Source of the DNA: an uncultured Bacilli bacterium | GTDB taxonomy: Bacteria > Bacillota_I > Bacilli_A > RF39 > UBA660 | Assembly: GCA_934098705.1 (NCBI GenBank) | Contig: CAKOPC010000003.1 | Span: 5,321 to 69,320 of the forward strand | Direction of reading: 5' to 3' | DNA length: 64,000 nt | Part shown: positions 1-64,000 of the stretch, piece after piece | Numbering within the stretch: the first letter of the stretch is position 1 | Layout: each line of letters starts with the position of its first letter | Notes under the pieces: generated by a model | The model's input: the letters and a program-made list of their open reading frames with translations, nothing else | What the model was told of the DNA's origin: nothing | The model's database searches: none | Position numbers and translations under genes: made by a program

Positions 1-2013
1 TATATCTTTTTGTGTCATATCATCAAGTAAAGGTTTGTTGTCTTCTTTAGTTGATATAACAGTTTCCTCTTGTTTTTCTTCATTTTGTTTAGCAAGATTT
101 TCTTCTTGTTCTTCTTTTTCAAGTTCTGCTATTTTCTCATCTATCTTTTTAACTAATTCATTAACATCAAAATCTTGTTTCATAGAGGACATAAACGGAT
201 TATTTTGCATTGTCATTTGTTGTTTAAATGGATTCTCTCCCATAAATGGATTTTCATTATCATTATCTTCCATCATGCTTCTTAATTTTTCTTCACGTTT
301 TTGTTCTACAAATCTTTTTAAATCGAATACTTTTATTGGTTCAATATTTCTTACGACAAATGGATCTGCTTCATAGTTTTTAACGCCCCAATTAATTTTC
401 CAGTTTGGGTATAACTTTGTTTTTAATGGTCTTTGTCTTGTTCTTATAGCAATAGCTTCATGTTCCTTCATAAGTTGTAGTTCTGCAACAGTAATTAAAG
501 GTCTTGATTCTTCATGTTCCTTATCGCCTTTACCTACTTTTACCTTTTTATCACCACAAAGTTTTGATATTTCTTCAAGAGCTGATAGCTCTGTTGTAAG
601 TAAGTATAGTAAGTTGTTACAGTTAGCTCTTATTGTTTGAGCTACTTCTTTTCCATATACAGCATCAAGTCCTGCAAAGTTTTGAATAATCATGGTAAGT
701 CTTATATGTCTTGATCTTGCTGCCGCAACCATAGTTGTTATATCTTTTAATGGTGGCATATTTTGAAACTCATCCAAAATGAAATTAGTTCTTACAGGTA
801 ATACACCATTTTCTGTTTCTTGGGCTACTCCTATTAAAGTTTCATAACATTGTTTTACAAAGATAGTTGCAAGTGAGTGGTATGTCTTTTTTTCATCTTG
901 AATTATTAAAAATACGGCTGTTTTATGTTTTCCAATATCAAACATATCAAAATCACTATGTGATAACATTTCACTTAATATTTCACGTGATGCAAAAAGT
1001 CTTATTTTTTGTTTAAAAGTTGAAAGTATTGAAGCTTTTGTTTCTTCTGCTGCCATTACTGTACCTGATGCACAGGTATAAGCTGCACTTGCTGGATCTT
1101 TATCATTAAAGTATTCTTTTATATAGGTACTTCTACCTGCGAAACGCTCTTCTCCTACTGTTGTCATAACAGAGATACTATTTAAGTTTACTTCTTCTTC
1201 TTTAGCATCTTCAAAAAGTCCAAGAGCTAAAGCTGTAAAATAGTCTGCTGATGATTTTTCCCAGAAAGCATCTTTTTGTCCGCCTTCTTCATACAAAATA
1301 TTACTAGCAACGTCATCTAAAAGTTCCATTGCTTTATCTGTATCACCTGATTTATATAGTTTATATGGTAAGGCAAGTGGATTCCAACAATTACCTTTTT
1401 GTGGTTCACGGAAGTTTAAAACAACAATTTTGTATCCCCTTTTCTTTAATAAACCTGCATTATTTTTATAAATTTCTGCTTTAGGGTCTGTTACAATCAT
1501 TGATTCTCCATGTTTAGCAAGTATTTTAACAAGTGGTAATACAACATCCTGAGTTTTACCAGCACCAGTTGAACCAACAACTATATTATGACTTTCTCCT
1601 GGATCAACCCATATTTCTTTACCATCATTTATAAGTGGAAAACCAGCATCAGTATATACAGGATCTGTTACATTAACTTTTTTTAATGTTTTTTTTGCTT
1701 CTTTTATGGTAGCAAATCTTGAATACCCTTTATCTTCTTTTTCTCCAACACTTATACCAAAACCTTTTTCTTTTTCAAAAAAGTATGATTTTACTCCCAA
1801 TATAATACCAACAAGTGCTAGTAAAAAAAATAAAAGAGTTGTACCAAATAAATTATGTTTAAATATTACAAAAGGATCAAGACCTGCAAAACCAAAGCCT
1901 CTTACTATTGTATATATATTGGCAACTAAGATACTTATAAAATAAAATAATACTATAACAAATAATACAAATATTAACCAATCTTTTGCGGTTGCTTTAA
2001 ATTTTAATTTCAT
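1..2013 (-). CDS. Type IV coupling protein (VirD4/TraG family), partial; 3' end lies beyond window start
   Basis: Minus-strand ORF from ATG at 2013 (GGAGG RBS at 2021-2025) running off position 1; not in the ORF track because it is open-ended. N-terminal TM helices, then Walker A VVGSTGAGKTQ (around 1560-1590). Acidic C-terminal tail. Confidence 0.8.
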   Translation of the reverse strand, partial: MKLKFKATAKDWLIFVLFVIVLFYFISILVANIYTIVRGFGFAGLDPFVIFKHNLFGTTLLFFLLALVGIILGVKSYFFEKEKGFGISVGEKEDKGYSRFATIKEAKKTLKKVNVTDPVYTDAGFPLINDGKEIWVDPGESHNIVVGSTGAGKTQDVVLPLVKILAKHGESMIVTDPKAEIYKNNAGLLKKRGYKIVVLNFREPQKGNCWNPLALPYKLYKSGDTDKAMELLDDVASNILYEEGGQKDAFWEKSSADYFTALALGLFEDAKEEEVNLNSISVMTTVGEERFAGRSTYIKEYFNDKDPASAAYTCASGTVMAAEETKASILSTFKQKIRLFASREILSEMLSHSDFDMFDIGKHKTAVFLIIQDEKKTYHSLATIFVKQCYETLIGVAQETENGVLPVRTNFILDEFQNMPPLKDITTMVAAARSRHIRLTMIIQNFAGLDAVYGKEVAQTIRANCNNLLYLLTTELSALEEISKLCGDKKVKVGKGDKEHEESRPLITVAELQLMKEHEAIAIRTRQRPLKTKLYPNWKINWGVKNYEADPFVVRNIEPIKVFDLKRFVEQKREEKLRSMMEDNDNENPFMGENPFKQQMTMQNNPFMSSMKQDFDVNELVKKIDEKIAELEKEEQEENLAKQNEEKQEETVISTKEDNKPLLDDMTQKDI

Positions 2014-2090
2014 ATTTACCCCTCCAAACGGAATTACTAACATAATTATATCTTATTTTTATAAAAATAACAATTATTATTTTTTAAAAA

Positions 2091-2120
2091 GAAAAAAATT
2101 CACAAAAACTTGTGAATTTT
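2091..2120 (-). terminator. Intrinsic terminator between virB4-like and virD4-like genes
   Basis: Perfect 9-bp inverted repeat AATTCACAA-aaac-TTGTGAATT followed by a U-run on the minus-strand transcript. Confidence 0.45.
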
Positions 2121-3909
2121 ATAGTCCTCCACCACTTCCAAAAGATTCTAATTCTTCTGGTGTTACAACTACATTTATTTGCATTCTTCTTGAACCACAT
2201 ACAAATAATGCGTTACCTTGTGAATATCTTTTTATAGCTTCTTTTTCATTATCATTTAAATCTATTAATAATGATAAATCTTCTACTGCTTGCTTTTTAA
2301 GTCCCATTACTAAGTAATATGAAGCATTATCAAATATTGCTTTTCCTTGTGTTATTACAGCTTGTGGTGTAAAATCACTTGGTTGCTGTGTTATTATTAT
2401 GTTTCCTGTATTATACTTTCTTGCTCTTCTTTGAATTTGTGCTAAAAAGTCTGCTCCTAATACATTACCACCTGATAATAATACATGAGCTTCATCTACC
2501 ATCATTACTGTATTTACATCTGGTTCAAGACATAAACTCCAAGCATATTTTAATACGTTAAAGAAAAGAGCATTTCTAATATTAGTATCACTATTCATTA
2601 GTTCTTTTATATTAAACACGATAAAGTTACTTCTTGGTGCTATTGTTGTATGTCCGTTAAAATAAAATCTTAATTCATTTGTAAGCGGTCTTATTTTAAG
2701 TTCTAGTCTTTCCATTACATCTCTTTCATGCGTCATATCTGTCATTGATATTAATTTACTTTTTATAGTGGCATAAACATCATCAAATGTGGGATATTGC
2801 TGTGATGTAAGACGAGAAAAATCTGTTGTAAAATCTATTCCAAAACGACGATATGTTTCTTGTACTAATTCTATAAATAGATTTAGTACATCTTCATCTA
2901 TTGATGGGTCATAATATTTCATAAAACCTTTTAAAAATTGTAATGTTTTTGTAAGTACAGTATAGCCAAGTCCTTGTTGTATTTCTTCTTCATCAGCATC
3001 TACTAAAACTTCAAGTGGATTTATTAGTCCAAAATCTCCACCTTTTCCTAAATCTATTGTATCTCCTCCAAAAAGACGTACCATATCTACTAATTCATTT
3101 TCTGGGTCTATACATACTACTTTATAGCCATTTCTTATTGATGTTCTAAGTAATAGTTTAGCTGCTGTTGATTTTCCTGAACCTGATGTTCCTAGTATTA
3201 CCATGTTAGCATTGTTTCTATTATGTTCTTTTCTTATTTGATATAAGAACTGATTAAATAGAACTACTCCTCCTGAAAAGTCTGTTCCAAGTAAGCATGA
3301 TGCTCCTGGATCTTTTATACTATCAAATATATAAGGATACATTGCTGCCATTGTTGGACTTGGCATTATTGTTCCAACTCTTTCCTCTATTACTTGTTTT
3401 GGGAATATTGGTAAAATGCTTTTTAATACTTTTTCTTGTTCAAATCTTAATGGTACTGCCCTTAGTCCCATTGCATCTAAGTAGTTTTTAGTTGTTCCTT
3501 TTCTTAATTCTAACTCTTCAAATGTATCTGCTGTTATTACAACATGCATTTGGAAATCAAATATTTTAGACTGAGCTGCTGCAAGTTGTTGTACAAAAGA
3601 TTCTAATGTATCAAAATCTTGTCTTATTCTCTCCTGGTTTGTTCTATCTTTTTCTTCTTGATACCTTACTTTTAAATTTGCTAGCTCCTTATTTAACATT
3701 TTTGATAGCATTGAAAATGGTACTGGTATATGCTTTACTACAATTTTTACCCCAGGCATATTTGTTATATTTGATATATATCCAACACCTATACTTCTAG
3801 GCCATGATACTACTGTTAGTATTGACATATATTTATCGCTTACTACTATATAATTTGGATTTGTAAAATCTAATCCTTTTGGAGCTATTTCACTTTTAAA
3901 TGTACTCAC
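2119..3909 (-). CDS. VirB4/TrbE-family conjugative transfer ATPase (C-terminal ATPase part)
   Basis: 596 aa. Walker A GTSGSGKST, Walker B-like MMVDEAH, overall VirB4/CagE-like layout. Start overlaps the upstream ORF by ATGA. Confidence 0.75.
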   Translation of the reverse strand: MSTFKSEIAPKGLDFTNPNYIVVSDKYMSILTVVSWPRSIGVGYISNITNMPGVKIVVKHIPVPFSMLSKMLNKELANLKVRYQEEKDRTNQERIRQDFDTLESFVQQLAAAQSKIFDFQMHVVITADTFEELELRKGTTKNYLDAMGLRAVPLRFEQEKVLKSILPIFPKQVIEERVGTIMPSPTMAAMYPYIFDSIKDPGASCLLGTDFSGGVVLFNQFLYQIRKEHNRNNANMVILGTSGSGKSTAAKLLLRTSIRNGYKVVCIDPENELVDMVRLFGGDTIDLGKGGDFGLINPLEVLVDADEEEIQQGLGYTVLTKTLQFLKGFMKYYDPSIDEDVLNLFIELVQETYRRFGIDFTTDFSRLTSQQYPTFDDVYATIKSKLISMTDMTHERDVMERLELKIRPLTNELRFYFNGHTTIAPRSNFIVFNIKELMNSDTNIRNALFFNVLKYAWSLCLEPDVNTVMMVDEAHVLLSGGNVLGADFLAQIQRRARKYNTGNIIITQQPSDFTPQAVITQGKAIFDNASYYLVMGLKKQAVEDLSLLIDLNDNEKEAIKRYSQGNALFVCGSRRMQINVVVTPEELESFGSGGGL

Positions 3910-4547
3910 AATGGCATCACCATCCCACTACTATATGTTCTTCCTCCATTTAGGAAGTTATCTAGAACCATTCTTAAATCATCAGTTGATGTTTGACTTG
4001 CTATAAGACCTGCTGCTGCTAAACCGTTTATCATACCTCTTAATTTCTTTTGCATCATATCTACATTTCTTTCTTTAAATAATAAATAGTACTCTGTATC
4101 TACTACACTATTATTTACGAAGTAATCACCCTTATCTAAGTCTTGTCCTATTATTTTTCTTATTGTTGGATCACTTGCTTTATTATATAAAAGTTGTAGT
4201 TCTGCTTGATATACTGCTATATCTACTGGTCTATCTGCTATTACTAACCAAAATTCATAGTCTAGTGTATTATAAAAATTCATAAGTCCTACTAAAGTAT
4301 TATCCATTGAATATCTGTCTAATATGAAAATATTTTTAGGACTTATTTTTACTCCCGTTATCATATCTCCACTTGTATTATAAATTATCCCATTTGATAT
4401 TTTTTTTACATTTATCCAGTTTTCAGTATATTTTGGATTCGTTTGTTCTTCTTTACTTAATACTCTTCTTGTTGATTTTGTATTTGTTTGCCCTCTATTT
4501 ACTTTCGCTCCTACGTTATTTTGCATATTATTCATTGCGTTGTTCAT
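3906..4547 (-). CDS. Probable VirB4 N-terminal domain protein (split VirB4)
   Basis: 213 aa ORF whose stop overlaps the ATG of the ATPase ORF (ATGA, translational coupling). Combined length 809 aa matches full-size VirB4. Confidence 0.4.
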   Translation of the reverse strand: MNNAMNNMQNNVGAKVNRGQTNTKSTRRVLSKEEQTNPKYTENWINVKKISNGIIYNTSGDMITGVKISPKNIFILDRYSMDNTLVGLMNFYNTLDYEFWLVIADRPVDIAVYQAELQLLYNKASDPTIRKIIGQDLDKGDYFVNNSVVDTEYYLLFKERNVDMMQKKLRGMINGLAAAGLIASQTSTDDLRMVLDNFLNGGRTYSSGMVMPL

Positions 4548-4848
4548 ATTTATAACACCATCCTCTCCATATATATTTTCTTCTATTTACATAAAATGCA
4601 AATATATCCTGTATTAAACATAAAACATTATGATAATTTGGTAGTGGAAATACTAACATTCCTGCTATACATACTGGTAGTATTATTAGTATAACATTTT
4701 TTATATCTGCTACTGATGATACCATAAGTAATATTAGTGTTATTGCTATTCCCGCTATAAATATTCCTAGGTCTATTGGCCTAAAGAATCCAAATATTAA
4801 TCTTGCCCTTTTACTATTTGCTGGTACTAAAAATGTTTGTTCTGACAT
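4528..4848 (-). CDS. VirB3-like small membrane protein
   Basis: 106 aa, two hydrophobic helices, positioned immediately upstream of VirB4 as VirB3 homologs usually are. Confidence 0.4.
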   Translation of the reverse strand: MSEQTFLVPANSKRARLIFGFFRPIDLGIFIAGIAITLILLMVSSVADIKNVILIILPVCIAGMLVFPLPNYHNVLCLIQDIFAFYVNRRKYIWRGWCYKYEQRNE

Positions 4849-4886
4849 TTTTTACTGCCCCTTTCTTTTTTGGATTATTTTTTAAT

Positions 4887-7097
4887 TTATCTATTATTGT
4901 TAGTAGCATTATGATTTGCCCTTGTTTTTTCCATTTTATCTTTAGCAGCGGCTTGTGCTGTCTCCATTTTACCTTTAACTGTTGATATATCGTCACTATA
5001 TCCTTCGACTCCAGCTGCCTTAAATAAACCATCAGCAGTATTTAGTATTTTTTGACCTTTTTCTGCCTTTTCAGCATCTATATGTCCTGCTTTAGTTAAG
5101 CTGGCAATTTCAACTGTATTTCCATCAAGCTTAAATTTACCATCATTTTGTAGTGCTGTTGCCACTTGTTGTACTGCACCTTTTTTAGCATCTGCTAATG
5201 CTTTGTTTACATTATCAATACCTTCTGCTCCATTAGCGTCTGTAACACGTAATATTTGTTGTTTTCCGTCTTTATCCACATAGCTAATATCACTTGAAAT
5301 TTGACCTCCATTATTTAGTATTGACTGAGCTTGCTCTAGTTTTCCAAGTCCAAATAAATCACCATTTTTTCTTGCTTCTCCAATAGCATAGTCTTCAAAA
5401 CTGCTACCAGCTTTTAATGCATCATCTGCTGCTTTATATTGTTCCTCGGCTTTATCATAAGCATCTTGATGTCCAAATGTATGTGCAAATCCCGAAGCAA
5501 ATTGTCCCCAGAAACTACCCCCTTGGGCATTTCTTTGTCTTGCTGAAACAGCTCGGTTTCTTTGTCCGCTAACAGCACCGGCTATATTGCTAAATCCTCT
5601 AGCTCCAGCATTTCCGCCTCTTACCATTCCGCCCAAAAGACCTCCTACTGCTGTTCCAAAGTTTCCACCTTTTCCCATACCAGCAATAAAACCAATGCCA
5701 CCTGTTGCTAAGGCTCCAGTTCCAACAAGAGCGGCTGTTTTTAAAGCGTTCATTGATTCTTTAAATGTTCCACCCATATTTTTAATACCTAAAATATCTG
5801 TTATTATATTAGGGATTGTTTTTGCAAATATAAATATTGCAATATATACAAGTAATGCAGAAAGTCCACTAACTTGTGTTGAAAATTTAGATATAAATAA
5901 AACAGCAAGTCTTATTGATAATATTTTTATAAATAAATCAAAATAGCATCCAACATACTTTTGAAACCAATTGTTTAATATTTTATCATTAGGGTTTATA
6001 TATGACATAAAAGCAATAGGTGCTAATATTTGAAGAAGTAATAGTTTAAACGTACGGATAATTACTTCTATACATAAAATTAAAATAACAACAATTAAAC
6101 CAATACCAACTATTATACATATAAATAAGTCAAAATCTATTTCTTTTTGTTCTACTAATTTACCAAAATCTTCGTTACCTTGTGGATTATTTATAAAACT
6201 TGTTTCTAGCAGTTTATCTGGTTGTGATGTAAAGGTTGCCATAATTTCTCTAGCAAATTTAGAACCTTCAGTGTTGCTTGCATTACTTGTACCTAATTCA
6301 ATTTGGTTATATGTATAACCACCTTTTAATAATTCATCTGTTCTAGAGCACTTTTCTATATCATCTGTGAAATTTATGGTAAATTTTAATTGACTTCCAT
6401 TTTTATTAGAATACCAAACACCTTTTAATGCACAATAATTATTTGGTATTGCATCACAAGATGTTACTTTACCGTTCATTTGACAAATAATTTTTTTTGT
6501 ACCAGAACCATTTTTATACGCAGAAGAATTTTTTATATCATCTATTATTCCACTATAGTACATACATCCTTGAATAAGCTCTGCCATACCACCTTTTTTA
6601 TTGTTAGCATTTTCACCACTCATACCGTTACTTGCTATCATACCTCTTGCTTTATTTATTTGTTCCCTACATTCAGCTTGACTATAAGTTTCAGCATTTA
6701 CATCAACTAATCTACTTAGAATACTATCTTCTGCTAACAATGCATTTTGTAACTGATCTAGTTTAGGAACAATTAGACTTTTAAAAGTCATTATAAGAAT
6801 AAGCGATATAACAACTCTTGTTATCATTTTACCTACTCCTGTTTGTTTATCTGCTACCCTATCTGGATCAATTAAATATTCAAACATTGTAACAGTTATT
6901 CTAAATAGCATAAACACTGCAACTAAAACATAAATAGTATCAGTAATTGATGTTATTGTATCGTTAATTACTGATACATCAAAGGCCTTCCCATTTGTAA
7001 AACTTAACATAAGGTTATACGCTTTTGCAACAGTTGTATAAACACCACAACATAATTCAATAAAGATTTCACCAAAATTATAAAATTTTAATATCAT
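4887..7097 (-). CDS. VirB6/TrbL-like polytopic T4SS membrane protein, paralog 1 (Cys-rich loop, Gly-rich segment, long hydrophilic C-terminal tail)
   Basis: 736 aa. N-terminal block shared with the other two paralogs (YVLVAVFMLFRITVTMFEYLIDPDRV), FMSYINPNDKILNNWFQKYVGCYFDLFIK, and GIKNMGGTFKESMNALKT. Several TM helices around a large Cys-containing loop. Confidence 0.6.
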   Translation of the reverse strand: MILKFYNFGEIFIELCCGVYTTVAKAYNLMLSFTNGKAFDVSVINDTITSITDTIYVLVAVFMLFRITVTMFEYLIDPDRVADKQTGVGKMITRVVISLILIMTFKSLIVPKLDQLQNALLAEDSILSRLVDVNAETYSQAECREQINKARGMIASNGMSGENANNKKGGMAELIQGCMYYSGIIDDIKNSSAYKNGSGTKKIICQMNGKVTSCDAIPNNYCALKGVWYSNKNGSQLKFTINFTDDIEKCSRTDELLKGGYTYNQIELGTSNASNTEGSKFAREIMATFTSQPDKLLETSFINNPQGNEDFGKLVEQKEIDFDLFICIIVGIGLIVVILILCIEVIIRTFKLLLLQILAPIAFMSYINPNDKILNNWFQKYVGCYFDLFIKILSIRLAVLFISKFSTQVSGLSALLVYIAIFIFAKTIPNIITDILGIKNMGGTFKESMNALKTAALVGTGALATGGIGFIAGMGKGGNFGTAVGGLLGGMVRGGNAGARGFSNIAGAVSGQRNRAVSARQRNAQGGSFWGQFASGFAHTFGHQDAYDKAEEQYKAADDALKAGSSFEDYAIGEARKNGDLFGLGKLEQAQSILNNGGQISSDISYVDKDGKQQILRVTDANGAEGIDNVNKALADAKKGAVQQVATALQNDGKFKLDGNTVEIASLTKAGHIDAEKAEKGQKILNTADGLFKAAGVEGYSDDISTVKGKMETAQAAAKDKMEKTRANHNATNNNR

Positions 7098-7121
7098 TTT
7101 ACTATTCCCCTTTTTTATTTT

Positions 7122-7484
7122 TTATTTGCATGTTGCAATACCTGTTAAATTTATTATTGCTTTAATTAAAATTGGTATAAATAATATAGCAACACCAATT
7201 ACTAATCTTTTTATAGCAGTACTTTGTGCTTTTTTCATATCATCAGCTTTACCTGCTGCAACAGCTGTTACCATATCTTTAACAATTAATATTAAAGTAA
7301 TACATGGAATTGATATCATTGCTCCAGTATATACATACTTTAATATTTCAACAACTCCAGCACCTAAAATGCTACTACAATCATCAATAATTTCTTCTCC
7401 ACCATTATCTGCAAAACAAGTAAGTGGTGTGAAAAGCAAACTAAGTAATACATATTTTATTTTCTTTATCTTCATAACTTTCAC
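7122..7484 (-). CDS. VirB2/TrbC-like T4SS pilin candidate 1
   Basis: 120 aa. Signal peptide (cleavage about CFA/DNGG), two hydrophobic helices separated by a Lys/Ala-rich loop (KDMVTAVAAGKADDMKKAQSTAIKR). Three Cys in the mature part. Confidence 0.5.
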   Translation of the reverse strand: MKVMKIKKIKYVLLSLLFTPLTCFADNGGEEIIDDCSSILGAGVVEILKYVYTGAMISIPCITLILIVKDMVTAVAAGKADDMKKAQSTAIKRLVIGVAILFIPILIKAIINLTGIATCK

Positions 7485-7586
7485 CTATCAATCCAAATTT
7501 ATTATAGCAAAAAAAAAAATAAATAACAATAAATATTACTTATTTTTTTATTTTAAATGTTTAAAAATGATATTTGACCGTTTTAA

Positions 7587-9974
7587 TTATTTTTTATTAA
7601 CATCCTGACTTGCTTTTTTTGCTTTGTAAGATTTGCTATCTTCAATAGTAGATGCTTTGTCATTTTCCTTAACGGCATAGCTATTGTGATATTCTTTACC
7701 TTTTTTAACACTCTCCCAGCTATATACATCTATAGCTTTATTGCCATTGTCTTCCCCATCTTTATCGTTTGTTGTTAATTCTTTATACATAGACATTTTA
7801 TTTGCTCCTGATTCTTTCATAGTTTGAAGATCTTTATCATTAGTAGCAGTATTGTAATATTCTTCAATAGCTAGATCTGCTAAACCTTTGTTAGTATTAT
7901 CATAATTGCCATGTAATACATCATATTGTTTGCTATATTCCTCTTTAGCTTTTGCTAGAGAACTCTTATATTGTTCATCAACTATTTGATTATACATACT
8001 ATCAGTAATTCCTTCATGACTTATTCCTGCTGCAACACTTTCTCTTGTTATACTATTTTTAACAGCTTCAAGCCTTGTAAGTTCTTCCTTAGCTTTTCTG
8101 TAATCTTTCATATATTTAGAGTTTGTATACTTATCTCCCTTACCTTTATTTAACTCTCCTTCAACATAAGATTTGGCATTATTTGCATAATCAACGGCAA
8201 GTTGATGACTTTTTGCTTTTTCTTTATACTCTTTAATTTTTCTATCCTCATCACTTGTTAAATTAACTCCTAAATGCGATAATTGTCTATCGAGCCAATT
8301 TGAACCATTTAAACGTGCCTCTCTTACATTAACATTTCTTTGTGCCTGATTTATTCCTCCTTCTAAAATGTGTCCTCTGCTTCCACTTGCAAATCCTCTT
8401 CCAAGACCTCCAAATAAACCACCAACGACTGTAGAAAAACTATGACCTTTTCCGGCGCCACTTGCAGCTCCTATAGCTCCTCCAATTAATGCTCCAGTTC
8501 CTGCAAATGCAGTTGTCTTTAAAGCATTCATTGATTCTTTAAATGTTCCACCCATATTTTTAAGTCCAAATATATCACTTATAAAGTTTGGAACTATTTT
8601 AGCAAATATAAATATTCCTATATAGAATAATATTTTAGCAGCTCCTCCATAAGCAAAATCAGTGTTAGCAACTTCATCAATTAATAATACACTTACTTGT
8701 AAAGCTAATAATTTTATAAACAAGTCTAAAAAGCATCCGACATACTTTTGAAACCAATTACTTAAAACTTTATCATTGGGATTTATATATGATACAAAAG
8801 CAATAGGTGCTAACATATTTAGTACAACCATTTTAAACTGACGTATTACAACTTCAATCATTAAAATTAGTATAAAAACAATTATAGCAATACCACAAAT
8901 CACGCAAAGAAAAATGTCAAATTGAAAACTATTTTCTTCATTTTCAACAATTCTTGCAACTGCATCATTAGCATCACTTGACTCTAAAAATTTACATCCA
9001 CCATCACAGTCATTAGAATATGTTGCTTCTGTTATGACTTTAGAATCACTTGCAAATGAACCAACTATACTTCTTGCAAAAGCTGCTCCACCTTCACTAT
9101 TAACCATTTCATCATAAACTATATCTTCTGCTGTTTGATCTATTATAAACATAATATTGTATTCATTATTACCTTTTGAATTTTTTGTTGTAATGTATGT
9201 GCTATCTATGGTTCCTCTTAAAGAAACTCCATTTTTTAATGAACTAGCTGCTTCTTTTATTAAATCATAAAAATTATAATTTATAAATATTTCTCCAATA
9301 CTAGGTAACTCTCCATTATATTTTAAACCATAATAGCTTTTAAGTGCTGCTTTAACAGGACCTTCAACTGAAGTACTATAAAGTTTACAATTATATTCAG
9401 TACCATTTATTTCATTTAATGCTTTACATAGTCCTTTAGATTTAAAATTTTTTGCTGGGCATTCGCGATAAGCTGATATAATATCTTCATTAGTTTTTAT
9501 AAGTCCTTTATTATACATGTTTTCAATATCACACTTGCTACTTCCAGATTCTTCTAAATCACTTCTTTGATCACCACTTCCAACATCAAATATTCTAAAT
9601 AATGGACTATCATTTTCAAGTAAAACTTGTTGTAAATGGTTTACACCTTTTAATATTATTGGAAATGCTATAACAAGTAAAAGAGAAATGATTATTCTTG
9701 ATATAAGTTTTCCAGCACCTTGTTGTTTATCACTAACTTTATCTGGATCTATTAAATACCCAATTAATATCATAGTTATTCTAAATAACATAAATACTGC
9801 AACTAATACATAAATGTTATTTTCAACTGCTTGTATCTTTTCAAAAAATTTTTCTTCTGCAAAATCATTAATAAAATGAATCATCATATCATAGTTTTTA
9901 GCAACACTTGTAAACACCCCCGCTATAAATTTCATAAAAACATATGCAACATTAAAAAATCCAGTCTTCAACAT
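7587..9974 (-). CDS. VirB6/TrbL-like T4SS membrane protein, paralog 2 (different Cys-rich loop and tail)
   Basis: 795 aa. Same conserved blocks as paralog 1 (YVLVAVFMLFRITMILIGYLIDPDKV; FVSYINPNDKVLSNWFQKYVGCFLDLFIK; GLKNMGGTFKESMNALKT). Unrelated ~200-aa loop with 9 Cys. Confidence 0.6.
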   Translation of the reverse strand: MLKTGFFNVAYVFMKFIAGVFTSVAKNYDMMIHFINDFAEEKFFEKIQAVENNIYVLVAVFMLFRITMILIGYLIDPDKVSDKQQGAGKLISRIIISLLLVIAFPIILKGVNHLQQVLLENDSPLFRIFDVGSGDQRSDLEESGSSKCDIENMYNKGLIKTNEDIISAYRECPAKNFKSKGLCKALNEINGTEYNCKLYSTSVEGPVKAALKSYYGLKYNGELPSIGEIFINYNFYDLIKEAASSLKNGVSLRGTIDSTYITTKNSKGNNEYNIMFIIDQTAEDIVYDEMVNSEGGAAFARSIVGSFASDSKVITEATYSNDCDGGCKFLESSDANDAVARIVENEENSFQFDIFLCVICGIAIIVFILILMIEVVIRQFKMVVLNMLAPIAFVSYINPNDKVLSNWFQKYVGCFLDLFIKLLALQVSVLLIDEVANTDFAYGGAAKILFYIGIFIFAKIVPNFISDIFGLKNMGGTFKESMNALKTTAFAGTGALIGGAIGAASGAGKGHSFSTVVGGLFGGLGRGFASGSRGHILEGGINQAQRNVNVREARLNGSNWLDRQLSHLGVNLTSDEDRKIKEYKEKAKSHQLAVDYANNAKSYVEGELNKGKGDKYTNSKYMKDYRKAKEELTRLEAVKNSITRESVAAGISHEGITDSMYNQIVDEQYKSSLAKAKEEYSKQYDVLHGNYDNTNKGLADLAIEEYYNTATNDKDLQTMKESGANKMSMYKELTTNDKDGEDNGNKAIDVYSWESVKKGKEYHNSYAVKENDKASTIEDSKSYKAKKASQDVNKK

Positions 9975-10189
9975 TATATTTCACCTCTATTTTTTAATTA
10001 AAATAGTAATTAAATAGCGGATTGTTATTGAATTATTAATGTTTTTATTTCAAATAATTGTTAAACTTTCAAAAAAAATTTACACTGTATTATTTTGTAA
10101 TAAAATTAATATAATTAAGCCTTTAAAAACATATTTTATACTTCCACTACACTACCTATCCTATTAGTTTAATTATAACCAATATTTAA

Positions 10190-10230
10190 CTTTATTGCAA
10201 TAAAAAATGTAAACAGTTTTTATGTGTCTA
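10190..10230 (-). terminator. Intrinsic terminator after VirB6-like paralog 3
   Basis: Inverted repeat AAATGTAAACA-gtttttatg-TGTCTACATTT lies immediately 3' of the paralog 3 stop (10266). The minus-strand RNA has a U-run after the hairpin. Confidence 0.4.
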
Positions 10231-10265
10231 CATTTATCTTAAAACTTCGCAATATGTCTAGTTTT

Positions 10266-12041
10266 TTATTTAGATTTCTTACTATCTCTTTTACTTTCTG
10301 TTGGTGTTTTTGTTTTTGGATCATATCCTGATTTGTTATGTTCTTTAGCAATTTTAAGAGCAATAGCTGCATCTTGGATTGCTTCTTGTTTTGCTTTGTC
10401 TGTTTTATCTTTAGCCTGTACTGTTGATACTCTTGATGGTGTAACTCCAACAAACTTCTCACTGGCATCTAATCTTGATGCTAAAGTTACAATATTTTTT
10501 TGGAAGGCATTAGCATTACCATTTAAGAACGCTTCTTTTGCTTCTATTAACTGACTTGCTCTTGCAAGACCTTTCTTTTCTCCCCAAGCTTCATCTAACA
10601 TTCTTAATTTTTCACTTGTATCTTCTGTTTCATTAAACTTTTGTAGTTTTTCACCTGTCACACCGAAGGCATTAGCATAAGCAAATTTTTCTTCAAGTGT
10701 ACCAGAATCATATATGTTTTGTAATTGTTGCATTGATTTATCACTACTAAATACTGACCCATCAAGAGCACCATCAAGGGCTTTGTAATTATCCCCAGCA
10801 CTTTTAGCAGCATCTTTATGCTGAGTTGCACTTTTAATCCAAGGAAATTTGTTTTGTATTTCATCTTTTTGAGCTTCACGCCAACCTATTCCTTCGGCTT
10901 TTCTTTTGGCAACAGCAGTATTACTGCTACTAAATGCTTTACCAACATTACCAATTTTTCCTGAAAAACCAGAATTTAAAACTGCAAATGTTTGTCCTAT
11001 GGTACCTTTGTTGGCTGCTGTTACAAATGCTCCAGCTGTACCAACTGCAGTAACAAGGGATGTTTTTACAGCATTCATTGAATCTTTAAATGTTCCACCC
11101 ATATTTTTAATACCAAAGATTTCACTTATAAAGTTTGGAACTGTCTTAGCAAATACAAATGCTCCAAAATATAATAATAATTTATTAAATCCTGTAACAG
11201 AATCATTTAAAAGTCCAATAAAATATATTGCCATATTTATTCCCAATATTTTAACAAATAAATCTAAATAACAACCAATAAATTTACTAGTCCAATTATT
11301 TAAAACTTTATCATTGGGATTTATATATGATATAAAGGCTACCGGAGATAATACTCTTAAAATTAATAGTTTAAAGTTTCGTATAACAACTTCAATACAT
11401 AAAGCAGCTAATAATACACAAAGAGCAATTCCACATAAAATACTCATAAAAATATCTATTGATATTTCTTCTTCTTCTACTTTTTTTGATATATCATCAT
11501 TACCTTCTTTAGTTATTAAAAAATCACTTTCTAATACTTCATCTGGATTTTTTGATAATGATGCTACCATCTCTCTTGCAAAAGCTATTCCTGCTGTATA
11601 TTCTTTGCTACTATCTACATTAGTTTTATTATTTTGCGGATTAAACAAAGTATATAATACACTTTTACCATCACTTGGATTTAAAATAGCTTCTTCTAGT
11701 GGTGATATTACTGTATCCATAACAACTGGAAATCCTATAACTAATATTAATGATATTACAATTCTTGTTAACATTTTTCCAGTACCTGTTTGTTTATCAT
11801 TTAACTTATCTGGATCTATTAGGTATCCAAACATTGTAACAGTTATTCTAAATAGCATAAAAATTGCTATTAATGTATAAACATTTTCTATAATATTTCC
11901 TATTTCTTCATTTAGTATTTGTGAACCAGTAAGCATCTTAGTATAAGATACCATTCCATCGTATACCATAGCAACTGTTGAAAATATCCATGATAAAAAT
12001 TTTGTAAATATTTCTCCTGCATTAAATAATTTTAATATCAT
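10266..12041 (-). CDS. VirB6/TrbL-like T4SS membrane protein, paralog 3 (short loop without Cys)
   Basis: 591 aa. Same conserved N-terminal, FISYINPNDKVLNNW and GIKNMGGTFKDSMNAVKT blocks. Loop reduced to ~90 aa. Confidence 0.6.
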   Translation of the reverse strand: MILKLFNAGEIFTKFLSWIFSTVAMVYDGMVSYTKMLTGSQILNEEIGNIIENVYTLIAIFMLFRITVTMFGYLIDPDKLNDKQTGTGKMLTRIVISLILVIGFPVVMDTVISPLEEAILNPSDGKSVLYTLFNPQNNKTNVDSSKEYTAGIAFAREMVASLSKNPDEVLESDFLITKEGNDDISKKVEEEEISIDIFMSILCGIALCVLLAALCIEVVIRNFKLLILRVLSPVAFISYINPNDKVLNNWTSKFIGCYLDLFVKILGINMAIYFIGLLNDSVTGFNKLLLYFGAFVFAKTVPNFISEIFGIKNMGGTFKDSMNAVKTSLVTAVGTAGAFVTAANKGTIGQTFAVLNSGFSGKIGNVGKAFSSSNTAVAKRKAEGIGWREAQKDEIQNKFPWIKSATQHKDAAKSAGDNYKALDGALDGSVFSSDKSMQQLQNIYDSGTLEEKFAYANAFGVTGEKLQKFNETEDTSEKLRMLDEAWGEKKGLARASQLIEAKEAFLNGNANAFQKNIVTLASRLDASEKFVGVTPSRVSTVQAKDKTDKAKQEAIQDAAIALKIAKEHNKSGYDPKTKTPTESKRDSKKSK

Positions 12042-12107
12042 ATAAACTGCCCCCTAAGTAAATTGACAACTATATATTATACAATAAAATAGGTAAAATA
12101 ACAAGAA

Positions 12108-13145
12108 TTAATTTTTTTGAATAGGATTTTCTTTAACTTTTAGACTATCTTCATAATATTGTTTTATTAATCTTCTTACATTTTCTTCATTAAAAGCATA
12201 CTTTAACATCTTATTTATTTGATTTTCGGTGCAGAAAAAATTAACGCACTTGTTTTCTAAGTCTTCATTATCTTGATATTTATTAAGATATGATTCCACC
12301 AAAAAATAAGCTACGCTATTTAATTTATCTTCTACTTTTCTATCAATTAATGGATTATATTTAATGTAAAGTAATTTGTCAGTATCCACAATGAAATTCA
12401 AAACAGATGTAACATCATTATATCTTGTTAATAAAGCAATCAAATGATATAAATCAGCTTTAAAGTATAGATACTCCATGTTTTTTTCTCCCACTATTCC
12501 TTCCAAATATTTAGCAATTTGGGCTTGATATTCATAAGATTTAGTTGTATCGTTAAAATATTTTTTATTTAAAACCTGTGTATATCCTTCATTTATGGCG
12601 CGACCATACGTCTTAGTCTTTGACACGAATATACTTTGAGAAAAGCCACAATATGCCACTTTTCCTGTAAATAGTGTACTTGCAGCATGCAATAATTCAT
12701 GTGTTATTACTTCATTTTTATAATTATAAATACTTATCTTATTTTTTACAGTACTATATGCTCCATCAATATATATAAAGTGTAATATACTTTTTATAAA
12801 GTATGAAATATCAGTTGTTTTAGTTAATGTTGTCAAGTTATTAAATAACAATTCATATGAAAATTCGGGATTTTTTTCTTTTAAAGTTTTTATAAAATTT
12901 ATTATTACATCTTTCATTTCCTGATTAAATGTATTTGATATTTCAAAGTCTTGTTTTTCATATTTAAAATCAGGTCTTATAATTATTTCTTTTAATTCTT
13001 CGTTTTTACATAGTTTTATTCTTTTTTTACCCTCTATAAAACCACCATATACAACAAATGTTGATATAAACGTTACAATTTCTTTTACTTTTTCAATATC
13101 AATATTATTAATAATATTTTCTATATCAAAAATATTTAAGTTCAT
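12108..13145 (-). CDS. HExxH-motif protein (putative zinc metallopeptidase) encoded within the T4SS operon
   Basis: ITHELLHAAS motif. Likely start is the internal ATG at 13145, preceded by AAAGGAGGTAAAATT, rather than the ORF-track start at 13208. Confidence 0.45.
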   Translation of the reverse strand: MNLNIFDIENIINNIDIEKVKEIVTFISTFVVYGGFIEGKKRIKLCKNEELKEIIIRPDFKYEKQDFEISNTFNQEMKDVIINFIKTLKEKNPEFSYELLFNNLTTLTKTTDISYFIKSILHFIYIDGAYSTVKNKISIYNYKNEVITHELLHAASTLFTGKVAYCGFSQSIFVSKTKTYGRAINEGYTQVLNKKYFNDTTKSYEYQAQIAKYLEGIVGEKNMEYLYFKADLYHLIALLTRYNDVTSVLNFIVDTDKLLYIKYNPLIDRKVEDKLNSVAYFLVESYLNKYQDNEDLENKCVNFFCTENQINKMLKYAFNEENVRRLIKQYYEDSLKVKENPIQKN

Positions 13146-13215
13146 AATTTTACCTCCTTTTTTATTATAACAAAAAAACCAAATAACAACTAGTGCTATT
13201 TGGTTCATGTATTAA

Positions 13216-13554
13216 TTAGTCTTTTTTAGGGCAAGCTTCTGGCTTAGTTGCACAAGTCCAGCAAATGGAAGAATCATTGTTTTCATTTCCTCCAACTAAA
13301 TTAAATACTGCTTGTACTACAGTTACGACAAAGAATATTACAACACCATAAATAATTCTCTTAATAAGCATTTTTTGGGCTTCTTTTATTTCCTTGTCAT
13401 CTCCAGCCATTACAGCTTTACCTAAGTCTAAAATTGCAAGTAATACGATAATTATTGGAATTACAATTTTAAAAATATTAATAATGATACCAATTAAACG
13501 CCAAATGTTAGCAGTATCACTACAAAATTGAGCAGCTTCATCTAATAAAAACAT
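13216..13554 (-). CDS. VirB2/TrbC-like T4SS pilin candidate 2 (Cys-rich C-terminal tail)
   Basis: 112 aa. Two hydrophobic helices around a loop (DLGKAVMAGDDKEIKEAQKMLIKR) that aligns with the loop of pilin candidate 1. C-terminus CWTCATKPEACPKKD. Confidence 0.45.
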   Translation of the reverse strand: MFLLDEAAQFCSDTANIWRLIGIIINIFKIVIPIIIVLLAILDLGKAVMAGDDKEIKEAQKMLIKRIIYGVVIFFVVTVVQAVFNLVGGNENNDSSICWTCATKPEACPKKD

Positions 13555-13677
13555 ATATATAACCTCTCTTTCTCACATATTTATATTACATAATATTTTA
13601 TATTTTGTCAACTTTAATTAAGAAATTTTACAATTATTTTATTTTATGTTATTATATTTTAGGAAAAGAGGAAGTAT

Positions 13678-14157
13678 ATGAAAAAGATTTTTATAATATT
13701 GGCTGTAATTATTGCTACTTTAATATCTTTAATACTTATATTTAATAACAAAGATAATAATAGTTATTTAAAAGAGATAAACTATGAAGATTATATAAAT
13801 ATGGTAAACGATAATGAAACATTTATTTTATATGTTAAGCAAACTAATTGTAAACATTGTACTGCTTTTACTCCAATTTTTACAAATGTATTAAATAAAA
13901 ATAAAGTTTTGGCATATGTTATTAATTTAACTGATATGGATAATGATAATAAAGAAACTTTTCTTAATGAGTTAAGTATTAATGGTACCCCTACTGTTCT
14001 TTTCTTTCAAGAAGGTGTTGAACTTGGTAAATTTTCAAGAATATCTGGTGAAAAATCTGCAGAATATGTTACTAAAAAGTTAAAAGATTTAGGTTTTATA
14101 AAAGATTCTTTAGATGATGATACTAATAAAGAAAATAATGATAAAAAAGAAGATTAA
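13678..14157 (+). CDS. Membrane-anchored thioredoxin-fold protein (CxxC thiol-disulfide oxidoreductase-like)
   Basis: N-terminal TM anchor, CKHC active-site motif in a thioredoxin-like context (ILYVKQTNCKHCTAF ... PTVLFF). AGGAAAAGAGG RBS. Confidence 0.7.
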   Translation: MKKIFIILAVIIATLISLILIFNNKDNNSYLKEINYEDYINMVNDNETFILYVKQTNCKHCTAFTPIFTNVLNKNKVLAYVINLTDMDNDNKETFLNELSINGTPTVLFFQEGVELGKFSRISGEKSAEYVTKKLKDLGFIKDSLDDDTNKENNDKKED

Positions 14158-14158
14158 A

Positions 14159-14199
14159 AAAAGCATTTGGATTAATAATTAATTCCAAGTGCTTTTTTA
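14159..14199. terminator. Bidirectional intrinsic terminator
   Basis: AAAAAAGCATTTGG-loop-CCAAGTGCTTTTTT hairpin between convergent genes. Confidence 0.4.
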
Positions 14200-14215
14200 T
14201 TACTATTATTTTACT

Positions 14216-14509
14216 TTAAACTTCTTCATCTTTTTCATTTTTACTTAAAAAATATACAACTACTGTTCCTAATAAAACAATTATAGATATTTTAACAACT
14301 GTTGCTACATTTAATGGTTCATCTTTAGTTTGTTCTTTTATTTCCTCTTTTGGCACTTCAGTAGTAACCTCAATTTCTTCTTTTGTTTCAGTATCATTTA
14401 CTTCTTCGTCATTATATTCATCTGCCTTTACATTAAAGTTAAAACTAAAACTAATTAGCAAAATAAATATTATAGCAATAATTTTTTTAAAGTATCCTTT
14501 ATTTTTCAT
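14216..14509 (-). CDS. Small exported protein with acidic Glu/Lys-rich middle and C-terminal TM anchor
   Basis: 97 aa. Signal peptide, then a C-terminal hydrophobic helix. Confidence 0.4.
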   Translation of the reverse strand: MKNKGYFKKIIAIIFILLISFSFNFNVKADEYNDEEVNDTETKEEIEVTTEVPKEEIKEQTKDEPLNVATVVKISIIVLLGTVVVYFLSKNEKDEEV

Positions 14510-14539
14510 ATTTTCCTCCTACTATTCTTTTTATATATT

Positions 14540-14890
14540 TTATATTTTCTTGATACCCTTATCTTTATAATTTAAATACTCATTTAAGGCATTATTATAT
14601 CTTTCTATATCTTCTTCTTTATATAATTTTAAGGCATCTATAACATATTTTTGATTTACTTCTTCTAAAGATTTAACATTAGTATCATTAAGTTTTATTC
14701 CTGTTATACAATCATATAAATTGTTATCTATAAGTTCTGCTATTACAAAAACGTTTTCATATGTTTTTATGTCCTGATATGAAAAGTCATTTAAGCATGT
14801 AAATCTCACTCTTCCTATTATAGCTTCAAGTATATTAAGGAGCATGCCATTTGTATCATTATCAAGATATATTTTATAATATTTTTTCAT
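14540..14890 (-). CDS. Hypothetical protein
   Basis: ORF overlaps the upstream phosphorylase gene by a few codons. Start probably at MKKYYK (14890). Confidence 0.35.
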   Translation of the reverse strand: MKKYYKIYLDNDTNGMLLNILEAIIGRVRFTCLNDFSYQDIKTYENVFVIAELIDNNLYDCITGIKLNDTNVKSLEEVNQKYVIDALKLYKEEDIERYNNALNEYLNYKDKGIKKI

Positions 14891-16149
14891 TATAAGCATC
14901 CTATTATTACACTTTTTGATTTTTGTTTTATTTTAGATATTTTAAAGTATTTACTAACATCAATATTTATATTTTTAGTATTGCCATATAAAGTACATAA
15001 AACATCCCCTTTTAAAACTTTTGCTGTTACATGTTTTTCAATTATTATACCTGCATCATAGTTTATTAAATCTTCTTTAGTTTTTCTTCCAGCTCCTAGT
15101 AAAACTGATGTTTTTCCTAAATTTAAGGCATCTATATCTTTTATATAACCAGTATGTGTTGCATAAACTTTTAAACCATCTGGTAATTTTAAAATATTTA
15201 TATTACCATTATTATAAGTAACATAAGATACAAATCTTTTATAGGCATTACCATTTTCTATTTGTTCTACAACTTTTATTTTTGCTGTTTCAAAAGGAAT
15301 ATTTAAAGTTATTTCTACTATTTTACTTGCTAAATAAACACATAATTCATAAAGGTTACCTCTTACTTTATTTTGTAAAAATTCTAAAACTTCCATAATT
15401 TCTATTTTGTTACCAATATTATATCCTAATGGTTTATTCATATCTGTTAGGACACATATTACATTTCTGTTATATTTTATACCTATCTCTTTCATAATAG
15501 TTGCCAGTTTTAAAGCATCTTTTTTATTTTTTATTAGTGCTCCTTTGCCTACCTTTAAATCAATTACTATATTTTTTGATGAGCATGCTATTTTTTTACT
15601 CATAATAGATGTTGCAATAAGTCCTATGTCTTCAGTTGTATTGGTTACATCTCTTAGGGCATATACTTTTTTATCTAAAGGACAAAGATTTTTTGTTTGT
15701 TTTGTTATGGCAAAACCGAATTTAGAAACATTTTCATATAAAGTATCATAATCTAAATCTGTATTTACATTTATACTTTCTAATTTATCTATTGTTCCTC
15801 CGGTATAACCAAGTCCTTTACCACTCATTTTAACAAGGTTTACACCTAAACAGGCAACTATAGGGGCAATAATTAAAGTTGTTTTATCTCCAATACCACC
15901 AGTTGAATGTTTATCACATAAGTTTTTTATGGTGCTTAAATCAAGTACTTCACCTGACTTTATAAATATATCACAAAGATCAAATATTTCATTTTTATTT
16001 AACTTATATTTTACAATAGCTTTTAACATCTTAGTCATGTCATCATCATTTATAGTGCCATTTAAATAACCATTAAAAAAGTATGCTAACTCATCATATG
16101 ATAAAGTGTTTTTAAGTTTTACTTTATTTATTATTTCTTCGTTATTCAT
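14890..16149 (-). CDS. pdp: Pyrimidine-nucleoside (thymidine) phosphorylase
   Basis: HSTGGIGDKTTLIIAPIVA and SGKGLGYTGGTIDKLESI motifs typical of the thymidine/pyrimidine-nucleoside phosphorylase family; ~420 aa. Confidence 0.8.
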   Translation of the reverse strand: MNNEEIINKVKLKNTLSYDELAYFFNGYLNGTINDDDMTKMLKAIVKYKLNKNEIFDLCDIFIKSGEVLDLSTIKNLCDKHSTGGIGDKTTLIIAPIVACLGVNLVKMSGKGLGYTGGTIDKLESINVNTDLDYDTLYENVSKFGFAITKQTKNLCPLDKKVYALRDVTNTTEDIGLIATSIMSKKIACSSKNIVIDLKVGKGALIKNKKDALKLATIMKEIGIKYNRNVICVLTDMNKPLGYNIGNKIEIMEVLEFLQNKVRGNLYELCVYLASKIVEITLNIPFETAKIKVVEQIENGNAYKRFVSYVTYNNGNINILKLPDGLKVYATHTGYIKDIDALNLGKTSVLLGAGRKTKEDLINYDAGIIIEKHVTAKVLKGDVLCTLYGNTKNINIDVSKYFKISKIKQKSKSVIIGCL

Positions 16150-16192
16150 TATTTATCACCACATAATTAATTATATCAAAAAAAAAGAACTT

Positions 16193-16546
16193 TTAAAATA
16201 AATTCTTGTCTAATCTATCTAAAGCTCTTTTTGGATTTTCTGATAATGTTTCATATAGTTTCTTATGATGTCTTAATTCTTTAATTATTTCAATTTCTTC
16301 ATTTGCCATCATCATACCATAATTATTATTTGTATCAGAAACAACATAACAATCATTACCAATTAGGTACTCAAGCGGAGTATTTAATATCTTTGATAAT
16401 TCAATCAAATTTTTACTGCTTGGTTTTTTAACCTCTTTTTCCCAGTGGCACACACTAACCTTTGAAACTCCTAAAATTTTTCCAAGGTCTTCTTGACTCA
16501 TATTTGCTTTTTTACGTGCTTCTTTTATTCTCTTTCCTAAATACAT
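16193..16546 (-). CDS. XRE-family HTH transcriptional regulator
   Basis: N-terminal Cro/C1-type HTH (LGKRIKEARKKANMSQEDLGKILGVSKVSVCHWE). Confidence 0.7.
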   Translation of the reverse strand: MYLGKRIKEARKKANMSQEDLGKILGVSKVSVCHWEKEVKKPSSKNLIELSKILNTPLEYLIGNDCYVVSDTNNNYGMMMANEEIEIIKELRHHKKLYETLSENPKRALDRLDKNLF

Positions 16547-16655
16547 AAAATCACCTCAAATTTCTTTATACTTAAATTATAAAAAAATTAATCGATAATT
16601 TTACTCGTTTTAACTTAAAGTTAAACATATTTTTTTAAGTAAATAGGCTTTTTTA

Positions 16656-17000
16656 CTATTCTAATTCTTTATTTTTGTCTTTATTTGTTAGTGATGATAG
16701 AAATGTTATCTTTTCTGCAACAACTCTTGTTTTATATATTTTTGCACCTTCTTTTTCATAATTGTTTGTTTCAAGTCTACCTCTTACTCCTATTAAATCT
16801 CCTTTTTTACAGTAATGACAAGTATTTTCTGCTATACCGTTCCATAAAGTACAATCAATATAGTCTGTTTCATATTCTCCATCTATATTTTTATAGCTTC
16901 TTGGAACGGCAATAGTTAAATTAGAGATTTTAGAGCCATCAATTTGTTTAACTTCTGGAGTTCTTACTATCCTACCAACTAAAAGGGTTTGATTAATCAT
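16656..17000 (-). CDS. ssb: Single-stranded DNA-binding protein
   Basis: OB-fold SSB N-terminus MINQTLLVGRIVRTPEV...DCTLWNGIAE. Start at the internal ATG 17000 with AAAGGAGGTG RBS. Confidence 0.75.
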   Translation of the reverse strand: MINQTLLVGRIVRTPEVKQIDGSKISNLTIAVPRSYKNIDGEYETDYIDCTLWNGIAENTCHYCKKGDLIGVRGRLETNNYEKEGAKIYKTRVVAEKITFLSSLTNKDKNKELE

Positions 17001-17223
17001 TTTGGGAATCACCTCCTTTCGTTTTGGTACTATAAAACAAATTTTTTTTGATTGCAAATCGCACTTTTTAAAATTTTGATACTAAAAAGATATTAAATTT
17101 TTAAATTTTGTCTTAAGCAAAAATTCAAATTTGAAGCCATTTTGGTACTCAGTTTTATTAAAAGTATACAATCGTAACAAAAATTACGACATTTTTTGCA
17201 CTTTTAGATATTATTTTACCTAA

Positions 17224-17349
17224 ATATGTAACGAAATTAAAGAATATATTTTAAATTCATTTGAATATGAATATTCTAACGGAATTATTGAATATACTAA
17301 TAATTTAATTAAACAAATTAAACATACTGCTATAAGAAAAGAGAACTAA
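17224..17349 (+). pseudogene. Remnant of the C-terminus of an ISL3-family transposase
   Basis: 40-codon fragment, no start: NEIKEYILNSFEYEYSNGIIEYTNNLIKQIKHTAIRKEN*. It matches the conserved ISL3 C-terminal block (INSFxYPYSNGPIEGINNKIKVIKR) with G-to-Y substitutions. Confidence 0.5.
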
Positions 17350-17465
17350 ATTTTAGTCCTCTTACTGATTCATTTATCATTAGTTTCTGGCACCACCAAC
17401 ACTACTTGACATTGAACCGCAATCACTTTGACTTTTATAAAAATATATTTTTTATTTTCTTAAGA

Positions 17466-18026
17466 TTAACATTTACCACCATTATCTTTAAAATAAGTTT
17501 CTATATATTTCACTAAGATTTTAGCCTTATTAAATTCTTTAGCTTTAACAATATTTATTATATATTCACTACCACTAGCATCTATTATATTATCATTTTG
17601 ATCATATTCTATAAGATATTCGTATTTTTCATTATTAAGGACACAACTTACTTGTACTGTTTGTTCCGTTTTCTCTGTTTTTGATGATTGTCTACTACCA
17701 AAAAAGACACTTAATAAAATTATAGCTACAAACCCAACTATGAATAATATTCCTATTACTTTTAGTATTTTGATTATTAACCCGGCAAGTTTTTCAGTGT
17801 TACTAACTTTTTCAACTAGCACAGGTTTAATATCATTATTTAATAATTCATCAATACTAACATTTAATGCTTTTGATAATAATTTTAACTGCTCTGGATT
17901 TGGTGAAGTTTCACTAAGTTCCCAATTTGATATTGTTTGCCTAGTAACATTAATTTTTTCTGCTAATTGTTCTTGTGAAAGGTTACAATCTTTTCTTAAT
18001 TTTAAAATATTATTTCCTAATTTCAT
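17466..18026 (-). CDS. Membrane-anchored XRE-family HTH regulator with extracytoplasmic C-terminal domain
   Basis: HTH (LKLRKDCNLSQEQLAEKINVTRQTISNWE), a central TM helix, ~80-aa C-terminal domain. Confidence 0.65.
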   Translation of the reverse strand: MKLGNNILKLRKDCNLSQEQLAEKINVTRQTISNWELSETSPNPEQLKLLSKALNVSIDELLNNDIKPVLVEKVSNTEKLAGLIIKILKVIGILFIVGFVAIILLSVFFGSRQSSKTEKTEQTVQVSCVLNNEKYEYLIEYDQNDNIIDASGSEYIINIVKAKEFNKAKILVKYIETYFKDNGGKC

Positions 18027-18108
18027 TTTATCTCTCCTCTCACTTGCAATTATATATGTATTGATATTTGCATTCTACCAAATGTCTTTGGAACTTTGTC
18101 AAAGAGTT

Positions 18109-18708
18109 TTAACATTTATTAAACATTTTATTTTTTTTTACTAATTCCACTATAAAATATCCTATAACAATTCCTAAAAAATTCATTACTAAATCATCTA
18201 TATCAAAACTTCTACCGACTACAAATTGCAGAACTTCAATAGTAAATGGTATTAAAATGGCATATTTAAATATATTCTTTTTATTAATATTTTTAAAGCA
18301 TAATGATAACAATATCCCCATAGGAATAAACATCAAGAGGTTCCCCACTATCATTGTCTTTACCCAGTCACCTAAAGCATAGTTACCTATAATTATTTTA
18401 TATATTGTTGGAATAAAATTATATGAAAAATCAAATATTCCTGCAAACGGATTTTCATTAAAATTATAAAATATATTATGCCAAATGATATTCCAAAAGT
18501 TTATAGGAACTAATACTAAATTAAATAATCCTACTATATAACACACAAATATTAAATACAAGATTTCTTTTTTACTATTAATATCACTATTATTTTTTTT
18601 TAGTTTTAAAAATCTAAATATTATATAAAATAGTCCTACTAATAAAGTGATTGGTATAACTTGTATAAACTGATTTATTACTGAATTTCCTGTAAATAAT
18701 TCTTTCAT
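18109..18708 (-). CDS. VanZ-like family membrane protein
   Basis: Polytopic; C-terminal VanZ-like block GRSFDIDDLVMNFLGIVIGY. Confidence 0.65.
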   Translation of the reverse strand: MKELFTGNSVINQFIQVIPITLLVGLFYIIFRFLKLKKNNSDINSKKEILYLIFVCYIVGLFNLVLVPINFWNIIWHNIFYNFNENPFAGIFDFSYNFIPTIYKIIIGNYALGDWVKTMIVGNLLMFIPMGILLSLCFKNINKKNIFKYAILIPFTIEVLQFVVGRSFDIDDLVMNFLGIVIGYFIVELVKKNKMFNKC

Positions 18709-19310
18709 ATATCCCCCGTTTTAATATTTTTATTAAATACAAACCTTATCAAAAATAATATATATAATATAAGACATATAAGATCAGTAATAGCAGAAAA
18801 TAACTTCATTTGTTTAGTAAATACTGATATAAATAATATAATTGTTTCTATTAATATAAATATTGCTGGCATAATACATAATATTTTACTATATATTTTA
18901 TCTTTTCTACCACTATAAAGTATTGCTCCTAAAGCTCCACATATTACTGCTGGTATAATACTATATAATAACCATCCATTAATACTATTAATTGGTATTT
19001 CCATTAATGAATCAAATGGAGTATACGAATTAAAATGCATTTTAATTAATTGATATATTGTAGTAATTAGAAATATCATAAACACATACATTGAAGTATT
19101 AATAACTGCTGTTTTTCTTTTCTCGCTTAGTAAAACTATAAGAGATATTGTACCTATCCAAAAACCATAAGTACTTGAACTCCAGTAAGAAAAAGACCAC
19201 AAGTTATTATTAGGAAGCATTAAACATATTACTACGGAAAGTCCCGCAAGTACACTTAATAAAAATACTAATAAATATGATTTAATATTATCCTTAAAAA
19301 CCACTTTCAT
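18705..19310 (-). CDS. Polytopic membrane protein of unknown function
   Basis: About 6 TM helices. Start likely MKVVFKD (GGAAG RBS). Confidence 0.4.
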   Translation of the reverse strand: MKVVFKDNIKSYLLVFLLSVLAGLSVVICLMLPNNNLWSFSYWSSSTYGFWIGTISLIVLLSEKRKTAVINTSMYVFMIFLITTIYQLIKMHFNSYTPFDSLMEIPINSINGWLLYSIIPAVICGALGAILYSGRKDKIYSKILCIMPAIFILIETIILFISVFTKQMKLFSAITDLICLILYILFLIRFVFNKNIKTGDI

Positions 19311-19830
19311 TATTTTCACTTCCTTCTCTTTTTTTATTTGATTCTTTATTTATTATTATATAGCCAATTATGGATAAAATTATTTCTATTATAAATGTTC
19401 CGTTCCCAAAACCATATAATTTTATACTATCATATATAGTTAATACAATAGAGCCAATAATAAATAGACATCTAAATAATTTTGTATTTCTCACTTTGTA
19501 AAATATATTTCCAATTATCGCTGTTATAAATAACATTATAATCTAAAACCATACTATTTTTGAATAATAATAACCTATTACATACTTTGAATATAAATAG
19601 TATGATACAAGCATTGATCCCATAAATGATAAATAATATAAATTAAATAACTTTCTTGTTTTTGATAAACATAAAATCAAAGTAGCAATGAAAAACCAAA
19701 AGAATATACCGTAAGATAATATTCCAAAATAATGAGAAAAAGTTTTACCCGATGTCTCACTATATTTTGAAAAAATTCCTATTATAATTCCAAATATTAT
19801 CATTGCAAGTATTTTTAATTTGTCTTTCAT
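19294..19830 (-). other. Two short membrane-protein ORFs (80 and 95 aa) in different frames; possibly one frameshifted membrane protein gene
   Basis: Adjacent hydrophobic ORFs 19294..19536 and 19543..19830, separated by 6 nt. Confidence 0.3.
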
Positions 19831-19865
19831 ATCATTTTCCTATCAATTACAGGAATATCCTTATT

Positions 19866-20882
19866 TTATAATTTATTATTACTTTTTATTTCATTAACTA
19901 AATCTTTAATTGTATATTCAATATTTCTTGTTTGGTAATCTAAATCCTTTTTTGCTTTAGCATTTGTAAAGTTAGCATTGGCTTTTAATGTATACAATGA
20001 ATATTTAGTAAATAATGGTGTTTTTTTTCTAAATCTATAATATAGTTCAAATAAAGGAACAATATTTTTAACCATGTTTATTGAAACAACTTTTGTTATT
20101 GGTCTTATAGCACCATACTCACATACCAAATCAGCTATTTTTTTTATGGTTACATATTCACCTGATAAAATATATCCTTCCCCTTTTTTACCTTTAGTAC
20201 AAGCATTAATAATACCTTCAGCGACATCTCTTACATCGACAAAGTCATATCCACCTTCAGTTACCAAAGGAAGTTTTTCATTTAAGATATTTTTTATTAA
20301 AACGGTCATATTTGTATTGGTAAAATCATTTACCCCTAGAAGTCCTGATGGAAATACAACACAAGCATTTAAATTATTGTTTTTAACTTCATTAAACACA
20401 TACTTTGTCGTTTCAGCTTTAGTCTTTGCATATAAACCAATAATTTTATCTGGATCAAAACTTGCATTTTCATCCATTACCTCATGATTTGGTTTTTCTT
20501 CTATTGCATGTACACTGCTAACATAGACTAGTTTAGCTTTTATTTCTTTGGTTTTTTGAATGATGTTTTTAGTCCCTTGTACATTAACTTGATATACTCT
20601 TTCATTATATTTACTATCAAGGTATACTATTGAAGCACAATGAATAACATAAATATTTGCTTTTTCTTTAACTTTTTCATCAATATTAAATATATCTTTT
20701 AATGTTTCTATCTTTGTTACATCACCATAGAATTTTTTGCATTTAAGCCCTTTTAGAGCATCTGTTTTATCATTGGGTATAATTAATGCTCTTATTTCGT
20801 TATTATTATCTTTTTCAAGTAATCTTACAATATTGTTTCCAAGAAAGCCATTAGCTCCTGTTATTATATAAATATTTTTCAT
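19866..20882 (-). CDS. NAD-dependent epimerase/dehydratase (extended SDR) family protein
   Basis: Rossmann motif IITGANGFLGNNIV near the N-terminus. Start likely MKNIYI. Confidence 0.7.
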   Translation of the reverse strand: MKNIYIITGANGFLGNNIVRLLEKDNNNEIRALIIPNDKTDALKGLKCKKFYGDVTKIETLKDIFNIDEKVKEKANIYVIHCASIVYLDSKYNERVYQVNVQGTKNIIQKTKEIKAKLVYVSSVHAIEEKPNHEVMDENASFDPDKIIGLYAKTKAETTKYVFNEVKNNNLNACVVFPSGLLGVNDFTNTNMTVLIKNILNEKLPLVTEGGYDFVDVRDVAEGIINACTKGKKGEGYILSGEYVTIKKIADLVCEYGAIRPITKVVSINMVKNIVPLFELYYRFRKKTPLFTKYSLYTLKANANFTNAKAKKDLDYQTRNIEYTIKDLVNEIKSNNKL

Positions 20883-20893
20883 ATAGTTCACCA

Positions 20894-21490
20894 TTATTTC
20901 CTTATAAAGTTTTCTTTTCCTTGTTTACATTTAGGACACACAAAGGTTTCTGGAAGATTTTCTCCATCATATATATATCCACACAATGTGCATACCCAAA
21001 AAGTTTTATTATCTTTAGTTGTTATTTTAATTAATTCTTCTTTATGTTCTTGATAATAATGATATGTCATAACTTCATCATCACTAGTTATATCGCCTTC
21101 AAACATTTGACCAAAGAATACAGTATGAGTTTCATTTTCAACAAAGCCCTCCACATCACATATTAAATAACCTAAAGTATTACTAATAATGTTTATTCCA
21201 TCAACTTCTCTATATTCTATTTCCTTAAATTTATCAATTTCTCTACTTGATTTAAATCCAAATGTTTCTATAATTTTTGGATTAACTTTTTTCCCAATAA
21301 TTGACAAAGCAAATTTTTGATTTAACTTAATTAATTGATTAGTAAAATTCTTTTTATTTACTGACACTATGATAGTAGGTTTTTCTCCTTTTCCTACTTG
21401 AGCAACAGCATCAACTATACAGCCCCCGCCTTTAGTTGTTAAAACATACATTCCATGTGTTATTTTTGATGTTACATCTACATTTCTCAT
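20894..21490 (-). CDS. Flavin reductase-like (FMN-binding) domain fused to a C-terminal rubredoxin-like domain
   Basis: Flavin reductase-like N-terminal domain. C-terminal two CxxC pairs (WVCTLCGYIY...FVCPKCKQ), typical rubredoxin fold. Confidence 0.65.
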   Translation of the reverse strand: MRNVDVTSKITHGMYVLTTKGGGCIVDAVAQVGKGEKPTIIVSVNKKNFTNQLIKLNQKFALSIIGKKVNPKIIETFGFKSSREIDKFKEIEYREVDGINIISNTLGYLICDVEGFVENETHTVFFGQMFEGDITSDDEVMTYHYYQEHKEELIKITTKDNKTFWVCTLCGYIYDGENLPETFVCPKCKQGKENFIRK

Positions 21491-21909
21491 TAGTTACTCC
21501 TATCCTTAAAGAATCTTTCTATTTCTATTATTGCTTCTTCCTTGCTACCAGATCCGTGAATCACATTAATGCTTTTATCAGTGCCATATTTTCCCCTTAT
21601 TGTTTCAGGCCCTGCAATCCTACTATCAGTTGGCCCTATCAACTTTCTAAATCTTTCAACTATGTTATCTCCTTCTAAAAGTAAAATTGCTACTTTATCA
21701 GAAGTCATATAGTCAACAAGTTCTGGAAAAAATGGTTTATCTACCAAATGAGCATAATGTTCTTTTAAGATTTCTTTATCCAAATATTTCAGATAAAAAT
21801 CTTTAATAGTAAATCCTTCATTGTAAATGGCCGCTATAATTTCATCTAAATACACCATTCCATCTGGCTTTACAATAGCAAGCGTCCTTTCTTTATTCTT
21901 TGTTTTCAT
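21490..21909 (-). CDS. ndk: Nucleoside diphosphate kinase
   Basis: ERTLAIVKPDG and NVIHGSGS motifs; 139 aa; GGAAGGAGG RBS. Confidence 0.8.
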   Translation of the reverse strand: MKTKNKERTLAIVKPDGMVYLDEIIAAIYNEGFTIKDFYLKYLDKEILKEHYAHLVDKPFFPELVDYMTSDKVAILLLEGDNIVERFRKLIGPTDSRIAGPETIRGKYGTDKSINVIHGSGSKEEAIIEIERFFKDRSN

Positions 21910-22612
21910 TAAATCCTCCTTCCAACCTTATTTGATTTTAAAAATATTAATTATTAAATCTTGTTTATTTTTCATTAAACCAAGCTTTTATTCACAATAA
22001 CCCTTTCCTCTTTTATCTCCATCATGGTATTCTTGCCCAGATAATCCACATGATAATCTAGCAATTTGATCCATGAATTCATTCCTTAAAAGAAGAACAT
22101 CCCAATTATAACCGTCGAAATTATAGCCATTATTAATACATACTTTACTAATGTTTGACCTTTATTATTTAACATATCTACTCCTATCTTTTACAACGTG
22201 TTATAAAATTATTCTATTTCAGCTTCATTATATCACATTTTGCTTGTTTTTCCTACTAATTTCGGTTGATTTATACATATACATTTGCAATAAAATTATG
22301 TAAAAAATAGCGTTTTTGCTTAAAAAAAATTATAATTTTGAATAATTTCACAAAATTTTATTTACGATTTAATTTTATTATTAAACAATGACATAATAAT
22401 TGCTCCAAAACTATTACCCAAAATTATAAACAACATTGATATTGCAGATTTAAATGACCAAGCTTTCACTAATGAAATATAGTCCATATTAGCAATTCTT
22501 GTATTTAGTATCAACAATGCTGTAATGATTATTCCTAATAAATTATCTAACAAAGTGAATATACGAGTTTTTTAAATACCCTAATTTATTTTCTAATATA
22601 TAGCTATTTCCT

Positions 22613-24082
22613 TTAAATAAATCTTTCCCAATGTTCTCTTACAGATGTTGAAACACAATTATAATATTTATGAAGTTGATCATTTATTAATTTTGCTTTT
22701 TTATTTAGTGGAGTACCATCATTGTAATATGGTCTTTTTGTTGTTCTAGTCATCATATCAGAAAACAAAACTGCTCTATCTTCTAAATAACTTTGCCTTG
22801 AATAATATGATAAGAAATAGGCATCATTTGGATTTGAAAAATTATAATCATAGGTACTATCATTAGAACCATAATTAAATCCTTCTGGATTATAGGATTT
22901 CATTATTTCTGCTAAATTTAATGTTGGATCTTTTTGTCTCATATAAATATCTATATAGTGCATTAATTCATGGTGAAGGGTATACTCAAACAAATTAGTA
23001 CCATCCGTTCCAATAGTTACTGTAATATTACTTTGATTCCTTCCATCTGTCATCCCAGAATGACCACCATTTATTTTATTTACCATATAGATTCTAAGAG
23101 ATACATTATTATCTTTCATTTCTTTAAAGAAACCATTTGGATATTTTTTTAATGTAGATTCAATTTCTTTCAAATACTTATTTATCTCATTATCATCATA
23201 TAGTTTTTCAGTATTTATAGATCCACCAATTAAGTAATTTCCATTCTCATCCTTATATACGATTTTAACTAAATATTTATTTTCTAATTTTTTTCTATAT
23301 TCATCATTTATTTCAGCCTGTGGTTTTGGTTCGGATTTTGGTTCTGGCTCTTTTGGAGGATTAGGTTTATTTTCCTCTGGTTTTGGTTTTGTTGTTCCAC
23401 CATTTTGGCCATTACTTTTATTATTATTAATGTTATTGTTATTTTTATTTACACTATTGTTTTGATTTGAATTATTTTTATTGTTATTAGTTTTATTATT
23501 TTTTTTATTTAATTCTTCTTTTTTTGATTGCTCTTCTTTTTTATTTTCTTCTTTATTATCTGTAACTTGTTCTTCTTTTTTAAGTTGTTCTTTACTTATT
23601 TCTTTTTTAATATAATCTATTTTAAATATATCTAAATCTGATATTTTAACTTTTCCTTCTTTTAAAGCAGTTATAATATTTTCACTAAAATGATTTGAAC
23701 TATAATTTACTTTTATGTATTCACTTTTCATACAACTTAAAAAATAAATATATTCATCATCTCTGTATATTTCCTCTAGGGCTTCAGCACATGTAAAATC
23801 TTTAATATTCTTACTTTCATCTATTATTTCAAAAGTCGTTTTTTTTAAAGGACAAGAATATTTTTCCCATTTTAAAACTGTTTTTCTTTTTTCACCTATG
23901 CAATTATAAGTATAGGTAATTAGTCCTTTGTCTTTATAATAAAGTGTCCCTCCATCAAAGTGTTCCCTTATCTTTAATACTGGACTATTTTGAAATATGA
24001 GTGCTTGTGATATATCAATAATAATTAAAATAATTATTGAGAATACTGCTATTAATATATATTTTTTATACTTATTCAACAT
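22613..24082 (-). CDS. Membrane-anchored HExxH metalloprotease-like exoprotein with Asn/Lys- and Pro-rich low-complexity linker
   Basis: N-terminal TM. Linker NNKNNSNQNN...PKPEENKPNPPKEPEPKSEPKPQ. C-terminal domain with YTLHHELMHYID. Confidence 0.5.
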   Translation of the reverse strand: MLNKYKKYILIAVFSIIILIIIDISQALIFQNSPVLKIREHFDGGTLYYKDKGLITYTYNCIGEKRKTVLKWEKYSCPLKKTTFEIIDESKNIKDFTCAEALEEIYRDDEYIYFLSCMKSEYIKVNYSSNHFSENIITALKEGKVKISDLDIFKIDYIKKEISKEQLKKEEQVTDNKEENKKEEQSKKEELNKKNNKTNNNKNNSNQNNSVNKNNNNINNNKSNGQNGGTTKPKPEENKPNPPKEPEPKSEPKPQAEINDEYRKKLENKYLVKIVYKDENGNYLIGGSINTEKLYDDNEINKYLKEIESTLKKYPNGFFKEMKDNNVSLRIYMVNKINGGHSGMTDGRNQSNITVTIGTDGTNLFEYTLHHELMHYIDIYMRQKDPTLNLAEIMKSYNPEGFNYGSNDSTYDYNFSNPNDAYFLSYYSRQSYLEDRAVLFSDMMTRTTKRPYYNDGTPLNKKAKLINDQLHKYYNCVSTSVREHWERFI

Positions 24083-24096
24083 ATTTACACCTCCAT

Positions 24097-24792
24097 CTAA
24101 ATAAATATCCTTTGTTTTATTTCATCCATTAATTTTCTATTATAAGAAATCATAAATAGAATTAATCCTATAATTGTTATTGGTAATATAGCATATATTG
24201 ACCAATTAATAAGAATTTTCTCATATTTAAACATATCAACACACATCTCTATTGTTAAAAGAATTACTGATATAAATGAAAATGCAACAGAAAATCTTCT
24301 TAATAAATTATATTTTTTCTTACTTAATACAAATACACAAAGGACGATATAAATCCAAATTATAAATATAAATGGACAAACTAAATAATAAAACCAATGT
24401 AATCCGTTATTTAAATATGCTATTACATATATTAATATTTCAGTTGCAAATAAATCAATTATTAATGGAATAAATTTATTTTTAAATAATATAAATGATA
24501 GTTTAGAATCCAAAAACAAAATAGATACAATTACATAAATACTCCATGTAATATTTCCTGTAAATATCAAATCACATAAAACTGTAATAATGGTTGCACA
24601 TATTAATACAACTGTTATTAATTCACACAAATATTTTTTATTTATTCCTTTATGCTTTTCAACTACTTGACTATATGCTGGAGTAAACTTATCTTTTAAG
24701 TTATTTGGATTTATTACTTTTGTATTACACAAAGGGCAAACTTTTTCAGATTGTTTTAATTTAACTCCACAATTAACACAATAACTCATCAT
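24097..24792 (-). CDS. Zinc-ribbon (CxxC...CxxC) N-terminus fused to a polytopic membrane domain
   Basis: MMSYCVNCGVKLKQSEKVCPLCNT followed by ~5 TM helices. Confidence 0.5.
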   Translation of the reverse strand: MMSYCVNCGVKLKQSEKVCPLCNTKVINPNNLKDKFTPAYSQVVEKHKGINKKYLCELITVVLICATIITVLCDLIFTGNITWSIYVIVSILFLDSKLSFILFKNKFIPLIIDLFATEILIYVIAYLNNGLHWFYYLVCPFIFIIWIYIVLCVFVLSKKKYNLLRRFSVAFSFISVILLTIEMCVDMFKYEKILINWSIYAILPITIIGLILFMISYNRKLMDEIKQRIFI

Positions 24793-26075
24793 AACCTCCT
24801 ATTACTTTCTATTAAAACGGGTACTCCCATTTCAACTAATGTAGTAAATAATATTCGTTCAAATTCAGCTTCTTTTATTTTTCTAGTTATAGTTATATAT
24901 AAATTACCATTATATCCAACCACTGCTGATGATGCAGGCTTTCCTCTTGATTTTCCTATTGCAATTCCCATTTCTAAAACATATTTTTCTACTTCTTTGG
25001 GTAATACAATATTTCCCAGATTAGATAAAGTATTAGAACAATATCTATCCCCCATCATTTTTTCGGCAAATGACATTATATGTTTTTTTATAAACATTGG
25101 TAAGAGTCTTATGAAATAATTTCTTGCTATTTTTACATTAGCACTTATTTTAGCATTTAACATTTTTTCAGTCAAGTTAAGTTCCAAAGTGTTTTTAACT
25201 ATCTTTATTGTTTCTTCTAAAGAGTAATTACCATATGTAGTATCTATTCCAACATTTATATAAGAAGAAAAATTTCTCATTGTACTACTTTTATAATAAT
25301 TTCTTAAATTAACCGGTATTGATATTTTTACTTCCTTATTTTTCTTTTTATGTTCTCTATTATATAATTCTTGTATAGATAGAATGTATAATGATGCTAA
25401 TAAACAGGTTATAGTACATTCATACTTTTTAGTTATTTTTTTAAAATCATCTATCTTAATAATACCAGTAATAACATTTAAATCATTATTACTAATAAGA
25501 GTTCCTTTATAATGGTATGCTGGTTTTTCATGCACTAACTTTCCAGTTTTTCTAGCATACTTTTTAAAGTCATCACTATATTCTTCTTTACTAACTTTTT
25601 CTTTTGGATTTAAAACATAATTATTATATGTAATTTTTGTATTATATTTTAATTTAATATATTCTCCTACTAATGTAGATATAAATATAATTGCTCCCGT
25701 ACCATCGGTTAAGGCGTGAAAAAATTCAACTGCAATTCTATTTTCATAATATCTAACTCTAAATAGATAATTTCTATAATTTTTAAACTTTATTCTAAAC
25801 ATAGGATTATTATAATCTTGCTCTATTATGGGGTTATCTTTTATTTTTTTAAAATAACACCAAAAAAGTCCTTGCTTTAACTGATATTTAAATGTTGGAA
25901 ATCTATCTATTACATTGTTTAATGCACATTGTAAAACATCTTTATCTATTTTATCTTTTAAAGTCATGCTAACACGAAACATAGCAGCATATTTTCTTGA
26001 TAATGTTGACGGATAAATAGTTGCAGCATTATCTAGTTTTAACCAATTTGGTGTTTTTTCTTTCATTTTAAGCAT
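24789..26075 (-). CDS. HxxxDG-motif acyltransferase (condensation-domain / WS-DGAT-like fold)
   Basis: FHALTDGTG motif at ~aa 120 of a 428-aa protein; start overlaps the downstream gene. Confidence 0.45.
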   Translation of the reverse strand: MLKMKEKTPNWLKLDNAATIYPSTLSRKYAAMFRVSMTLKDKIDKDVLQCALNNVIDRFPTFKYQLKQGLFWCYFKKIKDNPIIEQDYNNPMFRIKFKNYRNYLFRVRYYENRIAVEFFHALTDGTGAIIFISTLVGEYIKLKYNTKITYNNYVLNPKEKVSKEEYSDDFKKYARKTGKLVHEKPAYHYKGTLISNNDLNVITGIIKIDDFKKITKKYECTITCLLASLYILSIQELYNREHKKKNKEVKISIPVNLRNYYKSSTMRNFSSYINVGIDTTYGNYSLEETIKIVKNTLELNLTEKMLNAKISANVKIARNYFIRLLPMFIKKHIMSFAEKMMGDRYCSNTLSNLGNIVLPKEVEKYVLEMGIAIGKSRGKPASSAVVGYNGNLYITITRKIKEAEFERILFTTLVEMGVPVLIESNRRL

Positions 26076-26147
26076 CTCCCCATCTTCTTACAATAAAAGA
26101 AAGCATTACTTATATAGTATCAGAAATGCTTTCTTCTCTTATATTAT

Positions 26148-26963
26148 TTATTTAACTTCAAATTCTACTGCTGAATATACTATTTCAGTATCTTCACTTG
26201 CATTTTCCTCAGTAAATGATTTAACAATTCTGTATTTTCCTTTTGTCAAAGATTCTCTAAACATTCCATCTATTTCAGTTGTAATTATTTCCTCACCCTT
26301 AATAACATGAAGAATTAAGTTAAATGATGGTTCCTCTGTCCATTTTACTTCATACCACTTACCATCTTTTTCCATTTCTACATAAAAATCTTCTTCATAC
26401 TCATAGGATTTCTTAGTCATATTTTTGATAATCAATTTAATTTTGTTATTCATCATGTCTTCTGACTTCATTTCGTTATTTTTTATTTCCATCATTATTT
26501 TATTGTTTGTAACATTATATTTTGACATTTCACCAATAGTATAGACTTTAGATAAATACATCATTATATCTTCATATTCTTTTTTACTTAATTTGAATAT
26601 TCCATTGTATGGTTGTTCAAGATAATACATATCATCTTTCATATAAATATTCATTATATTTTTTTCATCATCACCTATAATGAAAGAAATTTTTATAAGT
26701 TTTTTAACATCTTTTGGTGTATCTGTTACACTTTTTTTCATAGACTTTTTGTTTTCTATAATTTTGTATATTTTTTCTATTTCTTTTTTATCACTAATAG
26801 TAACAACTCTATTATCTTCCTTTATTAAAACTTCTTCAACTTCTCCCCTTTTAGGAAGATTAATTTTTCTATTATTTGATAAAACATATACTACCCCACA
26901 CATTATAGCTGCAAGTGCTATTATAACAATAAGTTTAATTATTTCTTTTTTTAAAGTTTTCAT
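26148..26963 (-). CDS. Membrane-anchored hypothetical protein
   Basis: N-terminal TM anchor, Lys/Glu-rich, 271 aa. Confidence 0.4.
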   Translation of the reverse strand: MKTLKKEIIKLIVIIALAAIMCGVVYVLSNNRKINLPKRGEVEEVLIKEDNRVVTISDKKEIEKIYKIIENKKSMKKSVTDTPKDVKKLIKISFIIGDDEKNIMNIYMKDDMYYLEQPYNGIFKLSKKEYEDIMMYLSKVYTIGEMSKYNVTNNKIMMEIKNNEMKSEDMMNNKIKLIIKNMTKKSYEYEEDFYVEMEKDGKWYEVKWTEEPSFNLILHVIKGEEIITTEIDGMFRESLTKGKYRIVKSFTEENASEDTEIVYSAVEFEVK

Positions 26964-26977
26964 TTTTTTCCTCCAAT

Positions 26978-27574
26978 TTAGTTATTTTTTTTAAAAACTG
27001 TTATTTTTTCATATCCACCTAAATCAATAACATTTTTAAAACCATTTTTATTTAATTTAATCATTGCATTGTGGCTTCTTCTTCCACTTCTACAATAAAC
27101 AAAAATATATTTGTTTTTGTCAAGTTTATTAAGATTTTTTTCTAATATCTCTTCTGGTATATTTATTGCATCAACCAAATGACCCGAATCAAATTCTTCT
27201 TTAGTTCTAACATCTACAATAGTGTAGTTGTTTTCAGTAATTATTTTTTTGATGTTTTCCTCTTTTGTATCTTTAGACCACTGCCAAACATTTTCCTTAA
27301 ACATTGTTTTAAAAGTCTTTTTGGAAATTGTGTATTGGACTAGATCCTCTGACATTTGGTTAAGATCATATTCATATCTAACAGTAAAACCTAAACTATG
27401 TATTTCTTCAATATATATATTTTTGTTATTGCTCTTTATTTCTTCAACTTTTAATTTAACAAGTGGCTTATCATACAAATTAAGTTCTAACCTTATACAT
27501 TCCTCAACAAAGAATACCAAAAATACGAATACTATTATTATAAAAATTGGTAGCATTCTATAAATTAACTTCAC
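26978..27574 (-). CDS. Membrane-anchored rhodanese-domain sulfurtransferase-like protein
   Basis: C-terminal rhodanese active-site loop YCRSGRRS. Probable GTG start at 27574 (GAAAGGAG RBS), because the upstream part of the track ORF overlaps the promoter. Confidence 0.6.
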   Translation of the reverse strand: MKLIYRMLPIFIIIVFVFLVFFVEECIRLELNLYDKPLVKLKVEEIKSNNKNIYIEEIHSLGFTVRYEYDLNQMSEDLVQYTISKKTFKTMFKENVWQWSKDTKEENIKKIITENNYTIVDVRTKEEFDSGHLVDAINIPEEILEKNLNKLDKNKYIFVYCRSGRRSHNAMIKLNKNGFKNVIDLGGYEKITVFKKNN

Positions 27575-27632
27575 ATATTTTCTCCTTTCTTTTTTGCAAT
27601 ATATCCTCTTGTTATATATATGATACCACATT

Positions 27633-27653
27633 TTTTCCGTTTTCGGTAGATTT
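27633..27653 (-). promoter_or_regulatory. Operator/promoter copy 1 of the recurring palindromic motif (TACYGAWWTCRGTA class), upstream of the rhodanese gene
   Basis: Gene-strand reading TCTACCGAAAACGGAAAAAATGTGGTATCAT: operator followed by a TGnTATCAT extended -10. Confidence 0.5.
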
Positions 27654-27713
27654 TTTTAATTTTTTCTCTCACTTTACAAAAAAACAAGCCATTTTTGACT
27701 TGTTTAAAAACAT

Positions 27714-27986
27714 TTAATTTATTTTGTCTTTTATGGCTGTGCTAAGTTTAAAGTTTACTGATTTTGAAGCTTTAATTTTTATTTTTTCACCAGTTAAAGG
27801 ATTCCTGCCATCTCTAGCAGCTCTTGCAGTAATTTTAAATATTCCAAATCCTGCAACCGAAACTTTTTCTCCTTTAGCTAATTCATCTTTAAAAATTTCA
27901 AAAGTAGTGTTAAATACTTTTTTACATTCGGTTTTTGTTAAACCTGTTTTAGTAGCTAAAGCTTCTATCATTTCTGATTTTTTCAT
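27714..27986 (-). CDS. hup: HU-family DNA-binding protein
   Basis: MKKSEMIEALATKTGLTKTECKKVFNTTFEIF...GFGIFKITARAARDGRNPLTGE, a classic HU signature; start at the internal Met. Confidence 0.8.
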   Translation of the reverse strand: MKKSEMIEALATKTGLTKTECKKVFNTTFEIFKDELAKGEKVSVAGFGIFKITARAARDGRNPLTGEKIKIKASKSVNFKLSTAIKDKIN

Positions 27987-28049
27987 TCTTGCTACCATCC
28001 TTCTATAACAAATTCATTTTTATTTAACAAAAAAATTATAATTTGTTAT

Positions 28050-28418
28050 TCAATCTTTTAATAAATTACCTTGTTTAAATTTTTCACTATATTTGATGGT
28101 TTCTTCTTTATCTAACATCGGTTCAGCACTAACATCTTCAAAGATTATTTTTTTATTTTTATAGGTAAACCAAAAATACATATTTGGTTTTTTCTCAAAT
28201 TCAACGGAAATTCTCCACTCATTATAACTTAAAATTTTATTTATATATGAATGATCTATTTTAATATTTTTTATATCACTTGAATTATATCCTCTATTTT
28301 CTATTTCAACAATAGTATCACTTTTTATGAATTTTTTCTTTATTTCAACATTTAATGCTAATCCAATGACAATAATAAATAGAATTATACCTATAATTAC
28401 TGATACTTTTCTTTTCAT
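28050..28418 (-). CDS. Membrane-anchored hypothetical protein
   Basis: N-terminal TM, 122 aa. Confidence 0.35.
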   Translation of the reverse strand: MKRKVSVIIGIILFIIVIGLALNVEIKKKFIKSDTIVEIENRGYNSSDIKNIKIDHSYINKILSYNEWRISVEFEKKPNMYFWFTYKNKKIIFEDVSAEPMLDKEETIKYSEKFKQGNLLKD

Positions 28419-28467
28419 AACTCTCCTTTACAAATTACTATTTGTCTTTCAATATATATTATAACTT

Positions 28468-29025
28468 TTAAAATCTATTTTTATTATTATATATGTAATA
28501 CATTGGTTCGACTTTTTTAAACTTTAATCTTGGAATCAATGCTGTAAGTACGGAAATTGCTTTTCTTTGATCTAATGGTTTTTCTAAATAACCATCAAAA
28601 CCAATTACATTTATAAAATATTTGGTTTCGTTTCTTTCAACCGTTAATACAATTACCTTTATATCTTTTTTTATTTTTTTTACTGCTTTTAAAACTTCTT
28701 CTCCACTACCATTATTTGAATAAGTATTATTTGTGATAATTACATTATATTTATCTGGATTATCCATAAACTCTTGAATTAATGCTTCACAACTAGGAAC
28801 AATAGTTGTTTTGCAACCAAGACTTTCTAAGATGGAATTTGATATAATTGCCATTTGCTCATAATAATCGCCAAGTAACACTGACACTTTTTTACTTGGT
28901 TTATACTTATGTAAGTTATCAATTATCTCTTTACTTTTTTCATGTACTGTTTTATTATAAAAATACGAACTGATTTTATTCTCATTATATTTATTATTAC
29001 TTGAAACAATTTCGTTTTGATTCAT
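28468..29025 (-). CDS. Orphan receiver (REC)-like domain protein lacking an output domain; the phospho-acceptor Asp may be replaced
   Basis: CheY-like alpha/beta pattern (KVSVLLGDYYEQ...NVIITNN...KVIVLTVERN...GFDGYLEKP). Start at MNQNEIV (29025). Confidence 0.4.
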   Translation of the reverse strand: MNQNEIVSSNNKYNENKISSYFYNKTVHEKSKEIIDNLHKYKPSKKVSVLLGDYYEQMAIISNSILESLGCKTTIVPSCEALIQEFMDNPDKYNVIITNNTYSNNGSGEEVLKAVKKIKKDIKVIVLTVERNETKYFINVIGFDGYLEKPLDQRKAISVLTALIPRLKFKKVEPMYYIYNNKNRF

Positions 29026-29132
29026 AATTATCACCACATTTTGTATCAAAAATTTGATCTTTAAATAGTTGTTTAAAAGCGAAAAGCATAAGATCCTATA
29101 CAAGAAATATTATACTTTTTTTACCAAAAATG

Positions 29133-29175
29133 TCAACCGATTTCAGTAAACCTTCTACCGATTTCAGTAAATTTT
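29133..29175 (-). promoter_or_regulatory. Two tandem operator copies (CAACCGATTTCAGTAAACC / TTCTACCGATTTCAGTAAATT) upstream of the REC-like gene, adjacent to the small HTH gene
   Basis: Gene-strand reading TTTACTGAAATCGGTAGAAGGTTTACTGAAATCGGTTGACA-17bp-TATAAT. Confidence 0.5.
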
Positions 29176-29284
29176 ATATCAATACTTTAAATATTTTTTT
29201 TGTTTTCAGAAAAATTTATTGAAATCAAGAGATTTTTTTATTTTTTTTTTGATATAATTACATATAGACAAAGGAGGCCATAAT

Positions 29285-29524
29285 ATGTCTTTTACGCAGG
29301 CAATAATCAATAGAATACTTGAACTATGTGAAAAGAACCATATTACTCCAAATAAGTTATCAGAACTTTCCACTGTACCGGTAGCAACACTATTTGCGTT
29401 ACTAAATGATAAAGTAGAAAATCCTAGTTCCAGAAACATATATAAAATGTGTAAGGTTTTTGGGATAACTATGGCAGAGTTTTATGATACTGATATATTT
29501 AATCAAATGAATTTTACAAAATAA
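29285..29524 (+). CDS. Small XRE-family HTH protein (79 aa)
   Basis: HTH region ITPNKLSELSTVPVATLFALLN. AAAGGAGG RBS; own -10 TATAAT at ~29248. Confidence 0.55.
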   Translation: MSFTQAIINRILELCEKNHITPNKLSELSTVPVATLFALLNDKVENPSSRNIYKMCKVFGITMAEFYDTDIFNQMNFTK

Positions 29525-29589
29525 TTATTTATATCGCAACCAAAATGGTTGTTTTCTTTTTACATAATTTTTTTATTTTTTTAAACATT

Positions 29590-29625
29590 TTCTACCGATT
29601 TCAGTAAATACTGTGATATAATTTA
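29590..29625 (+). promoter_or_regulatory. Operator copy plus extended -10 promoter (TTCTACCGATTTCAGTAAATACTGTGATATAAT) driving a non-coding transcript
   Basis: Same operator-to--10 architecture as the other copies. Confidence 0.5.
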
Positions 29626-29775
29626 ATTGTAGAGGAAATACGGGCATTTAAGTTATAAAGATGGATATATAAGCGAAACCGCAACCTATTTTCCTCTGCA
29701 TCCCACTTTATGTTTTTCATTTAATCTACACACTCCTTTCTGAAAATGAGGCAAAAATGTCTCATTTTTGTTTTT
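29626..29775 (+). ncRNA. Candidate ~150-nt small RNA or orphan leader
   Basis: Lies between the operator promoter and an intrinsic terminator (AATGAG-gcaaaaatgt-CTCATT + TTTTGTTTTTT, 29737-29770). Contains a 10-bp closing stem AGAGGAAATA...TATTTTCCTCT. No ORF. Confidence 0.3.
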
Positions 29776-29832
29776 TATGTCATGTTAAACATAATGTTTT
29801 GTAAAAAAAAACTCTAAAGTAATTAAGTTATT

Positions 29833-29995
29833 TTAATACTTAATACTAAAAGTAGTTCCTTTTCCTTTTAAAGATTTCATAATAACTCTTCCATTATCCT
29901 TTTCTATTATTGCTTTTGCTAAAGATAATCCTATCTCATTACTATCATTATTAGAGTTTTTCCCTTTATAAAATCTTTTATTTTTATCTTGATGT
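29833..29995 (-). pseudogene. Remnant of the C-terminal ATP-binding (HATPase_c) end of a sensor histidine kinase
   Basis: Minus-strand translation ...KRFYKGKNSNNDSNEIGLSLAKAIIEKDNGRVIMKSLKGKGTTFSIKY* resembles the G2 box through the C-terminus of histidine kinases. In-frame stops follow immediately upstream. Confidence 0.4.
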
Positions 29996-30174
29996 AAGTG
30001 TTATTTTTATCAACTCCATCTTAATTATATATAACTAATGTTACATCTAAGTTACAAAATGATAAAAAAAAGAGAATAGTATAAGCTACAATGGTAAAGG
30101 AGGCTTGTCTCAAATTTCTCTATTGCAGCTAGCCAATATAGCCATTCTATCCTCTTAACACTATTTTACCATAT

Positions 30175-30198
30175 TTTTTCCGTTTTCAGTAGAAAATT
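30175..30198 (-). promoter_or_regulatory. Operator copy oriented toward the histidine-kinase remnant
   Basis: Minus-strand reading TTCTACTGAAAACGGAAAAAATATGGTAAAAT (operator + extended -10). A degenerate half-site (GATATCAGTAAAT) also sits near the perR promoter at ~30225-30240. Confidence 0.45.
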
Positions 30199-30282
30199 AT
30201 TATTTATTTACATAAAAGTTTTTGATATCAGTAAATTATTATGATATATTATTAGTAATCATTACTATTAAGGAGGTAATTG

Positions 30283-30653
30283 TGAGAAATACTACACAAA
30301 GAAATTTAATACTAGATATTATTAATAATTCATGCAATCATTTAACAGCAGAAAAAGTACATGAAATTGCTAGAAAAAGTATTTTAAATATTAGTTTAGG
30401 AACAGTATATAGAAATCTAAATATTCTAGTAGAACTTCAAAAGATAAGAAAAATTAAAACTTTTGATGGGAAAGATCATTATGACAAACTGAATATTAAA
30501 CATAATCACTTTATTTGTTTAAAATGTAATAAAATATTTGATATACATGAAGCATCTAATATTGAGTATAAAAATATTCCAAATGATTTTGAAATAGTAA
30601 ACTATGATATTACCTACTCTGGTTATTGTAATGAATGTAAGAAAGGAAAGTAA
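30283..30653 (+). CDS. Fur-family transcriptional regulator (PerR-like)
   Basis: Fur-family DNA-binding helix and two C-terminal CxxC pairs ([10 protein letters not shown] ... GYCNECKK). GTG start after AAGGAGG RBS. Immediately followed by rubrerythrin. Confidence 0.7.
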
Positions 30654-30655
30654 AG

Positions 30656-31198
30656 ATGGAAAATCTAAAAGGAACAAAAACAGAAAAAAATTTAATGGAA
30701 GCATTTGCTGGTGAATCACAAGCAAGAAATAAATATACTTATTATGCTTCTAAGGCAAGAAAAGATGGTTTTGAACAAATTGCTGCAATTTTTGAAGAAA
30801 CTGCTAATAATGAAAAAGAACATGCTAAATTATGGTTTAAAGAACTTCATGGTGGCGAAGTTCCTAGTACATTAGAAAATCTTAATGATGCTGCAAGTGG
30901 TGAAAACTATGAATGGACAGATATGTATGAAAGAATGGCTAAAGAAGCAAAAGAAGAAGGATTTACAAGAATTGCTAATCTTTTTGAAGGAGTTGCCAAA
31001 ATTGAAAAAGAACATGAAGAAAGATACAAAAAATTAATTGAAAATATTAATAATGACTTAGTATTTTCTAGTGAAGGTGATACTATTTGGATATGTCGCA
31101 ACTGTGGTCATATTGTCATTGGTAAAAAAGCACCAGAAGTTTGCCCTGTTTGTTCTCACGCTAAATCATTCTTTGAAAGAAAAGCAAATAATTATTAA
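30656..31198 (+). CDS. rbr: Rubrerythrin
   Basis: Ferritin-like di-iron domain ([33 protein letters not shown]) plus C-terminal rubredoxin-like CRNCGH...CPVCSH. Confidence 0.85.
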
Positions 31199-31204
31199 TT
31201 TTAT

Positions 31205-31245
31205 GTCAGTAAAAAAGTTTGCAAAAAAGCAAACTTTTTTTATAT
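31205..31245. terminator. Bidirectional intrinsic terminator
   Basis: AAAAAGTTTGC-aaaaaa-GCAAACTTTTT hairpin with flanking T/A runs, between convergent rbr and MMPL genes. Confidence 0.5.
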
Positions 31246-31248
31246 ATT

Positions 31249-33414
31249 TTATGATTTACTCTTATTATTAACTATCTTTTTATCAAATAAGACAATAATA
31301 CTTGGCAAGACAAATAATATTAATAATACTGCAATAGTTACTCCGATTGCTATTATATGGCAGATCTCTCCTATCGCAGGATCTTTAAAGACAAACCCTA
31401 ATACACCAGTTATAATAATCATTATTAGTGATGATGTAAGAATTGTATGAATTGATTTATTATATGTTTCTTTTAAAGATATTCTTATACTGTTTTCTTT
31501 CCTTAGCTCTCTATAATAGTTTGTAAATAATATTGCATAATCAATCGTAGCACCCATTAAGATACTTTGTACTATAAGTAAAGATAGATAATATACTTTC
31601 ATATCTAATATATTAATAATACTCATTAATATATAGACAGCACACTGAATTAGTAATACTAATATAAATGGAATAATTAGCGATTTAAAGGTAAATAAAA
31701 CTACCAAAAATATTAAAACTATTGTAATAATTGTAAGTTTATTCATTTCATAATTAAAGTTATTACTCATTTCATAGTTCATTATAGAATTTCCTATAAA
31801 GTAATATTTTTCATTTAATTTATTCATACATTCTTTGTCTAATTTATCAATAAAAGTAAATGTATCTTTTGATTCTTCTTTATATGATGTGCTTATATTA
31901 ATAATAGAATGGTTTTCTCCAACAAACATTTTTTTAGCTTCTTGTATCATATTATTAGCACTATTTATTTCTAGAAGCATATCATCATTAATCATATTTT
32001 TAAAGTTATTTTGATTTTGTATTATAAAATTAATAAGTTCTTCAAGTGTTAATTTAGAATCATTATTGTATTTATCTTGATAGATAGTTTTATAAATACT
32101 AACGATAATTTCTTTATTAATATCAATATTTTGCATTTTTAAAAAATAATCTAATTCATCGGCATTATATTTTTTCCCTACTGTCGTTTTATAAGTATTT
32201 ATAGTTTTAACCTTATCATCAATAGTTAGATAATTTATAATTTCATCAATATTATCTTCATTTTTATTTTCATATAAAAGTACTATATTATTATCTCTTT
32301 TAAAAACCTTACTGATAGTATTATCTTTCGGTGTATCAAAAGTAACTATATTTGTTCCTTTAATAAAATATAAACCGGCAAATAGTATTATAAAAGTTAA
32401 TGATATTATATATTTATATTTTTGACTAAATATGGCGATTTTTTCCATATTTATATGAGGATATTTCTTATGTGTTTTATATATTAGTTTATCAAATATA
32501 AGTATAAGTGATGGTAATACTGTAAAGATACATATTAAACTAATTAATACTCCTTTAGATAAAACTATTCCTAAATCTGTTCCTATTTTAAAACTCATAA
32601 ATAAAAGTGCTAAAAGTCCTACTATAGTAGTAAATGAACTACCCATAATAGATGGAAATGATTTTTTTATTGCCTCTTTCATTGAAGTTAAATTATTTTT
32701 ATTATTTTCTTTTTCTTCACGGTAGCGATTAAGTAACATTATTGAATAATCCATTGTTAGAACAAGTTGCAAGATAGCTGCGATGGAATAAGTGGTATAT
32801 GACACTTCACCAAGTAAATAATTGGTTCCTAAATTAATGATAATTGCAATTCCTATTGTTATTATAAATAATACCGGTTCTATCCATGATGAACACATAA
32901 TAAGTAATATTATTAGTAGTATTGAAAAAGCAAATATAATAATTGAAATAGGAACATTAGTAGTATCACTATCTAGTTCATATACGAGTTTATATTCTTC
33001 TTTTAGATTATCAAGTTCTTTTTTAATATTTTTTATTTCATCAGAATTAGAATTATATTTACTAGTTAACACATATAACGTGTGATTATCCTTATTATAT
33101 GCATTACTTTCATTATCATAACTGATTGTATAAATGTTTTTTACTTCTTTTAATTTATTATAAACATCTAACTTTTTATTATTATCTAAGTCATCTATCA
33201 TTACCCAAACAGTACTCATATTTTTAACATCTGGTAATTCTTTTTCTAAAATATCAATGCCTTTTTTCATTGAAGAATTAGATGGTAAATATTTAGTCAT
33301 ATCTTGATTTATATTTACTTTATTCATAGCAAATATACTCACGCAAGTAACAAGTAACATAAATAATAAAATATAATTTCTTTTTTCTGTTATGAAATTT
33401 ATTATTTTTTTCAT
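31249..33414 (-). CDS. MMPL/RND-superfamily membrane transporter
   Basis: 721 aa. Two blocks of ~6 TM helices, each preceded by a large extracytoplasmic domain. Divergent from the TetR gene. Confidence 0.6.
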   Translation of the reverse strand: MKKIINFITEKRNYILLFMLLVTCVSIFAMNKVNINQDMTKYLPSNSSMKKGIDILEKELPDVKNMSTVWVMIDDLDNNKKLDVYNKLKEVKNIYTISYDNESNAYNKDNHTLYVLTSKYNSNSDEIKNIKKELDNLKEEYKLVYELDSDTTNVPISIIIFAFSILLIILLIMCSSWIEPVLFIITIGIAIIINLGTNYLLGEVSYTTYSIAAILQLVLTMDYSIMLLNRYREEKENNKNNLTSMKEAIKKSFPSIMGSSFTTIVGLLALLFMSFKIGTDLGIVLSKGVLISLICIFTVLPSLILIFDKLIYKTHKKYPHINMEKIAIFSQKYKYIISLTFIILFAGLYFIKGTNIVTFDTPKDNTISKVFKRDNNIVLLYENKNEDNIDEIINYLTIDDKVKTINTYKTTVGKKYNADELDYFLKMQNIDINKEIIVSIYKTIYQDKYNNDSKLTLEELINFIIQNQNNFKNMINDDMLLEINSANNMIQEAKKMFVGENHSIINISTSYKEESKDTFTFIDKLDKECMNKLNEKYYFIGNSIMNYEMSNNFNYEMNKLTIITIVLIFLVVLFTFKSLIIPFILVLLIQCAVYILMSIINILDMKVYYLSLLIVQSILMGATIDYAILFTNYYRELRKENSIRISLKETYNKSIHTILTSSLIMIIITGVLGFVFKDPAIGEICHIIAIGVTIAVLLILFVLPSIIVLFDKKIVNNKSKS

Positions 33415-33508
33415 TAATAATTTCTCCCTTCTTTGACTTATATGTCTATTTATATTATAATATACATATGTTGATTTTACAGCCAGCAGTTTATAAAAAT
33501 TTGTTATT

Positions 33509-33540
33509 AAATAAACATTAAAATAATATATGTTTATTTA
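33509..33540. promoter_or_regulatory. Perfect 10-bp inverted repeat AAATAAACAT-N11-ATGTTTATTT in the MMPL/TetR divergent intergenic region (candidate TetR operator)
   Basis: Seen directly in sequence; position is typical for TetR autoregulatory operators. Confidence 0.4.
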
Positions 33541-33564
33541 ATAAATGAAAGGAGTAAATTATTT

Positions 33565-34095
33565 ATGAATATCAAAGATAATCGTCGTGTTTCAATGACT
33601 AAAAAAATTATTAAAGATACATTTATTGAAATGTTAGAAAAGAAAAATATTCAAAAGATTTATGTTAGAGAATTATGTGAATCTGCTGATATTAATAGAA
33701 GTACATTCTATAAATATTATGAATCACAATATGATTTATTAGCAGAAATGCAAAATGATTTGCTCATTCAAATAGAAGAAAAATGTAAAGATACTGATAA
33801 TATAAAAGGATTAAATAATATATTACATTATCTAAATAATAATAAAAAAATGTATAAGATTATTTTTAATGCAAATATTGATCCAATATTTCCAAAAAAA
33901 TTGTTAAATTTGCCTATTATTACTGAAATATTAAATAGCAAAATGTCTAGTAAAACTGAAACTAAATATAAGAAAACTTATATTCTTGAGGGTGGATACC
34001 ATGTTATATTAGAATGGTTAAATAATGATTGCAAAGAACCGGCAGAAAAGATAACTGAAGTCCTTATGAAATATATAAATCAAAATTTGAAATAG
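33565..34095 (+). CDS. TetR/AcrR-family transcriptional regulator
   Basis: N-terminal HTH KIYVRELCESADINRSTFYKYYESQYDL; 176 aa. Confidence 0.75.
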   Translation: MNIKDNRRVSMTKKIIKDTFIEMLEKKNIQKIYVRELCESADINRSTFYKYYESQYDLLAEMQNDLLIQIEEKCKDTDNIKGLNNILHYLNNNKKMYKIIFNANIDPIFPKKLLNLPIITEILNSKMSSKTETKYKKTYILEGGYHVILEWLNNDCKEPAEKITEVLMKYINQNLK

Positions 34096-34100
34096 AAAAA

Positions 34101-34145
34101 AAGTTTATAGAAAGTAAATATATCTATAAACTTTTTATTTATACT
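34101..34145. terminator. Bidirectional intrinsic terminator
   Basis: AGTTTATAG-aaagtaaatatat-CTATAAACT hairpin flanked by A/T runs, between convergent genes. Confidence 0.4.
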
Positions 34146-35559
34146 GATAAGGATTATTAACTGTCCCATCTCCTGTCATTTCAAAATTGCCGTTTATTGT
34201 TATGACTGGTCTTATATAATAACTATTCGTTAATAAATTTCTAGTCCAGTCAGTAGGAGATCCATTTTTATCTACAATAAAAACATTTCCATTTTTATAT
34301 GTTGGATCGTAATATGCTGGGGATAATGTCCAGTAGTAATCAGGAATGCTAGAATTATATAAGAAATATGAAGTGTTATTTTTTTTATAAGCTCCTCCTG
34401 CTAAAACAACTTCTTCTGCACTTATTAATCCAATATTTTCTTGAGTAATATATTTACTAGGACAAACTAGTATTGGAGAATAATTATTACTATCTTGACC
34501 TAAATTTTCATATGATTGAAAATAATTAACATTCGCATATGTACCTGATGATTTTCTTGTATAATAATCAAGATTTATACAAAAATTTGATTTTACGATT
34601 TTATCAGAATTAGATGCTAAATTATTTTGATACCAATTATCTAAAATTGGTTTAATATTACTATTACCATAAGCAAGCATTTCTTTTGCTAAATCTATTG
34701 TATCAGCAGAAGCACTATCTCTATATTTAGATGTTGTTCCACTTATTACACCATCTAATACAATTCTTAGATTACCATTTTCATCTATTTGTAGTATTCT
34801 CCATGTGAACCCTCCAAAAGAAACATAGTTATCATCATAATTACCTCTTAGTAAAATTACATTTTCATTATTTATACCTTTTATAGTATGTATTTCTTTT
34901 CCAGTAGCAATATTACTAAATTTTTGTTTTCTTTCTGTTTCTTCCATACTTTCAATATCTATATGTTCTATATCTTGGGCATTACCAGATGGTACATAAT
35001 TATTTACAAGAGTTGTTTCCATTTGAGTTTGATTTATTTTAAAGTTAAAACCTATATATGATACTAAAGTGTTAGAATCAGGAACAATATTATCTTTATA
35101 ACTAAAAGTAATACTAAATTCTTTAAATGTATGTGGCTCTATCTTAGTATCTTTATCTATACCAGTTAATGTAAATATTATATTTTGATTACTATAGAAT
35201 GCATTATCATAAATAGGATTATTAAATCTATATGTTTCGTTATTTTTATTATACACTTTAATTTTATATGTAATAGAGGAGTTTCCATTTGTGTTTGATA
35301 ATACAATTCTAGAATTTAAAGTGGTACTAGAAAATGTTATTATTTTTGACTCTTCTAAATTTGCATCGATATTTGAATCATAATTAACTTCAGTTATAAA
35401 TAAACCATCTTGTGAAACAAGACTAACATCTCCACTAATATCAAGAGTAATAGAGTTTACTATTGCATATCCAATAGACATAAATAAAGTTGTAAGCGTA
35501 ATCAAAAATAAATAAAGTGGCTTTTTATTAATATTTTTATTTTTTATTGATTTATCCAT
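34135..35559 (-). CDS. Large secreted protein with SipW-cognate (TasA/camelysin-type) N-terminal signal region
   Basis: N-terminal TM then SIGYAIVNSITLDISGDVSL, which parallels the GVGYALTTIDLKVNGDITV segment of the TasA-like protein in the same operon. Start probably MDKSIKN. Confidence 0.45.
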   Translation of the reverse strand: MDKSIKNKNINKKPLYLFLITLTTLFMSIGYAIVNSITLDISGDVSLVSQDGLFITEVNYDSNIDANLEESKIITFSSTTLNSRIVLSNTNGNSSITYKIKVYNKNNETYRFNNPIYDNAFYSNQNIIFTLTGIDKDTKIEPHTFKEFSITFSYKDNIVPDSNTLVSYIGFNFKINQTQMETTLVNNYVPSGNAQDIEHIDIESMEETERKQKFSNIATGKEIHTIKGINNENVILLRGNYDDNYVSFGGFTWRILQIDENGNLRIVLDGVISGTTSKYRDSASADTIDLAKEMLAYGNSNIKPILDNWYQNNLASNSDKIVKSNFCINLDYYTRKSSGTYANVNYFQSYENLGQDSNNYSPILVCPSKYITQENIGLISAEEVVLAGGAYKKNNTSYFLYNSSIPDYYWTLSPAYYDPTYKNGNVFIVDKNGSPTDWTRNLLTNSYYIRPVITINGNFEMTGDGTVNNPYQYK

Positions 35560-35604
35560 ATATATCACCATTTATTTAAAATAAAAGAATATGATAGAAA
35601 AGTA

Positions 35605-36738
35605 TCATAATTCAAAATCATTAATTATTCCTTTTTCTACTGCATTTTCTCTCATTTGCTTTTTTATTTTAGATACTTTCAAAGAATAAGTATAAAGAAT
35701 CTTTGTGTTACTAGGAATTATAAAATATACTCCAGTTTTTTCTTTGTTTTCAGTCATTAATATTGGTTGACCTAGTGTATCCCTTATTTCTAACATATCA
35801 GTAAATTCATCTACTTGAAGAACTTGATATCCACTTAAATCAAATGAATTATTTATTTTTTGAATATAACTTTTATAATTGTTAAGAATTTTTTGCAATT
35901 CTCTTTGATATATGCTTTCAGCTGTTCTTGTTTTAATTATATATTTTACTAAAATCACTAAAACTATAATTTCAATTAGAAACACTATAACTGCAACGAC
36001 TAGGAATAAAAAGTTAAATGGAGATTTTTCTATACAAGCCATAAAGTTTTCTTGCTTTGCATCTACTAGACTTTTTGAGATATCAATGGCAACTGTCTTG
36101 GTAGTTAGTGGAATACTTAAAGAAACAGTTGATGTCTTATCCGTATCTTTGATATCTTCACATTCTCCTAATACCTTAATATTCATAACTATATCAAGAG
36201 TTGCTATAGACTCATCTAAATTATATATACTAACAAATTTTTTAATTAAATCATTATATTTATTATAATCTATTGTTACATCTTCTTTTATTTGTACACT
36301 TGATTTACTATTTGAATGATTTATCTTATCACTAATAAGCGTATCAGTGTATTTATATATTGAGTTTTTAGTATTTTTATCTATTACATTTACATTTGCT
36401 TCAATAGAATACTGATATTTATAATCTATATTTTTTTCGCTAACATTTAAATTATAATCAAATGTGGCATTAATATAATCTATAAGATTAGCTATATATT
36501 GATTATTTGCATCTAGATACTCTTTATTAAAGAATTCATTATCTTTTAAATAAACTTTATAATCTATTTTACTTTCTTCATTATAAGGAACGTAATAAGT
36601 TTTATTCTTTGTTAAAAATAGACACACGAAAGACATAACTATGAATGTTAAGATAAATAACACACAAGCATAACTTATAATCGTTTTTCTACGTTTAGTT
36701 TGATCAACAAGTATTGCATTAACTTGATTCTTTTTCAT
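35605..36738 (-). CDS. Two-TM membrane protein of unknown function within the fibre operon
   Basis: 377 aa; TM near the N-terminus and at ~aa 235-265. Confidence 0.4.
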   Translation of the reverse strand: MKKNQVNAILVDQTKRRKTIISYACVLFILTFIVMSFVCLFLTKNKTYYVPYNEESKIDYKVYLKDNEFFNKEYLDANNQYIANLIDYINATFDYNLNVSEKNIDYKYQYSIEANVNVIDKNTKNSIYKYTDTLISDKINHSNSKSSVQIKEDVTIDYNKYNDLIKKFVSIYNLDESIATLDIVMNIKVLGECEDIKDTDKTSTVSLSIPLTTKTVAIDISKSLVDAKQENFMACIEKSPFNFLFLVVAVIVFLIEIIVLVILVKYIIKTRTAESIYQRELQKILNNYKSYIQKINNSFDLSGYQVLQVDEFTDMLEIRDTLGQPILMTENKEKTGVYFIIPSNTKILYTYSLKVSKIKKQMRENAVEKGIINDFEL

Positions 36739-36771
36739 AGTTAGACTCCTTTCTTTTTATTCTATATTTAT

Positions 36772-37890
36772 TTATGAAAACATTTCTTTTATCCAAATTG
36801 ATGGATAACCAATATATTTTATTCTTAATTTTGATATCCCAATGATATCACTATCCACTAAATAATAATCATCTGCACTCATATTGGCGTCCCCTTTAGT
36901 GTAATATCTAATACTACCATTTATATCTTTTTTATCAATAACTCTATGTATAATTTGCAATCCGTCTTTTTTAAATACGATAATATCTCCTGTTTTAATG
37001 TTTTGTTTATCATATTTAACAAATATTGTTGTATCTCCCATATTAAGAGCTCCTGTCATACTTTTAGATCCAATTACCAATATTCCATATTTAAACTGAC
37101 AAGATATTAACATTGTTATCGAAGATAAAACTATTATTAATATAGTAGTCCCCACAATCTCTCTTTTTTTATCCTTATAAGCAACTGCAAAATTTGTTTT
37201 TGAATAGGTATATTCTAGAAACAAATATATAAAGTATGGATAAACAATTTTTAAAAATGTTCTAAAGAAGATGTATATGTTTGGAGTATAAGGAATAATA
37301 AAAGAATATAAAATAGTTATTAGTCTATATACAACAACACTGTTTTTCCCATATCTTAGTGAAATATAATTATAAAGCAAATTACTTGAAATAGATGAGA
37401 ATACAATAAAACCGATTATAATTAATAAATCCTCTAGGTTCGAGTAACTATAAACTTCACCATAAATTATTAGATCAATAAGAACAAATGCAATAAAGGG
37501 GATTATCTTAGCAAATTTTCCTCGTTGTGCTAGAAATATTTCTCTAATTACTTCAGTTGAGTACACAATGATTGTTATTGGAATTATATAATATAATAAA
37601 GCAACTTTACCAAATTTAACCGAAGATTCATAAAAACCAAAGTGTATTCCCATTAGGTAAAAAACTATTAGATAAATAATTCCCATTGCACTCATTACTA
37701 TTGTTACTTCTTTTTTGTAGTGAGATATAATATTTCTTTTTTTAATTATTTTTTTTAGTATCAACATATAAATAAGAAGAAATATTGACAAATATATTGT
37801 TTTATATATTGTTGACACAAAGAGAATAAAGAAAAGAAATGTAACTAAAATAAATTCAAACACATAATTTTTTATCTTATCTATACCCAT
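36772..37890 (-). CDS. Fusion of a polytopic membrane domain (~250 aa, ~8 TM) with a C-terminal SipW/ER-type signal peptidase I (S26B) domain
   Basis: C-terminal GSKSMTGALNMGD (catalytic Ser box), DIIVF, IIHRV (His), YYTKGDAN: Ser/His-type S26B signature. Confidence 0.6.
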   Translation of the reverse strand: MGIDKIKNYVFEFILVTFLFFILFVSTIYKTIYLSIFLLIYMLILKKIIKKRNIISHYKKEVTIVMSAMGIIYLIVFYLMGIHFGFYESSVKFGKVALLYYIIPITIIVYSTEVIREIFLAQRGKFAKIIPFIAFVLIDLIIYGEVYSYSNLEDLLIIIGFIVFSSISSNLLYNYISLRYGKNSVVVYRLITILYSFIIPYTPNIYIFFRTFLKIVYPYFIYLFLEYTYSKTNFAVAYKDKKREIVGTTILIIVLSSITMLISCQFKYGILVIGSKSMTGALNMGDTTIFVKYDKQNIKTGDIIVFKKDGLQIIHRVIDKKDINGSIRYYTKGDANMSADDYYLVDSDIIGISKLRIKYIGYPSIWIKEMFS

Positions 37891-37927
37891 AAAATCCCTC
37901 TTCTTTATCTACTTTCTATCAACTATA

Positions 37928-38443
37928 TTACTTTGTTGCACTAGCATTAAATGTAACAGTAAAGTTTCCTGTAACTTCTTCTAAAGGTGCTTTTACTAAT
38001 TCAACTGTAACAGTTAGTTTCTTTGTTCCATTTGGAGCAATAGCAGCGTTATCTGCAAGTTCTGCTGTAACTGTATAATAATCTTTTGCAGTATCATCTG
38101 TTTGTGTTGCTGTTGGATTAGATAATGTTGCGTTAATACCAGCTTTACTGTTATTAGTTATTGTGTATTCTGCAACAACTTTTTCACCAACTGTTTTTAA
38201 TGTTTTTACAGATAGTGTTGCTATTTTTCCATTTCCTTTATCAGCTGTATCAGTTTTACCTGTTAAAGTTCCAGTTGTTGTTATGCTAGCATCAGTAAAA
38301 TTAACATCAAAGTTACTATCATCTGGACTAACTGTAATATCACCATTTACTTTTAAGTCAATAGTAGTAAGGGCATAACCAACACCTAAAACTAGTACTG
38401 CAACAACTAAAGCAAGAGCAACAAATGATTTTTTCTTTTTCAT
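37928..38443 (-). CDS. TasA/camelysin-like secreted fibre subunit candidate (SipW-cognate signal peptide)
   Basis: 171 aa. MKKKKSFVALALVVAVLVLGVGYALTTIDLKVNGDITV then Thr/Asn/Val-rich beta-type sequence. Immediately upstream of the SipW-like peptidase. Confidence 0.5.
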   Translation of the reverse strand: MKKKKSFVALALVVAVLVLGVGYALTTIDLKVNGDITVSPDDSNFDVNFTDASITTTGTLTGKTDTADKGNGKIATLSVKTLKTVGEKVVAEYTITNNSKAGINATLSNPTATQTDDTAKDYYTVTAELADNAAIAPNGTKKLTVTVELVKAPLEEVTGNFTVTFNASATK

Positions 38444-38605
38444 CTCTTTTCACCTCCTCGCACAATATTTTTATGGGAGTAATCTACATAATAGCTACTC
38501 CCAAATAACTATCATGCTTTTTAAGGTTAAGATATAAGAATATAAACTATTTAAAATTAGAGTCTGTCCTTCTACCTTAATCTTACAATTATAATTATAT
38601 CATAC

Positions 38606-38648
38606 TTTTCCGAAATCGGCAAAGAAAATTTTCGTTTTCGGAAAAAAT
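38606..38648 (-). promoter_or_regulatory. Two operator copies overlapping the promoter of the tasA-like/sipW operon
   Basis: Gene-strand reading CCGAAAACGAAAATTTTCTTTGCCGATTTCGGAAAAGTATGATATAAT. CCGATTTCGG is a perfect palindrome; it sits in -35 position, 17 bp from TATAAT. Confidence 0.5.
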
Positions 38649-38723
38649 AAATATAAAAAAGAGTTATATGTGTATTATTTATTCATTAGTTAACAAAAAA
38701 AGAAATCTAATTAAATAGATTCC

Positions 38724-39806
38724 TTATCTCATAGAAAAACTATTATTTATAGTTAATATACTATACATAAAAAGAACATCTTGATTATTAAATTTTATAT
38801 AATTATTCAAAATCCTTGAAGAAACATATCTAATATCAATAACAGTAATCTTCTTATAACCCTCTATTAACAAAGGAATTAAACTACTACCATAAGAATC
38901 ACGGAAAACAATTAATTCTTTATTACTATTTGAAGTAGGATTAACAATATCAATAATAGAAGATGCTCCTGATAAATATATATCATATTTATCTAATGAT
39001 TTTAGTTTGTCATAATCATATATTTGTGTATATTTTTTAGTTTCATAATTATACACACTGCTATTAAGAGTAGATGGATTAGATATAGTTTTTATAGTAT
39101 CAATATCTTTAGTTACTGATAATCTACCAGCATAACTACCTTTAAAAGTAGTAACAGTATTTATAACATTGTTATTAGTTATATCAAAGTTCATTTGATT
39201 AGCAATAGTATTTGCAACATTAAATAAATCTTCTTGTTTCCAATGAGTATCAGTCTTATAATAATTATTAAGTGTTAATTTATCAAATATATTTATATAA
39301 TTAAGACTTGTTAAATTACTTTTCATCATATCTTGTAATTTATTATAATCAAGTTTTAAATTACCTTTATTAACAAAATAATTTTTATCAGGAATAATAG
39401 TATAATATATATTACTATTATTATTCAAATATGTATTTTTTATATAATTAATCTTATTTGTTAAATTATTAATAGAATTAGTATTTAAAGGAAATATTTC
39501 TTCAACAATATAATCATCGTACATATATAAATTATTATATTCACCTTTAGTAGATAATTCTATATCTATTTTAATTTTTCTAAAAGTATCTCTTTTAATA
39601 AACTGATCCGTAACATAGGAATCAAATTTCTTAAAATATGTACCATCAAACAAGCTTTTAGTAGTTAGTTCTGGCATAGTAGCAAGTTTTCTTCTCTCTG
39701 CTATAGAAATATCAGTATCTTTTTTTATAACATTAATCAAAAATAATGAAATTATAGTAAAAAGAAATACTAAAGTTACAACTATATTTTTAATTTTATC
39801 GTTCAT
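38724..39806 (-). CDS. DHHW-family (AlgX/DltD-like SGNH-type) extracytoplasmic O-acyltransferase partner
   Basis: N-terminal TM anchor; KTDTHW (DHHW-like) motif. Located directly downstream of the MBOAT gene. Confidence 0.55.
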   Translation of the reverse strand: MNDKIKNIVVTLVFLFTIISLFLINVIKKDTDISIAERRKLATMPELTTKSLFDGTYFKKFDSYVTDQFIKRDTFRKIKIDIELSTKGEYNNLYMYDDYIVEEIFPLNTNSINNLTNKINYIKNTYLNNNSNIYYTIIPDKNYFVNKGNLKLDYNKLQDMMKSNLTSLNYINIFDKLTLNNYYKTDTHWKQEDLFNVANTIANQMNFDITNNNVINTVTTFKGSYAGRLSVTKDIDTIKTISNPSTLNSSVYNYETKKYTQIYDYDKLKSLDKYDIYLSGASSIIDIVNPTSNSNKELIVFRDSYGSSLIPLLIEGYKKITVIDIRYVSSRILNNYIKFNNQDVLFMYSILTINNSFSMR

Positions 39807-39817
39807 GTATAACCTCC

Positions 39818-41215
39818 TTAAAATCTAAAATATAGAAATGGATTATATGAATTGTCTATCAAATAAGAAGTAACAACAAATAATATGATTACTATTAAAA
39901 TTGGTTCTAAAATATTAATTATGTTATTTACATATTTATTTTTTCTTAACTTTTCTATTAATGTTTTAATAAAAGGAGTAGCCCCAAATAAAGCAATAAT
40001 TAGTAATGGTAGATAACTCTTTAAGTAATGGAGTGTATAATCATTAATAAAAACTTCTCCATTCATACCAAATAACCCTTTAATATTAGTCAAAGCCACT
40101 TGCATATTGTCAGAATTAAATATAATAAATAATATCATAACAATAAATAATACATATATTCTTCTTATAAAAGAAGGTAATTTTTCTATAAATTTATTAA
40201 GGAATAATTTTTCTATTATAAGAATAATTCCAAACAATAATCCCCATATTAAAAAAGTCCAATTAGCACCATGCCATATTCCAGTTAATAACCATACTAT
40301 TAAAATATTTCTTATTTGTTTATATTTACCATCTCTATTACCTCCAAGTGGAATATAAACATAATCTTTAAACCATGTACTAAGAGAAATGTGCCATCTT
40401 CTCCAAAACTCAGTTATACTTTTTGATATATATGGGTAATTAAAGTTTTCAGGGAAATTAAATCCAAATATTCTTCCAAGACCAATAGCCATATCACTAT
40501 AAGCAGAAAAATCAAAATACAACTGTAGCATATAACTTATACCAAATATCCAATAAAATATTACGGTTGTTTCATTTAGAGCGAAAGCTTTAGTACAAAG
40601 TTCTCCCAAAGCATTTGCTATTAATACTTTTTTAGCAAGTCCAATAGAAAATCTTCTAATACCATATGCAAAATTATTAAAACTATGTACTCTATCATCT
40701 AATTCTTTTTCTACTGTTTGATATCTAACAATAGGTCCTGCGACTAACTGTGGAAATAAAGATACATAAGTGGCTAAATTTATAATGTTTTTTTGAACTT
40801 TAACTTTTCCATTATATACATCAATAACATAACTTATAATTTGAAATGTATAAAATGATATTCCTATTGGTAATGCAATATTTAATAATTTAATATTAGC
40901 ATTAGATATATCATTAATTGTTTGTATAATAAAATCAGTATATTTAAATATTATTAATAAAAATACATGTATAAATAAAGTTGTTATTAATATATTTTTA
41001 CTTTGATTTTTATATTTATCAATTAAAATAGCTCCTATATAAGCAATAATAATTTCTGCAATCATTAAAAAAACATATTTAGGTTCTCCGTAAAAATAAA
41101 ATAATAAAGATGCAATTAATAAAATAATATTTTTATATTTTTTAGGTGTTATAAAATATATAATTATTAATGCTGGTAAAAAATAATATAAAAAACTAAT
41201 ACTAGTAAATAACAT
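39818..41215 (-). CDS. MBOAT-family membrane-bound O-acyltransferase (AlgI/DltB/PatA-like)
   Basis: 465 aa polytopic; conserved WRRWHISLSTWFKDYVYIPLGGNR block and catalytic His region. Confidence 0.75.
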   Translation of the reverse strand: MLFTSISFLYYFLPALIIIYFITPKKYKNIILLIASLLFYFYGEPKYVFLMIAEIIIAYIGAILIDKYKNQSKNILITTLFIHVFLLIIFKYTDFIIQTINDISNANIKLLNIALPIGISFYTFQIISYVIDVYNGKVKVQKNIINLATYVSLFPQLVAGPIVRYQTVEKELDDRVHSFNNFAYGIRRFSIGLAKKVLIANALGELCTKAFALNETTVIFYWIFGISYMLQLYFDFSAYSDMAIGLGRIFGFNFPENFNYPYISKSITEFWRRWHISLSTWFKDYVYIPLGGNRDGKYKQIRNILIVWLLTGIWHGANWTFLIWGLLFGIILIIEKLFLNKFIEKLPSFIRRIYVLFIVMILFIIFNSDNMQVALTNIKGLFGMNGEVFINDYTLHYLKSYLPLLIIALFGATPFIKTLIEKLRKNKYVNNIINILEPILIVIILFVVTSYLIDNSYNPFLYFRF

Positions 41216-41254
41216 TTTATCCTCCTTTAAAAAGGCACCTTAAAAGGTGCTTCA

Positions 41255-41833
41255 TTATTCTTCTGCTGGCATTTCTGGTGGAAGTTCTATATTTTCTTCG
41301 TTATTTGATTTTTCTAATTCTTTTCCAATATTATTATTTACATATTTCTTAAAATCATTATATACTGCTTTAGCAATATCTTTATCAGCCATTACAGAGA
41401 ATATTATATTACCACTATTAGTGATATATAATTGTTCTGCAGAAACACAAATCCATCGTCTCATATCAATATTATCTAGCATCTCTTGTTTAATTTTTTC
41501 TACATCAGCACTCTCTTTAACCTTAACAATAGCAACTGAATAAGCTTGTGCTGTTATCAATGGTACTGATACAACAATTGATTCGATACCATCATTTGTT
41601 TTTAAACCAGTATAACTATTAACTTCATCAATATTCTTTATATCTACTTTCATAGTTTCAAGTTCAGGTAAAATATCTTTGTTATTTTTATTTATAGTAT
41701 TAATAATGTTATTAATGTTTTTTGGTGTATTACCACCGCCTTTATTTCCGCCACTTGATACTAGTATGATTATTATAAATGATATAACTGCTAATAATAT
41801 CAAACCTATTATAAAAATATTTTGTTTTTTCAT
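41255..41833 (-). CDS. Membrane-anchored extracytoplasmic protein of unknown function (DUF4358-like)
   Basis: Signal anchor, Gly/Asn-rich linker, ~130-aa globular domain. Confidence 0.35.
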   Translation of the reverse strand: MKKQNIFIIGLILLAVISFIIIILVSSGGNKGGGNTPKNINNIINTINKNNKDILPELETMKVDIKNIDEVNSYTGLKTNDGIESIVVSVPLITAQAYSVAIVKVKESADVEKIKQEMLDNIDMRRWICVSAEQLYITNSGNIIFSVMADKDIAKAVYNDFKKYVNNNIGKELEKSNNEENIELPPEMPAEE

Positions 41834-41867
41834 TTCTTTCTCCTCTCCATATTTAAATTATATCATA

Positions 41868-41893
41868 CTTTTACCGAAATCAGTAAAAAAATT
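41868..41893 (-). promoter_or_regulatory. Operator copy plus extended -10 promoter upstream of the DUF4358-like gene
   Basis: Gene-strand reading TTACTGATTTCGGTAAAAGTATGATATAAT. Nearly identical to the tasA-like promoter, including the AAAAGTATGATATAAT tail. Confidence 0.5.
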
Positions 41894-41976
41894 ATTACGT
41901 TTTACAAAAATTAAATTTCAACTATTTAAAAAGTAACCATTTCTGATTTACTTTTATAAATTATAAATATTTATTA

Positions 41977-42617
41977 CTATTTTGTATCAATTAATAATGC
42001 TTTTGGACTTTTCTTTAAATTGCTTGATGAAGATATTAGTAAAGAAATTATAAGAACTATTGACATAAATAAAACCACATATATCATTAATTTTGGAGAT
42101 ATATTAATTTCTAAACTTGTTAGTGTTTTATTAAATCCATCTACTTCAGCTCCCCCTCCAAGTTGGCTAGATGCTCCTTGTTTAGCAATTTGTTTTGCTA
42201 TAGTACCAGTGACTTTATTTAATATATTATTTCCAATCATACTCGCTGTATAAACCGCTAGAAAGTATGATCCTATAAATGCTGGGATTGATATAAATAC
42301 TAATTCAATAACAAACTGCCCGAATATTTTAGCTTTTGAAATTCCTAAGGAAAGTAAAATTGCAATTTCTTTTTTCCTAGCATTCATCCATAAAAACAAA
42401 AGTAATGAAACTGTAATACCTGCAAATAATAATGATCCTGCAAATAATTTGTTAGCTATTTTATATATACCTGATATTGACTGTTGTAGTGCTGGGTAAT
42501 TATTTGAACTTTTAATCAAATTATATTGTTTCCAATCTATATCGAGTTTTTCAATATTTTTAATGACTTTATCTAAATTTTTATCACCTTTTACAAAAAA
42601 TGTTGCATATTTAGGAT
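41977..42617 (-). pseudogene. 5'-truncated ABC transporter permease (FtsX-like C-terminal domain only)
   Basis: Reading frame open upstream of the track start (which is a TTG) to 42617, with no ATG. Product covers only the last ~4 TM helices of an FtsX-type permease. Confidence 0.5.
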
Positions 42618-42639
42618 TTTTTATCTAAAAATCACATAA

Positions 42640-42935
42640 CTTCAATAAATTATTATATTAGTCCTTTTTCATAGTAATTAACAAGTGCTTTTTCATCAGA
42701 TGAGTAATATTCATATTCTGTTTTTATATATTTTGTAAATCCCAATTTAAAATATATCTGTATATTTCTTATTTCACATGGTTCAACTAATGGCAAATAA
42801 TTAAAGCACCTTTTTTTTAAATCATTTTCCATAATTCTGAATTATTATGTTTTAAAATCTCTTCATCCCATTTTTTTATAATTAGTTTTTTAGTAGCTAT
42901 AACACATTCATAATTTGTCATTCCACTCACCTCAT
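42640..42935 (-). pseudogene. Frameshifted GNAT-family acetyltransferase remnant
   Basis: MTNYECVIATKKLIIKKWDEEILKHNNSELWKMI* in one frame and ...IQIYFKLGFTKYIKTEYEYYSSDEKALVNYYEKGLI* (GNAT motif-B-like YFKLGF) in another. Confidence 0.35.
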
Positions 42936-42943
42936 TAAACGTT

Positions 42944-43507
42944 TCAATTAACAAAAGTACAGTTATGAATAACCTTTGTTATTTCAAAAAAAAGATTTGT
43001 ACTTTTTTCAACTTTTATGGTATTTATTTTTAGAGTATTAGCACTTTTAATATTATCAATATTATCATCAATAAACAATAATTCTCTTGGTGTAATATTA
43101 TACCGATTTAATATGTATTCGTAAAAATCTGCATTTGGTTTAATCTTATTAATTTCTGCAGATATTATTATGTCATCCAAATAAGTAGCGCCAAAATTAT
43201 CTATAATAAACTTTTTAACAAATGATAAATGATTTGTAGCTACAATTATTTTTATATTTTTATATCTTCTTTTTATTTTTTCAAATAGATGTTTATCTCT
43301 TATTTTATATATTTTATTAATCAAAAGCTCTGTTATGTTAATGATATCAGATGTATCTTTTATTAAACTATTTGCTTTAATCAAATAATCAGAATCATTT
43401 ATATTTGGACCAAACATTCTCTCCAATTGTACTTCTATATCAGATAACTCAACATCTTTTTCATTAACAAGAACACCAACAAAATCAAATGCAATTATTT
43501 TTATCAT
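42944..43507 (-). CDS. HAD-superfamily hydrolase
   Basis: N-terminal motif IIAFDFVGVL (DxD-type motif I), downstream Lys and DD motifs. Confidence 0.55.
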   Translation of the reverse strand: MIKIIAFDFVGVLVNEKDVELSDIEVQLERMFGPNINDSDYLIKANSLIKDTSDIINITELLINKIYKIRDKHLFEKIKRRYKNIKIIVATNHLSFVKKFIIDNFGATYLDDIIISAEINKIKPNADFYEYILNRYNITPRELLFIDDNIDNIKSANTLKINTIKVEKSTNLFFEITKVIHNCTFVN

Positions 43508-43554
43508 ATTTTCTCCTATACTAAATTACTTTTTTAATAATTGATATTTTCAAC

Positions 43555-44091
43555 TTAATAAATATTATATTCCCAACCTGGTTGCCAATCGCCAATTTTT
43601 CTCCAATCATTTTTATTTGCTTCTTCCCAACTTATATTTTTAGTTATAACTTCAAACGCTAATTGTGGAGCTCTATGTGCAACGATACCGATAGTTTTTC
43701 CTTTATAATCTCTTAAAATATCATCAATTAAACTTTTAATTCTCTTTTCAAGATCTTTAAGAGATTCTCCATTTGGAAATGGTTCGTTAACATGTTTTTC
43801 ATATACAATAAGATTTTTATCTTTACCATCTAAATCACCATAATTACATTTCCTTAATCTTTTATCTTGAATTTTTGGTACATTTGGGAAAGCGATATTT
43901 GCACTTTCTATTGTTCTAACTAAATCAGAAGTAAAAAGTACATCAAACTTAATTTTTGAATTAATTTTTCCCAGATTTGCTGCCTGTTCTCTACCTAAAT
44001 CATTTAACTCTACTTGCTTCCAACCAGAGCATTTTTTATTAGCATTATCATAAGTTGTTCCATGTACAAAATAGATAAGATTTGTTTTCAT
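43555..44091 (-). CDS. Histidine phosphatase (phosphoglycerate mutase-like) family protein
   Basis: LIYFVHGTT (His motif)...GIVAHRAP (second His), typical branch-1 histidine phosphatase. Confidence 0.6.
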   Translation of the reverse strand: MKTNLIYFVHGTTYDNANKKCSGWKQVELNDLGREQAANLGKINSKIKFDVLFTSDLVRTIESANIAFPNVPKIQDKRLRKCNYGDLDGKDKNLIVYEKHVNEPFPNGESLKDLEKRIKSLIDDILRDYKGKTIGIVAHRAPQLAFEVITKNISWEEANKNDWRKIGDWQPGWEYNIY

Positions 44092-44218
44092 TATATTACA
44101 CCTCCATTTTTACAATAATAATATTTTAATACTTTGCTTTGTTAATATTAATTATATCATATTTTCATTTTTCTTTAAATATTAACCAACATGTTAGCTC
44201 ATTTTAAACAAAAAATAT

Positions 44219-44464
44219 TTATTTTAATTCAAAAATTGATTTCAACACATTATAAATTACATCTACTACTATTGAATTTCCAGCCTGGTGATATAAATAA
44301 GTTTCTGCACATACCCTTTTTGCTCTATTATATTCTTCATCACTAAACCTTATAAGTCTCCAAGCCTCTTTGGATGTTAATTTCCTAATTATACAAATAA
44401 AAATGGAAATTTTAAAGTACAATTTCTTAGACTTTATATCTTTGACAGAATTAATGAAAAACAT
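44219..44464 (-). pseudogene. C-terminal fragment of a C5 cytosine DNA methyltransferase (motifs IX and X only)
   Basis: RKLTSKEAWRLIRFSDEEY (motif IX-like, LTxxExxRLxGFxD) and QAGNSIVVDVI (motif X, GNSV). The N-terminal catalytic motifs are absent. Confidence 0.55.
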
Positions 44465-44510
44465 AAATTTTCATTAGATTTGTCAAAAAATATTAACTTA
44501 TTTTAAATTT

Positions 44511-44534
44511 GCGTACCTAAAAGTGTACCTAAAA
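44511..44534. repeat. Tandem pair of GTACCTAAAA repeats, outer left flank of island
   Basis: GTACCTAAAA x2 in direct orientation; the same motif recurs at 44705-44726 and 58170-58189. Confidence 0.6.
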
Positions 44535-44566
44535 TTACTTAATAGTTCTAAAATTCTTTAATATAA

Positions 44567-44600
44567 ACAAAAATGAGAGCTTTCGCTCTCTTCAGAGGGC
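44567..44600. repeat. Left direct repeat (att-like): ACAAAAATGAGAGC-tttc-GCTCTCTTCAGAGGGC with internal hairpin
   Basis: Matches 58238-58280 (ACAAAAATGAGAGCG-atataagttaat-CGCTCTCTTCAGGGGG) in both arms; only the loop differs. Confidence 0.5.
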
Positions 44601-44704
44601 TCGCCCTTTTATTCTTTGTATGTGTTAATTCCTTTTAATTTCGGCCTTTTATGGTCTTTTTGTTTTAGCAACAACCTTATTAATTTGGTATTTATTAGTG
44701 TGTT

Positions 44705-44726
44705 GGTACCTAAATGGTACCTAAAA
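44705..44726. repeat. Tandem pair of GGTACCTAAA repeats inside the left end of the island
   Basis: GGTACCTAAAtGGTACCTAAAA. Confidence 0.6.
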
Positions 44727-44764
44727 TCACAATAATTGTAATTAGATAATGATATTAAAAATTT

Positions 44765-46477
44765 CTAATCCCAAGTATTATTTTTCATACAAAAATCACA
44801 TGAATCATCCAAAAATATATTTGAATTATCTGTCGCAAAATTATTTGATAATCCCGTCATTAACAAGCCACATCCAAATAATTCTAAAGGATCATTGCCA
44901 ATTATTTTAATTGTTTTATCATAATCCCAATATAAATCAGTAGAATCAGCAAATAAATAACAATATTTGTAATCATTTTTTTTAAATTCTTCGTACTTTT
45001 TCTTTCCCTTAATTTTATAGTTTCCTCTTTCTCCAAAGAATTTATTAATATATGCTTGTCCATAAAAGAATGATTCTAATTCTTTTTCATTAGGAATACA
45101 TCTTTCTTCATTAAAAATTATTTCAACAATTCTTTTACAATTTATTACTGATATATTGCAATTATTATGTAGCCTTTTTATTAATGCTTTCTTAATTGAA
45201 TCAATACTATTTCCTGCTATTAACACTTCAGCATCTCTTACATTAAATTTATCATTTATTAATCTTAAATAGCCATCATAATAATGGTATTTTTTATTAT
45301 TAAATCCATTGGCTTCGAAAATACTACCGTTTTCTCCATAGAAGCAGTTATAAATACCATCTTTATATTTCATTAAAAATTCATGATTAGGATCTTCAAC
45401 TTTAATTATATTATTCAATACTCTATATAAATCTTTAAGTAAGCCATCTTGCTCAATGGCATATGAGTAATCTAAATCATTTTGATAAATTTTATGTGCT
45501 GGCTCTGTTCTAAGTTTTCTAATTTGATTGAGTTTTTCATAAGACATCATATTAAATAAGTCATATTGACCAAAATATGTTTTAAATAATCTTAAACCCC
45601 TGAACTCTTCTTTTTTTAGATCCTCTAAAGTAAACTCGTTATTATTTTTCATAGTTTCATATTCTTCTCTTATTTTCTTTTTTAAATCTTTTCCATTAAT
45701 ATTATCTAAAAAGATTTTTGCTAATTCCATCATAAAATTAAATCTATTCATTTTTGTGGGATAAAATAATGGCATGTAAAATTGTAATTCAGAAGCATCA
45801 TATTCATTATTAAACAACTTAAAATTATATTTACTTTCAAATATATAATTAACTATTCTGATTCCCTCTAAAAGAACATCATAAATACTTTCTTCATCTA
45901 TATCTAAGAACTCTCCCAAAAATAAGTTTTTAATATTGTATGAATGCATTTCATATCTTCTACCATCATCTTCAATCATAAATGGTTGTAATATTAACTG
46001 GGATTGTTCAGACAAATCTATCAAATCAACCATTAACATACCAATAACAATTTTATTTTCTTCTAAATCATGACATAAACATAAATCTTTTATATATACA
46101 TCTAATTTAGAATTTTCTGTTGAACAAACGTATCCTCTATAACCACTCCAATGAAAATGGAATTTAGGATTATTCAAAAACAAATGCATAATTTCCTCAT
46201 CGAAATATATAATATTCAATGCAAAATAATCTTTAATTAACTCTTTTTCAAAACGATTTAACCCTATTCTTTCAATTTCTTTTTTATAATTTTTATAAAA
46301 TTTTTTATCTAAGAAATAATAATCAGGTAATTCTTTATTTGTATATATGTATTTATACTTTAAAAGATAATTCTTTATATTTTCACTAACATTTAATCTG
46401 CATGCAAATCCACGGCCGTCAATAAAATTCTTACAAACAGCTAAAACCTGTTCATTATCTAATCTCTGCATTTTCAT
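44765..46477 (-). CDS. Large hypothetical protein (570 aa), no recognizable motifs; candidate restriction/defence cargo
   Basis: Own promoter and terminator. Sits between the R-M operon and the island end, next to the methyltransferase fragment. Confidence 0.4.
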   Translation of the reverse strand: MKMQRLDNEQVLAVCKNFIDGRGFACRLNVSENIKNYLLKYKYIYTNKELPDYYFLDKKFYKNYKKEIERIGLNRFEKELIKDYFALNIIYFDEEIMHLFLNNPKFHFHWSGYRGYVCSTENSKLDVYIKDLCLCHDLEENKIVIGMLMVDLIDLSEQSQLILQPFMIEDDGRRYEMHSYNIKNLFLGEFLDIDEESIYDVLLEGIRIVNYIFESKYNFKLFNNEYDASELQFYMPLFYPTKMNRFNFMMELAKIFLDNINGKDLKKKIREEYETMKNNNEFTLEDLKKEEFRGLRLFKTYFGQYDLFNMMSYEKLNQIRKLRTEPAHKIYQNDLDYSYAIEQDGLLKDLYRVLNNIIKVEDPNHEFLMKYKDGIYNCFYGENGSIFEANGFNNKKYHYYDGYLRLINDKFNVRDAEVLIAGNSIDSIKKALIKRLHNNCNISVINCKRIVEIIFNEERCIPNEKELESFFYGQAYINKFFGERGNYKIKGKKKYEEFKKNDYKYCYLFADSTDLYWDYDKTIKIIGNDPLELFGCGLLMTGLSNNFATDNSNIFLDDSCDFCMKNNTWD

Positions 46478-46544
46478 ATTATTCCCCCTTAACTTATTAT
46501 TTGATTATACCATATATTCCAATTTATTTTTTTACAAAACAATT

Positions 46545-46580
46545 AGAAATTAAAAAAAGCCACTTTATTAGGTGGCATCA
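46545..46580 (-). terminator. Intrinsic terminator after the methyltransferase gene
   Basis: GCCACC-taataaa-GTGGC hairpin followed by a U-run on the minus-strand RNA. Confidence 0.4.
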
Positions 46581-47522
46581 TTTATTATCAAGGCTATTAA
46601 CATCTTCAAAAAATTCATTAATTGTTTTTACTCTATTGTATTCTTTCTTCAAATTGGTTTGAGACATATTTTCAAGATGTTTTTTAAAATAAACTTGAGA
46701 TTGCTTATCATTATCTATCATTATGCAATGTCTTCCCTCTTCTATACAAATTCTTCCTGTAGTTCCACTTCCAGCGAAAAAATCTAAAACTACTGCTCCT
46801 GGATATGATAATGATTTAACAAATCTTCGTATTATTTCAAGTGGCTTTTGAGTAGGATGCCCAACTCTCTCCAATGAATTACCATTTAGTCTTCCAATTT
46901 CCCATACATTAGTTGGATTCTTACCTTTTATAACATTTTCAGGAATCAATCTTTTATCTTTCAATGCATTTTTTAGTTCTTCAGGAGAATATTTTACTCT
47001 TACTGAATCTAAATCAAAATAATATTTATCAGTTTTTACCAACCATATTACTTCTTCATGCCTATTTGCAAAATACCTATGAGCAGACATACCATTCTTA
47101 TAATACCATATAATTGTATTTACTAATTTCCATTTTGTGTTATGCCTGCAATGATATATTATTTCAGTTAAATCTCCACTTCTTTCATTTCTAAATTGTG
47201 TTCCACCAAAGATAACCAAACTACCACTTTTTGATAAAACCCTATATGCTTCATCCAACCAAGTTCCAGCCCATTCCATATAATTCTCATATGTATCCCA
47301 ATCTGCTAAATCAAGATTATATGGTGGATCAATCAAGATTAACTGAATTGACTCATCAGGAATCTTTTTTAATGCTTTAACACAATCTTCATTAAATAGC
47401 AAAGATATTGATTTTTCTGGCATTTTAAAATCTACACTTGTTTTATTTTTTAAATTATCTTTATTTTTCTTCAAAATTGATCTTAGTGCAGAGTTATTAT
47501 GTGATTTATTATGTATAGCCAT
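46578..47522 (-). CDS. Beta-class amino (N6-adenine or N4-cytosine) DNA methyltransferase
   Basis: Motif IV DPPYN precedes motif I VLDFFAGSGTTG (beta-class order). 314 aa. Abuts the restriction gene. Confidence 0.8.
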   Translation of the reverse strand: MAIHNKSHNNSALRSILKKNKDNLKNKTSVDFKMPEKSISLLFNEDCVKALKKIPDESIQLILIDPPYNLDLADWDTYENYMEWAGTWLDEAYRVLSKSGSLVIFGGTQFRNERSGDLTEIIYHCRHNTKWKLVNTIIWYYKNGMSAHRYFANRHEEVIWLVKTDKYYFDLDSVRVKYSPEELKNALKDKRLIPENVIKGKNPTNVWEIGRLNGNSLERVGHPTQKPLEIIRRFVKSLSYPGAVVLDFFAGSGTTGRICIEEGRHCIMIDNDKQSQVYFKKHLENMSQTNLKKEYNRVKTINEFFEDVNSLDNK

Positions 47523-50192
47523 TTACAAAACCTCCACTTCTAATTTATTTTTCATTAAATCAAGACCAAGCTTTTCCTTTAAATATTCTACGTAATTACC
47601 ATTATCATTAATATAACTATCTGCTAGTTGTTTCATAGTAACATTTTCAGCATCGTCAAATATTATATCACTAAATAGCAATTTTTGTACTTCAATATCT
47701 GATCTTGTCGTATTTATAAATCCCATTATTTCAAGCAATGATACTATAAATGGAACCCTATGTTTAGATGCTTCGGCAGATGGAATTTCTATTCCCCGCG
47801 TTTCACAATAATGGATAGTTCTTTGACTTTCAAAAAACAAAGAATAACAATTTGCTTTAGAAATATTGTGCTTTCTACTATCAAAATATATAAATTGGAA
47901 CATTTGCTTTACTGCATCCATATTCAACATTAAATTAATAAATTGTTTTTTCTTAGTATAATCTTGATTTAAATACTCTTTTATTGGATTTACAAAATCA
48001 GATAAGTTCATTTCCCAACTAATTCCTTTTTCTTTATCCTTAAAACTTAAATCTATATGATTAATTAAATCTTTAAGTAACTCGTAAAGTTTTTCCCCAT
48101 TTTCTGTTAACTCTATAGTTTTTGTCTCATGACCAAGTTTTCTATCGTCAACAATTAACCCCATTCCCATCATTCCCTGAATTTTATATTTTGTTTGTCT
48201 TTGGAATTTTGCTAACGATTCATCCTTATCTAAGTTCCCTCTAAGTCTTATATACTTTTCATTCATATAACCTGTTGTATCATTTTCATATAATGATTTC
48301 AATATATATAATATATGTCCAAAATGTAATCCTTGAGGATAATGATATCCATTTTCTGTTACTTCCCCAATTTCCCTTAAAAATTTCATCCAACTACCAA
48401 AAGAAGAAATATATTTACCACTCTTGTATTTGCCATACATGTTTATATCATCTATACTTGGCTTTTTCTTTATATCAGTCATAACATCATAATAAGCAAC
48501 AATTAAATCATCCTTATTAACTTCATGATCCATTGCATCTTGTAAATCAAGAATTTCTTGAACTTCATCATCAAATTGAACTTCGCATTTTGGATTATAT
48601 TCATATATATTCTTTTCAAAAGCATTTGTACCTTCTTTATTTTTTGTTGTTACTTTTGTAGATAAATACTGTCTGACATAATTTGCTCGCTGATAATTAC
48701 TTATAAAATCCAAAATAATTACTTTATCTTTATTAGATGATATTCTTAATCCCCTACCTAGCTGTTGCATAAATACAGTTTTTGATTCAGTAGGTCTTAG
48801 AAACAGTAATGCTCTAACATTAGGAACATCAATACCTTCATTGAAAATATCAACGGTGAATGCAACTGCAATTTCATTATTTTTAAATGCTTTAATTAAT
48901 TCAGCCTTAGTTTCTGTAGTATTCGTTCCAGATGTTATTGCAACAGCACTTACACCTCTTTCATTAAACAATTTTGCCATTGCCTCTGCATGTCGTATTG
49001 TTACACAAAAGCCTATAGCTTTATCTCCATTACAAAACTGTTGATATTTTTCAAAAATCATTTCATTTCTAGCATTAATAATTAAGTGTCTCTCTAAATC
49101 GCTTTCATTATACTTGATACCATTTCTTCTGATATTTGTATAATCTATATTATCTTTTAATCCATGATATTCATATCCTACAAGGAAACCTCTATCTATA
49201 GCATCATTAATATCATATTCGCATACTTTTTGATAATCAAATAAAGATAGTATGTCTTTTTTATCAGTTCTATCTGGAGTGGCAGTAATTCCTAAAAAGA
49301 ATTTAGGTGTAAAATAATCTAATATTTTTCTATATGTTTTTGCTTCCCCATGATGAACTTCATCAACTATAATATAATCAAAGTATTCTTTACTAAATGA
49401 ATTTAATGTTTCATCTAAACAGAGAGAATCTTTAGATGCAAATAAAATTCTACAATCCCTAACATGTTCTTTTGTTTCTCCTGTTAATAAACCTAATATT
49501 TCATTTGGCCAAACATCTTCAAATGCATTTTTTGATTGTGTCAAAATATCTAATCTATGAACAATAAATAAAAACTTTGCATTAGGATTTTCCAAATAAT
49601 AATTATAGGCATCCATAGCACTTAAATAAGTTTTTCCTGTCCCTGTTGGCATAATAACTAAGCCTTTTGTCCAGCCTAAGTCTCTGCAATTTTTTAATTG
49701 AGGTAATACTTCTAACTGAATTGGATTCGGATCTATTTTTACATCTCCCAATAATTCTGGAGCATACTTTTTTAATGTCAAATTAATTTCATCAAAAATT
49801 CTCTGTCTCCACATAGGATCTTTCAATTGATTATATGAATATCTTCTTAATGTCCATCCATGAAATAATATTTCATTTTGTCGAAATAAATTATCATCAA
49901 ATTGTGCAAATGGAATAATGCCTTCAGCATGATATGTTTCACCATTTACTTCAAATGCAATTTTATTTCCCTCATCAGTTATTATCCCAAAATCAATTTG
50001 TCTTGCATGTCCTTCAGAATCAATAAATGGATACTGGGGAACTACTAATGTCATTTTTTCATTTCCTAAAATTGGAAACAAAAATTCTTTAACAAACAAT
50101 TTCTCACTCTCTGATATTATCTTGTTTTTATATATTTCTAAATACTCTTCACAAGTAATACTGCTTTTGTCTAACAATAAATTACAATTCAT
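47523..50192 (-). CDS. Restriction endonuclease subunit: N-terminal DUF559/Vsr-like PD-(D/E)xK nuclease fused to SF2 DEAH helicase (Type III Res-like) with long C-terminal domain
   Basis: KIAFEVNGETYH...GWTLRRYSYNQL (DUF559-type), Walker A VIMPTGTGKTY, DEAH box IIVDEVHH, motif VI QQLGRGLR. 889 aa. Confidence 0.65.
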   Translation of the reverse strand: MNCNLLLDKSSITCEEYLEIYKNKIISESEKLFVKEFLFPILGNEKMTLVVPQYPFIDSEGHARQIDFGIITDEGNKIAFEVNGETYHAEGIIPFAQFDDNLFRQNEILFHGWTLRRYSYNQLKDPMWRQRIFDEINLTLKKYAPELLGDVKIDPNPIQLEVLPQLKNCRDLGWTKGLVIMPTGTGKTYLSAMDAYNYYLENPNAKFLFIVHRLDILTQSKNAFEDVWPNEILGLLTGETKEHVRDCRILFASKDSLCLDETLNSFSKEYFDYIIVDEVHHGEAKTYRKILDYFTPKFFLGITATPDRTDKKDILSLFDYQKVCEYDINDAIDRGFLVGYEYHGLKDNIDYTNIRRNGIKYNESDLERHLIINARNEMIFEKYQQFCNGDKAIGFCVTIRHAEAMAKLFNERGVSAVAITSGTNTTETKAELIKAFKNNEIAVAFTVDIFNEGIDVPNVRALLFLRPTESKTVFMQQLGRGLRISSNKDKVIILDFISNYQRANYVRQYLSTKVTTKNKEGTNAFEKNIYEYNPKCEVQFDDEVQEILDLQDAMDHEVNKDDLIVAYYDVMTDIKKKPSIDDINMYGKYKSGKYISSFGSWMKFLREIGEVTENGYHYPQGLHFGHILYILKSLYENDTTGYMNEKYIRLRGNLDKDESLAKFQRQTKYKIQGMMGMGLIVDDRKLGHETKTIELTENGEKLYELLKDLINHIDLSFKDKEKGISWEMNLSDFVNPIKEYLNQDYTKKKQFINLMLNMDAVKQMFQFIYFDSRKHNISKANCYSLFFESQRTIHYCETRGIEIPSAEASKHRVPFIVSLLEIMGFINTTRSDIEVQKLLFSDIIFDDAENVTMKQLADSYINDNGNYVEYLKEKLGLDLMKNKLEVEVL

Positions 50193-50406
50193 TTTTATCC
50201 CCCTTATCTACTGAATATTCAACTATATCATCTAACTTGCAATTGAATACTTCACATATTTTCATTAATGTTTCCATTCTTACCATTTCATCTTTTCCCA
50301 TTTTAGCCATTTCGTTTGTTGTAATATCAGCTATTTCACATAATTTAGACTTATTCATGTTATTATCTATCAATAGCTTCCACAACTTTTTATAACTAAC
50401 TTTCAT
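50182..50406 (-). CDS. Small XRE-type HTH protein, probable R-M controller (C-protein)
   Basis: 74 aa HTH (LIDNNMNKSKLCEIADITTNEMAKMGKD). Its 3' end overlaps the restriction gene start by 11 nt. Confidence 0.5.
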   Translation of the reverse strand: MKVSYKKLWKLLIDNNMNKSKLCEIADITTNEMAKMGKDEMVRMETLMKICEVFNCKLDDIVEYSVDKGDKNEL

Positions 50407-50539
50407 ACCTTGCCTCCAATTGTTTTACATAATAATATTTTAACACATATAATTTATCTTTTCAATATTTTTTTGAATATTTCAATATATTTTTTTGCTA
50501 TTTACTTGCATTTTTATCTTTTTAGAGTGATTAATACAC

Positions 50540-50875
50540 ATGGAGGTATTTATGTTAAGAAAATGTACTGATGAAGATATAAGTGATGAAGAATGTGAAA
50601 AGGTTATTGATCCTTTTTATGAAAACTATGATAGTTATTTGGAAGAATATGTTATTCCTGAAGTAATAGCTTTTTATATTGCTAGCTCATTTTATAGAAA
50701 TGCTATGTGGAAAGCAACTTTTGAACAACATTTTAATTCTGCTTTTGATACATTTAATCTGATATGTAGAAATTATAAAAAAATGAAAGCTGAAGTTATT
50801 AAACTACTCAGATTAAAATATTCTCTAGAAATTATTAATAAGGATCCTTTAGACTTCAAAATAATCGAGTATTAG
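50540..50875 (+). CDS. Hypothetical protein
   Basis: 111 aa ORF with GGAGG RBS (ACATGGAGGTATTTATG). Confidence 0.35.
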   Translation: MEVFMLRKCTDEDISDEECEKVIDPFYENYDSYLEEYVIPEVIAFYIASSFYRNAMWKATFEQHFNSAFDTFNLICRNYKKMKAEVIKLLRLKYSLEIINKDPLDFKIIEY

Positions 50876-51051
50876 TATTAGCTAATGCTTTTTTATTGCA
50901 TCAAAAAAGGCTCACATTGAGCCAATAATTTCATCTTTATCAAATACTCTATTTTCCAAAAAACTCACGGAAAACTTAAAATTGTGTGAATTTGAGTGGG
51001 CTGTGGGTGGAGAAAAAAATAATTTTTTAGTATCACTACCCTAGGGGGAGT

Positions 51052-51420
51052 CTATTTACTCTCTATCATTTTTAATAATTCTTCTTTTGTTATTATCCCC
51101 TGTTCTGCTTCCTTATGATGCATAGGACATAATGTTATAAGATTTGTACTATCTAATCTTTTAGAATAATCTTCATCTATTGATACTATATGATGTACTT
51201 GTAAGTCTTTATAGTTAAACATAAATGGTGCTCCCTCATATCCATTTATACATGCCTGACATAAATATTTATCTCTTTTCTTTACTTCTTCTCTTTTTTG
51301 TTTCCATTCATATGTACTTCTAAATCTATCACTTTTACTACTCTTTTTATACCTATATGGTCTTTTACATACGATATTAAAGTCATGTATCTTTCCACAC
51401 ACACTACAAGTTTTTAACAT
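51052..51420 (-). CDS. HNH endonuclease
   Basis: CxxC...HHIVSIDED...N...CPMHH zinc-finger HNH pattern. Confidence 0.65.
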   Translation of the reverse strand: MLKTCSVCGKIHDFNIVCKRPYRYKKSSKSDRFRSTYEWKQKREEVKKRDKYLCQACINGYEGAPFMFNYKDLQVHHIVSIDEDYSKRLDSTNLITLCPMHHKEAEQGIITKEELLKMIESK

Positions 51421-51862
51421 TATTTAATAGTTTCCTATTCTTTTGTTCTATTTGTTTATTATGCTTAAGAAATGCTTTAATATCGTTTTCTACAAATTCT
51501 GGTAGATTTCCCTCATCTAACCACATAAGAGTTTTAAAACAGCTATTGCTAGCATGAGAATCTGTTAATTCTTCAACACCTTTTTTAAAGTATTCACTTT
51601 CTTTCATTTTATCTATGATTGAAATAATATACTTTTTATTTATTTCTTTGCATTTATCTTTTAATTGTGAAATTGTTGGAAAGTATTTTGATTCTGATAC
51701 TATTTCTTTTATAGCATTATTTAATGTTGAATAAGATACATCACTAAAATATTCAAACCAGCTTTCTAATTGTTCTTGATCCGTATTCTTGAAATAGCAA
51801 GCATTTAGATATTTCATACACTTAATAAAAGCAAAATGGGTCATTTTCATTTTCTTCTCCAT
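51404..51862 (-). CDS. Phage-type hypothetical protein (replication-module associated)
   Basis: 152 aa, overlaps both neighbours, in the replication gene block. Confidence 0.35.
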   Translation of the reverse strand: MEKKMKMTHFAFIKCMKYLNACYFKNTDQEQLESWFEYFSDVSYSTLNNAIKEIVSESKYFPTISQLKDKCKEINKKYIISIIDKMKESEYFKKGVEELTDSHASNSCFKTLMWLDEGNLPEFVENDIKAFLKHNKQIEQKNRKLLNNVKNL

Positions 51863-52661
51863 TTTGTCTTGCTTCTATCATTTCTTCTAATTCTTTCATA
51901 GAAATATCATTTAATGTTTTCTTCTTTACTGGTTGATTATAATAGTTTTCAAACTTATCTCCAAACAAAGTATATGGGTTTAAATGTACTACCATTTTAG
52001 TATCTTTCCATTCATAAAATTTCTTATCAATAACTATTTGAAAATCAAGTGTTTTATATCCTTTTTCTATCCAATTATTAACAAGACTTTTTATCTTTTC
52101 ATTTTCCCAATTGTATGAAGAATTAATTTTCTTATTTAAATAATCAATAACATCTTTTACGACAAAATCGTTACCAGACAAGATAGTTACATCTTCTCTC
52201 TTCTCCACTATATTATTTTTTTCTTCTCTTTTATTTTCTAGACTATTCTTTTCTTTACTTATCTTATCTATACTATTCTTGGTATCCATTTGGTTTCCAT
52301 CTGGTATACCATTGGTGTCCAACATAATATATTCATTATTATCAGCTATATCTAACCTACTAAATTCATTTTGAAAAATAGTAGGTCTATATCTATCATT
52401 TCTAACAGTATTATTTATTTTCCAATGTTTTATGGCGATCACATCAGAATCAAATTTATAAATAAAAGATTTGTCTATTAAAGATTGTAAATCTTCATTT
52501 GTAGCACCAACGAGCTTCATATAAGATCTATAGTTTTTAGATAGCCCATCATCATCTGCTAACATACCCATATGAAAATATAGACATTGAGCTTCAGCAG
52601 ATAGTTCTAAAAAGTCATCACTTGTTGTAACAACCTTATCAAACATTCTTTTTTGAGCCAC
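51822..52661 (-). CDS. Phage replisome-organizer-like / replication initiation protein
   Basis: N-terminal MAQKRMFDKVVTTSDDFLELSAEAQCLYFHMGMLADDDG (phage replisome organizer N-terminal-like); C-terminal TLFGDKFENYY block. Confidence 0.4.
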   Translation of the reverse strand: MAQKRMFDKVVTTSDDFLELSAEAQCLYFHMGMLADDDGLSKNYRSYMKLVGATNEDLQSLIDKSFIYKFDSDVIAIKHWKINNTVRNDRYRPTIFQNEFSRLDIADNNEYIMLDTNGIPDGNQMDTKNSIDKISKEKNSLENKREEKNNIVEKREDVTILSGNDFVVKDVIDYLNKKINSSYNWENEKIKSLVNNWIEKGYKTLDFQIVIDKKFYEWKDTKMVVHLNPYTLFGDKFENYYNQPVKKKTLNDISMKELEEMIEARQNGEENENDPFCFY

Positions 52662-52689
52662 AATTGTTTCCTTTTGATAAAGATGAAAT

Positions 52690-52953
52690 AAAATAACAAT
52701 TATTGTTTCTCATAAGCGGAAACCTCTTTTAGATAATTAATATCTATATTGAAATATTTTAAAACTTCAACCATAGGTACCAATCCTCTATTACGAACTT
52801 TGGAATCATCTCCATATAATGATATAGCAATTTAACTCCTAATGGCATATACCTTATTTCTTCCAACACTGCCAATTTTCATAATATCAGTTGCTGATGC
52901 CCACTGACTTGATACTACTTGTAATAATTGTTCTGCAGTTAGTTTTTCACTGT
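52690..52953 (-). pseudogene. Small phage-type gene interrupted by an in-frame stop
   Basis: MNSEKLTAEQLLQVVSSQWASATDIMKIGSVGRNKVYAIRS*IAISLYGDDSKVRNRGLVPMVEVLKYFNIDINYLKEVSAYEKQ* in a single frame. Confidence 0.3.
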
Positions 52954-53010
52954 TCATTCTTATCACTCTCCTTATTATTTAATAGTGTTTAAACTTTGCT
53001 AGACTTCTAA

Positions 53011-53144
53011 TTACAGTTTATATTGGAAATAATCATATATAAACCACCTACTTTCTACCTTTGATAACTACATTTTACATTTTAAATGGAATAATGTAAA
53101 TAGTTTTTGATAAACTTAATTTACTTTTTACAGTTTAAATGTAA
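53011..53144. promoter_or_regulatory. Three copies of a 17-bp palindromic operator (TTACAKTTTAWATKGWA) in the divergent lysogeny-switch region
   Basis: TTACAGTTTATATTGGA (53011), TTACATTTTAAATGGAA (53075), TTACAGTTTAAATGTAA (53128). TTACA...TGTAA inverted symmetry. Confidence 0.45.
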
Positions 53145-53199
53145 TTTTAGTTGACTTTAGGGAAAAATCGGTGTATATTGGTAACAGAGGTGATAAGTA

Positions 53200-53871
53200 A
53201 TGAATAGTAAAAATACTGATCCTAAAATATGCTTTGCTACTAATCTTAAAAAATACATGGAATTAAGAAATGTTAGTAGAAAGAAATTATCTGAAGATAT
53301 TAATATTAAATATTCAACTATATGCGAATGGTTAAAAGGTACGATGTTACCACGTGCAGATAAAATGGAAATAGTCGCAAATTACTTTAATACGACTTCA
53401 TCTAGATTATTAGAAGATCCAAATGCTGAATTATTGGTATATAAGTATCCTTTTGTAACTAAAATACCTGATGGATATACATTGGAACAAGCATCTGACG
53501 AATTTTTCTCTGGTTGGGGTGTTATTCAACATGTAAAACAAGTACCTAACCACTATGGATTAACAATTACTCATGAATGTAATCCTATGCAACCTCGTTA
53601 TGCTAAAGGTGAACCTGTTTCTTTTAAACTTACAAGCTATGTTTCTGATTGTGATTGCGATTATTTAATTAGAAGAAAAGGCCATGATGCAGAAATAGTA
53701 AGAATCTATGAAGACCAAGAGCCTCCTTTTATAATTGAAGATGATGAAAATGATGATCGTGAGATTATATATTATGTTATGATTCCTGTCTATAATGAAG
53801 AAAACAATTATGAACCATATCATACATTTAACTTAAGTGCTGATTATGAAATAATTGGAAAAGCAGAATAA
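53200..53871 (+). CDS. CI-like repressor (XRE HTH N-terminus plus C-terminal oligomerization/peptidase-like domain)
   Basis: HTH LKKYMELRNVSRKKLSEDINIKYSTICEWLKG. 223 aa. Divergent from the replication genes, upstream of the integrase. Confidence 0.5.
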   Translation: MNSKNTDPKICFATNLKKYMELRNVSRKKLSEDINIKYSTICEWLKGTMLPRADKMEIVANYFNTTSSRLLEDPNAELLVYKYPFVTKIPDGYTLEQASDEFFSGWGVIQHVKQVPNHYGLTITHECNPMQPRYAKGEPVSFKLTSYVSDCDCDYLIRRKGHDAEIVRIYEDQEPPFIIEDDENDDREIIYYVMIPVYNEENNYEPYHTFNLSADYEIIGKAE

Positions 53872-54015
53872 AAAAAGACCTACTGCGCCAACAGTAAGTC
53901 AAATTGGATAACCACAAAGTCTAGCAAACTTTAAACACTATTAGATAATAATGTAATTGGGTTTCCTTTTACATTATATCACTTTATTGAAAATCACACA
54001 AGAAAGGACGATATA

Positions 54016-55127
54016 ATGGGAGTATATAAAGCTAAAGATGGCAAAACTAAAGATGGTCGTATCTGGTTCTTTAAGTTAAGATATCAAGATATGGATGGTA
54101 GAAACAAACAATACAAATCAGGAAAATATGCTACTAAAAAAGAAGCAGAAGAAGCTGAACTTGAATTTAGATTAAAAATACATAGACATGAAAATATGGA
54201 TAAAATAACCTTAGATGAAATGATTGATATATTTATTGAGAATAGAACTTCTACTATTGAGGTTAAACCTAATACTCTATATAATTACGGAAATAAAAAA
54301 ACTCATTTAAAAAGTTTATTAAATATTAAATTAAAAGATTTTAATATCAATCACTATGATAATTGGAAAAAGCAAATGAATGAAACTAATATCTCAACAC
54401 GATATAAAAATGATATATTAAAATTTCTAAAATCAGTATTAAACTTTGCTATGACTTGGTATGATTTTAATCTTAATAAAGTTTATAATAAAATGACTAA
54501 GTTTAGTAACGCTTCTGATATACCAAAAGAAATGATGTATTTTACATATGATCAATGGAAACAATTTATTTCTGTTGAAACTAATTTACAAAGTAAAGTT
54601 ATGTTTGAAATATTATATTATTGTGGATTAAGAAAAGGTGAACTTAGAGGATTAACTTGGAGAAATGTTGATCTTGTTAATAAAACCTTATCCGTTAAGA
54701 AACATATCACAGATCGTGGTAGTTCGGTTAAAGAGTTCCAATTCTCCACTCCAAAGACTAAAAGTAGCATAGAACCCTACCACTTAATAAAGTTCTCTTA
54801 AACGACCTTAAAATGCTCAAAAATGAGGTATCTAAAGAGTATGGATTTAATGATGATTACTTTGTTATTGGCGATGCTTTCCCTGTTGCAAGTAATACTA
54901 TTACATCAAGAAAAAATCGTAACTGCAAATTAGCAGATGTACCTCAAATTAGGATCCATGACTTCAGACATTCTTGTGCATCTCTAATTGTTAATAATGG
55001 TGCTAATATAACTGTAGTAGCTAAATATCTAGGTCACACTAAAATAGAAGAAACTTTAAACACCTACACGCATCTTTTTAACTCTGCTTTAAATGAAGTA
55101 GTAGATTTAATTGATAAGTTAGAGTAA
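54016..55127 (+). pseudogene. Tyrosine recombinase/phage integrase, frameshifted near 54770-54815
   Basis: N-terminal SAM-like and core-binding region in ORF 54016..54801. Catalytic region continues in ORF 54813..55127 (HDFRHSCAS...GHTKIEETLNTYTH). The linking segment ...LPLNKVLLNDLKMLKNE is readable only in a shifted frame. Confidence 0.7.
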
Positions 55128-55163
55128 AATAAAAGCAGGGTTTCTCTGAAATGCATCCCTTAA

Positions 55164-56401
55164 AGTAGACATTAATAAAAAAGAGGGACTACAAAATATG
55201 ATAAAATACATTTCCGAAAGGAGGTGTATTTTTATTATGGCAACAAAAGGACAAAAGTTTAAAACATTTACAAATGAAGAAAGAACTGAAATTGTAAGCA
55301 AATACATGTCAGGCAAATATTCATATGCAATTTTAGCAAAAGAATATAACATAAGTTGGAAAACTATAGAAAGCATGGTTAGAAAATTCAAAAAAACTGG
55401 ACTAACAATTAAAGACAAAAAAGGTAGAAATAATCAATCACATTTAACTAAAGAAGATTGGAAAGAAAGATATGAAATATTAAAAAAATACCAGGCCTTC
55501 CTCAAGGCACAACGAGAGAAAAAGTAACATTTATAAATTTGTATAGAAATAATTATAAACTTACTAACATGTGTGCCGTACTTAATATAAGTCCTAAAAC
55601 TTATTATAAGTATAGAAACAAGGAAGATCCTGATTATTATGATTATTTGATAATTAAAGAAATATTTGATGATTCTAAAGGTACATATGGATATCGTAGG
55701 ATTGTTGAATGCCTACTCCAAAAATATGGTGTAGTTATGAATGGAAAGAAGGTATTGAGAATAATGAAAAAATATAATCTAATGGCTGAATATATAAGAA
55801 AAGCTAAAATTAAACATAAGAACGAAAAAATTGAAGATAATGTTAAACCTAATTTATTAAATAGAAATTTCACTACTGATAATTCTAATAAAGTTTGGGA
55901 TACAGATGTAACGTATTTAATATTTAAAGGTTCAAGAGCTTATTTATCTACAATAATTGATTTATATGATAGACATGTAGTTTCATATGTAATATCAAAA
56001 AGAAATAATTTAAAGTTAGTTATGGATACTTTAAATAAAGCTATATCAAAAGAAAAAGATGTACATGGTTTAATCATTCACAGTGATCAAGGATTCCAAT
56101 ATACATCTTATGAGTACAAAGCTATATGTGAATCGAATGGAATACAAATTTCCATGTCACGAAAAGGAACGCCAATTGATGATTCTCCAATAGAAAGTTG
56201 GCATTCACTCCTTAAGAAAGAAACTCTGTACAACAATAATATTACATCTTTACAAGAATATATTCAACTTGTAGAAGAATGGATATTATTTTACAATACA
56301 ACTAGACTAAAGTCAAAAATTAAGAAAAAGAGAAAAAATTATACAAAAAGAGAAAAATAATTTTCTCTTTTTAATAACCCTCTTTTTTATTAATGTCTAC
56401 T
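55164..56401 (+). mobile_element. IS3-family insertion sequence (orfA 55237..55527, orfB 55539..56360) with perfect 24-bp terminal inverted repeats
   Basis: IRL AGTAGACATTAATAAAAAAGAGGG at 55164-55187 equals the reverse complement of 56378-56401. OrfA is an HTH protein. OrfB carries a DDE rve core (WDTDVTYL...IHSDQGFQYTS...E). Confidence 0.8.
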
Positions 56402-56432
56402 ATTTGGGGTTCACATCATCTCCTAGCTTCTT

Positions 56433-57314
56433 TTAATTTTTATAATTTTGATAATTTGAATATTTTAATTGTTTATCTTTATATTCTTTATATACATCAG
56501 TATGGTTACTAATAAACTTGCTAACATTATCACGATTACATGGATTTTGTTTTTTTATCATCTTATAATATGGTTTTATGCTTTTATCTTTTAATATTCG
56601 TATTAATCCTCTTATTCGATTTGAAACAGCTTCTTTTCCTAAAAATGGTATCATACCCTTATTATAGAATCTTTGGTAAGAATATATTGATTTATTCTCG
56701 CAAAAACTCTTTGGAATAAAAATAATAGCCATATTAGATTCAAAATCAAATGGTAATTTTAAAATTTGATTACTTACCCATTTATGATTAGAGTATGACC
56801 AATATTTTCGTTTAAGCAAAACATCTTGTAAGGGTATATTATATTTCATACATTCTTCTTGTGTATATAATACCAATTCTTCTAATATAAGATTTGATAT
56901 AAAATCAGATAATTTATCAACTCCCAATTTTTCAATCATAACTTCTGCATCAAATATATCTCCTATCATACCAGTTTTAATAGCACTTGAGTCCTTAATC
57001 AAATCAAATATTTTATTACCTAGATGTTCTCCACCAGATAAACCATTTGGTTTATTTCTTGAATAACCTAATCTTGTTTCATTTATTTCACTAAAATTCT
57101 TAGTATATAAATACCCCATTTTATAATCATTATTGATTGCTAATTTTAGTAAATGTGAAAAGTACTGTTGTACAATTAAGCAACATCTTTTCCCCATTTC
57201 ACTCTTATCCATATGCATCATCATAGGATCAATCCATACAGTATTATCTTTTGCCAATTCTATATTAACAAAACCAGCATTATCTGGTATATTATATTTT
57301 GTAAATAATTTCAT
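56433..57314 (-). CDS. Hypothetical protein (293 aa), island cargo of unknown function
   Basis: No recognizable motifs; own RBS (GGAGGAACAAATATG). Confidence 0.35.
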   Translation of the reverse strand: MKLFTKYNIPDNAGFVNIELAKDNTVWIDPMMMHMDKSEMGKRCCLIVQQYFSHLLKLAINNDYKMGYLYTKNFSEINETRLGYSRNKPNGLSGGEHLGNKIFDLIKDSSAIKTGMIGDIFDAEVMIEKLGVDKLSDFISNLILEELVLYTQEECMKYNIPLQDVLLKRKYWSYSNHKWVSNQILKLPFDFESNMAIIFIPKSFCENKSIYSYQRFYNKGMIPFLGKEAVSNRIRGLIRILKDKSIKPYYKMIKKQNPCNRDNVSKFISNHTDVYKEYKDKQLKYSNYQNYKN

Positions 57315-57377
57315 ATTTGTTCCTCCTTCGCTGAATTATTTATATAATAGTTGTGGCTACAAATATTTATATATTAT

Positions 57378-57551
57378 CTACTTTTCTTTACGTACACCTT
57401 TAAATTTACCACCAGAAGTTTTAACATCCATAAATCTTCCATTTGTTGTATTTCTTTTTACAAATAGATTTGTTTTTGTATTTAAAACTTGTGATCGTCC
57501 ACATACAGCTCCTTTTCTGCAATTATCACCATTAGGTTTGTTTACTGCCAT
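57378..57551 (-). CDS. Small basic protein (57 aa), absent from the ORF track
   Basis: Strong RBS AGAAAGGAGGAC 9 nt upstream of ATG. Product MAVNKPNGDNCRKGAVCGRSQVLNTKTNLFVKRNTTNGRFMDVKTSGGKFKGVRKEK. Confidence 0.35.
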   Translation of the reverse strand: MAVNKPNGDNCRKGAVCGRSQVLNTKTNLFVKRNTTNGRFMDVKTSGGKFKGVRKEK

Positions 57552-58169
57552 ATAAAAAGTCCTCCTTTCTTAAATACTCAGAGAACTTGTAAACATAATT
57601 CCATAAATAATCTTTTTTTAATTCATAGGTTGAAATTTGATCAAAGTATGTTATAATAGTTATAGAACATAGGTTGTAATTAGTTCTCTTGTTCAATCTT
57701 GAATACAAATTTGCTAGTGTATTCTTGTATTTCTTGTAGATGTAGCCGTCAACTACATTTGCTATAAGGTATTTGCTCTATTGCTCGCAAATGCTTTTTT
57801 TTTGCATTTTTAGCCTTTTTGAGACATTTTTATAGCATTCTACTGCTGTAACTTATAGCAATTACATTATAGCATAATAAGCCTGAAAAAACAACTGATG
57901 AGACGTTTTTAAGCAAACAAACGAACGCTATTATTAACAGGAAATTTATTATTTATTTTTTTTAGATTTATATCATATGAATTAAACAAAAAAAGAAACA
58001 ACATTACAGTTTCATTTTTTTAATATTTTAGATAAATTTTATTCCAACATAATAATAATTTATTAAATGATTAACGCTATTTCAACTTATACTTTCAATG
58101 TTTTTTTAAAATACACAACCTATCTCATTGATTATTTTTATATCAAAAAGATTCATTATTTATTTAAGT

Positions 58170-58189
58170 GGTACCTAATTGGTACCTAA
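58170..58189. repeat. Tandem pair of GGTACCTAAT repeats inside the right end of the island
   Basis: GGTACCTAATtGGTACCTAAT. Confidence 0.6.
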
Positions 58190-58237
58190 TCCTATTTTTA
58201 GAAATTTATCAAAGCACCAAATCCCTTATATTTCCTA

Positions 58238-58280
58238 ACAAAAATGAGAGCGATATAAGTTAATCGCTCTCTTCAGGGGG
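58238..58280. repeat. Right direct repeat (att-like) with GAGAGCG/CGCTCTC hairpin
   Basis: See left repeat at 44567-44600. Confidence 0.5.
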
Positions 58281-58403
58281 TTTTGGTTGAATACTACTTT
58301 CACAATAACCGTAAAAGCAGTGCGGGTATCATCACCACGCATTTTAATCATAAAGTATTTTTAGTAAAAAGTCAAGGGTGATTTTAAAAATTGTAAAAAA
58401 AGT

Positions 58404-60410
58404 TTACCCCTCTTTTATGGTATCAATAATTTTCTTTTTTAAATTGTCATATTTTTCATCTTTATTATTTAAAAATTCAAGTGAATCTTTTTTTGCTTGT
58501 AAAAGGATTTTATAATCCTCTTTTATGTTAGCAACTTTAAATGTCATGTCTCCACTTTGTTTTACTCCAAATAAATCGCCATGTCCTCTTAATTTAAAGT
58601 CCTCTTCACTTATTTCAAAACCATCATTTGTTTTTGTCATAACATCAAGTCTTGCTGTATCGCTATCACTTATTAAAATACATGTACTTTGCATGTCATT
58701 TCTTCCAACTCTTCCTCTTAACTGATGAAGTGTTGAAAGTCCAAATCTATTAGCATCAAATATTACTATCATCGTTGTATTAGGAACATCAACTCCAACT
58801 TCTATAACAGTTGTACTTATTAATATTTGTGTTTTATTGTTAACGAACCTCTCCATTATTTTATCTTTATCTTGTTGATGTAATTTACCATGTATTATAT
58901 CTATATTATATTTACTTCCAAAAGCAAGATTCATTTTATCTTTTAGTTCAGTAACTGTTGTTAAATCAGTTGTTTCACTTTCTTCAATTAAAGGTGCTAT
59001 AACGTATATTTGGTGGTTTTCTTTTAATTCATCATACATCATTTTTAAAACATCTTTCATCTCTTTAGTTGTTTTTAAATAAGTCTTTATTTTTTTTCGG
59101 CCACTTGGTAATGTTTTAATTGTTGATATATCCATATCTCCATATATAGTTAAGGCATATGTTCTTGGAATTGGGGTTGCACTCATATAAAGTATATCTG
59201 GATACTCTCCTTTATTTTGTAAACTTGTTCTTTGAAGCACACCAAATCTATGTTGTTCATCTGTTATAACAAGTCCTAAGTTTTTGTAACTAACACCTTC
59301 TTGTATAAGGGCATGTGTTCCTATTATTATATCAATACTTCCTTCTTCTAGCATTTTATGTATGTCATCTTTTTCTTTTTTCTTCATACTTCCAGTAAGT
59401 AGTCCTACTTTGATGTTAATGTCTTTAAATAACTTACATATATTTTCATAGTGCTGATTTGCAAGTATTTCAGTCGGGGCCATCAAAGCACTTGTATAAC
59501 CGCTTAAATAGGTTGCATACATAGCAAGTATGGCAATTATTGTTTTACCACTTCCAACATCACCTTGTAGTAATCTATTCATCCTGTATGGTGAATTTAA
59601 ATCATTTAATATTTCAAAAAGCACTTTATTTTGATCCTCTGTTAATTTAAATGGCAATTTTGCTATAAAATTATCAAGTGCCTCATAATTTATATCTTTA
59701 ACAGTACCACTTTGTTTTGTTTTATATTTTAGTTTAACATAATTTATTTTTGTCATGAAAGAAAATAATTCTTCATATTTTAATCTTATTAAAGCTTCTT
59801 TTAACTTTTCATATGATGGCGGATTATGTACGATATTAAGTGCGGTTTTCTTATTTAGAAAGTTATATTTACAAGTTATATAATCAGGAATATAATCATC
59901 TATCTTGTTGCCGTACTGCATTAATGCTTGATTTATAAATACACTTAAATTTTTAGAATTTAGTGATGTTGTTGAGTGGTATACTGCTTCTATCTTCTCA
60001 CCCTTTGGTAAAAGCCCCATTCTAATTTCTGATGCTATTATTGTATTTTTTTCCTTTTCGTATTTACCAATTACAATTATTTCTTTACCAACCTCTAAAT
60101 CTTTTTTTAAGTATGCTCTATTAAATATGGAAACACCAACTATCATACCATCACTTGTTACAAGTCTAACATTCATTTTATTTAAGTTGTTCTTAAGTCT
60201 TATTAATATGGGAGTACAGTCAACCTTTCCATCTACAATACATTTTTCTTGCTCGTTATAATTTCTTAAATCAGTTCTTTTAATTAAATCATATCTATAT
60301 GGATAATGAGTTACCAAATCATCTACTGTTTTTATATCTAATTTTTGAAGTAACATTAAACTTTTTGGTCCTACACCTTTTACTAACTTTACATCTATCA
60401 AGTAAATCAC
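58404..60410 (-). CDS. recG: ATP-dependent DNA helicase RecG
   Basis: 668 aa. N-terminal wedge/OB domain, Walker A LLQGDVGSGKT, DEQH box (ITDEQHRFG), helicase C motifs. Confidence 0.9.
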   Translation of the reverse strand: MIYLIDVKLVKGVGPKSLMLLQKLDIKTVDDLVTHYPYRYDLIKRTDLRNYNEQEKCIVDGKVDCTPILIRLKNNLNKMNVRLVTSDGMIVGVSIFNRAYLKKDLEVGKEIIVIGKYEKEKNTIIASEIRMGLLPKGEKIEAVYHSTTSLNSKNLSVFINQALMQYGNKIDDYIPDYITCKYNFLNKKTALNIVHNPPSYEKLKEALIRLKYEELFSFMTKINYVKLKYKTKQSGTVKDINYEALDNFIAKLPFKLTEDQNKVLFEILNDLNSPYRMNRLLQGDVGSGKTIIAILAMYATYLSGYTSALMAPTEILANQHYENICKLFKDINIKVGLLTGSMKKKEKDDIHKMLEEGSIDIIIGTHALIQEGVSYKNLGLVITDEQHRFGVLQRTSLQNKGEYPDILYMSATPIPRTYALTIYGDMDISTIKTLPSGRKKIKTYLKTTKEMKDVLKMMYDELKENHQIYVIAPLIEESETTDLTTVTELKDKMNLAFGSKYNIDIIHGKLHQQDKDKIMERFVNNKTQILISTTVIEVGVDVPNTTMIVIFDANRFGLSTLHQLRGRVGRNDMQSTCILISDSDTARLDVMTKTNDGFEISEEDFKLRGHGDLFGVKQSGDMTFKVANIKEDYKILLQAKKDSLEFLNNKDEKYDNLKKKIIDTIKEG

Positions 60411-60570
60411 GTCCTTTTTTCAAGGCATATTATATCACAATTTTTTATTTTTTTAAAGGCTATTTTAAATTTATTTTACGCTAATTTTACTTTTTTTATT
60501 CTTCAAGTTTATCTCTTGCATTTTAAATTTAATGGACATATTCGTTTTATTGCTACTTTATTTATTATTT

Positions 60571-60622
60571 TATGTTTTTGTTTTATGTTTTTGTTTCATG
60601 TTTTTGTTTCATGTTTTTCTTT
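60571..60622. repeat. Tandem repeat, ~4 copies of ATGTTTTTGTTT(T/C)
   Basis: ATGTTTTTGTTTT ATGTTTTTGTTTC ATGTTTTTGTTTC ATGTTTTTCTTT in a 290-bp AT-rich intergenic region. Confidence 0.7.
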
Positions 60623-60806
60623 ATTATTTTATTTTTATTATTATTGATAATCATCCTTACCTTCTACGATTATTATTTATAAATATATAGATATATATAT
60701 TATACTTATATCCTTATTTATATATATCTATTTTTACTAATGCTTAGTCCTTACCTAGTAAAAAAAGAGGCTTAATTTTTATATTAACCCTACACCTTAT
60801 TTTATA

Positions 60807-61625
60807 TTATCTTATCCTTTTAAATATATTTGTTTCATTTACCTCTTTTTTAGAAACAGATAGTATATAATTGATATCTTCCTTTGTAAGAGGCATACCA
60901 GATATTAATCTTGACTTATCATTATTTCTTTCAACATGTAAATTAAGATTATAATACTTATATATTTCTTCTTTTAAGCTATCTTTAAATAATTTATCGT
61001 GATAAGAATAAGGACTTGTTAGATAACTATAAAATAAAGTATTTGAAACCTTATAATATCTTTTTAAAAAATAACATAAATATCTATTGTAAAACCAAAG
61101 CACTTTCTCATCTACTTTAAATGGCAAATTCTCTATAAATTTAATAGTATTCATACCTTCATTTACAATAGCATTATATTCATCATATAAAGTGTTATAA
61201 TTTTTTTCATATATTCTATATTTATAAAAAAATAATAAGTTACACTCAAGCAACATTTTATCATCTTGGGTTATATTATTTTTACCATTTAATATTTCTG
61301 CTACATTTTTAGTTTGTTTTACATGTTCTATTTCATGAAACATAAGTGTTATAAGCATAATATTATAATAATTTGGTTTCTTTAAAAAATTATCTATTAA
61401 AGAATTATTATACTCTATATTTATACTTTTACCAAAACTATCGTAATAACTATTATTTTTTTTAATAAATTTATTTTCATCATTTAAAGTTACTTTATTA
61501 CAATATAAAAGTAGGTTTTCTTTTTCTAATATAGTTAAAACTAAATTTTTTAAGTCTTTTTCTTTTATAAAATGATTTTCATAAAAAGAATTTATAATAT
61601 TAGATTCCCATTCCATATATATCAC
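60807..61625 (-). CDS. HExxH-motif hypothetical protein
   Basis: LMFHEIEHVKQ motif; 272 aa; no signal peptide. Confidence 0.35.
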   Translation of the reverse strand: MIYMEWESNIINSFYENHFIKEKDLKNLVLTILEKENLLLYCNKVTLNDENKFIKKNNSYYDSFGKSINIEYNNSLIDNFLKKPNYYNIMLITLMFHEIEHVKQTKNVAEILNGKNNITQDDKMLLECNLLFFYKYRIYEKNYNTLYDEYNAIVNEGMNTIKFIENLPFKVDEKVLWFYNRYLCYFLKRYYKVSNTLFYSYLTSPYSYHDKLFKDSLKEEIYKYYNLNLHVERNNDKSRLISGMPLTKEDINYILSVSKKEVNETNIFKRIR

Positions 61626-61753
61626 TATATTTAGTATATCATAAGTTTTATAAATAGCAATTTTTATGTAAAAATATAAAGCAAAAAAGGATTATTGCTA
61701 TCTTTAACATTAATCCTTTTTATATTATTTTTTTAAAATTTAGCTAAACCTTA

Positions 61754-63553
61754 CTATTTTTTAGTACCTTTATCTGTTTCTTTATCTTTATTTTCATTAG
61801 ATTCTTTATTTTCTACTTCTTTAGAAGTATTACTTAATATTAATTTTTCAATATTAGTATTTTTAGTATTTATATCAGTTGGTTTAGTTTCTGTTTCCTT
61901 ATTTAAAACAAGTTTATTTGAAAGGTCATAATCACTACTTATTATTTGGTCTTCTTTCTTTTTAAATATTTTCTTTCTAAATAAGAATAATAATAGTAAT
62001 AGAATAGCTATAAGTCCTAAAATAATATATAGTAAGTTTCCACTTTTTTCTTCATCTTTTACTATTTCAATAGAATATACTTTTGCAAGTCCAGACTCAC
62101 TTTTAACTGTTATTTTTATAATACTACCATTTTTTAGGGCATTATTTCCTTCCACTTGAATTTGTGAGTTTTTATCTTCTGCGGTATAACTAATGCTTAA
62201 TCTATCCTCTTGTTTTATCTTTACTTTATAATTTTCTACTTCTTTATTAAAATCTATATTATACCCACTTATTACAAGCTCGCTTAAGTAATTATTTTTA
62301 GATAATTCTCTTCCTTCTTCTAATCTGTTAACTCTTACTTTATAAGTTAAAACAGAACCATTTTCTGCAATACAGTTAATAGTAAAGTCGTTTGCTCCTA
62401 TAAGAAGTGATCTATTTCCTATTACTTCTACTTTAGTTTTATTATCTTCTGGTACAGCAATTATTTGTGTTTCAAGAACATTATATAAAACATTAACATT
62501 ATATTCATATATATTTTTGTCAAAATTAAATTCTGTTCCTACTACTTTTAAACCTTTTAAAAAGTTATTACTACTTTTATCAACTCTTACTATATTTAAA
62601 GTATATGTTTTAGTAATACCTGTTTCACTTACAACTTGTATAGTAACCGTTGTAAGACCATTTGCAAGATCTATTGTTCTAGGTCCATATCCTTCTTGAT
62701 ATTGTGATGATTCTACTTCTTTTTTAGCTTCTATTGTTAAGCTTTTTACGTTATTAGATACTGATACGTTGTATGATAAAACATTTTTATCAAATTTTGG
62801 AGATAATACTCCTTCACTTACCTTTAATTCTTTTAAGTTATTGTTACTACTTCTTTGATCTAATCTTTCAATGTTAATTGTATAGGTTGTTGTTGAACCA
62901 TTTTGAGCTATTACAACAACTTGTATAGTATTTTTACCATAGTTTAAATCAACTGTTCTAGGTCCATATCCTTCTTTAAATTTAGAGTTTGTATCCATTA
63001 AAGTTGCATTAATACTTATGCTATCCTTACTTGTTTTTAGACTGTAATTTAACTGTTTTGGACTGAATGAAAAATCAATTCCTCCAACTGTTAAATTTCT
63101 AAGTGAACTATTATTGGATAATACTTCTAAATTAAATGAACTTTCGCTTTCTGTATCATATCCTTTAATTGTTATTTGTTTATTGCCATATGATGCATTA
63201 TCACTTACTTTGAATTTTAAAGTTACAATATTAAAGTCAATAGTAAGTCCCTGTCCTTCTTCATAATTTGATGTAAGATCTATTAGATTTTGAGAATTAC
63301 TTTTCCAACCAGTTGCAGCTTCAATACCAGTAAGTGTAAAATCACTTGGGTATACTAAATTTGATTTAAACTGGGAAAGTGGATTTTCTGTTGTTGGACT
63401 TACTGTTACATCACATTTAAAAGTGTTGCCCTTTACAACTTTAGTATCACTACATTTTATAGATGCTGGTACTTTAGCACTTACGTTTATGCCTATAAAT
63501 AATGATACACATAATATAGCAAAATTTATAATTTTTTGTTTCCTGTTTTTCAT
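61754..63553 (-). CDS. Cell-surface protein with tandem cadherin-like beta-sandwich repeats, N-terminal signal peptide and C-terminal TM anchor
   Basis: Signal peptide MKNRKQKIINFAILCVSLFIGINVSA. At least 4 repeats of ~90 aa (NNLKELKVSEGVLSPKFDKNVLSYNVSV...TYTLNIVR). C-terminal LLYIILGLIAILLLLLFLF plus Lys-rich tail. Confidence 0.55.
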   Translation of the reverse strand: MKNRKQKIINFAILCVSLFIGINVSAKVPASIKCSDTKVVKGNTFKCDVTVSPTTENPLSQFKSNLVYPSDFTLTGIEAATGWKSNSQNLIDLTSNYEEGQGLTIDFNIVTLKFKVSDNASYGNKQITIKGYDTESESSFNLEVLSNNSSLRNLTVGGIDFSFSPKQLNYSLKTSKDSISINATLMDTNSKFKEGYGPRTVDLNYGKNTIQVVVIAQNGSTTTYTINIERLDQRSSNNNLKELKVSEGVLSPKFDKNVLSYNVSVSNNVKSLTIEAKKEVESSQYQEGYGPRTIDLANGLTTVTIQVVSETGITKTYTLNIVRVDKSSNNFLKGLKVVGTEFNFDKNIYEYNVNVLYNVLETQIIAVPEDNKTKVEVIGNRSLLIGANDFTINCIAENGSVLTYKVRVNRLEEGRELSKNNYLSELVISGYNIDFNKEVENYKVKIKQEDRLSISYTAEDKNSQIQVEGNNALKNGSIIKITVKSESGLAKVYSIEIVKDEEKSGNLLYIILGLIAILLLLLFLFRKKIFKKKEDQIISSDYDLSNKLVLNKETETKPTDINTKNTNIEKLILSNTSKEVENKESNENKDKETDKGTKK

Positions 63554-63656
63554 AATTTTTTCTCCCTCTTATTCTATTTTAATATACCATAAATTGGTTA
63601 TTCTTTCAATAATTTTAAAAGAGTTAAATATTTTTTTTAACAATTAACAAAAAAAA

Positions 63657-63800
63657 CTTGACATTTTAAACAAAAATGATTAATATATAAATCACCAATT
63701 CGAATTTAGGCGAATTGGAATGCTAGTATCACACTAGCCAACCCCTTTTTATTCTTTTTATTGAAGCTGTTCCTTCAGGGGGTACAGCTTCTTTTTTATG
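63657..63800 (+). ncRNA. Candidate short non-coding transcript between a sigma-A-like promoter and an intrinsic terminator
   Basis: TTGACA-17bp-TAATAT at 63657-63685. Two hairpins (CCAATTCG-aatttagg-CGAATTGG; CTAGT-atcac-ACTAG). Terminator GAAGCTGT-tccttcagggggt-ACAGCTTC + TTTTTT. No ORF. Confidence 0.25.
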
Positions 63801-63811
63801 TTTTTTAGTAT

Positions 63812-63848
63812 AAAAAAAAGGTATAACTATAAATTACTGGTTATACCT
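63812..63848. terminator. Bidirectional intrinsic terminator
   Basis: AAAAAAAAGGTATAAC-tataaattact-GGTTATACCTTTTTT. Confidence 0.45.
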
Positions 63849-63869
63849 TTTTTATAATTTAATACATAT

Positions 63870-64000
63870 TTATTTTGTTATATTTTTTTCTCTTACTAAT
63901 TTTTCAAGTTTTTCATTTTCTTTACAAAATATTTCTACAAATAATTCACTATTTTTTATATCAATTCCTAAAGCATTATAAAACTTTGGTACATTATCAA
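63870..64000 (-). CDS. Partial CDS (C-terminal end) continuing beyond the window
   Basis: Open minus-strand frame ...DNVPKFYNALGIDIKNSELFVEIFCKENEKLEKLVREKNITK* with stop at 63870. Confidence 0.3.
   Translation of the reverse strand, partial: DNVPKFYNALGIDIKNSELFVEIFCKENEKLEKLVREKNITK

Follow-up and report, generated by a model that had tools for sequence, protein, structure and literature searches.

The locus and its transfer module

The locus raises the question of why a mobile element of an uncultured gut bacterium should carry three diverged copies of a channel protein, compared to one in its relatives. The window, meaning the whole stretch of 64,000 nucleotides analysed, holds these copies (P1, P2 and P3) inside a transfer module (Table 1), and the coordinates, strand and lengths given for the three tandem genes in the initial annotation are exact. 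Taken jointly in all its parts, the explanation towards which we lean is that the three intact genes code for VirB6-type subunits that have diverged from each other and serve a single conjugative type IV secretion system (T4SS) of the monoderm kind, and that this T4SS is part of an ICE integrated in the chromosome of an uncultured Bacilli lineage with low GC and genetic code 11. The ICE context includes a truncated integrase (a tyrosine-integrase fragment), an IS3 element and then recG. Relatives are found in metagenome-assembled genomes labelled "uncultured Mycoplasma sp." or "Bacilli bacterium", and the contig names of the samples denote gut metagenomes.

Table 1. Genes of the transfer module, with positions in the window.
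Feature	Coordinates	Strand	Basis or remark
VirD4-type coupling protein, first 671 of ~700 aa	1..2013	-	Open frame from ATG at 2013; runs off the window start
VirB4 ATPase part, 596 aa	2119..3909	-	Pfam AAA_10, P-loop_TraG, DUF87
Split VirB4 N-terminal domain, 213 aa	3906..4547	-	Mbov_0397 ICE VirB4 profile positions 97-276, E 1.8e-10
Candidate VirB3-like small membrane protein, 106 aa	4528..4848	-	Position between VirB6 and VirB4, size and hydrophobic segment only
VirB6-like paralog P1, 736 aa	4887..7097	-	Ancestral slot just upstream of virB3/virB4; allelic-replacement hot spot
Small pilin-like protein, type B	7122..7484	-	Signal peptide, two TM helices, charged connecting loop, terminal Cys
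VirB6-like paralog P2, 795 aa	7587..9974	-	
VirB6-like paralog P3, 591 aa	10266..12041	-	Short Cys-free loop; Pfam TrbL_4 41.4 bits
orf366, 366 aa by longest ORF (345 aa called in related contigs)	12108..13208	-	HELLH (HExxH) motif
Small pilin-like protein, type A, 112 aa	13216..13554	-	Two TM helices, charged loop, 4 Cys
Membrane-anchored thioredoxin-fold oxidoreductase, 159 aa	13678..14157	+	N-terminal TM helix, CKHC motif; Pfam Thioredoxin 38 bits

Regarding the neighbouring genes, the N-terminus of the coupling protein is that of a 700-aa gene in a related locus (L001), which has the T4SS-DNA_transf, TrwB_AAD_bind and TraG-D_C domains. The ATPase part of VirB4 covers positions 297-893 of the Mbov_0397 VirB4 profile (345.9 bits against a cutoff of 590) and gives 165 bits with the CD1110 family, while the 213-aa N-terminal ORF shares a 4 nt overlap with the next ORF. 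The candidate VirB3-like protein has no family match in Pfam or NCBIfam, and its slot is occupied by an ORF of 106-109 aa in every related locus with genes read. No VirB8-11 families were found among the scanned ORFs of at least 80 aa around the array.

The type A pilin-like protein shares 62-88% identity with the first small gene of the compared loci (L020, L021, L012, L017, L009 and L018) and scores below threshold both with Pfam T4SS_pilin (20.6 bits versus 26.6) and with the NCBIfam Mbov_0395 pilin-like family. Type B, related to type A, is homologous to the second small gene ahead of the single VirB6 in L020, L021 and L017; translation probably begins at the ATG at 7475, giving 117 aa, and its topology is like that seen in Gram-positive T4SS for VirB2-like proteins (bioRxiv 10.64898/2025.12.18.695078). 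The orf366 gene, without match in Pfam and NCBIfam, accompanies P3 between the two pilin-like genes in loci of the window type and in L018, and is missing from single-copy loci. A TM-anchored CxxC thioredoxin is kept at the same position in L012, L017, L018 and L021.

Family membership and fold

The three proteins share the polytopic core that the initial annotation had described, with 36-39% overall identity and 113 invariant alignment columns, rising to 55-63% identity between paralogs in the core. The conserved blocks Y[VT]L[VI]A[VI]FMLFRIT...YLIDPD, F[MVI]SYINPNDK..GC and G[IL]KNMGGTFK[ED]SMNA[LV]KT are present in all three, where the P3 strings deviate slightly from those first given (YTLIAIF and NWTSKF). 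The proposed assignment to VirB6/TrbL holds by another profile than the one suggested: P1, P2 and P3 each clear the Pfam threshold, with TrbL_4 as the best model, though none matches PF04610 at E<=1 in the Pfam search. The prediction of their structures agrees, as two independent models each have VirB6 as their best structural match, despite a sequence identity of 7-10% to TrwI (R388) and PrgH (pCF10). Each protein has a VirB6 helical core with long helices, three on the N-terminal and three on the C-terminal side, of which five are strongly hydrophobic, and an inserted domain where classical VirB6 has its large extracytoplasmic loop; the core is followed by a Gly-rich disordered linker and then a folded hydrophilic tail.

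The best-scoring named NCBIfam families for P1-P3 are Mycoplasma ICE proteins, with scores below cutoffs, P3 matching the VirB6-type profiles nearly end to end. These sub-cutoff scores, together with weak PHROG matches to a family of unknown function (E 5e-5 to 0.017), are what could be expected if the three proteins were non-T4SS paralogs of another polytopic membrane family, for example phage-encoded. Such an identity is extremely improbable and effectively refuted by the TrbL_4 and structural matches; in addition, the synteny with VirB4 and the coupling protein is conserved, and a search of a phage collection gave no match to the paralogs.

Copy number, ancestry and selection

The three-copy array was found again in seven or more samples, whose contigs came from different assemblers; thus, it is not an assembly artefact. 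It is nevertheless rare among relatives: among the metagenome-scan loci flanked on both sides by 3 kb or more, 34 carry a single VirB6 gene, one carries two and none carries three. Nor is the triplication shared by pCP13, with which a comparison had been asked for in the initial annotation and which carries a single pcpB6 (PMC8941779). The clostridial or pCP13-like context then considered also falls away, since no PLSDB match was obtained by DNA or tblastn and the nearest named families are those of Mycoplasma ICEs.

The copies have mixed ancestry: P3 clusters with the single genes of L020, L005 and L006, and P2 with that of L017, both with 100% bootstrap, and the nearest relatives of each paralog are single-copy genes of other elements. 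Elements sharing the backbone hold one, two or three copies, and the orf366-P3-P2 segment is inserted between two pilin-like genes that adjoin in single-copy loci. All this would also be seen if the array were an accretion by-product of recombination between co-resident related ICEs (e.g., tandem insertion followed by deletion), where one copy, probably P1, works and the others are undecayed passengers, as nearly all relatives evidently manage with one copy. We hold this to be unlikely, because none of the three ORFs is disrupted, independent samples show 99% conservation of P2 and P3, and the dN/dS of P3 relative to L018 is ~0.18. Moreover, the three-copy form is the most often recovered form of this ICE, with the exact P1 sequence indexed in 34 blocks of the collection, and two-copy arrays of independent origin in another clade suggest a recurrent benefit.

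All three copies are under purifying selection, with dN/dS below 1 for every whole gene and segment; core values are 0.07-0.21, with one P3 segment at 0.41 from five substitutions only. Since no segment exceeds 1, the diversification reads as relaxed constraint and import of old alleles, not as demonstrable positive selection.

P1 as an exchangeable slot

Between near-identical elements, the genes flanking P1 are 98-100% identical (dS ~0-0.09), whereas P1 itself is 85% (L014), 79% (L018) or 48% (L016) identical, with dS raised to 0.29-1.0, and the divergence stops at the ORF ends. What is actually seen is the exchange of P1, as a complete ORF, for diverged alleles. On the same backbone, L017 has one VirB6, and L018 combines a P3-type copy, a P1/P2 chimera and a distant 632-aa copy; module-wise mosaics also exist. 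Within 10 kb, no candidate exclusion gene was found to co-vary with the P1 allele, and small ORFs at 14216-14899 vary, but not in step with P1 alleles.

The blocks of about 100 bp that had been noticed between the copies are real, with 89% mean column identity at 5730-5840, 8508-8618 and 11058-11168, best 102-nt windows of 84-88.5% and longest exact matches of 33-37 nt. Their suggested use as a route for copy-to-copy recombination finds no backing, as the same-codon frequency at conserved residues (63-76%) compared to that expected (58-63%) gives no sign of recent conversion between resident copies. Judging from the codons, the blocks would come mostly from amino-acid constraint and AT-biased codon usage.

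The arrangement could also be viewed as an obligate hetero-oligomer of subfunctionalised paralogs in one machine, a model proposed for the VirB6 paralogs of Rickettsiales, for instance with the short-loop P3 as membrane-proximal channel and the long-loop P1 and P2 surface-exposed; no paralog would then replace another. The conserved cores would allow all three to touch the same partners, the Cys-rich domain kept in P1 and P2 is lost from P3, and in Rickettsiales the VirB6 paralogs are co-expressed, some being surface exposed (PMC7648143). However, the functioning of the same backbone with one copy or other combinations, as in L017 and L018, argues against a fixed stoichiometric set, and P1 alleles as little as 48% identical beside constant P2 and P3 make tight interfaces improbable, though the cores stay similar. 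We thus regard this arrangement as quite unlikely.

Loops, tails and cysteines

The central loops measure 209 aa with 6 Cys in P1, 241 aa with 6 Cys in P2 and 83 aa without Cys in P3, so that the lengths and the lack of Cys in P3 reported initially stand, but the range of 6-9 Cys in P1 and P2 does not. The loops were also said to differ completely, which is right for BLASTP, where P1 versus P2 is empty, but not for a profile-profile comparison of the two loop families (98.9% probability, E 2e-17, 190 columns). The C-terminal tails do diverge as described, having no mutual BLASTP match and a Gly-rich start (12-25% Gly over the first 100 residues).

The loop Cys count is even in all 43 relatives (0, 2, 4, 6, 8 or 12), with one Cys column common to 33 of them, compared to 0.23 Cys per 313 aa in the tails. 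The three putative cytoplasmic segments have 1.2-1.3 K+R per 10 aa, compared to 0.4-0.6 in the N-terminus and the short loop C, and the big loop has a net charge of -12. From this rough positive-inside count and the Cys parity, the loop is predicted to be extracytoplasmic and disulfide-bonded, possibly aided by the adjacent membrane-anchored thioredoxin, and the tail to be cytoplasmic. The classical topology may not apply here, because most VirB6 "TM" helices lie outside the membrane in the R388 structure (PMC12857230).

In close alleles, tail variation equals or exceeds loop variation; loop-based recognition of the cell surface therefore fits poorly in its simple form, the tail being putatively cytoplasmic. 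The same observation weighs against a further proposal, that loop variation and copy multiplicity serve to evade an outside binder (host secretory antibody, or a phage using the conjugation apparatus as receptor) instead of mating specificity. The gut origin of the samples and the putative disulfide-bonded ectodomain are in line with it, as is the usual reading of tandem variable VirB2/VirB6 arrays of intracellular pathogens as antigenic variation (PMC12102498; PMC7648143). It is very unlikely, as the most variable part is almost Cys-free, the loops have no dN/dS above 1 and the pilin-like proteins, which would be more exposed, are conserved. A long loop and a long tail are ordinary in this large family and in extended VirB6 proteins at large (PMC12857230); this element stands out only by its number of copies and the variability of one slot.

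Comparison with known systems

The resemblance to Rickettsiales pointed out in the initial annotation is partly sustained. The arrays of Anaplasma (virB6-1 to -4), Ehrlichia and Rickettsia (rvhB6) have, as here, several tandem VirB6 genes with extended hydrophilic regions inside the T4SS operon, and the 3' part of one copy varies between strains (PMC7648143; PMC12857230). However, the systems of the Rickettsiales are of the P-type, include VirB8-11 and translocate effectors from diderm bacteria with an obligate intracellular life, compared to a monoderm conjugative ICE, and their VirB6 variability comes from tandem repeats instead of whole-ORF allelic replacement; the resemblance is convergent, not orthologous.

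Mycoplasma ICEs (CDS15/16/17; the Mbov_0395 pilin-like protein, the Mbov_0396/MMCAP2_0566 TM protein and the Mbov_0397 VirB4) provide the best named families for the pilin-like protein, the three VirB6 and VirB4, in the same gene order, although all scores are under the NCBIfam cutoffs. CDS16 is taken as a VirB6-like component and is required for transfer (PMC12857230; PMC6030558). In those ICEs the VirB6-like gene is single and short, a DDE transposase is present, a peptidoglycan hydrolase is absent and the genetic code is 4, in contrast to the three extended copies, tyrosine-integrase fragment, code 11, split VirB4 and thioredoxin of this element, whose relatives carry a CHAP/M23 hydrolase.

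The best precedent for one VirB6 slot being a hot spot of variation is given by ConG of ICEBs1 and TraG of F and SXT/R391, extended VirB6 homologs targeted by exclusion proteins. In these proteins, two divergent parts, a short stretch and the C-terminal region, tell closely related elements apart and set exclusion specificity. Still, ICEBs1 has one ConG, to which no sequence relation is detectable, and no YddJ-like co-varying partner was found here. The ICEBs1 class is expected to have an FtsK/TcpA-type coupling protein, whereas that of this element is VirD4-type. TrwI (R388, with a solved stalk complex) and PrgH (pCF10) are single-copy proteins of ~300 aa, without the ~200-aa inserted domain and ~280-aa tail.

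Regarding the thioredoxin, the F-type TrbB and PedC/BrcD helpers of conjugation and secretion are likewise thioredoxin-fold CxxC proteins inside a transfer module, adjoining Cys-bearing extracytoplasmic components; the protein found here is below cutoff with both NCBIfam models (22 bits for TrbB, 41.9 for the PedC/BrcD disulfide isomerase), is TM-anchored in a monoderm and has putative substrates. In Patescibacteria, the multiplied component is the pilin, not VirB6, and the conjugative nature is not clear, but their tandem variable VirB2 arrays similarly represent a T4SS surface or stalk component multiplied and diversified in a monoderm-type system, which is read as adaptation to a variety of partner cells (PMC12102498).

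Possible role of the multiple VirB6 copies

By analogy with TrwI and PrgH, the VirB6 proteins would form a pentameric platform at the centre of the machine, where the two pilin-like proteins would assemble. The most likely role of the multiplicity would be that the element can build this platform from alternative or mixed subunits, sharing the core that would contact VirB3, VirB4 and the pilin and differing in ectodomain and tail, with the P1 slot serving as an exchangeable specificity cassette.

In ICEBs1, the exclusion protein YddJ targets ConG, with 20 residues setting the specificity, and the exclusion targets known in four other conjugative-element families are VirB6 homologs or analogs too (bioRxiv 10.1101/2021.01.25.428195). 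As exclusion proteins of several families thus target the VirB6 homolog of the donor, exclusion would be the best-precedented selective force, where extra or swapped VirB6 types may allow transfer from the donor to cells already holding a related ICE; a broader recipient range could be an alternative force.

Organization of the VirB6 Array

The three long tandem minus-strand ORFs that the initial annotation described as VirB6-like paralogs (P1, P2 and P3, with P1 next to the VirB3-like and VirB4 genes) are borne out by their coordinates and by their alignability over the full length, with 36-39% identity and 113 invariant columns. The conserved blocks are also found in all three proteins, with two small deviations in P3. 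The last of these blocks is followed by a Gly-rich stretch and then by a hydrophilic tail of 264-308 aa, and the tails are as divergent as proposed, BLASTP finding no match between those of the three paralogs. The central loops had been described as completely different. Their lengths and cysteine numbers do differ (P1, 209 aa and 6 Cys; P2, 241 aa and 6 Cys; P3, 83 aa and none), but the P1-type and P2-type loop alignments match in a profile-profile comparison (probability 98.9%, E 2e-17, 190 columns), so that the loops of P1 and P2 represent one inserted domain in diverged versions. P3 retains just the conserved last ~45 residues of the loop region and resembles the short Mycoplasma-type profile, which it matches almost end to end.

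Features of the conjugation module and of the surrounding element (window coordinates)
Feature	Coordinates	Strand	Description
P1	4887-7097	-	736 aa
P2	7587-9974	-	795 aa
P3	10266-12041	-	591 aa
Pilin-like A	13216-13554	-	112 aa, two TM
Pilin-like B	7122-7484	-	117-120 aa, signal peptide, two TM helices
orf106	between P1 and split VirB4	-	106-aa membrane protein, VirB3-like from position alone
Split VirB4	2119-4547	-	ORFs of 213 and 596 aa, 4-nt overlap
orf366	12108-13208	-	HELLH (HExxH) metalloprotease-like motif, no family match
Thioredoxin-fold protein		opposite to the array	N-terminal TM helix, CKHC motif
Short variable ORFs	14216-14899	-	119 and 97 aa, in the phosphorylase-thioredoxin interval
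Metabolic genes	14890-16149, 19866-21909	-	pyrimidine-nucleoside phosphorylase, NAD-dependent epimerase, flavin reductase-rubredoxin fusion, nucleoside diphosphate kinase
Envelope genes	31249-41215	-	MMPL transporter, DUF5305 and S26 signal-peptidase-like protein, DHHW and MBOAT O-acyltransferase pair
Methylase and helicase genes	46578-50192	-	N6/N4 DNA methylase, adjacent 889-aa ResIII/helicase protein
Integrase-recG region	54016-60410		261-aa tyrosine-integrase fragment, then IS3-family transposase, then chromosomal recG

Following minus-strand transcription, the gene order starts with SSB, an HTH regulator, the pyrimidine-nucleoside phosphorylase and two small ORFs, continues with the thioredoxin-fold gene (on the opposite strand), pilin-like A, orf366, P3, P2, pilin-like B and P1, and ends with the VirB3-like 106-aa protein, the 213-aa ORF, the 596-aa ORF and a VirD4-type coupling protein (T4CP) running off the window start. 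In related contigs, the module goes on with Fic, Band_7 and a VWA-MucBP adhesin. The 213-aa ORF corresponds to positions 97-276 of the Mycoplasma ICE VirB4 profile and the 596-aa ATPase ORF to positions 297-893; since every related locus shows this split (207-235 aa plus 596-598 aa), the split VirB4 is not a pseudogene. The gene orf366 is confined to the multi-copy ICE lineage, where it adjoins P3, and a CHAP/M23 hydrolase gene, located between VirB4 and T4CP in relatives, is missing in this orf366-bearing lineage.

Both pilin-like proteins are candidates for the VirB2-like pilins of a monoderm T4SS, and in the single-copy loci L020 and L021 their genes are adjacent, ahead of the lone VirB6 gene. 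They have a charged connecting loop and terminal cysteines in common and form two related families. BLASTP with composition adjustment detects no similarity between them, and their relatedness appears in a family-wide comparison without this adjustment; E-values for such short TM proteins are to be read cautiously. A promoter and terminator scan, uninformative in AT-rich DNA (81 sites against 68 expected), found no minus-strand terminator inside the array, and the 291-nt spacer between P3 and P2 carries no pilin-gene remnant.

Identification as VirB6 Proteins

All three paralogs score above the Pfam gathering cutoff of 27 bits for TrbL_4 (PF19597), with 46.0 bits for P1, 43.7 for P2 and 41.4 for P3, and nearly all homologs also carry a precomputed TrbL_4 match. 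Thus, a VirB6/TrbL profile match, whose absence had been named as counting against the proposal, was obtained for each of them, but with this family and not with the suggested PF04610, which gave zero matches at E<=1. The closest named NCBIfam relatives, all sub-cutoff, are the Mycoplasma ICE transmembrane families MMCAP2_0566 (NF045848) and Mbov_0396 (NF045889), plus pLS20_p028; scoring 40.6-54.5 bits where the cutoffs of the two Mycoplasma families are 70 and 90, the window proteins are not members of these families. A profile search against PDB sequences returned just low-complexity matches to the tails (Mediator, SNF5), which were ignored.

Hydrophobic segments lie in P1 at about residues 54-72, 90-110, 325-343, 384-402 and 414-432 (Kyte-Doolittle), with equivalents in P2 and P3, and each paralog has at least five hydrophobic helices and a large central loop. 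The AlphaFold2 models of P1 and P2, built from the 43-sequence family alignment, reach mean pLDDT values of 65.5 and 70.6 (70-85 in the helical cores) and have long helices on both sides of the inserted domain, a disordered Gly-rich linker (P1 445-544, P2 475-540) and confident C-terminal domains (block means of about 60-90 in P1 and 60-93 in P2). The predicted fold matches that of a solved VirB6, and Foldseek also ranked TrwI first, at a level that is not significant. As sequence, fold and context agree, with VirB4 and the coupling protein encoded in the same T4SS cluster, the paralogs belong to the VirB6/TrbL superfamily, and their identity as the VirB6 proteins of this system is highly probable; a placement of P1-P3 outside the T4SS altogether is hardly conceivable. 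In function they most resemble VirB6, PrgH and ConG, and in sequence they are TrbL_4 members.

Topology and Cysteine Content

The number of K+R per 10 residues, averaged over 43 family members, is high in the TM1-TM2 loop (1.19), in the TM3-TM4 segment (1.17) and directly after TM5 (1.29), and low at the N-terminus (0.57) and in the TM4-TM5 loop (0.43); the big loop is acidic, with a net charge of -12. This pattern predicts an outside N-terminus, an outside big loop and an inside tail, the same arrangement that experiments have established for Agrobacterium VirB6. The number of big-loop cysteines is even in 43 of 43 sequences (0, 2, 4, 6, 8 or 12), and the tails (313 aa) have a mean of 0.23 Cys. 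In the relatives examined, a TM-anchored CxxC thioredoxin is conserved next to the module; among NCBIfam families it matches the PedC/BrcD disulfide isomerase best and, weakly, F-type TrbB. Together with the terminal Cys of the pilin-like proteins, the charge pattern, the even cysteine numbers and the thioredoxin indirectly indicate disulfide-bonded extracytoplasmic parts. As most VirB6 helices are outside the membrane in the R388 structure (PMC12857230), the loop would be located outside under the classical topology and the R388 picture alike.

Rarity of the Array and Comparison with Known Systems

At E<=1e-30, the family profile retrieves 3,163 cluster representatives from 1.84 billion proteins, and most of the best 150 of these have 700-1,000 aa and end-to-end profile coverage. 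"Extended VirB6" proteins of 700-900 aa have already been described for Gram-positive systems in the 2025 nomenclature review (PMC12857230). The extended architecture is ordinary; it is the copy number that is unusual. When metagenome contigs were scanned with family patterns and the family ORFs of each locus counted by HMM, the loci flanked by 3 kb or more on each side had one VirB6 gene in 34 cases, two in one case and three in none. MAG loci have one gene in L005 and L006 and two in L007, L009 and L010. Full-text literature searches turned up no description of tandem VirB6 paralogs for a conjugative system of monoderms, and the known tandem case is that of Rickettsiales (PMC7648143).

The parallel with Rickettsiales in the initial annotation holds for the multi-copy arrangement, as the rvh arrays also consist of tandem VirB6 genes with large hydrophilic extensions (three genes in the window), but does not extend to relatedness. 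The Rickettsiales arrays are part of diderm P-type systems with VirB8-11 and are related to PF04610, whereas the window host is of a low-GC Bacilli-type MAG lineage, and the VirB8, VirB9, VirB10 and VirB11 families were absent among the ORFs of at least 80 aa scanned around the array. The nearest named relatives of P1-P3 are those of Mycoplasma ICEs, but the differences go beyond the family cutoffs: these elements have a DDE transposase, use code 4 and lack a wall hydrolase, whereas the window has a tyrosine-integrase fragment and a TGA stop, and relatives of its element bear the CHAP/M23 hydrolase. Of 34 genes, 4 end with TGA, and in-frame TGA codons are absent, which therefore corresponds to genetic code 11; the GC content is about 20-32%.

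Regarding the proposed comparison with pCP13 and clostridial elements, this framing is unsupported, because PLSDB (72,556 plasmids) yielded no match by megablast or tblastn (E<=1e-5), every relative in a species-representative genome comes from a MAG with the title 'uncultured Mycoplasma sp.', 'Bacilli bacterium' or 'bacterium', and pCP13 has a single pcpB6 (PMC8941779). The idea of a pCP13 or clostridial plasmid was accordingly dropped after the PLSDB searches, as was that of a phage, with no similar record in the phage collection.

Origin of the Array

In a neighbour-joining tree of 575 well-aligned columns with 100 bootstraps, P1-P3 fall inside one clade (100%) but are interleaved with singletons, which excludes a recent local triplication: P3 clusters with the single genes of L020, L005 and L006 (100%), P2 with the single gene of L017 (100%) and P1 with its own alleles (98-100%). 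The alternatives are a differential loss of old duplicates or an assembly from three ICE sub-lineages, the latter being more likely because allelic replacement is seen at the P1 slot. The single-copy order of L020 and L021 (thioredoxin, pilin-like A, pilin-like B, VirB6, VirB3-like, split VirB4, CHAP/M23 hydrolase, T4CP) is the probable ancestral one, compared to which the window has orf366-P3-P2 between pilin-like A and B and lacks the hydrolase gene. Two-copy arrays arose independently in a separate clade, where a unit of pilin-like B and VirB6 is repeated in L009 and the two VirB6 copies of L010 are each other's closest relatives.

In nucleotide sequence, P1-P3 share two matching blocks at 70-80% identity, with best 102-nt windows of 84-88.5% and exact runs of 33-37 nt; the high-identity stretches described previously are real, with a mean column identity of 89%. 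Concerning the idea that they let the copies recombine, the blocks could serve as crossover sites, but recent gene conversion between the resident paralogs leaves no trace and is rejected by the codon data: paralog-conserved core residues have the same codon in 63-76% of cases, compared to 58-63% predicted from codon usage, thus placing synonymous sites close to saturation. Constraint on the proteins, in a genome rich in AT, accounts for the blocks of 80-90% DNA identity.

Segment-wise dN/dS (Nei-Gojobori) is 0.07-0.21 in the cores, except for 0.41 in one P3 segment with five substitutions, 0.12-0.59 in the loops and 0.17-0.92 in the tails, the high values of the latter coming from nearly unalignable sequences and being unreliable. 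P1, P2 and P3 are all intact and under purifying selection, with cores more constrained than loops and tails. The paralogs could be read as redundant passengers left by ICE accretion, which we consider unlikely, or as an obligate hetero-oligomer with labour divided among P1-P3, which seems quite unlikely; related loci hold one, two or three copies. Positive selection (dN/dS >1) was sought in loop and tail and not detected, the highest value being below 1, and evasion of antibody or phage would be a very improbable explanation of the array.

Allelic Replacement at the P1 Slot

Contigs sharing the backbone were compared with the window gene by gene, the window being the reference. SSB, HTH, PyNP, orf106, orf213 and VirB4 are 98-100% identical to those of the window (dS 0-0.17), and P2 and P3 of L014 and L016 are 99% identical, whereas the gene in the P1 slot of L014 is 85% identical to P1 (dN 0.081, dS 0.294) and those of L016 and L018 are 48% and 79% identical. 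As seen by sliding windows, the divergence is bounded by the start codon and the stop of P1. Because dS is raised, these alleles are imported and were already diverged, and do not reflect accelerated local change. The P1 of L014 is itself a mosaic with successive stretches of 87-93%, 97-98%, 89-93% and 98-100% identity, followed by a tail of 63-87%.

Other family proteins combine parts of different types. P0017 has P1-type N-core, loop and C-core (82-94%) fused to a P2-type tail (70%). A tail of P2 type (69%) is also found in P0008, together with a different loop (27%), and P0028-P0033 have P2-type cores (78-89%) with loops 47-69% identical and tails mostly without match. L017 has the window backbone with the pilin-to-VirB6 segment wholly replaced and one 893-aa VirB6 gene, while L018 has a gene of P3 type together with the chimeric P0017 and a distant copy of 632 aa. 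The latter gene (3421-5328 of L018) is located upstream of the thioredoxin gene, groups with a different family clade and has no precomputed Pfam match. No exclusion gene co-varying with the P1 allele was found within 10 kb of the array, and the variation of the small ORFs in the phosphorylase-thioredoxin interval does not follow the P1 alleles.

Possible Role of the Array

By analogy with the R388 TrwI pentamer and with the PrgF pilin on the PrgH pentamer, P1-P3 would form the central platform of the machine, docking the pilin-like proteins via the conserved core. In several conjugative element families, exclusion proteins act on the VirB6 homolog of the donor, and the specificity of ICEBs1 ConG is set by 20 residues (bioRxiv 10.1101/2021.01.25.428195). 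Exclusion specificity regions of VirB6 homologs can also be cytoplasmic. Because of these exclusion precedents and the platform models, we prefer a reading in which the ectodomain and the tail would be specificity determinants, the P1 slot would be an exchangeable cassette and three VirB6 types might widen the range of recipients, or of already-occupied cells, open to the ICE. The whole statement, VirB6 identity together with a specificity or exclusion role of the array, is held with slightly better than even confidence; its specificity or exclusion part, drawn from analogy, is a tentative and rather doubtful proposal. A further elaboration, in which the array is a multi-specificity device that builds its platform from any of three subunit types of three ICE sub-lineages, thereby escaping resident-ICE exclusion or suiting different recipient envelopes, with the P1 slot as a population-level cassette, is speculative and unlikely. 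The host is uncultured, and functional statements on the array are inferred throughout.

According to the 2025 consensus review, the role of the extra domains in extended VirB6 is not known (PMC12857230). The locus is a natural experiment on these domains, since the ICE backbone is 98-100% identical and only the VirB6 complement is varied, with copy numbers from one to three, exchange of whole-ORF alleles and exchange of tails. This suggests that selection, be it element-to-element or element-to-recipient, acts on the loop and tail of VirB6, and the locus supplies defined allele sets for exclusion and host-range work. If the preferred reading is true, VirB6 ectodomains and tails would be the long-sought functional determinants of 'extended' VirB6 in monoderm conjugation. 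While extended VirB6 per se was already known, the tandem array and a slot that behaves like a cassette within a backbone otherwise unchanged would be useful, as they bear directly on the role of the extra VirB6 domains. VirB6 paralog expansion, hitherto described for Rickettsiales effector systems, is extended to a monoderm conjugative element, and a large metagenomic VirB6 family, so far uncharacterised and comprising about 3,100 clusters at 50% identity, is tied to Mycoplasma-ICE-type machinery.

The Surrounding Element

The integrase-recG region is probably the ICE-chromosome junction, with an interrupted or truncated integrase, and the methylase and ResIII/helicase genes most likely form a Type III restriction-modification pair that the ICE carries as cargo. 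From the cargo, the Type III pair, the integrase fragment, the IS3 transposase and recG, the module is therefore part of a chromosomally integrated ICE. The metabolic genes of 14890-16149 and 19866-21909 lie within the element, next to its SSB and HTH genes, and the position of the phosphorylase is kept in related ICEs. The envelope genes suggest that the host modifies a cell-wall polymer, making a wall-less mycoplasma unlikely.

The two short variable ORFs have 114 and 99 aa in L001, with 76-88% DNA identity between otherwise near-identical elements, and one of them combines a signal peptide with an acidic stretch and a C-terminal TM anchor. The VWA-MucBP adhesin (20118-22211 in L001, at the same position in L015 and L016), which lies beyond the window start, downstream of T4CP, Fic and Band_7, also differs in length (846, 917 and 988 aa) among loci otherwise about 99% identical, possibly being another variable surface component of the ICE.

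Follow-up and report, generated by a model that had tools for sequence, protein, structure and literature searches.

Paired cysteines in pilin-like proteins and a linked thioredoxin-fold gene in a chromosomal T4SS cassette of an uncultured Bacilli bacterium

The first 14,157 nucleotides of the window (i.e. the whole stretch of 64,000 nucleotides that was analysed) come from a low-GC gut bacterium, an uncultured member of the Bacilli, and form one compact chromosomal T4SS cassette, in which two small pilin-like proteins (small A and small B) bear conserved pairs of cysteines and a gene for a membrane-anchored thioredoxin-fold protein stands divergently at the cluster head. The reading that we favour, and that we hold with moderate confidence, is that small A and small B are VirB2-like subunits stapled by disulfides, that the loops of the VirB6 proteins are likewise disulfide-bonded, and that the thioredoxin-fold protein acts as oxidase/isomerase for these exported cysteines.

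Composition and chromosomal setting of the cassette

With the exception of the divergent thioredoxin-fold gene, the cassette is encoded on the minus strand, in the order small B–ORF345–VirB6c–VirB6b–small A–VirB6a–VirB3-like–VirB4 N-domain–VirB4–VirD4. The VirD4-type coupling protein (1..2043; PF02534 T4SS-DNA_transf E 5e-59, together with TraG-D_C and TrwB_AAD_bind) has its C-terminus beyond the window, and the complete gene (found at another locus of the same species) encodes 700 aa. Upstream of it lie a VirB4-type ATPase of 596 aa (2119..3909; AAA_10, P-loop_TraG), for which NF045975 (‘Mbov_0397 family ICE conjugal transfer ATPase’; E 3.6e-103, model positions 297-893) scores highest, and a 213-aa protein (3906..4547) that resembles the VirB4 N-terminal domain of Mycoplasma ICE (NF045975 positions 97-276, E 1.8e-10). 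VirB4 is thus split into two genes here, and the 213-aa gene is found directly upstream of VirB4 in every relative where VirB4 was found. A 106-aa protein with two transmembrane segments (4528..4848) occupies the VirB3/TcpE position and gives a weak TcpE match (E 0.013); its gene keeps its place between VirB6 and VirB4 in all relatives in which both were found, and it is by gene position that we take it to be a putative VirB3. Three VirB6-like paralogues follow, namely VirB6a (4887..7097, 736 aa; PF19597 TrbL_4 E 5.6e-12, with further matches to the Mycoplasma ICE transmembrane proteins NF045848/NF045889), VirB6b (7587..9974, 795 aa; TrbL_4 E 2.8e-11) and VirB6c (10266..12041, 591 aa; TrbL_4 E 1.4e-10). 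The remaining open reading frame (12108..13208; 366 aa, or 345 aa by the gene call made in this species) carries an HExxH-like motif (THELLH) and matched no family in Pfam or NCBIfam; in relatives its slot is taken by a cell-wall hydrolase of the CHAP/M23 type (one locus, L004, providing the example of such a gene).

In the window and in relatives alike the small A/B array immediately precedes VirB6–VirB3–VirB4–VirD4, and the order B (one or two copies)–A–VirB6–VirB3-like–213-aa gene–VirB4–VirD4 recurs in about 80 of the 202 species-level genomes with a relative. The flanks, in the window species and in its relatives, consist of housekeeping or unrelated genes (MutS, TruB, FtsY, PYNP, Fic, Band_7). 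Precomputed Pfam annotations and inspection of open reading frames revealed no relaxase, integrase or integration/replication module within 10 kb of the cassette, no transposase or integrase adjoins it, and no plasmid matched it by DNA. As the cluster is chromosomal, has housekeeping flanks and shows neither relaxase nor integrase, the conjugative role that a preliminary description of this DNA had given it is unproven. The precedent invoked in the same place (the pilin PcpB2 of pCP13) could not be confirmed, the pCP13 gene table consulted being devoid of pcpB2 and a tblastn search with small B as query over 72,556 plasmids returning no match.

The pilin-like proteins and their cysteines

Small A (7122..7484, minus strand) is a pilin-like hairpin of 120 aa when read from its GTG start (other gene callers start at Met4 and give 117 aa), recognised from its translation, from A-type family profiles and from an AF2 model; its sequence combines a signal peptide (…LTCFA/DNGG) with the loop KDMVTAVAAGKADDMKKAQSTAIKR and a C-terminus that reads …IATCK. 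Small B (13216..13554, minus strand; 112 aa), recognised from a PF18895 match, family conservation and an AF2 model, carries DLGKAVMAGDDKEIKEAQKMLIKR as its loop and …SSICWTCATKPEACPKKD as its tail, with no signal peptide in it or anywhere in its family. These two genes, their matching loops and Cys-rich ends, and the thioredoxin-fold gene with its CKHC motif are all present where the preliminary description had placed them. Pairwise BLASTP of small A and small B was not significant; the profiles of their families align by hhalign (probability 99.65%, E 5e-25, 76 columns), which shows that the likeness of the loops is not due to chance, and the two proteins are paralogues.

The family that they represent (for small B, 185 matches and, in a library of 1.84 billion proteins, 8,228 clusters that reach E≤0.001) is a very large one of two-helix hairpins, matching PF18895 (T4SS_pilin) at family level. 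In the A-type relatives PF18895 is the dominant family (46/55 at E≤0.01, best 1.8e-9) and 13/55 match NF045849 (‘Mbov_0395 family pilin-like conjugal transfer protein’); in the B-type relatives E≤0.01 is reached against PF18895 by 41 of 71 (best 3.7e-6), a signal that is partly compositional since an unrelated 7TM family matches them equally often (41/71). For the window proteins themselves, small B stays below the gathering score of 26.6 bits (20.6 bits, E 4.9e-4) and small A has no match to PF18895; PF04956 (TrbC/VirB2) matches 2/71 B-type members at E≤0.01 and neither window protein. AF2 models both proteins as helical hairpins of 36+36 residues (small A: helices 42-77 and 80-114; small B: pLDDT 81.6, helices 2-12, 14-49, 52-87 and 95-102), and structure comparison returned generic hairpins only, so that this comparison, put forward beforehand as a refuting test, does not discriminate VirB2/TrbC likeness (a helical hairpin cannot be told apart by fold search). 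The layout typical of PF18895 is nevertheless present, i.e. a small protein with two hydrophobic helices and a short polar loop, adjoining T4SS core genes. Hence, of the VirB2/TrbC architecture proposed beforehand, the two-helix hairpins, the family-level kinship to PF18895 and the location in a T4SS array stand, and what does not stand is a match above the Pfam threshold or to PF04956, which is essentially unmatched.

The loop of the small proteins bears a net charge of +2, whereas their two ends are acidic, a distribution consistent with a topology that has the loop inside and the ends outside the cell; the cysteines at these ends would then be extracytoplasmic, in line with the exposure previously suggested for them, and they are conserved in pairs. 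In the small A family (n=43 sequences) C36, before the first transmembrane helix, and C119, at the C-terminus, are invariant, and in the small B family (n=71 sequences) the same holds for C11 and C98, with C101 and C108 occurring in 90% or more. Across unique domains, 156 of the 168 have exactly one cysteine before the first transmembrane helix and either one or three after the second (the exceptions being mostly parsing errors). The second and third tail cysteines are gained or lost jointly (150 with, 34 without, one real exception), and in one relative (L058) both end cysteines have been lost together.

A distinctly less probable reading, to which we still give some weight, is that the small proteins are channel or stalk subunits of a monoderm T4SS that stay embedded in the membrane throughout, and not filament-forming pilins, and that their cysteines steady the exposed ends or link the subunits to the VirB6 loops through intermolecular disulfides. 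It draws on the description of monoderm T4SSs as pilus-free (PMC12857230), on the A-type gene, which always lies immediately upstream of a VirB6 gene and has been duplicated with it as a unit (in three loci), and on the many relatives in which a secreted protein of 200-650 aa has the A-type domain as its C-terminal anchor, an arrangement that suits an anchored surface protein better than a subunit packed into a filament. Against it, the strict pattern of 1+1 or 1+3 cysteines per protein argues for intramolecular pairs, and the B-type is what would be expected of an abundant structural subunit: it is small, highly conserved (60-79% identity vs 30-52% for VirB6) and followed by a terminator-like hairpin. 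This hairpin (13176..13206, minus strand), just past the small B stop codon, is the sole terminator-like site in 12000-14600 (0.2 expected by chance) and may raise small B transcript levels above those of the downstream genes.

The VirB6 outer loops and the thioredoxin-fold protein

The preliminary description had extended its disulfide proposal to the VirB6 loops, and the cysteine distribution agrees with it. The large outer loops of VirB6a and VirB6b contain 6 Cys each (that of VirB6c is short and has none), cysteine frequency in VirB6 proteins is 1.86% in the outer loop vs 0.04% in the cytoplasmic C-terminal tail, and the count is even in 66/71 outer loops (binomial p 1e-14). Loop cysteines are more numerous in loci with a thioredoxin gene (Mann-Whitney p 2e-4, uncorrected for phylogeny).

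The thioredoxin-fold protein of the cassette (13678..14157, plus strand; 159 aa) has an N-terminal transmembrane anchor, a CKHC motif and a GTPT cis-Pro loop, and matches PF00085 above the cutoff (E 1.5e-9, 38.2 bits, cutoff 23.5). The 40 homologues beside related T4SS clusters conserve the cis-Pro loop and all retain CxxC and an anchor or lipobox, most of them with a CxHC motif. The gene is separated from small B by a divergent intergenic region of 123 bp (13555..13677) with back-to-back promoter-like hexamers, which constitute weak evidence since such matches show no enrichment relative to shuffled sequence (31 found vs 23.6 expected). Its linkage to the T4SS, which had been put forward earlier, is confirmed in relatives: in 40/87 related loci it stands head-to-head with the cluster, always divergent and upstream, and as its neighbour on the far side varies (19 unrelated clusters in 31 loci), it is with the T4SS that the gene travels.

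On a further reading, which we regard as unlikely, the protein is a general extracytoplasmic oxidoreductase of the cell, or a reductase that holds cysteines in the reduced state, and is a neighbour of the T4SS with no role dedicated to it. Roughly one half of the related loci, drawn for the most part from a more distant class, keep the paired cysteines with no thioredoxin gene within 10 kb, which also weighs against the reading that we favour and implies either that the enzyme is not obligatory or that another oxidoreductase substitutes for it (an unrelated anchored CPWC protein in one locus, L009, is a possible example). The same reading gains from the failure to see a DsbB/VKOR-like re-oxidising partner in the cassette and from scores far under the family cutoffs, both for the best NCBIfam match (TIGR01295 PedC/BrcD disulfide isomerase, E 8.7e-11, 41.9 bits, cutoff 120; PF20207 PedC-like being among the precomputed matches) and for TIGR02738 TrbB (E 9e-5, 22.2 bits, cutoff 132). 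It is opposed by the position and orientation of the gene at the T4SS head, which stay the same in two distinct cluster architectures although the gene on its other side changes, and by the prevalence of CxHC, a motif that in DsbA and PDI goes with oxidising potential. That small B and a PedC-like thioredoxin form a bacteriocin-type pair (an exported cysteine-containing peptide and its disulfide maturation factor, with no part in the secretion machine) we consider very improbable, for in spite of the best NCBIfam match of the enzyme and the CxxC…C tail of small B, the leader peptide, ABC exporter and immunity gene are all absent, and small B is a two-transmembrane hairpin homologous to small A and always found inside a T4SS array.

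Comparable systems and proposed mechanism

Among known systems, the T4SSs of Mycoplasma ICEs and the Patescibacteria pilin arrays come closest. The T4SS module of the former (ICEA/MICE) comprises CDS5 (VirD4), the membrane proteins CDS15/16 and CDS17 (VirB4), and shares with the cassette its best family matches (NF045975 for VirB4, NF045848/NF045889 for the VirB6s, NF045849 for the pilin-like proteins), the order from pilin-like protein to transmembrane protein to VirB4, a monoderm low-GC host lineage and the lack of an annotated canonical relaxase. The cassette differs from it by missing the equivalog cutoffs (VirB4 345.9/590, VirB6a 54.5/90 and small B 16.3/40 bits), by its split VirB4, and by its housekeeping flanks, with neither a DDE transposase nor a CDS14-type lipoprotein nor any further gene of the ICE backbone seen; the paper on MICE (PMC6030558) describes neither paired cysteines nor a thioredoxin gene. 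The T4SSs of Patescibacteria (CPR) are likewise chromosomal, mostly relaxase-less and found in small-genome organisms, and combine MPF-FATA-type VirB4, VirB3, VirB6 and VirD4 with arrays of divergent VirB2-like pilins detected by PF18895/PF04956 (PMC12102498; PMC12857230). Here the host is a Bacilli lineage and the arrays have 2-3 genes (vs 2-11 in Patescibacteria), and neither of the two papers mentions Cys pairs or a linked thioredoxin (‘disulfide’ and ‘thioredoxin’ have 0 occurrences in each).

As regards the enzyme, the F-plasmid TrbB is a thioredoxin-fold disulfide isomerase with a CxxC motif, and its gene accompanies a T4SS with cysteine-rich exported components (TraN 22, TraU 11 and TraH 6 in F-like systems; PMC11315126). 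The likeness is one of function and not of family membership, and the protein of the cassette may work like TrbB; TrbB is, however, soluble, periplasmic and from a diderm, whereas the cassette enzyme is membrane-anchored (or, among homologues, a lipoprotein) and from a monoderm, and F pilin is not the proposed client of TrbB, whereas here the pilin-like subunits themselves bear the conserved cysteines. PedC/BrcD offer another parallel, as extracytoplasmic Firmicutes thioredoxin-fold enzymes acting on small exported proteins with cysteines, from which the cassette enzyme is set apart by its below-cutoff score, the lack of a bacteriocin locus and its genomic partner, a T4SS.

Under the disulfide-stapling reading that we favour, the paralogues small A and small B would be subunits of the VirB2-like (‘T4SS_pilin’) kind, inserted as hairpins whose two long helices leave the N- and C-terminal ends extracellular and the basic loop cytoplasmic. 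The cysteine before the first helix and the one after the second would form an intramolecular disulfide that staples the external ends, the B-type subunits would gain an additional small disulfide loop (C101-C108), and the VirB6 paralogues would likewise have disulfides in their large external loops. The thioredoxin-fold gene would be transcribed from the same intergenic region as small B, and its anchored product is probably a dedicated oxidase/isomerase for the exported cysteines. No pilus is known from any monoderm of this group, which weighs against this reading, and the subunits may or may not assemble into a filament. The covalent closing or stabilising of a small pilin has counterparts elsewhere: the pilins TrbC (RP4) and VirB2 (Ti) are closed by a head-to-tail peptide bond, and the Bacillus subtilis pseudopilin ComGC (a type IV, T2SS-like pilin and not a VirB2-like one) holds an intramolecular disulfide that depends on the thiol-disulfide oxidoreductase BdbDC. 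The closure proposed here would differ from both in that a disulfide ties the N-terminal segment of a VirB2-like hairpin to its C-terminal one, and such an end-to-end bond may be the redox equivalent of the ring closure in TrbC/VirB2.

Gene content and chromosomal setting of the secretion cassette

With the exception of a thioredoxin-fold gene on the plus strand (13678-14157), positions 1-14157 of the window (G+C ca. 25%) are filled by a minus-strand block of T4SS genes (hereafter the cassette). These encode a VirD4-type coupling protein (1-2043; PF02534, E 5e-59), a 596-aa VirB4-type ATPase (2119-3909; best match NF045975, E 3.6e-103, model positions 297-893), a 213-aa protein (3906-4547) that covers the N-terminal portion of NF045975 (positions 97-276), a two-TM protein of 106 aa (4528-4848), three TrbL_4/VirB6-like paralogues that match NF045848 and NF045889 (VirB6a, 4887-7097; VirB6b, 7587-9974; VirB6c, 10266-12041), a 120-aa pilin-like protein (small A, 7122-7484), an ORF of 345 or 366 aa (12108-13208) that carries an HExxH-like motif (THELLH) and matches no known family, and a 112-aa pilin-like protein (small B, 13216-13554). 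As the 213-aa protein and the ATPase cover consecutive stretches of one Mycoplasma ICE VirB4 model, we consider VirB4 to be split into two overlapping genes, in the window as well as in all relatives. The sizes, loop sequences, CWTCATKPEACPKK tail and CKHC motif reported in the preliminary description were all found in the sequence. Translation with table 11 leaves long ORFs intact, which speaks against Mycoplasma code 4 (TGA as a sense codon). No remnant pilin-like gene was found in the 291 bp that separate VirB6b from VirB6c.

The thioredoxin-fold gene diverges from small B across a 123-bp intergenic region, in which a promoter scan returned plausible hexamers with no enrichment over shuffles. 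Directly 3' of the small B stop lies a terminator-like hairpin (13176-13206, minus strand), the sole such site in the region scanned, which hints at differential expression of small B; since it falls inside the longest reading of the following ORF, the shorter 345-aa start is favoured for the latter. This ORF fills the slot that in relatives is occupied by a CHAP/M23 cell-wall hydrolase, and two further HExxH-like ORFs of the window are likewise without known family (22613-24082, HHELMH; 60807-61625, FHEIEH).

The assignment of these genes to a conjugation system, as initially proposed, is unproven: the cassette is embedded in the chromosome, and no relaxase, integrase or transposase adjoins it in any locus examined. 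In the window's own species a Fic-domain gene, a Band_7 gene and an adhesin lie beyond VirD4, and on the thioredoxin side the neighbours are a pyrimidine-nucleoside phosphorylase, HTH regulators and SSB. The gene that comes after VirD4 in other species is MutS, TruB, FtsY or RlmN. Neither megablast nor blastn recovered plasmid DNA similarity for 7000-14200, and a tblastn search of small B against plasmids gave no match, so that a pCP13-like origin, or one from any known plasmid, is without support. The pCP13 precedent invoked for the pilins could not be confirmed: the gene table of that plasmid consulted here comprises pcpB1, pcpB4, pcpB6 and pcpD4 and no pcpB2.

The Fic-domain gene (299 aa; 14091-14990 of L091, the locus of the window's own species) comes next downstream of VirD4 in the same orientation, just beyond window position 1; behind it are Band_7, a VCA0040-like gene and a VWA/MucBP adhesin. 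Fic proteins of other bacteria serve as T4SS-delivered toxins or effectors, and the one found here could be a candidate T4SS substrate. Elsewhere in the window, and separate from the T4SS, lies a region (44765-57314) in which restriction-modification and helicase genes (44765-50192) are followed by phage- or element-like genes. The latter encode an HNH endonuclease, a replication-like protein, an XRE/LexA-like repressor, a tyrosine integrase that seems to be divided into two parts (54016-55127) and a pair of IS3-type transposase proteins (55198-56360).

Pilin-like families and their paired cysteines

By scanning one genome per species, we identified relatives in 202 species-level genomes (with titles such as uncultured Bacilli, 'Mycoplasma sp. 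CAG:611', uncultured Tenericutes and Erysipelotrichaceae). We take the 'Mycoplasma sp. CAG'/uncultured Tenericutes group to fall in the GTDB order RF39. Approximately 80 fetched loci display a recurring gene order: one or two copies of a small B-like gene (B-type), a small A-like gene (A-type), VirB6, the 106-aa and 213-aa proteins, VirB4 and VirD4. The A-type gene always directly precedes a VirB6 gene, and the pair duplicates together (L035, L042, L043). In three loci (L003, L004 and L005, from the species with P0047) the cassette stops at VirB4, is followed by DUF1016 and EzrA, and has no VirD4 nearby, from which it follows that VirD4 is not universal in the family; a CHAP/M23 hydrolase follows small B there, and the species is very prevalent (the contig collection indexes P0047 in 1,739 blocks).

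Pairwise BLASTP between small A and small B gave no significant match, and profiles were required to relate them. The alignment of the A-type with the B-type profile spans TM1, the loop and TM2 and reaches an hhalign probability of 99.65% (E 5e-25), which identifies the two proteins as paralogues, and a 126-aa homologue from L004 with the loop KDMVQAVMAGEEKQIKEAQSNAVKR bridges them. AlphaFold models predict one shared architecture: small B has helices 14-49 and 52-87 (mean pLDDT 81.6), and in small A helices 42-77 and 80-114 come after a signal-peptide helix (hairpin pLDDT ca. 80). PF18895 (T4SS_pilin) is the dominant match of the A-type (46 of 55 members at E<=0.01, best 1.8e-9); it also matches 41 of 71 B-type members, yet an unrelated nematode 7TM family scores equally often among these, so the B-type signal is partly compositional. 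Small A and small B themselves fall below the Pfam threshold for PF18895. A weak but specific link to the Mycoplasma ICEs is provided by NF045849 ('Mbov_0395 family pilin-like conjugal transfer protein'), which matches 13 of the 55 A-type members. In a library of 1.84 billion proteins, the profile of small B, for which 185 close homologues were found, recruited 8,228 clusters at 50% identity (E<=0.001). Descriptive names were absent throughout from the databases searched, and ten representative hits that were looked up yielded neither name nor taxon. The interpretation of small B and its PedC-like neighbour as a bacteriocin pair was rejected on account of the genomic context and of small B's homology with small A.

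In many relatives the A-type hairpin forms the C-terminal end of secreted, often Cys-rich proteins of 200-650 aa (e.g. L077:6022-7986, L063:10555-12174, L050:10443-12134), which suggests a membrane-anchored surface protein mounted on a pilin-like domain. The A-type C-terminus is a nearly invariant (T/S)C-G-I-(G/K) with 0-5 residues beyond the Cys (7122-7136 in small A), and could be a processing or recognition site.

The cysteines of both families follow a strict pattern. C11 and C98 are invariant in the B-type (with C101 and C108 present in at least 90% of members), as are C36 and C119 in the A-type. When all loci are pooled, 91 of the 168 unique pilin-like domains show a single Cys on the N-terminal side of TM1 and a single one on the C-terminal side of TM2; in 65 the respective numbers are one and three, and 12 are off pattern, most of them through parsing errors (signal peptide read as TM1, truncated ORF). 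The second and third tail cysteines of the B-type are jointly present in 150 cases and jointly absent in 34, with one genuine exception, and an A-type protein of L058 has lost both end cysteines together. The simplest reading, with an inferred connectivity, is that in small B a C11–C98 bond would join the external ends, and C101–C108 would close a small C-terminal loop. The charge distribution of the small hairpins (loop net +2, both ends acidic) fits an ends-out, loop-in topology.

A similar regularity is seen in VirB6, where the large TM3–TM4 loop contains 1.86% Cys (vs 0.04% in the long C-terminal tail) and the number of loop cysteines is even in 66 of 71 proteins (binomial p ~1e-14, computed on sequences that are related and not independent). 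The variety of even counts (0, 2, 4, 6, 8, 10, 12 and 18) argues against simple inheritance; in the window, VirB6a and VirB6b have six loop cysteines each and VirB6c none. Firmicutes generally avoid cysteines in exported proteins. Several predicted surface proteins of the window have 0-2 Cys, and the mean content of its proteins is 1.2%, as compared to 3.3-3.6% in small A and small B.

A T4SS-linked thioredoxin-fold gene

The preliminary description is confirmed in its observations and supported in its core idea. Of 87 loci searched with a family HMM, 40 contain the thioredoxin gene, in each case upstream of the T4SS and divergent from it. At the N-terminus every homologue carries a TM anchor or a lipobox, and all share a CxxC site (mostly CxHC) and a GTPT cis-Pro loop. 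In 32 loci of closer relatives, no more than 1.5 kb separates the gene from the first of the pilin-like genes. In distant ones, a Tad-like module intervenes before the pilin-like genes, separating them from the thioredoxin gene and giving a composite of Tad-like and T4SS genes (e.g. L048:763-9904, and ca. 30 other class II loci, among them L026, L040, L049, L063 and L076). The module encodes a CpaB-like protein, a CpaF/VirB11-like ATPase, TadB and TadC; its remaining, small proteins include one or two of 148 aa, and a 328-aa protein is also part of it. In seven of these distant loci the thioredoxin gene stands at the head of the enlarged cluster, and in several others the head lies beyond the fetched sequence. 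As the far-side neighbour of the gene varies (19 unrelated clusters across 31 loci, mostly housekeeping), its conserved partner is the T4SS.

The family that the thioredoxin gene product matches best is that of the PedC/BrcD bacteriocin disulfide isomerases (E 8.7e-11); the match to F-plasmid TrbB is weak (E 9e-5), and neither score reaches the cutoff. Loci with the gene have more VirB6-loop cysteines (Mann-Whitney p 2e-4, uncorrected for phylogeny), and many without it still have paired cysteines, which implies that the enzyme is dispensable or replaceable. In L009, an unrelated membrane-anchored CPWC thioredoxin-like ORF (12071-12775) is situated ca. 5 kb downstream of VirD4, and is a possible stand-in oxidoreductase where the adjacent gene is absent.

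Proposed maturation and relation to known systems

We propose that the pilin-like subunits would insert as hairpins with both ends outside, that the anchored CxHC enzyme would oxidise or shuffle their end cysteines together with those of the VirB6 loops, and that assembly with VirB6, VirB3 and VirB4 would follow once the subunits are stapled. Small B retains 60-79% identity where VirB6 retains 30-52%, and this conservation, along with the terminator-like hairpin behind the gene, makes it a candidate for the abundant subunit. Small A diverges at about the rate of the neighbouring VirB6, which suggests that it may be a minor or adaptor subunit associated with the latter.

VirB2 pilins are regarded as absent from Gram-positive T4SSs, with Patescibacteria as the sole exception (December 2025 review, PMC12857230). 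The latter possess chromosomal, mostly relaxase-less T4SSs with arrays of VirB2-like pilins whose origin was left open (2025, PMC12102498), and the window cassette is alike in its chromosomal location, its VirB2-like arrays and the absence of an adjoining relaxase. The best family matches of the window VirB4, 213-aa protein and VirB6s are with Mycoplasma ICEs, all scores being below the equivalog cutoffs. The closest precedents are Mycoplasma ICEs and Patescibacteria, not pCP13. The thioredoxin-fold enzyme has a known analogue in TrbB, a disulfide isomerase encoded by the F-plasmid T4SS with the Cys-rich clients TraN, TraU and TraH (PMC11315126). Both the VirB2-like T4SS_pilin array and the T4SS-linked disulfide isomerase are of already-known kinds; for a conserved N-to-C cysteine pairing in a monoderm we found no description in the literature surveyed.

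We regard as rather unlikely the broader possibility that a relaxase-less chromosomal T4SS, with disulfide-stapled pilin arrays and a thioredoxin of its own, is widespread and vertically kept in reduced-genome gut Bacilli of the 'Mycoplasma sp. CAG'/uncultured Tenericutes group, where it would serve cell-cell interaction or uptake and not conjugation, in parallel to the essential T4SS of Patescibacteria. If true, VirB2-like pilins would already have been present in the monoderm MPF-FATA lineage, the thought source of the patescibacterial system, and the N-to-C disulfide would represent a new mode of closure for a conjugative-type pilin.

The presence of VirB2-like arrays beside a Mycoplasma-ICE-type core in Bacilli (the window and at least 200 species-level genomes) bears directly on the origin of the patescibacterial pilins, and the strict cysteine pairing, together with a thioredoxin gene that travels with the system, points to a concrete candidate maturation step in monoderms, in which disulfides would staple a pilin-like hairpin as well as the VirB6 loops.

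Follow-up and report, generated by a model that had tools for sequence, protein, structure and literature searches.

Small stand-alone Cro/CI proteins and the controller (C) proteins of restriction-modification systems repress from the -35/spacer position of a promoter. The C proteins, e.g. C.AhdI and C.Esp1396I, are XRE-fold dimers of about 80 residues with several palindromic operators, and the operator position sets the outcome: an operator near -41 leads to activation of the C protein's own promoter, one over the -35 to repression. CylR2 of Enterococcus faecalis, a stand-alone HTH dimer of 66 aa, uses an inverted repeat over the -35 to repress its promoter; lacking a sensor domain, it receives its signal through a partner protein. 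In Bacillus subtilis SinR (with SinI) is an XRE-fold repressor of the sipW-containing matrix operon and a master switch for surface structures. The CI and Cro proteins of lambda and 434 use palindromic operators in a divergent promoter region, with the same dimer binding one promoter at about -42 and other promoters over their -35/-10 region, and with tandem sites two helical turns apart (21-22 bp).

Our analysis suggests a repressor circuit of this ordinary kind in an uncultured gut Bacilli of 25% GC ('Acholeplasma sp. CAG:878'-like). In the 64-kb stretch of DNA analysed here (the window), about seven neighbouring units with cell-surface, transporter or small-RNA functions carry a 14-base palindrome on their promoters, and this palindrome is most likely bound by the adjacent XRE/Cro-CI-type HTH protein of 79 aa (29285-29524, + strand). 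The gene for this candidate binder is monocistronic with a terminator at 29536-29552, and the index of the assembly collection lists the protein in 3450 blocks. It is a stand-alone HTH without a sensor domain, matching HTH_26 (PF13443, E 9.3e-9) and PF01381 (E 8.4e-6) in Pfam, and its AF2 model is a five-helix HTH with pLDDT 88.7. Helices 2 and 3 and an NPSxxNIYKxCK segment are conserved across the homologue set. The nearest PDB matches are 3B7H, the N-terminal domains of DdrO and SinR, and controller proteins of restriction-modification systems. The closest solved relative, 3B7H (prophage Lp1 protein 11 of Lactobacillus plantarum; E 3.4e-10, TM 0.84-0.87), is a structural-genomics entry only 23% identical to the XRE protein, with no known function or operator to compare.

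The locus resembles the described systems in part. Like the C proteins, which are among the Foldseek matches of the model, the XRE protein is small, free-standing and predicted to dimerise on several palindromic operators. However its operator is unrelated to C-boxes, its targets would be surface and transporter operons and a small RNA, and no restriction endonuclease or methyltransferase was found in Pfam scans of the XRE-neighbouring genes. The SinR N-terminal domain is a top fold match, and a sipW-type operon is again among the targets, but the 79-aa protein is HTH-only and lacks the C-terminal SinI/SinR oligomerisation domain. In addition, the operator reads CCGAWWTCGG rather than GTTCTYT, and no TasA match was obtained for the secreted 171-aa protein. 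The lambda/434 arrangement recurs here in the divergent promoter region, in the two operator positions and in the tandem sites, but without prophage context, without a C-terminal dimerisation/cleavage domain and without a PHROG match for the XRE protein. CylR2, by contrast, acts on one promoter and works with a membrane partner, CylR1, of which no counterpart was identified here.

The palindrome is strongly enriched, and its strict core is confined to one part of the window. The coordinates and example strings with which a sequence-only reading had described a recurring operator are all present in the sequence, and the symmetrised consensus is TtTACCGAwwTCGGTAaA. With up to two mismatches, TACYGAWWTCRGTA has 14 matches in the window against 3.1 expected, and none of 100 shuffles gave 14 or more. 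The strict core C[CT]G[AT]4C[AG]G (CYG-W4-CRG) occurs seven times, whereas first-order Markov simulations average 0.86 copies and never exceed 5. These copies, starting at 27637, 29137, 29158, 29595, 30180, 38610 and 41874, are all intergenic and all within 27.6-41.9 kb, with none elsewhere in the window; a weak eighth copy lies at 38632-38641. The similar string at 30222 (TTGATATCAG) was not counted, since it serves as the -35 of the perR-rubrerythrin promoter.

The core is also coupled to promoters. An extended -10 hexamer follows five of the seven strict cores at 10-12 nt, and the core combined with TRTGnTAnnnT (TG 7-10 nt after the core) was observed five times against 0.000 expected. The gap of 8-10 nt claimed by the earlier reading holds when measured from the 14-mer and becomes 10-12 nt from the 10-mer core; the TG motif is 5-7 bp from the 14-mer edge. 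Both half-sites are kept with flanking TA/TA, and the central four bases are AAAA, ATTT, AAAT, AATT or TTTT in either orientation to transcription, which points to recognition by a symmetric dimer. The earlier proposal of a local regulon, with the copies as promoter-linked sites predicted to bind a dimeric regulator, is supported. An element shared downstream of the -10 (AGAGGAWAnAWWG) is not significant, with 11 observed and 6.5 expected. The motif search covered the window and the flanks fetched around related loci. Among 160 unique oriented contexts the gap between core and extended -10 is bimodal, with 39 contexts in a class of 10-12 nt and 14 in a class of 23-24 nt. A full-text literature search with the palindrome strings returned no bacterial regulator, the sole thematic match being an unrelated papillomavirus E2 site, ACCGN4CGGT.

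The short spacing class is found at five promoters, A, C, D, E and F. Site A (27620-27648, - strand) consists of the operator TACCGAAAACGGAA (core 27637-27646), an 11-nt gap and TGTGGTATCAT (27620-27630). It heads an operon from 27631 down to 22613 encoding a rhodanese, DUF5301/Big_14, a 428-aa protein, DUF6320 and a 489-aa protein. The core of this site is invariant in strain and species variants, and the spacing of its A-run varies from 10 to 12 nt; an HU terminator (27682-27705) is located directly upstream. Site C (29593-29782, + strand) has the operator TACCGATTTCAGTA (29593-29606), a 12-nt gap and TGTGATATAAT (29612-29622), and forms the promoter of a small RNA. Site D (30060-30191, - strand) has its core at 30180-30189, an 11-nt gap and TATGGTAAAAT (30163-30173), and the leader after it is about 95 nt long and has a closing stem and a U8 run. 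Site E (38588-38641, - strand) is a pair, E2 (core 38610-38619) and the weak E1 (38632-38641), 22 bp apart; after E2 come a 10-nt gap and TGATATAAT (38594-38602), and the operon runs from 38443 down to 34135 with a 171-aa secreted beta-sandwich protein, a SipW-like S26 peptidase, DUF5305 and a 478-aa protein. Site F (41857-41885, - strand) has its core at 41874-41883, an 11-nt gap and again TGATATAAT (41857-41865), and precedes a DUF4358 / MBOAT O-acyltransferase / DHHW operon (41833 down to 38724). A possible extra member (22086-22265, - strand) has the half-degenerate CCGAAATTAG (22265 to 22256) 23 nt upstream of TGTGATATAAT and precedes a 29-aa Flp-pilin-like ORF (22175 to 22086), whose promoter carries a full operator 11 nt from the -10 at the related loci L023, L024, L026 and L030.

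The five target promoters have no -35 element. With transcription starts inferred from the -10 matches, the operator centre is at about -28.5 and the operator spans about -35 to -22. The claim that the operator occupies the -35 position holds for these five, and fails for the copies at 29137 and 29158, which lie directly upstream of a perfect TTGACA-16-TATAAT promoter. We infer that the XRE protein is the binder and that it represses, and the same applies to what relieves the repression. At these promoters polymerase would rely on the Gram-positive TRTGn extended -10. Promoters of this type need no -35 to function, hence repression is the expected effect of a protein at -35 to -22. The XRE protein, presumably as a homodimer, would cover this region and block RNA polymerase. 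The palindrome is probably the operator of the XRE protein, and the repressed units would be the rhodanese/surface-protein operon, the small RNA, an ABC/two-component module deleted in the window, the operon of the SipW-type peptidase and secreted protein, and the MBOAT/DHHW operon.

Two other readings bear on the same position. The XRE protein could bind and activate instead, as a -35 surrogate or in a class II-like manner, leaving the units off by default. The missing -35 elements fit this, PhoB-type and MerR-type activators operate from the -35/spacer region, and the operator at about -41 of the XRE and divergent promoters is in the classic activator position. However the dimer would sit where small stand-alone Cro/CI proteins and C proteins act as repressors, the operator edge being just 8-10 bp before the -10 hexamer and 5-7 bp before the TG. 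A -35 is not required by extended -10 promoters, and one copy in locus L044 sits within a promoter spacer. We consider activation rather unlikely, and class II activation at the target promoters, as suggested before, disagrees with an operator centred at about -28.5, the -41 position being seen only at the XRE promoter and its divergent neighbour. The motif could also be the -35 element of an alternative sigma factor, given its place at five promoters, but it is symmetric, occurs in both orientations, lies also at -41 beside separate -35 hexamers and accompanies canonical housekeeping TRTGnTATAAT elements; this is the least credible of the explanations.

Between the XRE gene and its divergent neighbour, the operator is centred near -41 of both promoters. 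Sites B1 (29137-29146) and B2 (29158-29167), 21 bp apart, belong to the promoter of a 185-aa single-domain pseudo-receiver (28468-29025, - strand; Pfam Response_reg E 1.5e-7), the promoter with its sites occupying 29109-29167 on the - strand. B1 abuts TTGACA (29131-29136), which is 16 nt from TATAAT (29109-29114), a 12/12 promoter match, and the two operators are centred at about -40.5 and -61.5. How so strong a pair upstream of a consensus promoter would repress by simple steric hindrance is not obvious, which counts against the proposed circuit. The XRE gene's own promoter (29219-29258, + strand) carries a weak site B3, TTGAAATCAA (29219-29228), 24 nt before TATAAT (29253-29258; TG at 29250-29251). 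B3 occupies the position of a strong palindrome 24 nt from the -10 in distant homologues, and is degenerate in the window's own clade, where the outer C/G bases have become T/A; this degeneracy of the -41 site counts against the circuit. From about -41 the XRE protein may autoregulate its own and the divergent promoter with either sign, and lambda-CI-like or C-protein-like activation is possible. In the pseudo-receiver, a manual alignment to CheY suggests that the acceptor Asp is replaced by Asn (IITNN). The pseudo-receiver gene would be an operator target, and its product possibly also a partner. A receiver-like gene adjoins the XRE gene in L011 and L044, and in L031 there is DNA similarity only (75%).

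The palindrome and the XRE gene are co-inherited, as direct comparison of related loci shows. A perfect CCGAWWTCGG or CTGAWWTCGG lies exactly 24 nt from the XRE -10 in homologues of separate species, with XRE identities of 62% (L041), 60% (L015), 57% (L042 and L043), 52% (L044), 51% (L045) and 75-78% (the L032-L040 group), and the chance rate of the palindrome is about 1.3e-3 per 100 nt as scaled from the Markov simulation. On the other strand the same palindrome abuts the -35 of the divergent promoter in the species with these homologues (51-78% identity), next to TTGAYW in L015, L041, L042, L044 and L045. In L044 the divergent receiver-gene promoter has a second copy within its spacer, a position typical of repressors. 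The genes flanking XRE differ among the loci with the 24-nt offset, and the XRE gene is the only one common to all motif-bearing loci. The fixed offset amid differing neighbours makes the XRE protein, one of two candidates named before, the best candidate binder, and the co-conservation proposed as a check is found down to 51% identity.

The second candidate, a decayed two-component pair, fares less well. Site D had been assigned to a histidine-kinase remnant; this remnant is what is left of a 4.8-kb module that in other strains is an intact operon of an ABC ATPase, an FtsX permease, an OmpR-type response regulator and a histidine kinase, with Site D as promoter and leader. In the window the module is deleted (junction about 30014-30029). 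It is also absent from L001, L009, L011 and the fetched stretches of distant lineages (at most 10 kb on each side), where the motif is retained. The operator on its own promoter and the persistence of the motif in species and loci without the module argue that it is a target rather than the regulator. The OmpR-type regulator or an unlinked factor could still bind the palindrome, with the XRE gene as one target. Site D on the promoter in strains retaining the module supports this, and Bce-type regulators use inverted repeats close to transporter promoters. But the exact 24-nt XRE offset in lineages whose fetched stretches lack the module, and the XRE gene as sole common gene, make another binder quite unlikely, and the XRE protein remains our preferred binder.

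The copies could alternatively be a duplicated promoter cassette or a dispersed MITE-like repeat spread by recombination, with the palindrome as a passenger that nothing binds. A and D agree beyond the consensus over 27 bp at 93%, B2 and C are identical over 20 bp, E2 and F also share such identity, and operons headed by the sites have been exchanged between genera. However the similarity is limited to about 45 bp. All copies are in promoters at two discrete spacings and none is in coding sequence, unlike the randomly placed repeat that the earlier reading had allowed for. Lineages with as little as 51% XRE identity retain the core, with diverged flanks and central bases. The operator-plus-promoter pattern shows no phage enrichment in 2.9 million viral contigs: only one or two of four matches are plausible, two being chance matches within coding sequence, one a locus that also carries an XRE homologue and one of ambiguous nature. 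A passenger repeat is therefore very improbable, and the symmetry together with the two fixed spacings rules out, in our judgement, both it and the sigma-factor element.

Conservation at the individual sites is not equally informative. The Site E promoter is also found in L009, L033 and L037 and the Site F module in L032, and since these cassettes are about 96% identical in DNA, their operator conservation within the 75-78% group is not independent. Independent class-R targets of that group occur in L037 at 6836 (a 515-aa surface protein) and L040 at 682. No class-R site was found within 10 kb on either side in L011, a related species with an XRE protein 86% identical, which counts against the circuit.

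Among the target units is a non-coding small RNA about 150 nt long (about 29629-29782), closed by an intrinsic terminator at 29741-29770 and a following T-run. It is 89-96% conserved in the window's clade and its stem changes are all wobble-compatible; no compensatory changes appear in the compared sequences, which are too similar for covariation to be informative. An antisense 39-aa ORF opposite it is broken by 1-nt indels and was rejected. An Rfam scan of 26-44 kb gave nothing for the small RNA or the Site D leader, and only a sub-threshold SpF10 on the HU terminator. In the Site E operon the S26 peptidase is recognised with E 6.9e-7. The TasA-likeness attributed to the 171-aa protein was not confirmed: it has no sequence match in Pfam, NCBIfam or PDB, and Foldseek with its AF2 model does not retrieve TasA (best TM-score 0.39). 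More distant relatives of this operon have no operator and adjoin a GerE/LuxR-type protein, so the operator wiring is lineage-specific.

The mechanism itself is textbook. The host lineage is a widespread, uncultured, low-GC gut lineage, for which we found no described transcriptional circuit; a full-text search for 'RF39' with 'regulon' gave nothing relevant. The operator, the candidate repressor and the target list give a handle on surface and envelope control in this lineage, and the circuit is testable in a heterologous host with no culturing of the organism. On the list are a secreted fibre-like protein accompanied by a SipW-type peptidase, an MBOAT acyltransferase, a small RNA and an ABC-transporter/two-component module. 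We speculate, tentatively, that the XRE gene anchors an island of strain-variable surface cassettes, that the exchanged cassettes carry a portable operator plus extended -10, and that positive autoregulation from -41 with the divergent pseudo-receiver makes a bistable on/off switch. If so, each horizontally acquired cassette would come under the resident repressor as soon as it arrives, and the whole island would act as a bistable switch in an uncultured gut lineage.

Every operator copy listed in the sequence-only reading was found at its coordinates with the quoted strings exact, and the observation that the palindrome (core CYG-W4-CRG) is joined to promoters is confirmed. The 14-mer TACYGAWWTCRGTA, searched with up to two mismatches, has 14 matches in the window of this uncultured gut Bacilli member (25.5% GC) against 3.1 expected, and 0 of 100 shuffles reach 14. 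The strict core C[CT]G[AT]4C[AG]G occurs seven times (27637, 29137, 29158, 29595, 30180, 38610 and 41874), versus a simulated mean of 0.86 and maximum of 5; all seven copies are intergenic, and the outermost 22 kb at either end of the window contain none. A weak eighth core copy lies at 38632. Five core copies have an extended -10 (TGnTAnnnT) downstream, where chance predicts none. The operator search covered all 64 kb of the window plus fetched flanking sequence.

Five copies share one layout, namely sites A (core starting, in the direction of transcription, at 27646), C (29595), D (30189), E2 (38619) and F (41883). Along transcription it consists of a T-rich stretch, TAC-YGAWWWCRG-WA, 10-12 nt and then the hexamer of TRTGnTAWMAT. 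Taking the -10 hexamer as -12 to -7, the 10-bp core of these target sites spans roughly -33 to -24 and is centred at ~-28.5. The operator had been thought to replace the -35 throughout; this holds for these five promoters, which have no -35 hexamer, and fails for the minus-strand pair B1/B2 (29137/29158), which has TTGACA directly downstream. The pair abuts, from upstream, the perfect TTGACA-16-TATAAT of the receiver-like gene, with centres at ~-40.5 and ~-61.5 and a spacing of 21 bp. A degenerate copy, TTGAAATCAA (29219-29228), is located 24 nt upstream of TGATATAAT of the XRE gene. Among 160 unique oriented contexts, the gap between core and extended -10 is sharply bimodal: it measures 10-12 nt in 39 of them and 23-24 nt in 14.

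Both half-sites are conserved, and the four central bases are AAAA, ATTT, AAAT, AATT or TTTT whatever the transcription direction, which fits recognition by a symmetric dimer and rules out a sigma factor as the reader of the motif. A dispersed repeat unrelated to promoters was also considered. The pairs A/D, B2/C and E2/F do share identity beyond the consensus, suggesting that these promoter modules spread by duplication, which is compatible with a functional operator. The dispersed-repeat reading was rejected, as the similarity is limited to ~45 bp, coding sequence holds no copies and the two spacings are fixed.

Our data point to the 79-aa Cro/CI-type XRE protein (29285-29524, plus strand) as the best of the candidate regulators proposed earlier. 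We searched its relatives in one genome per species, giving 33 loci, and took further homologues, 86% and 60% identical, from metagenomes. Every lineage at 51-78% XRE identity, i.e. comparison loci L015, L041, L042, L043, L044, L045 and the L032-L040 group (XRE 75-78% identical), has a perfect CCGAWWTCGG or CTGAWWTCGG ahead of the XRE gene, at a distance of exactly 24 nt from its -10, L039 in that group having a one-base variant. On the other strand, the palindrome abuts the TTGAYW -35 of a divergent promoter in L015, L041, L042, L044 and L045. The flanking genes vary by lineage (a 76-aa protein, an AbrB-like protein, a receiver-like protein or one whose signal peptide is of the SipW type), and hence the motif has the XRE gene as its sole invariant partner.

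In its predicted model, the XRE protein consists of a five-helix Cro/CI fold without further domains, most similar to PDB 3B7H, the N-terminal domains of DdrO and SinR, and R-M controller proteins. Conservation across the set is highest in helix 2, helix 3 and the NPSxxNIYKxCK segment. A phage origin was rejected, the XRE protein having no PHROG match and the operator-plus-promoter pattern being nearly absent from viral contigs. Its close subfamily is small, with about ten 50%-identity clusters below E 1e-20 within a broader family of 1409 representatives. One metagenome-assembled genome (CAKOLN01) has two contigs, L016 and L017, with an identical XRE protein on each, so that the genome either has the gene twice or is a bin of mixed strains. 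The 43-kb IMG/VR contig L049, classed as viral, has an XRE homologue 75% identical (477-707) and a target-type operator-promoter (1597-1623); it may come from a prophage neighbourhood or else be misclassified.

The decayed two-component pair, proposed earlier as the other candidate, is unlikely to be the regulator of the operator, judging from the gene arrangements. Downstream of the leader at site D, most other strains carry a module of an ABC ATPase, an 816-aa FtsX permease, an OmpR-type regulator and a histidine kinase. The window, L001 and L009 have lost some 4.8 kb of it, including most of the histidine kinase, with the deletion junction at 30014-30029 of the window and the intact counterpart at 10775-15570 of L002. 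Since site D is the module's own promoter, the module is a target, and the motif next to the XRE gene persists in strains, species and loci without it.

The sign of the regulation, left open earlier between activation and repression, is likely to be repression. At each of the five target promoters, a dimer of the XRE protein would occupy the stretch from about -35 to -22, leaving 5-7 bp to the TG motif. Extended -10 promoters work without a -35, so such cover makes repression by the XRE protein, the predicted binder, roughly twice as likely as activation; class II activation is disfavoured by the position of the core centre. In L044 the divergent promoter of the receiver gene has a second operator copy within its spacer, likewise a repressor position. 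At the XRE gene's own promoter, the site is centred at ~-41 beside a poor -35, the same geometry as in lambda CI at PRM and in C proteins, where a position near -41 is used for positive autoregulation.

The XRE protein has no sensor domain, and a divergent pseudo-receiver might be its partner in some lineages (L011, L044). In the receiver-like protein of the window (28468-29025, minus strand), we infer from a manual alignment to CheY that Asn occupies the phospho-acceptor Asp position (IITNN); the acidic pair is replaced by Gly-Asp-Tyr, and the protein thus looks like a pseudo-receiver. Its homologue in L044 (upstream of 9938) has an extra N-terminal membrane helix, and L031 shows DNA similarity to the gene. 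Members of the 75-78% group have no pseudo-receiver beside the XRE gene.

The unifying theme of the target units is the cell surface and envelope, to which their gene contents point instead of the sulfur and redox functions suggested earlier. Promoter A precedes genes for a rhodanese, DUF5301/Big_14, a 428-aa protein, DUF6320 and a 489-aa protein, and promoter B those for a 185-aa single-domain receiver and then probably a 122-aa protein. In the E unit, the gene for a 171-aa secreted protein is joined by those for a SipW-like S26 peptidase with a fused membrane domain, for DUF5305 and for a 478-aa protein; the F unit encodes DUF4358, an MBOAT acyltransferase and a DHHW protein. The TasA-like label given to the 171-aa protein was not borne out by sequence or fold searches. 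Promoter D drives a leader (30060-30155, minus strand) whose closing stem and U8 run look attenuator-like, ahead of the ABC genes. Promoter C is predicted to yield a ~150-nt transcript (29629-29782, plus strand) with a good intrinsic terminator at its end. This small RNA is 89-96% conserved within the window's clade; its stem changes are wobble-compatible only, with no compensatory base pairs among the clade sequences. An antisense ORF opposite it was rejected, being broken by indels.

In the small RNA, CUCCUUUCU lies free and is complementary to ribosome-binding sites; both this RNA and the D leader begin with AGAGGA..., pairing with ...UCCUCU/UUCUCU. Elsewhere, a 29-aa ORF, MLNNKGQTLVKYVLIMAIISTVIIGMFFF (22086-22175, minus strand), resembles a Flp-type pilin; its promoter (22227-22265), TGTGATATAAT, has a half-degenerate operator 23 nt upstream, and in L023, L024, L026 and L030 a full operator stands 11 nt from the equivalent -10. 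At 30222-30267, the perR-rubrerythrin promoter reads TTGATA-17-TATATT with a TG, and the Fur/PerR-type box downstream of it, TTAGTAATCATTACTA (30252-30267), is unrelated to the palindrome.

The E and F cassettes (34147-38710 and 38686-41944) are ~96% DNA-identical to those of L032, L033 and L037, from genomes whose XRE region is 75-78% identical, and in these relatives they adjoin the XRE gene directly. This difference in identity, together with the lack of the E cassette in some strains conspecific with that of the window (L002, L004, L006), suggests that whole promoter-plus-operon cassettes were exchanged recently between genera. The operators within them are therefore not independent evidence; independent targets in the 75-78% group are found in L037 at 6836 and in L040 at 682. 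L011 (XRE 86% identical) has no target-type site within 10 kb on each side. More distant relatives of the SipW operon are without the operator and lie beside a GerE/LuxR-type protein. In L053 (5905-7296) and L055 (6503-7891), the operon for the secreted protein, SipW-like peptidase and DUF5305 is preceded by a 462-aa GerE/LuxR-type HTH protein, suggesting control by a different regulator there. The operator wiring of the SipW operon is lineage-specific.

Overall, the apparent regulon was read largely correctly, as promoter-linked operator copies with the XRE protein as the best candidate regulator. Circuits of this type are well known, and the interest of this one comes mainly from its uncultured host and from its cassette-like, exchangeable targets.

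Follow-up and report, generated by a model that had tools for sequence, protein, structure and literature searches.

A predicted operator-controlled promoter without a gene beside an XRE regulator in RF39-like gut Bacilli

Organization and distribution of the locus

In the 64,000-nucleotide stretch of bacterial DNA analyzed here (the window), the gene for a 79-amino-acid (aa) XRE regulator is followed by a short unit, hereafter the orphan unit, in which a promoter and a terminator bracket a predicted noncoding transcript of ~148 nucleotides (nt). The orphan unit stands alone because the XRE gene has its own terminator upstream, which separates XRE transcription from the unit. The features of the region, with those elsewhere in the window to which they are compared, are as follows.

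29134 to 29171: tandem pair of operators with copies spaced by 21 bp, located between the XRE gene and the receiver-domain gene that diverges from it
29285 to 29524, plus strand: gene for the 79-aa XRE (Cro/C1-type helix-turn-helix) regulator (Pfam HTH_26, 9e-9; HTH_3)
About 29536 to 29562, plus strand: the XRE gene's own intrinsic terminator, from the terminator scan (nucleotide diversity, pi, 0.024)
29587 to 29637, plus strand: promoter and 5'-end module of the orphan unit, a paralogue of the promoter and Shine-Dalgarno region of a DUF4358 gene (minus strand, ~41840 to 41890)
29593 to 29606: operator pseudo-palindrome TACCGATTTCAGTA (TACCGA-TT-TCAGTA), centered ~30 nt upstream of the predicted start
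29614 to 29622, plus strand: extended -10 element TGATATAAT, 10 nt downstream of the operator
29628 to 29638 paired with 29690 to 29700, plus strand: 5' hairpin of 11 uninterrupted bp that closes a 51-nt loop and holds AGAGGA in its 5' arm
29701 to 29741, plus strand: linker predicted from the folds to be unpaired, containing the CU-rich CUCCUUUC (29733 to 29740), the only candidate seed
About 29741 to 29776, plus strand: intrinsic terminator of the orphan unit, a 12- to 13-bp hairpin and U-run
29833 to 29985, minus strand: residual 3' end (~48 codons) of a histidine-kinase gene that converges on the orphan unit
30171 to 30163, minus strand: promoter TGGTAAAAT, which serves the ABC/regulator/kinase operon that is deleted in the window
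30178 to 30191: right-hand operator copy TTCCGTTTTCAGTA, at a minus-strand position 9 nt upstream of TGGTAAAAT
30222 to 30250, plus strand: perR-rubrerythrin promoter, arranged in the same way (TTGATATCAGTAAA-6 nt-TGATATATT)
41857 to 41885, minus strand: DUF4358-gene promoter, likewise arranged in the same way (TACTGATTTCGGTA-9 nt-TATAAT)

The closest solved relative of the XRE protein is prophage Lp1 protein 11 (PDB 3B7H, E = 2e-5). By its XRE gene, the window belongs to uncultured gut Bacilli, whose database entries include "Acholeplasma sp. CAG:878" and metagenome-assembled genomes labeled "uncultured Mollicutes/Tenericutes/Bacilli"; relatives carry the names "Clostridium sp. CAG:710" and "Mycoplasma sp. 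CAG:611." We take these organisms to be the RF39 group. Among species-level genomes, the XRE coding sequence is 97 to 100% identical in DNA (91 to 100% at third codon positions), its flanks are 78 to 95% identical, and the other neighboring genes are 91 to 98% identical. The uniformity of the XRE gene suggests either very strong constraint or recent recombinational spread. To the left of the gene, positions 28468 to 29103 encode a receiver-domain-only protein of ~185 to 211 aa that has no output domain. Its gene is driven by a perfect 12/12 sigma-70 promoter (TTGACA-16 nt-TATAAT; 29136 to 29109, minus strand), and the tandem operators are centered near -40 and -61 of this promoter.

Only one clade of RF39-like gut Bacilli, a shallow and tight one, carries the orphan unit. 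The unit is present in all 10 of the same-species contigs, in 10 of the 17 species representatives whose XRE is at least 92% identical, and in ~20 further metagenome contigs, and it lies directly downstream of the XRE gene in almost all carriers (the exceptions are loci L068 and L075). It is absent from L020, L021, L022, L025, L035, and L036, as well as from every locus whose XRE is 90% identical or less; the XRE-bearing relatives without it are L011 to L022, L025, and L035 to L051. Damaged copies also occur: the promoter and the 5' arm of the unit are deleted in L026, the operator is deleted in L033, and in L056 the RNA is truncated and the -10 element is damaged.

In most strains, the orphan unit faces an intact minus-strand operon encoding an ABC permease (816 aa), an OmpR-type regulator (216 aa), and a histidine kinase (a 402-aa HisKA/HATPase_c protein). 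A deletion in the window, L001, and L010 has left only the last ~48 codons of the kinase gene. The preliminary description of this DNA had correctly called the adjacent kinase a remnant, since positions 29833 to 29985 code for only the last ~48 of 402 aa. Its further proposal, that the unit was orphaned through decay of this gene, does not hold: the kinase gene is convergent and therefore cannot be the lost downstream gene of the unit, and the unit is unchanged with or without the deletion, being identical beside an intact kinase/regulator/ABC operon.

The right-hand neighbor varies while the orphan unit ends exactly after its terminator (L003/L029, L064, and L076), and the whole variable insert lies between the operator copies at 29593 and 30178. 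Among close relatives, the region to the right of the XRE gene has at least five different neighbors, and operator copies coincide with the break-points of the rearrangements. L021 (4675 to 4800) contains a hybrid of the left and right operator copies, with everything between them missing, and L022 has unrelated DNA directly after the motif. In the low-coverage contigs L068 and L075, the upstream tandem operator is joined to the operator of the unit and the XRE gene is deleted; these junctions could be assembly artifacts. A BLAST search of positions 29100 to 29800 against phage and plasmid collections found nothing.

Operator sites, promoters, and the predicted XRE regulon

The operator of the orphan unit lies within the 17-mer CTACCGATTTCAGTAAA (29592 to 29608), of which further copies occur at 29134 to 29150 and 29155 to 29171 and a palindromic variant occurs at 41871. 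With up to 3 mismatches allowed, the 17-mer has 5 matches in the window against 0.16 expected, a number reached in none of 100 shuffles, and the degenerate palindrome TACYGA-N2-TCRGTA has 4 matches with up to 1 mismatch against 0.25 expected. Sites of the TACYGA-N2-TCRGTA form are located at 29134 to 29171, 29219 to 29228, 29593 to 29606, 30178 to 30191, 30222 to 30235, and 41872 to 41885, such that five promoters of the window besides that of the orphan unit carry the motif.

No -35 element can be read in the promoter of the orphan unit, and transcription is predicted from the position of the -10 element to start at ~29629 to 29631. The extended -10 is kept in 26 of 27 haplotypes when harmless changes at -13 and -15 are allowed, and both the TATAAT hexamer and its upstream TG are conserved. 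Operator and -10 (of the form TG-n-TAnAAT) are spaced 9 to 11 nt apart at four promoters, and real genes or operons follow three of them. The palindrome thus overlaps a core promoter and recurs at others in the regulon, as a repressor operator of the XRE type is expected to do. The presence of an operator-controlled promoter at 29590 to 29625, as had been described from the sequence, is thereby supported by the above-chance recurrence of the motif and by TGATATAAT at 29614 to 29622. The same holds for the membership of the unit in a regulon, given that the same motif and geometry are found at promoters driving real genes.

The motif is very probably the operator of the 79-aa XRE protein, because it matches the palindrome found upstream of XRE orthologues. 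A palindrome of the CCGAWWTCGG type lies ~23 nt upstream of the -10 element in 17 of 18 XRE orthologue loci, these 17 ranging from 100% down to 51% identity; no such palindrome precedes the XRE gene of L051, whose product is 44% identical. These palindromes resemble ACCGAWWTCGGT, which the operator of the orphan unit matches, with examples being CAACCGATATCGGT in L015, L047, L049, and L050 and TACTGAATTCGGTA in L037 and L039. The window's own clade has a degenerate version, TTGAAATCAA (29219 to 29228). Across genomes, then, the operator occurs together with the regulator gene, in the position of an autoregulatory site. Distant XRE orthologues retain a perfect ACCGATATCGGT ~23 nt upstream of their own -10 elements. 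XRE binding, repression, and the ends of the transcript are matters that we infer from these signals.

The OmpR-type regulator of the adjacent two-component system was considered as the binding protein and rejected. The motif tracks the XRE gene, and diverged forms of it persist in outgroup loci (e.g., L011) that do not have this system adjacent.

On these grounds, the motif can be read as defining a small XRE regulon comprising the receiver-domain gene, the XRE gene, the orphan unit, the ABC/two-component operon, perR-rubrerythrin, and the DUF4358 operon. Two of these promoters are accompanied by elements of other kinds. Between the perR -10 and its Shine-Dalgarno sequence lies a perfect 7-1-7 palindrome, TAGTAAT-C-ATTACTA (30253 to 30267), which is kept in the outgroup L011 and is likely a PerR/Fur-type box. 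Downstream of the minus-strand operator and the TGGTAAAAT promoter is a leader of ~93 nt (30156 to 30064, minus strand), with a Shine-Dalgarno sequence, an 11-codon mini-ORF (MAILASCNREI, 30145 to 30110), and a long hairpin ending in U8 (-23.9 kcal/mol). The leader has no match in Rfam and resembles an attenuator of the leader-peptide/terminator type, which would belong to the ABC/regulator/kinase operon.

Origin, ends, and diversity of the transcribed body

The promoter and the 5' end of the orphan unit resemble those of the DUF4358 gene. Local alignment of positions 29587 to 29637 with the DUF4358 module gives a score of 51, compared with 20 ± 2.8 (maximum, 30) in 500 shuffles, and the AGAGGA of the 5' helix arm occupies the place of the DUF4358 Shine-Dalgarno sequence. 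The RNA body itself shows no similarity to the body of the DUF4358 gene or to the minus-strand leader of the ABC operon, its similarity to the 5' region of perR is not significant (the score is reached by 16% of shuffles), and the rest of it resembles nothing else in the window or in the loci examined. In five lineages (L009, L029, L030, L064, and L076), the ACG that follows the Shine-Dalgarno-like AGAGGAAAT is ATG (equivalent to 29633 to 29651 of the window), which results in a 3-codon mini-ORF, MGI-stop, with proper Shine-Dalgarno spacing. This mini-ORF may be a vestige of the gene once served by the duplicated promoter.

There is no conserved coding capacity on either strand of the unit. 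The window has no plus-strand ORF of 30 aa or more from ~29629 on, in agreement with the earlier statement that the unit lacks an ORF. Two candidates were rejected as genes: a minus-strand ORF of 39 aa with a good Shine-Dalgarno sequence (29720 to 29601), which is reduced to 16 codons in most strains and frameshifted at codon 3 in five lineages, and a plus-strand ORF of the relatives, 47 codons long in the commonest allele, which is often broken and has no counterpart protein.

The terminator scan returned 2 terminators in 2.3 kb against 0.5 expected, one of them being the 12- to 13-bp hairpin and U-run that the preliminary description had placed at 29737 to 29770. Its G+C-containing stem (29742 to 29753 paired with 29758 to 29769) is maintained among the copies: all internal single-sided changes keep pairing through G-U, and breaks occur only at the two outermost, weak A-U/G-U pairs. 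Because the hairpin sits immediately beyond the point where the convergent kinase operon ends, it probably also terminates that operon, which may be why its stem is retained. By its sequence signals, the unit has what is expected of a small RNA (sRNA), i.e., its own promoter and a Rho-independent terminator around a short noncoding transcript.

The analysis does not support a structured body. The closing stem, originally given as 10 bp, is present and in fact comprises 11 uninterrupted bp, but it was not confirmed as exceeding chance, and with 3.7% of dinucleotide shuffles reaching an 11-bp helix, it is only marginally unusual. In the commonest allele, the body folds no more stably than its shuffles (z = -0.08); the z-scores for the window and for the L024 allele are -1.82 and -1.89, respectively. 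The inner GCG/CGC hairpin of the window is missing in the other strains, and internal helices are broken in several alleles. Within the 11-bp helix, 97% of cells stay paired across copies, and at least four disruptive substitutions arose independently, namely, G to A twice (in the L024 clade and in L033), C to A (L029), and U to A (L053).

Covariation is likewise not detected, in a test whose power is low because the copies are too alike (~92% identity): no pair of the 5' domain shows a compensatory change, the RNAalifold consensus has such a change in 0 of 31 pairs (covariation term, -0.18), and the helix and terminator together, in 28 sequences, have it in 1 of 23 pairs, with every covariation measure matched by shuffles. 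At gathering thresholds, Rfam 15 has no match in the 64-kb window, and nothing overlaps 29590 to 29775 even at E values up to 10. A covariance model built from 17 copies and searched over the window and 33 loci from relatives found no further or diverged copy, and the literature on RF39 small RNAs and on the palindrome yielded nothing relevant. The earlier depiction of a structured transcript is therefore not sustained by the fold stability, covariation, or family membership of the body, and two of the checks proposed for it, an Rfam/Infernal scan and a comparison of folds in related genomes, gave negative results. The RNA should not be catalogued as a structured noncoding RNA family.

Nucleotide diversity over 28 haplotypes separates the body from its signals. 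The operator has a pi of 0.028, compared with 0.14 to 0.19 in the flanking spacers, and the RNA body has a pi of 0.082, compared with 0.057 at the four-fold degenerate sites of the XRE gene. The body is 82 to 96% identical between genomes, which is comparable to the 3' end of the kinase gene (a pseudogene in the window) and to noncoding DNA, and lies below its coding neighbors at 91 to 98%. The longest invariant run in the body is not significant (P = 0.06). Selection is visible on the operator, the -10 element, and the terminator, and none is detectable on the RNA body, which is not detectably constrained.

Interpretation of the orphan unit

The reading to which we assign about half of our confidence is that the orphan unit is a gene-less relic of an XRE-gated promoter and leader and that its transcript is a by-product. 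An XRE dimer would bind TACCGA-N2-TCAGTA, with its center near -30, and thereby block a promoter that has no -35 element and would rely on its extended -10. Upon release of XRE, RNA polymerase would start near 29629 to 29631 and stop at the hairpin and U-run of 29742 to 29776, producing a noncoding RNA of ~148 nt. The promoter and the first ~10 transcribed bases would be a duplicate of the DUF4358 module, with AGAGGA in the orphan unit followed by no usable ORF. The functional core would probably be the XRE site at the DNA level and the terminator shared with the convergent ABC/two-component operon, and the RNA would probably arise as a side product or, at the most, be a newborn sRNA. Several observations count against a relic: the unit is kept beside the XRE gene, with its boundaries intact while the right flank changes, which could mean usefulness; the pi of the body (0.082) is below those of the T-rich spacer (0.142) and the upstream intergenic region (0.136); and the 11-bp helix is somewhat unusual in length and largely stays paired. 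Like orphan promoter/leader remnants in general, the unit combines a duplicated promoter and Shine-Dalgarno sequence without an ORF, a near-neutral body, a variable neighborhood, and decayed copies in relatives; unlike a simple remnant, it keeps an efficient terminator, a conserved operator, and a conserved -10, which is more order than needed.

The rival explanations give the unit a function that resides in its RNA, in its operator, or in a peptide. If it were a trans-acting sRNA of the XRE regulon, as had been suggested, the unpaired CUCCUUUC would pair with the ribosome-binding sites of targets and repress their translation. Membership in the regulon and the possession of a regulated promoter and strong terminator stand, and the lack of coding capacity on both strands, the retention of a discrete unit beside the XRE gene in many genomes, and predicted folds that leave an anti-Shine-Dalgarno stretch unpaired between the 5' and terminator hairpins are consistent with this function. 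The function itself we consider unlikely. Within the body, the linker varies most (pi, 0.098); the L024/L069/L073/L076 lineages have CUUC in place of the seed's CUCC, L070 has AUUC, and L028 has UCCC; and for the best duplex with any of the 94 translation-start regions of the window, 15% of shuffled seeds do as well, such that a conserved unpaired seed with complementary targets was not found among targets sought within the window. Moreover, the unit occurs in one shallow clade only, is lost or decayed in close relatives, and matches no Rfam family. An sRNA at birth, i.e., a duplicated XRE-controlled module that lost its gene in one genus-level clade and whose 148-nt RNA tunes translation in the regulon through the CU-rich linker or through a sequestered Shine-Dalgarno/anti-Shine-Dalgarno hairpin, is to our judgment a decidedly doubtful prospect. 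We regard as improbable, too, that the unit is only an auxiliary XRE site, engaged for example in looping with the tandem sites ~440 bp upstream, with a -10 that fires little or never. Conservation within the unit is highest at the operator, the XRE gene has operators on both sides, and L021, L022, and L011 carry an operator immediately after the XRE gene although they lack the unit; but the TATAAT and its upstream TG are conserved as well, the spacing between operator and -10 equals that in the promoters of real genes, and a near-consensus extended -10 normally suffices for initiation in low-GC Gram-positive bacteria.

There is only a small chance that the unit is a decaying small-protein gene, silenced by XRE and resembling a type I toxin. 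About half of the relatives have an ORF of 38 to 49 codons (most often 47 codons, MDISTKPQPIFLCIPIYVFHLIYTLLSENEATMPHFVLQKKKRLLSN) from an ATG equivalent to 29661. It is intact in L003 to L008, L023, L024, and L030, where it would encode one hydrophobic helix followed by a basic tail, and the 5' helix of the RNA hides the Shine-Dalgarno-like AGAGGA. But no Shine-Dalgarno sequence lies within 20 nt of the ATG, the ORF crosses the terminator hairpin and reaches its stop codon beyond the U-run, and it has been broken independently at least five times: by stop codons in the window (at codon 4) and in L002, by frameshifts at two positions, and by loss of the start codon in L026 and L029. Differences among intact copies are mostly nonsynonymous, and no counterpart was found among ~15 billion predicted proteins. 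The conserved hydrophobic ORF, ribosome-binding site, and stop codon inside the transcript that mark type I toxins are thus not seen here. Very unlikely is the reading as a riboswitch or cis-regulatory leader orphaned by loss of its downstream gene, the other option raised in the preliminary description and now largely refuted. A 5' stem around a multiloop is followed by a terminator, and the 5' end derives from a promoter and Shine-Dalgarno module that precedes a gene elsewhere, but none of more than 40 copies, in at least four right-hand contexts, has a co-oriented gene downstream; the next gene is the convergent kinase, which is intact in most strains, or is unrelated and variable. The internal helices are not conserved, Rfam has no match, and the terminator lies 41 nt past the stem with no evident alternative pairing. 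Nor is an aptamer fold backed by covariation or stability (z = -0.08 in the main allele), with the ~92% identity of the copies limiting the power of the comparison.

Base-pairing sRNAs under the control of transcription factors occur in the Bacillota, among them the Fur-regulated FsrA and the ResD/Rex-regulated RoxS/RsaE, and sRNAs of the FsrA/RoxS type are kept across genera and have invariant C-rich seeds and covarying stems. Like FsrA and RoxS/RsaE, the orphan unit has a stand-alone promoter under a repressor operator, a length in the range of ~100 to 200 nt, a 5' hairpin, an unpaired C/U-rich stretch, and a Rho-independent terminator; unlike them, it has a varying seed, nil covariation, a distribution limited to one shallow clade, and no Rfam family. 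The regulator and its sites resemble the Cro/CI circuits of phages and mobile elements in the small helix-turn-helix protein, the palindromes of ~6-bp half-sites over promoters, the several operators around the regulator's own gene, and the autoregulation that these imply. In contrast to phage Cro/CI circuits, the XRE locus is without phage or plasmid context, and the predicted regulon includes the chromosomal perR-rubrerythrin, DUF4358, and ABC/two-component operons. With type I toxin-antitoxin loci, the unit shares a short hydrophobic ORF in some alleles, a 5' structure that hides a Shine-Dalgarno-like sequence, and frequent inactivation, but its ORF is without a Shine-Dalgarno sequence and stops past the terminator, the encoded peptide is not conserved, and no antisense promoter can be recognized.

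On present evidence, the useful result is an operator motif that defines a small XRE regulon and whose copies lie at rearrangement break-points. If the RNA is functional, it would be a first candidate riboregulator for the uncultured RF39-like gut Bacilli and would illustrate how an sRNA is born from a duplicated promoter and leader.
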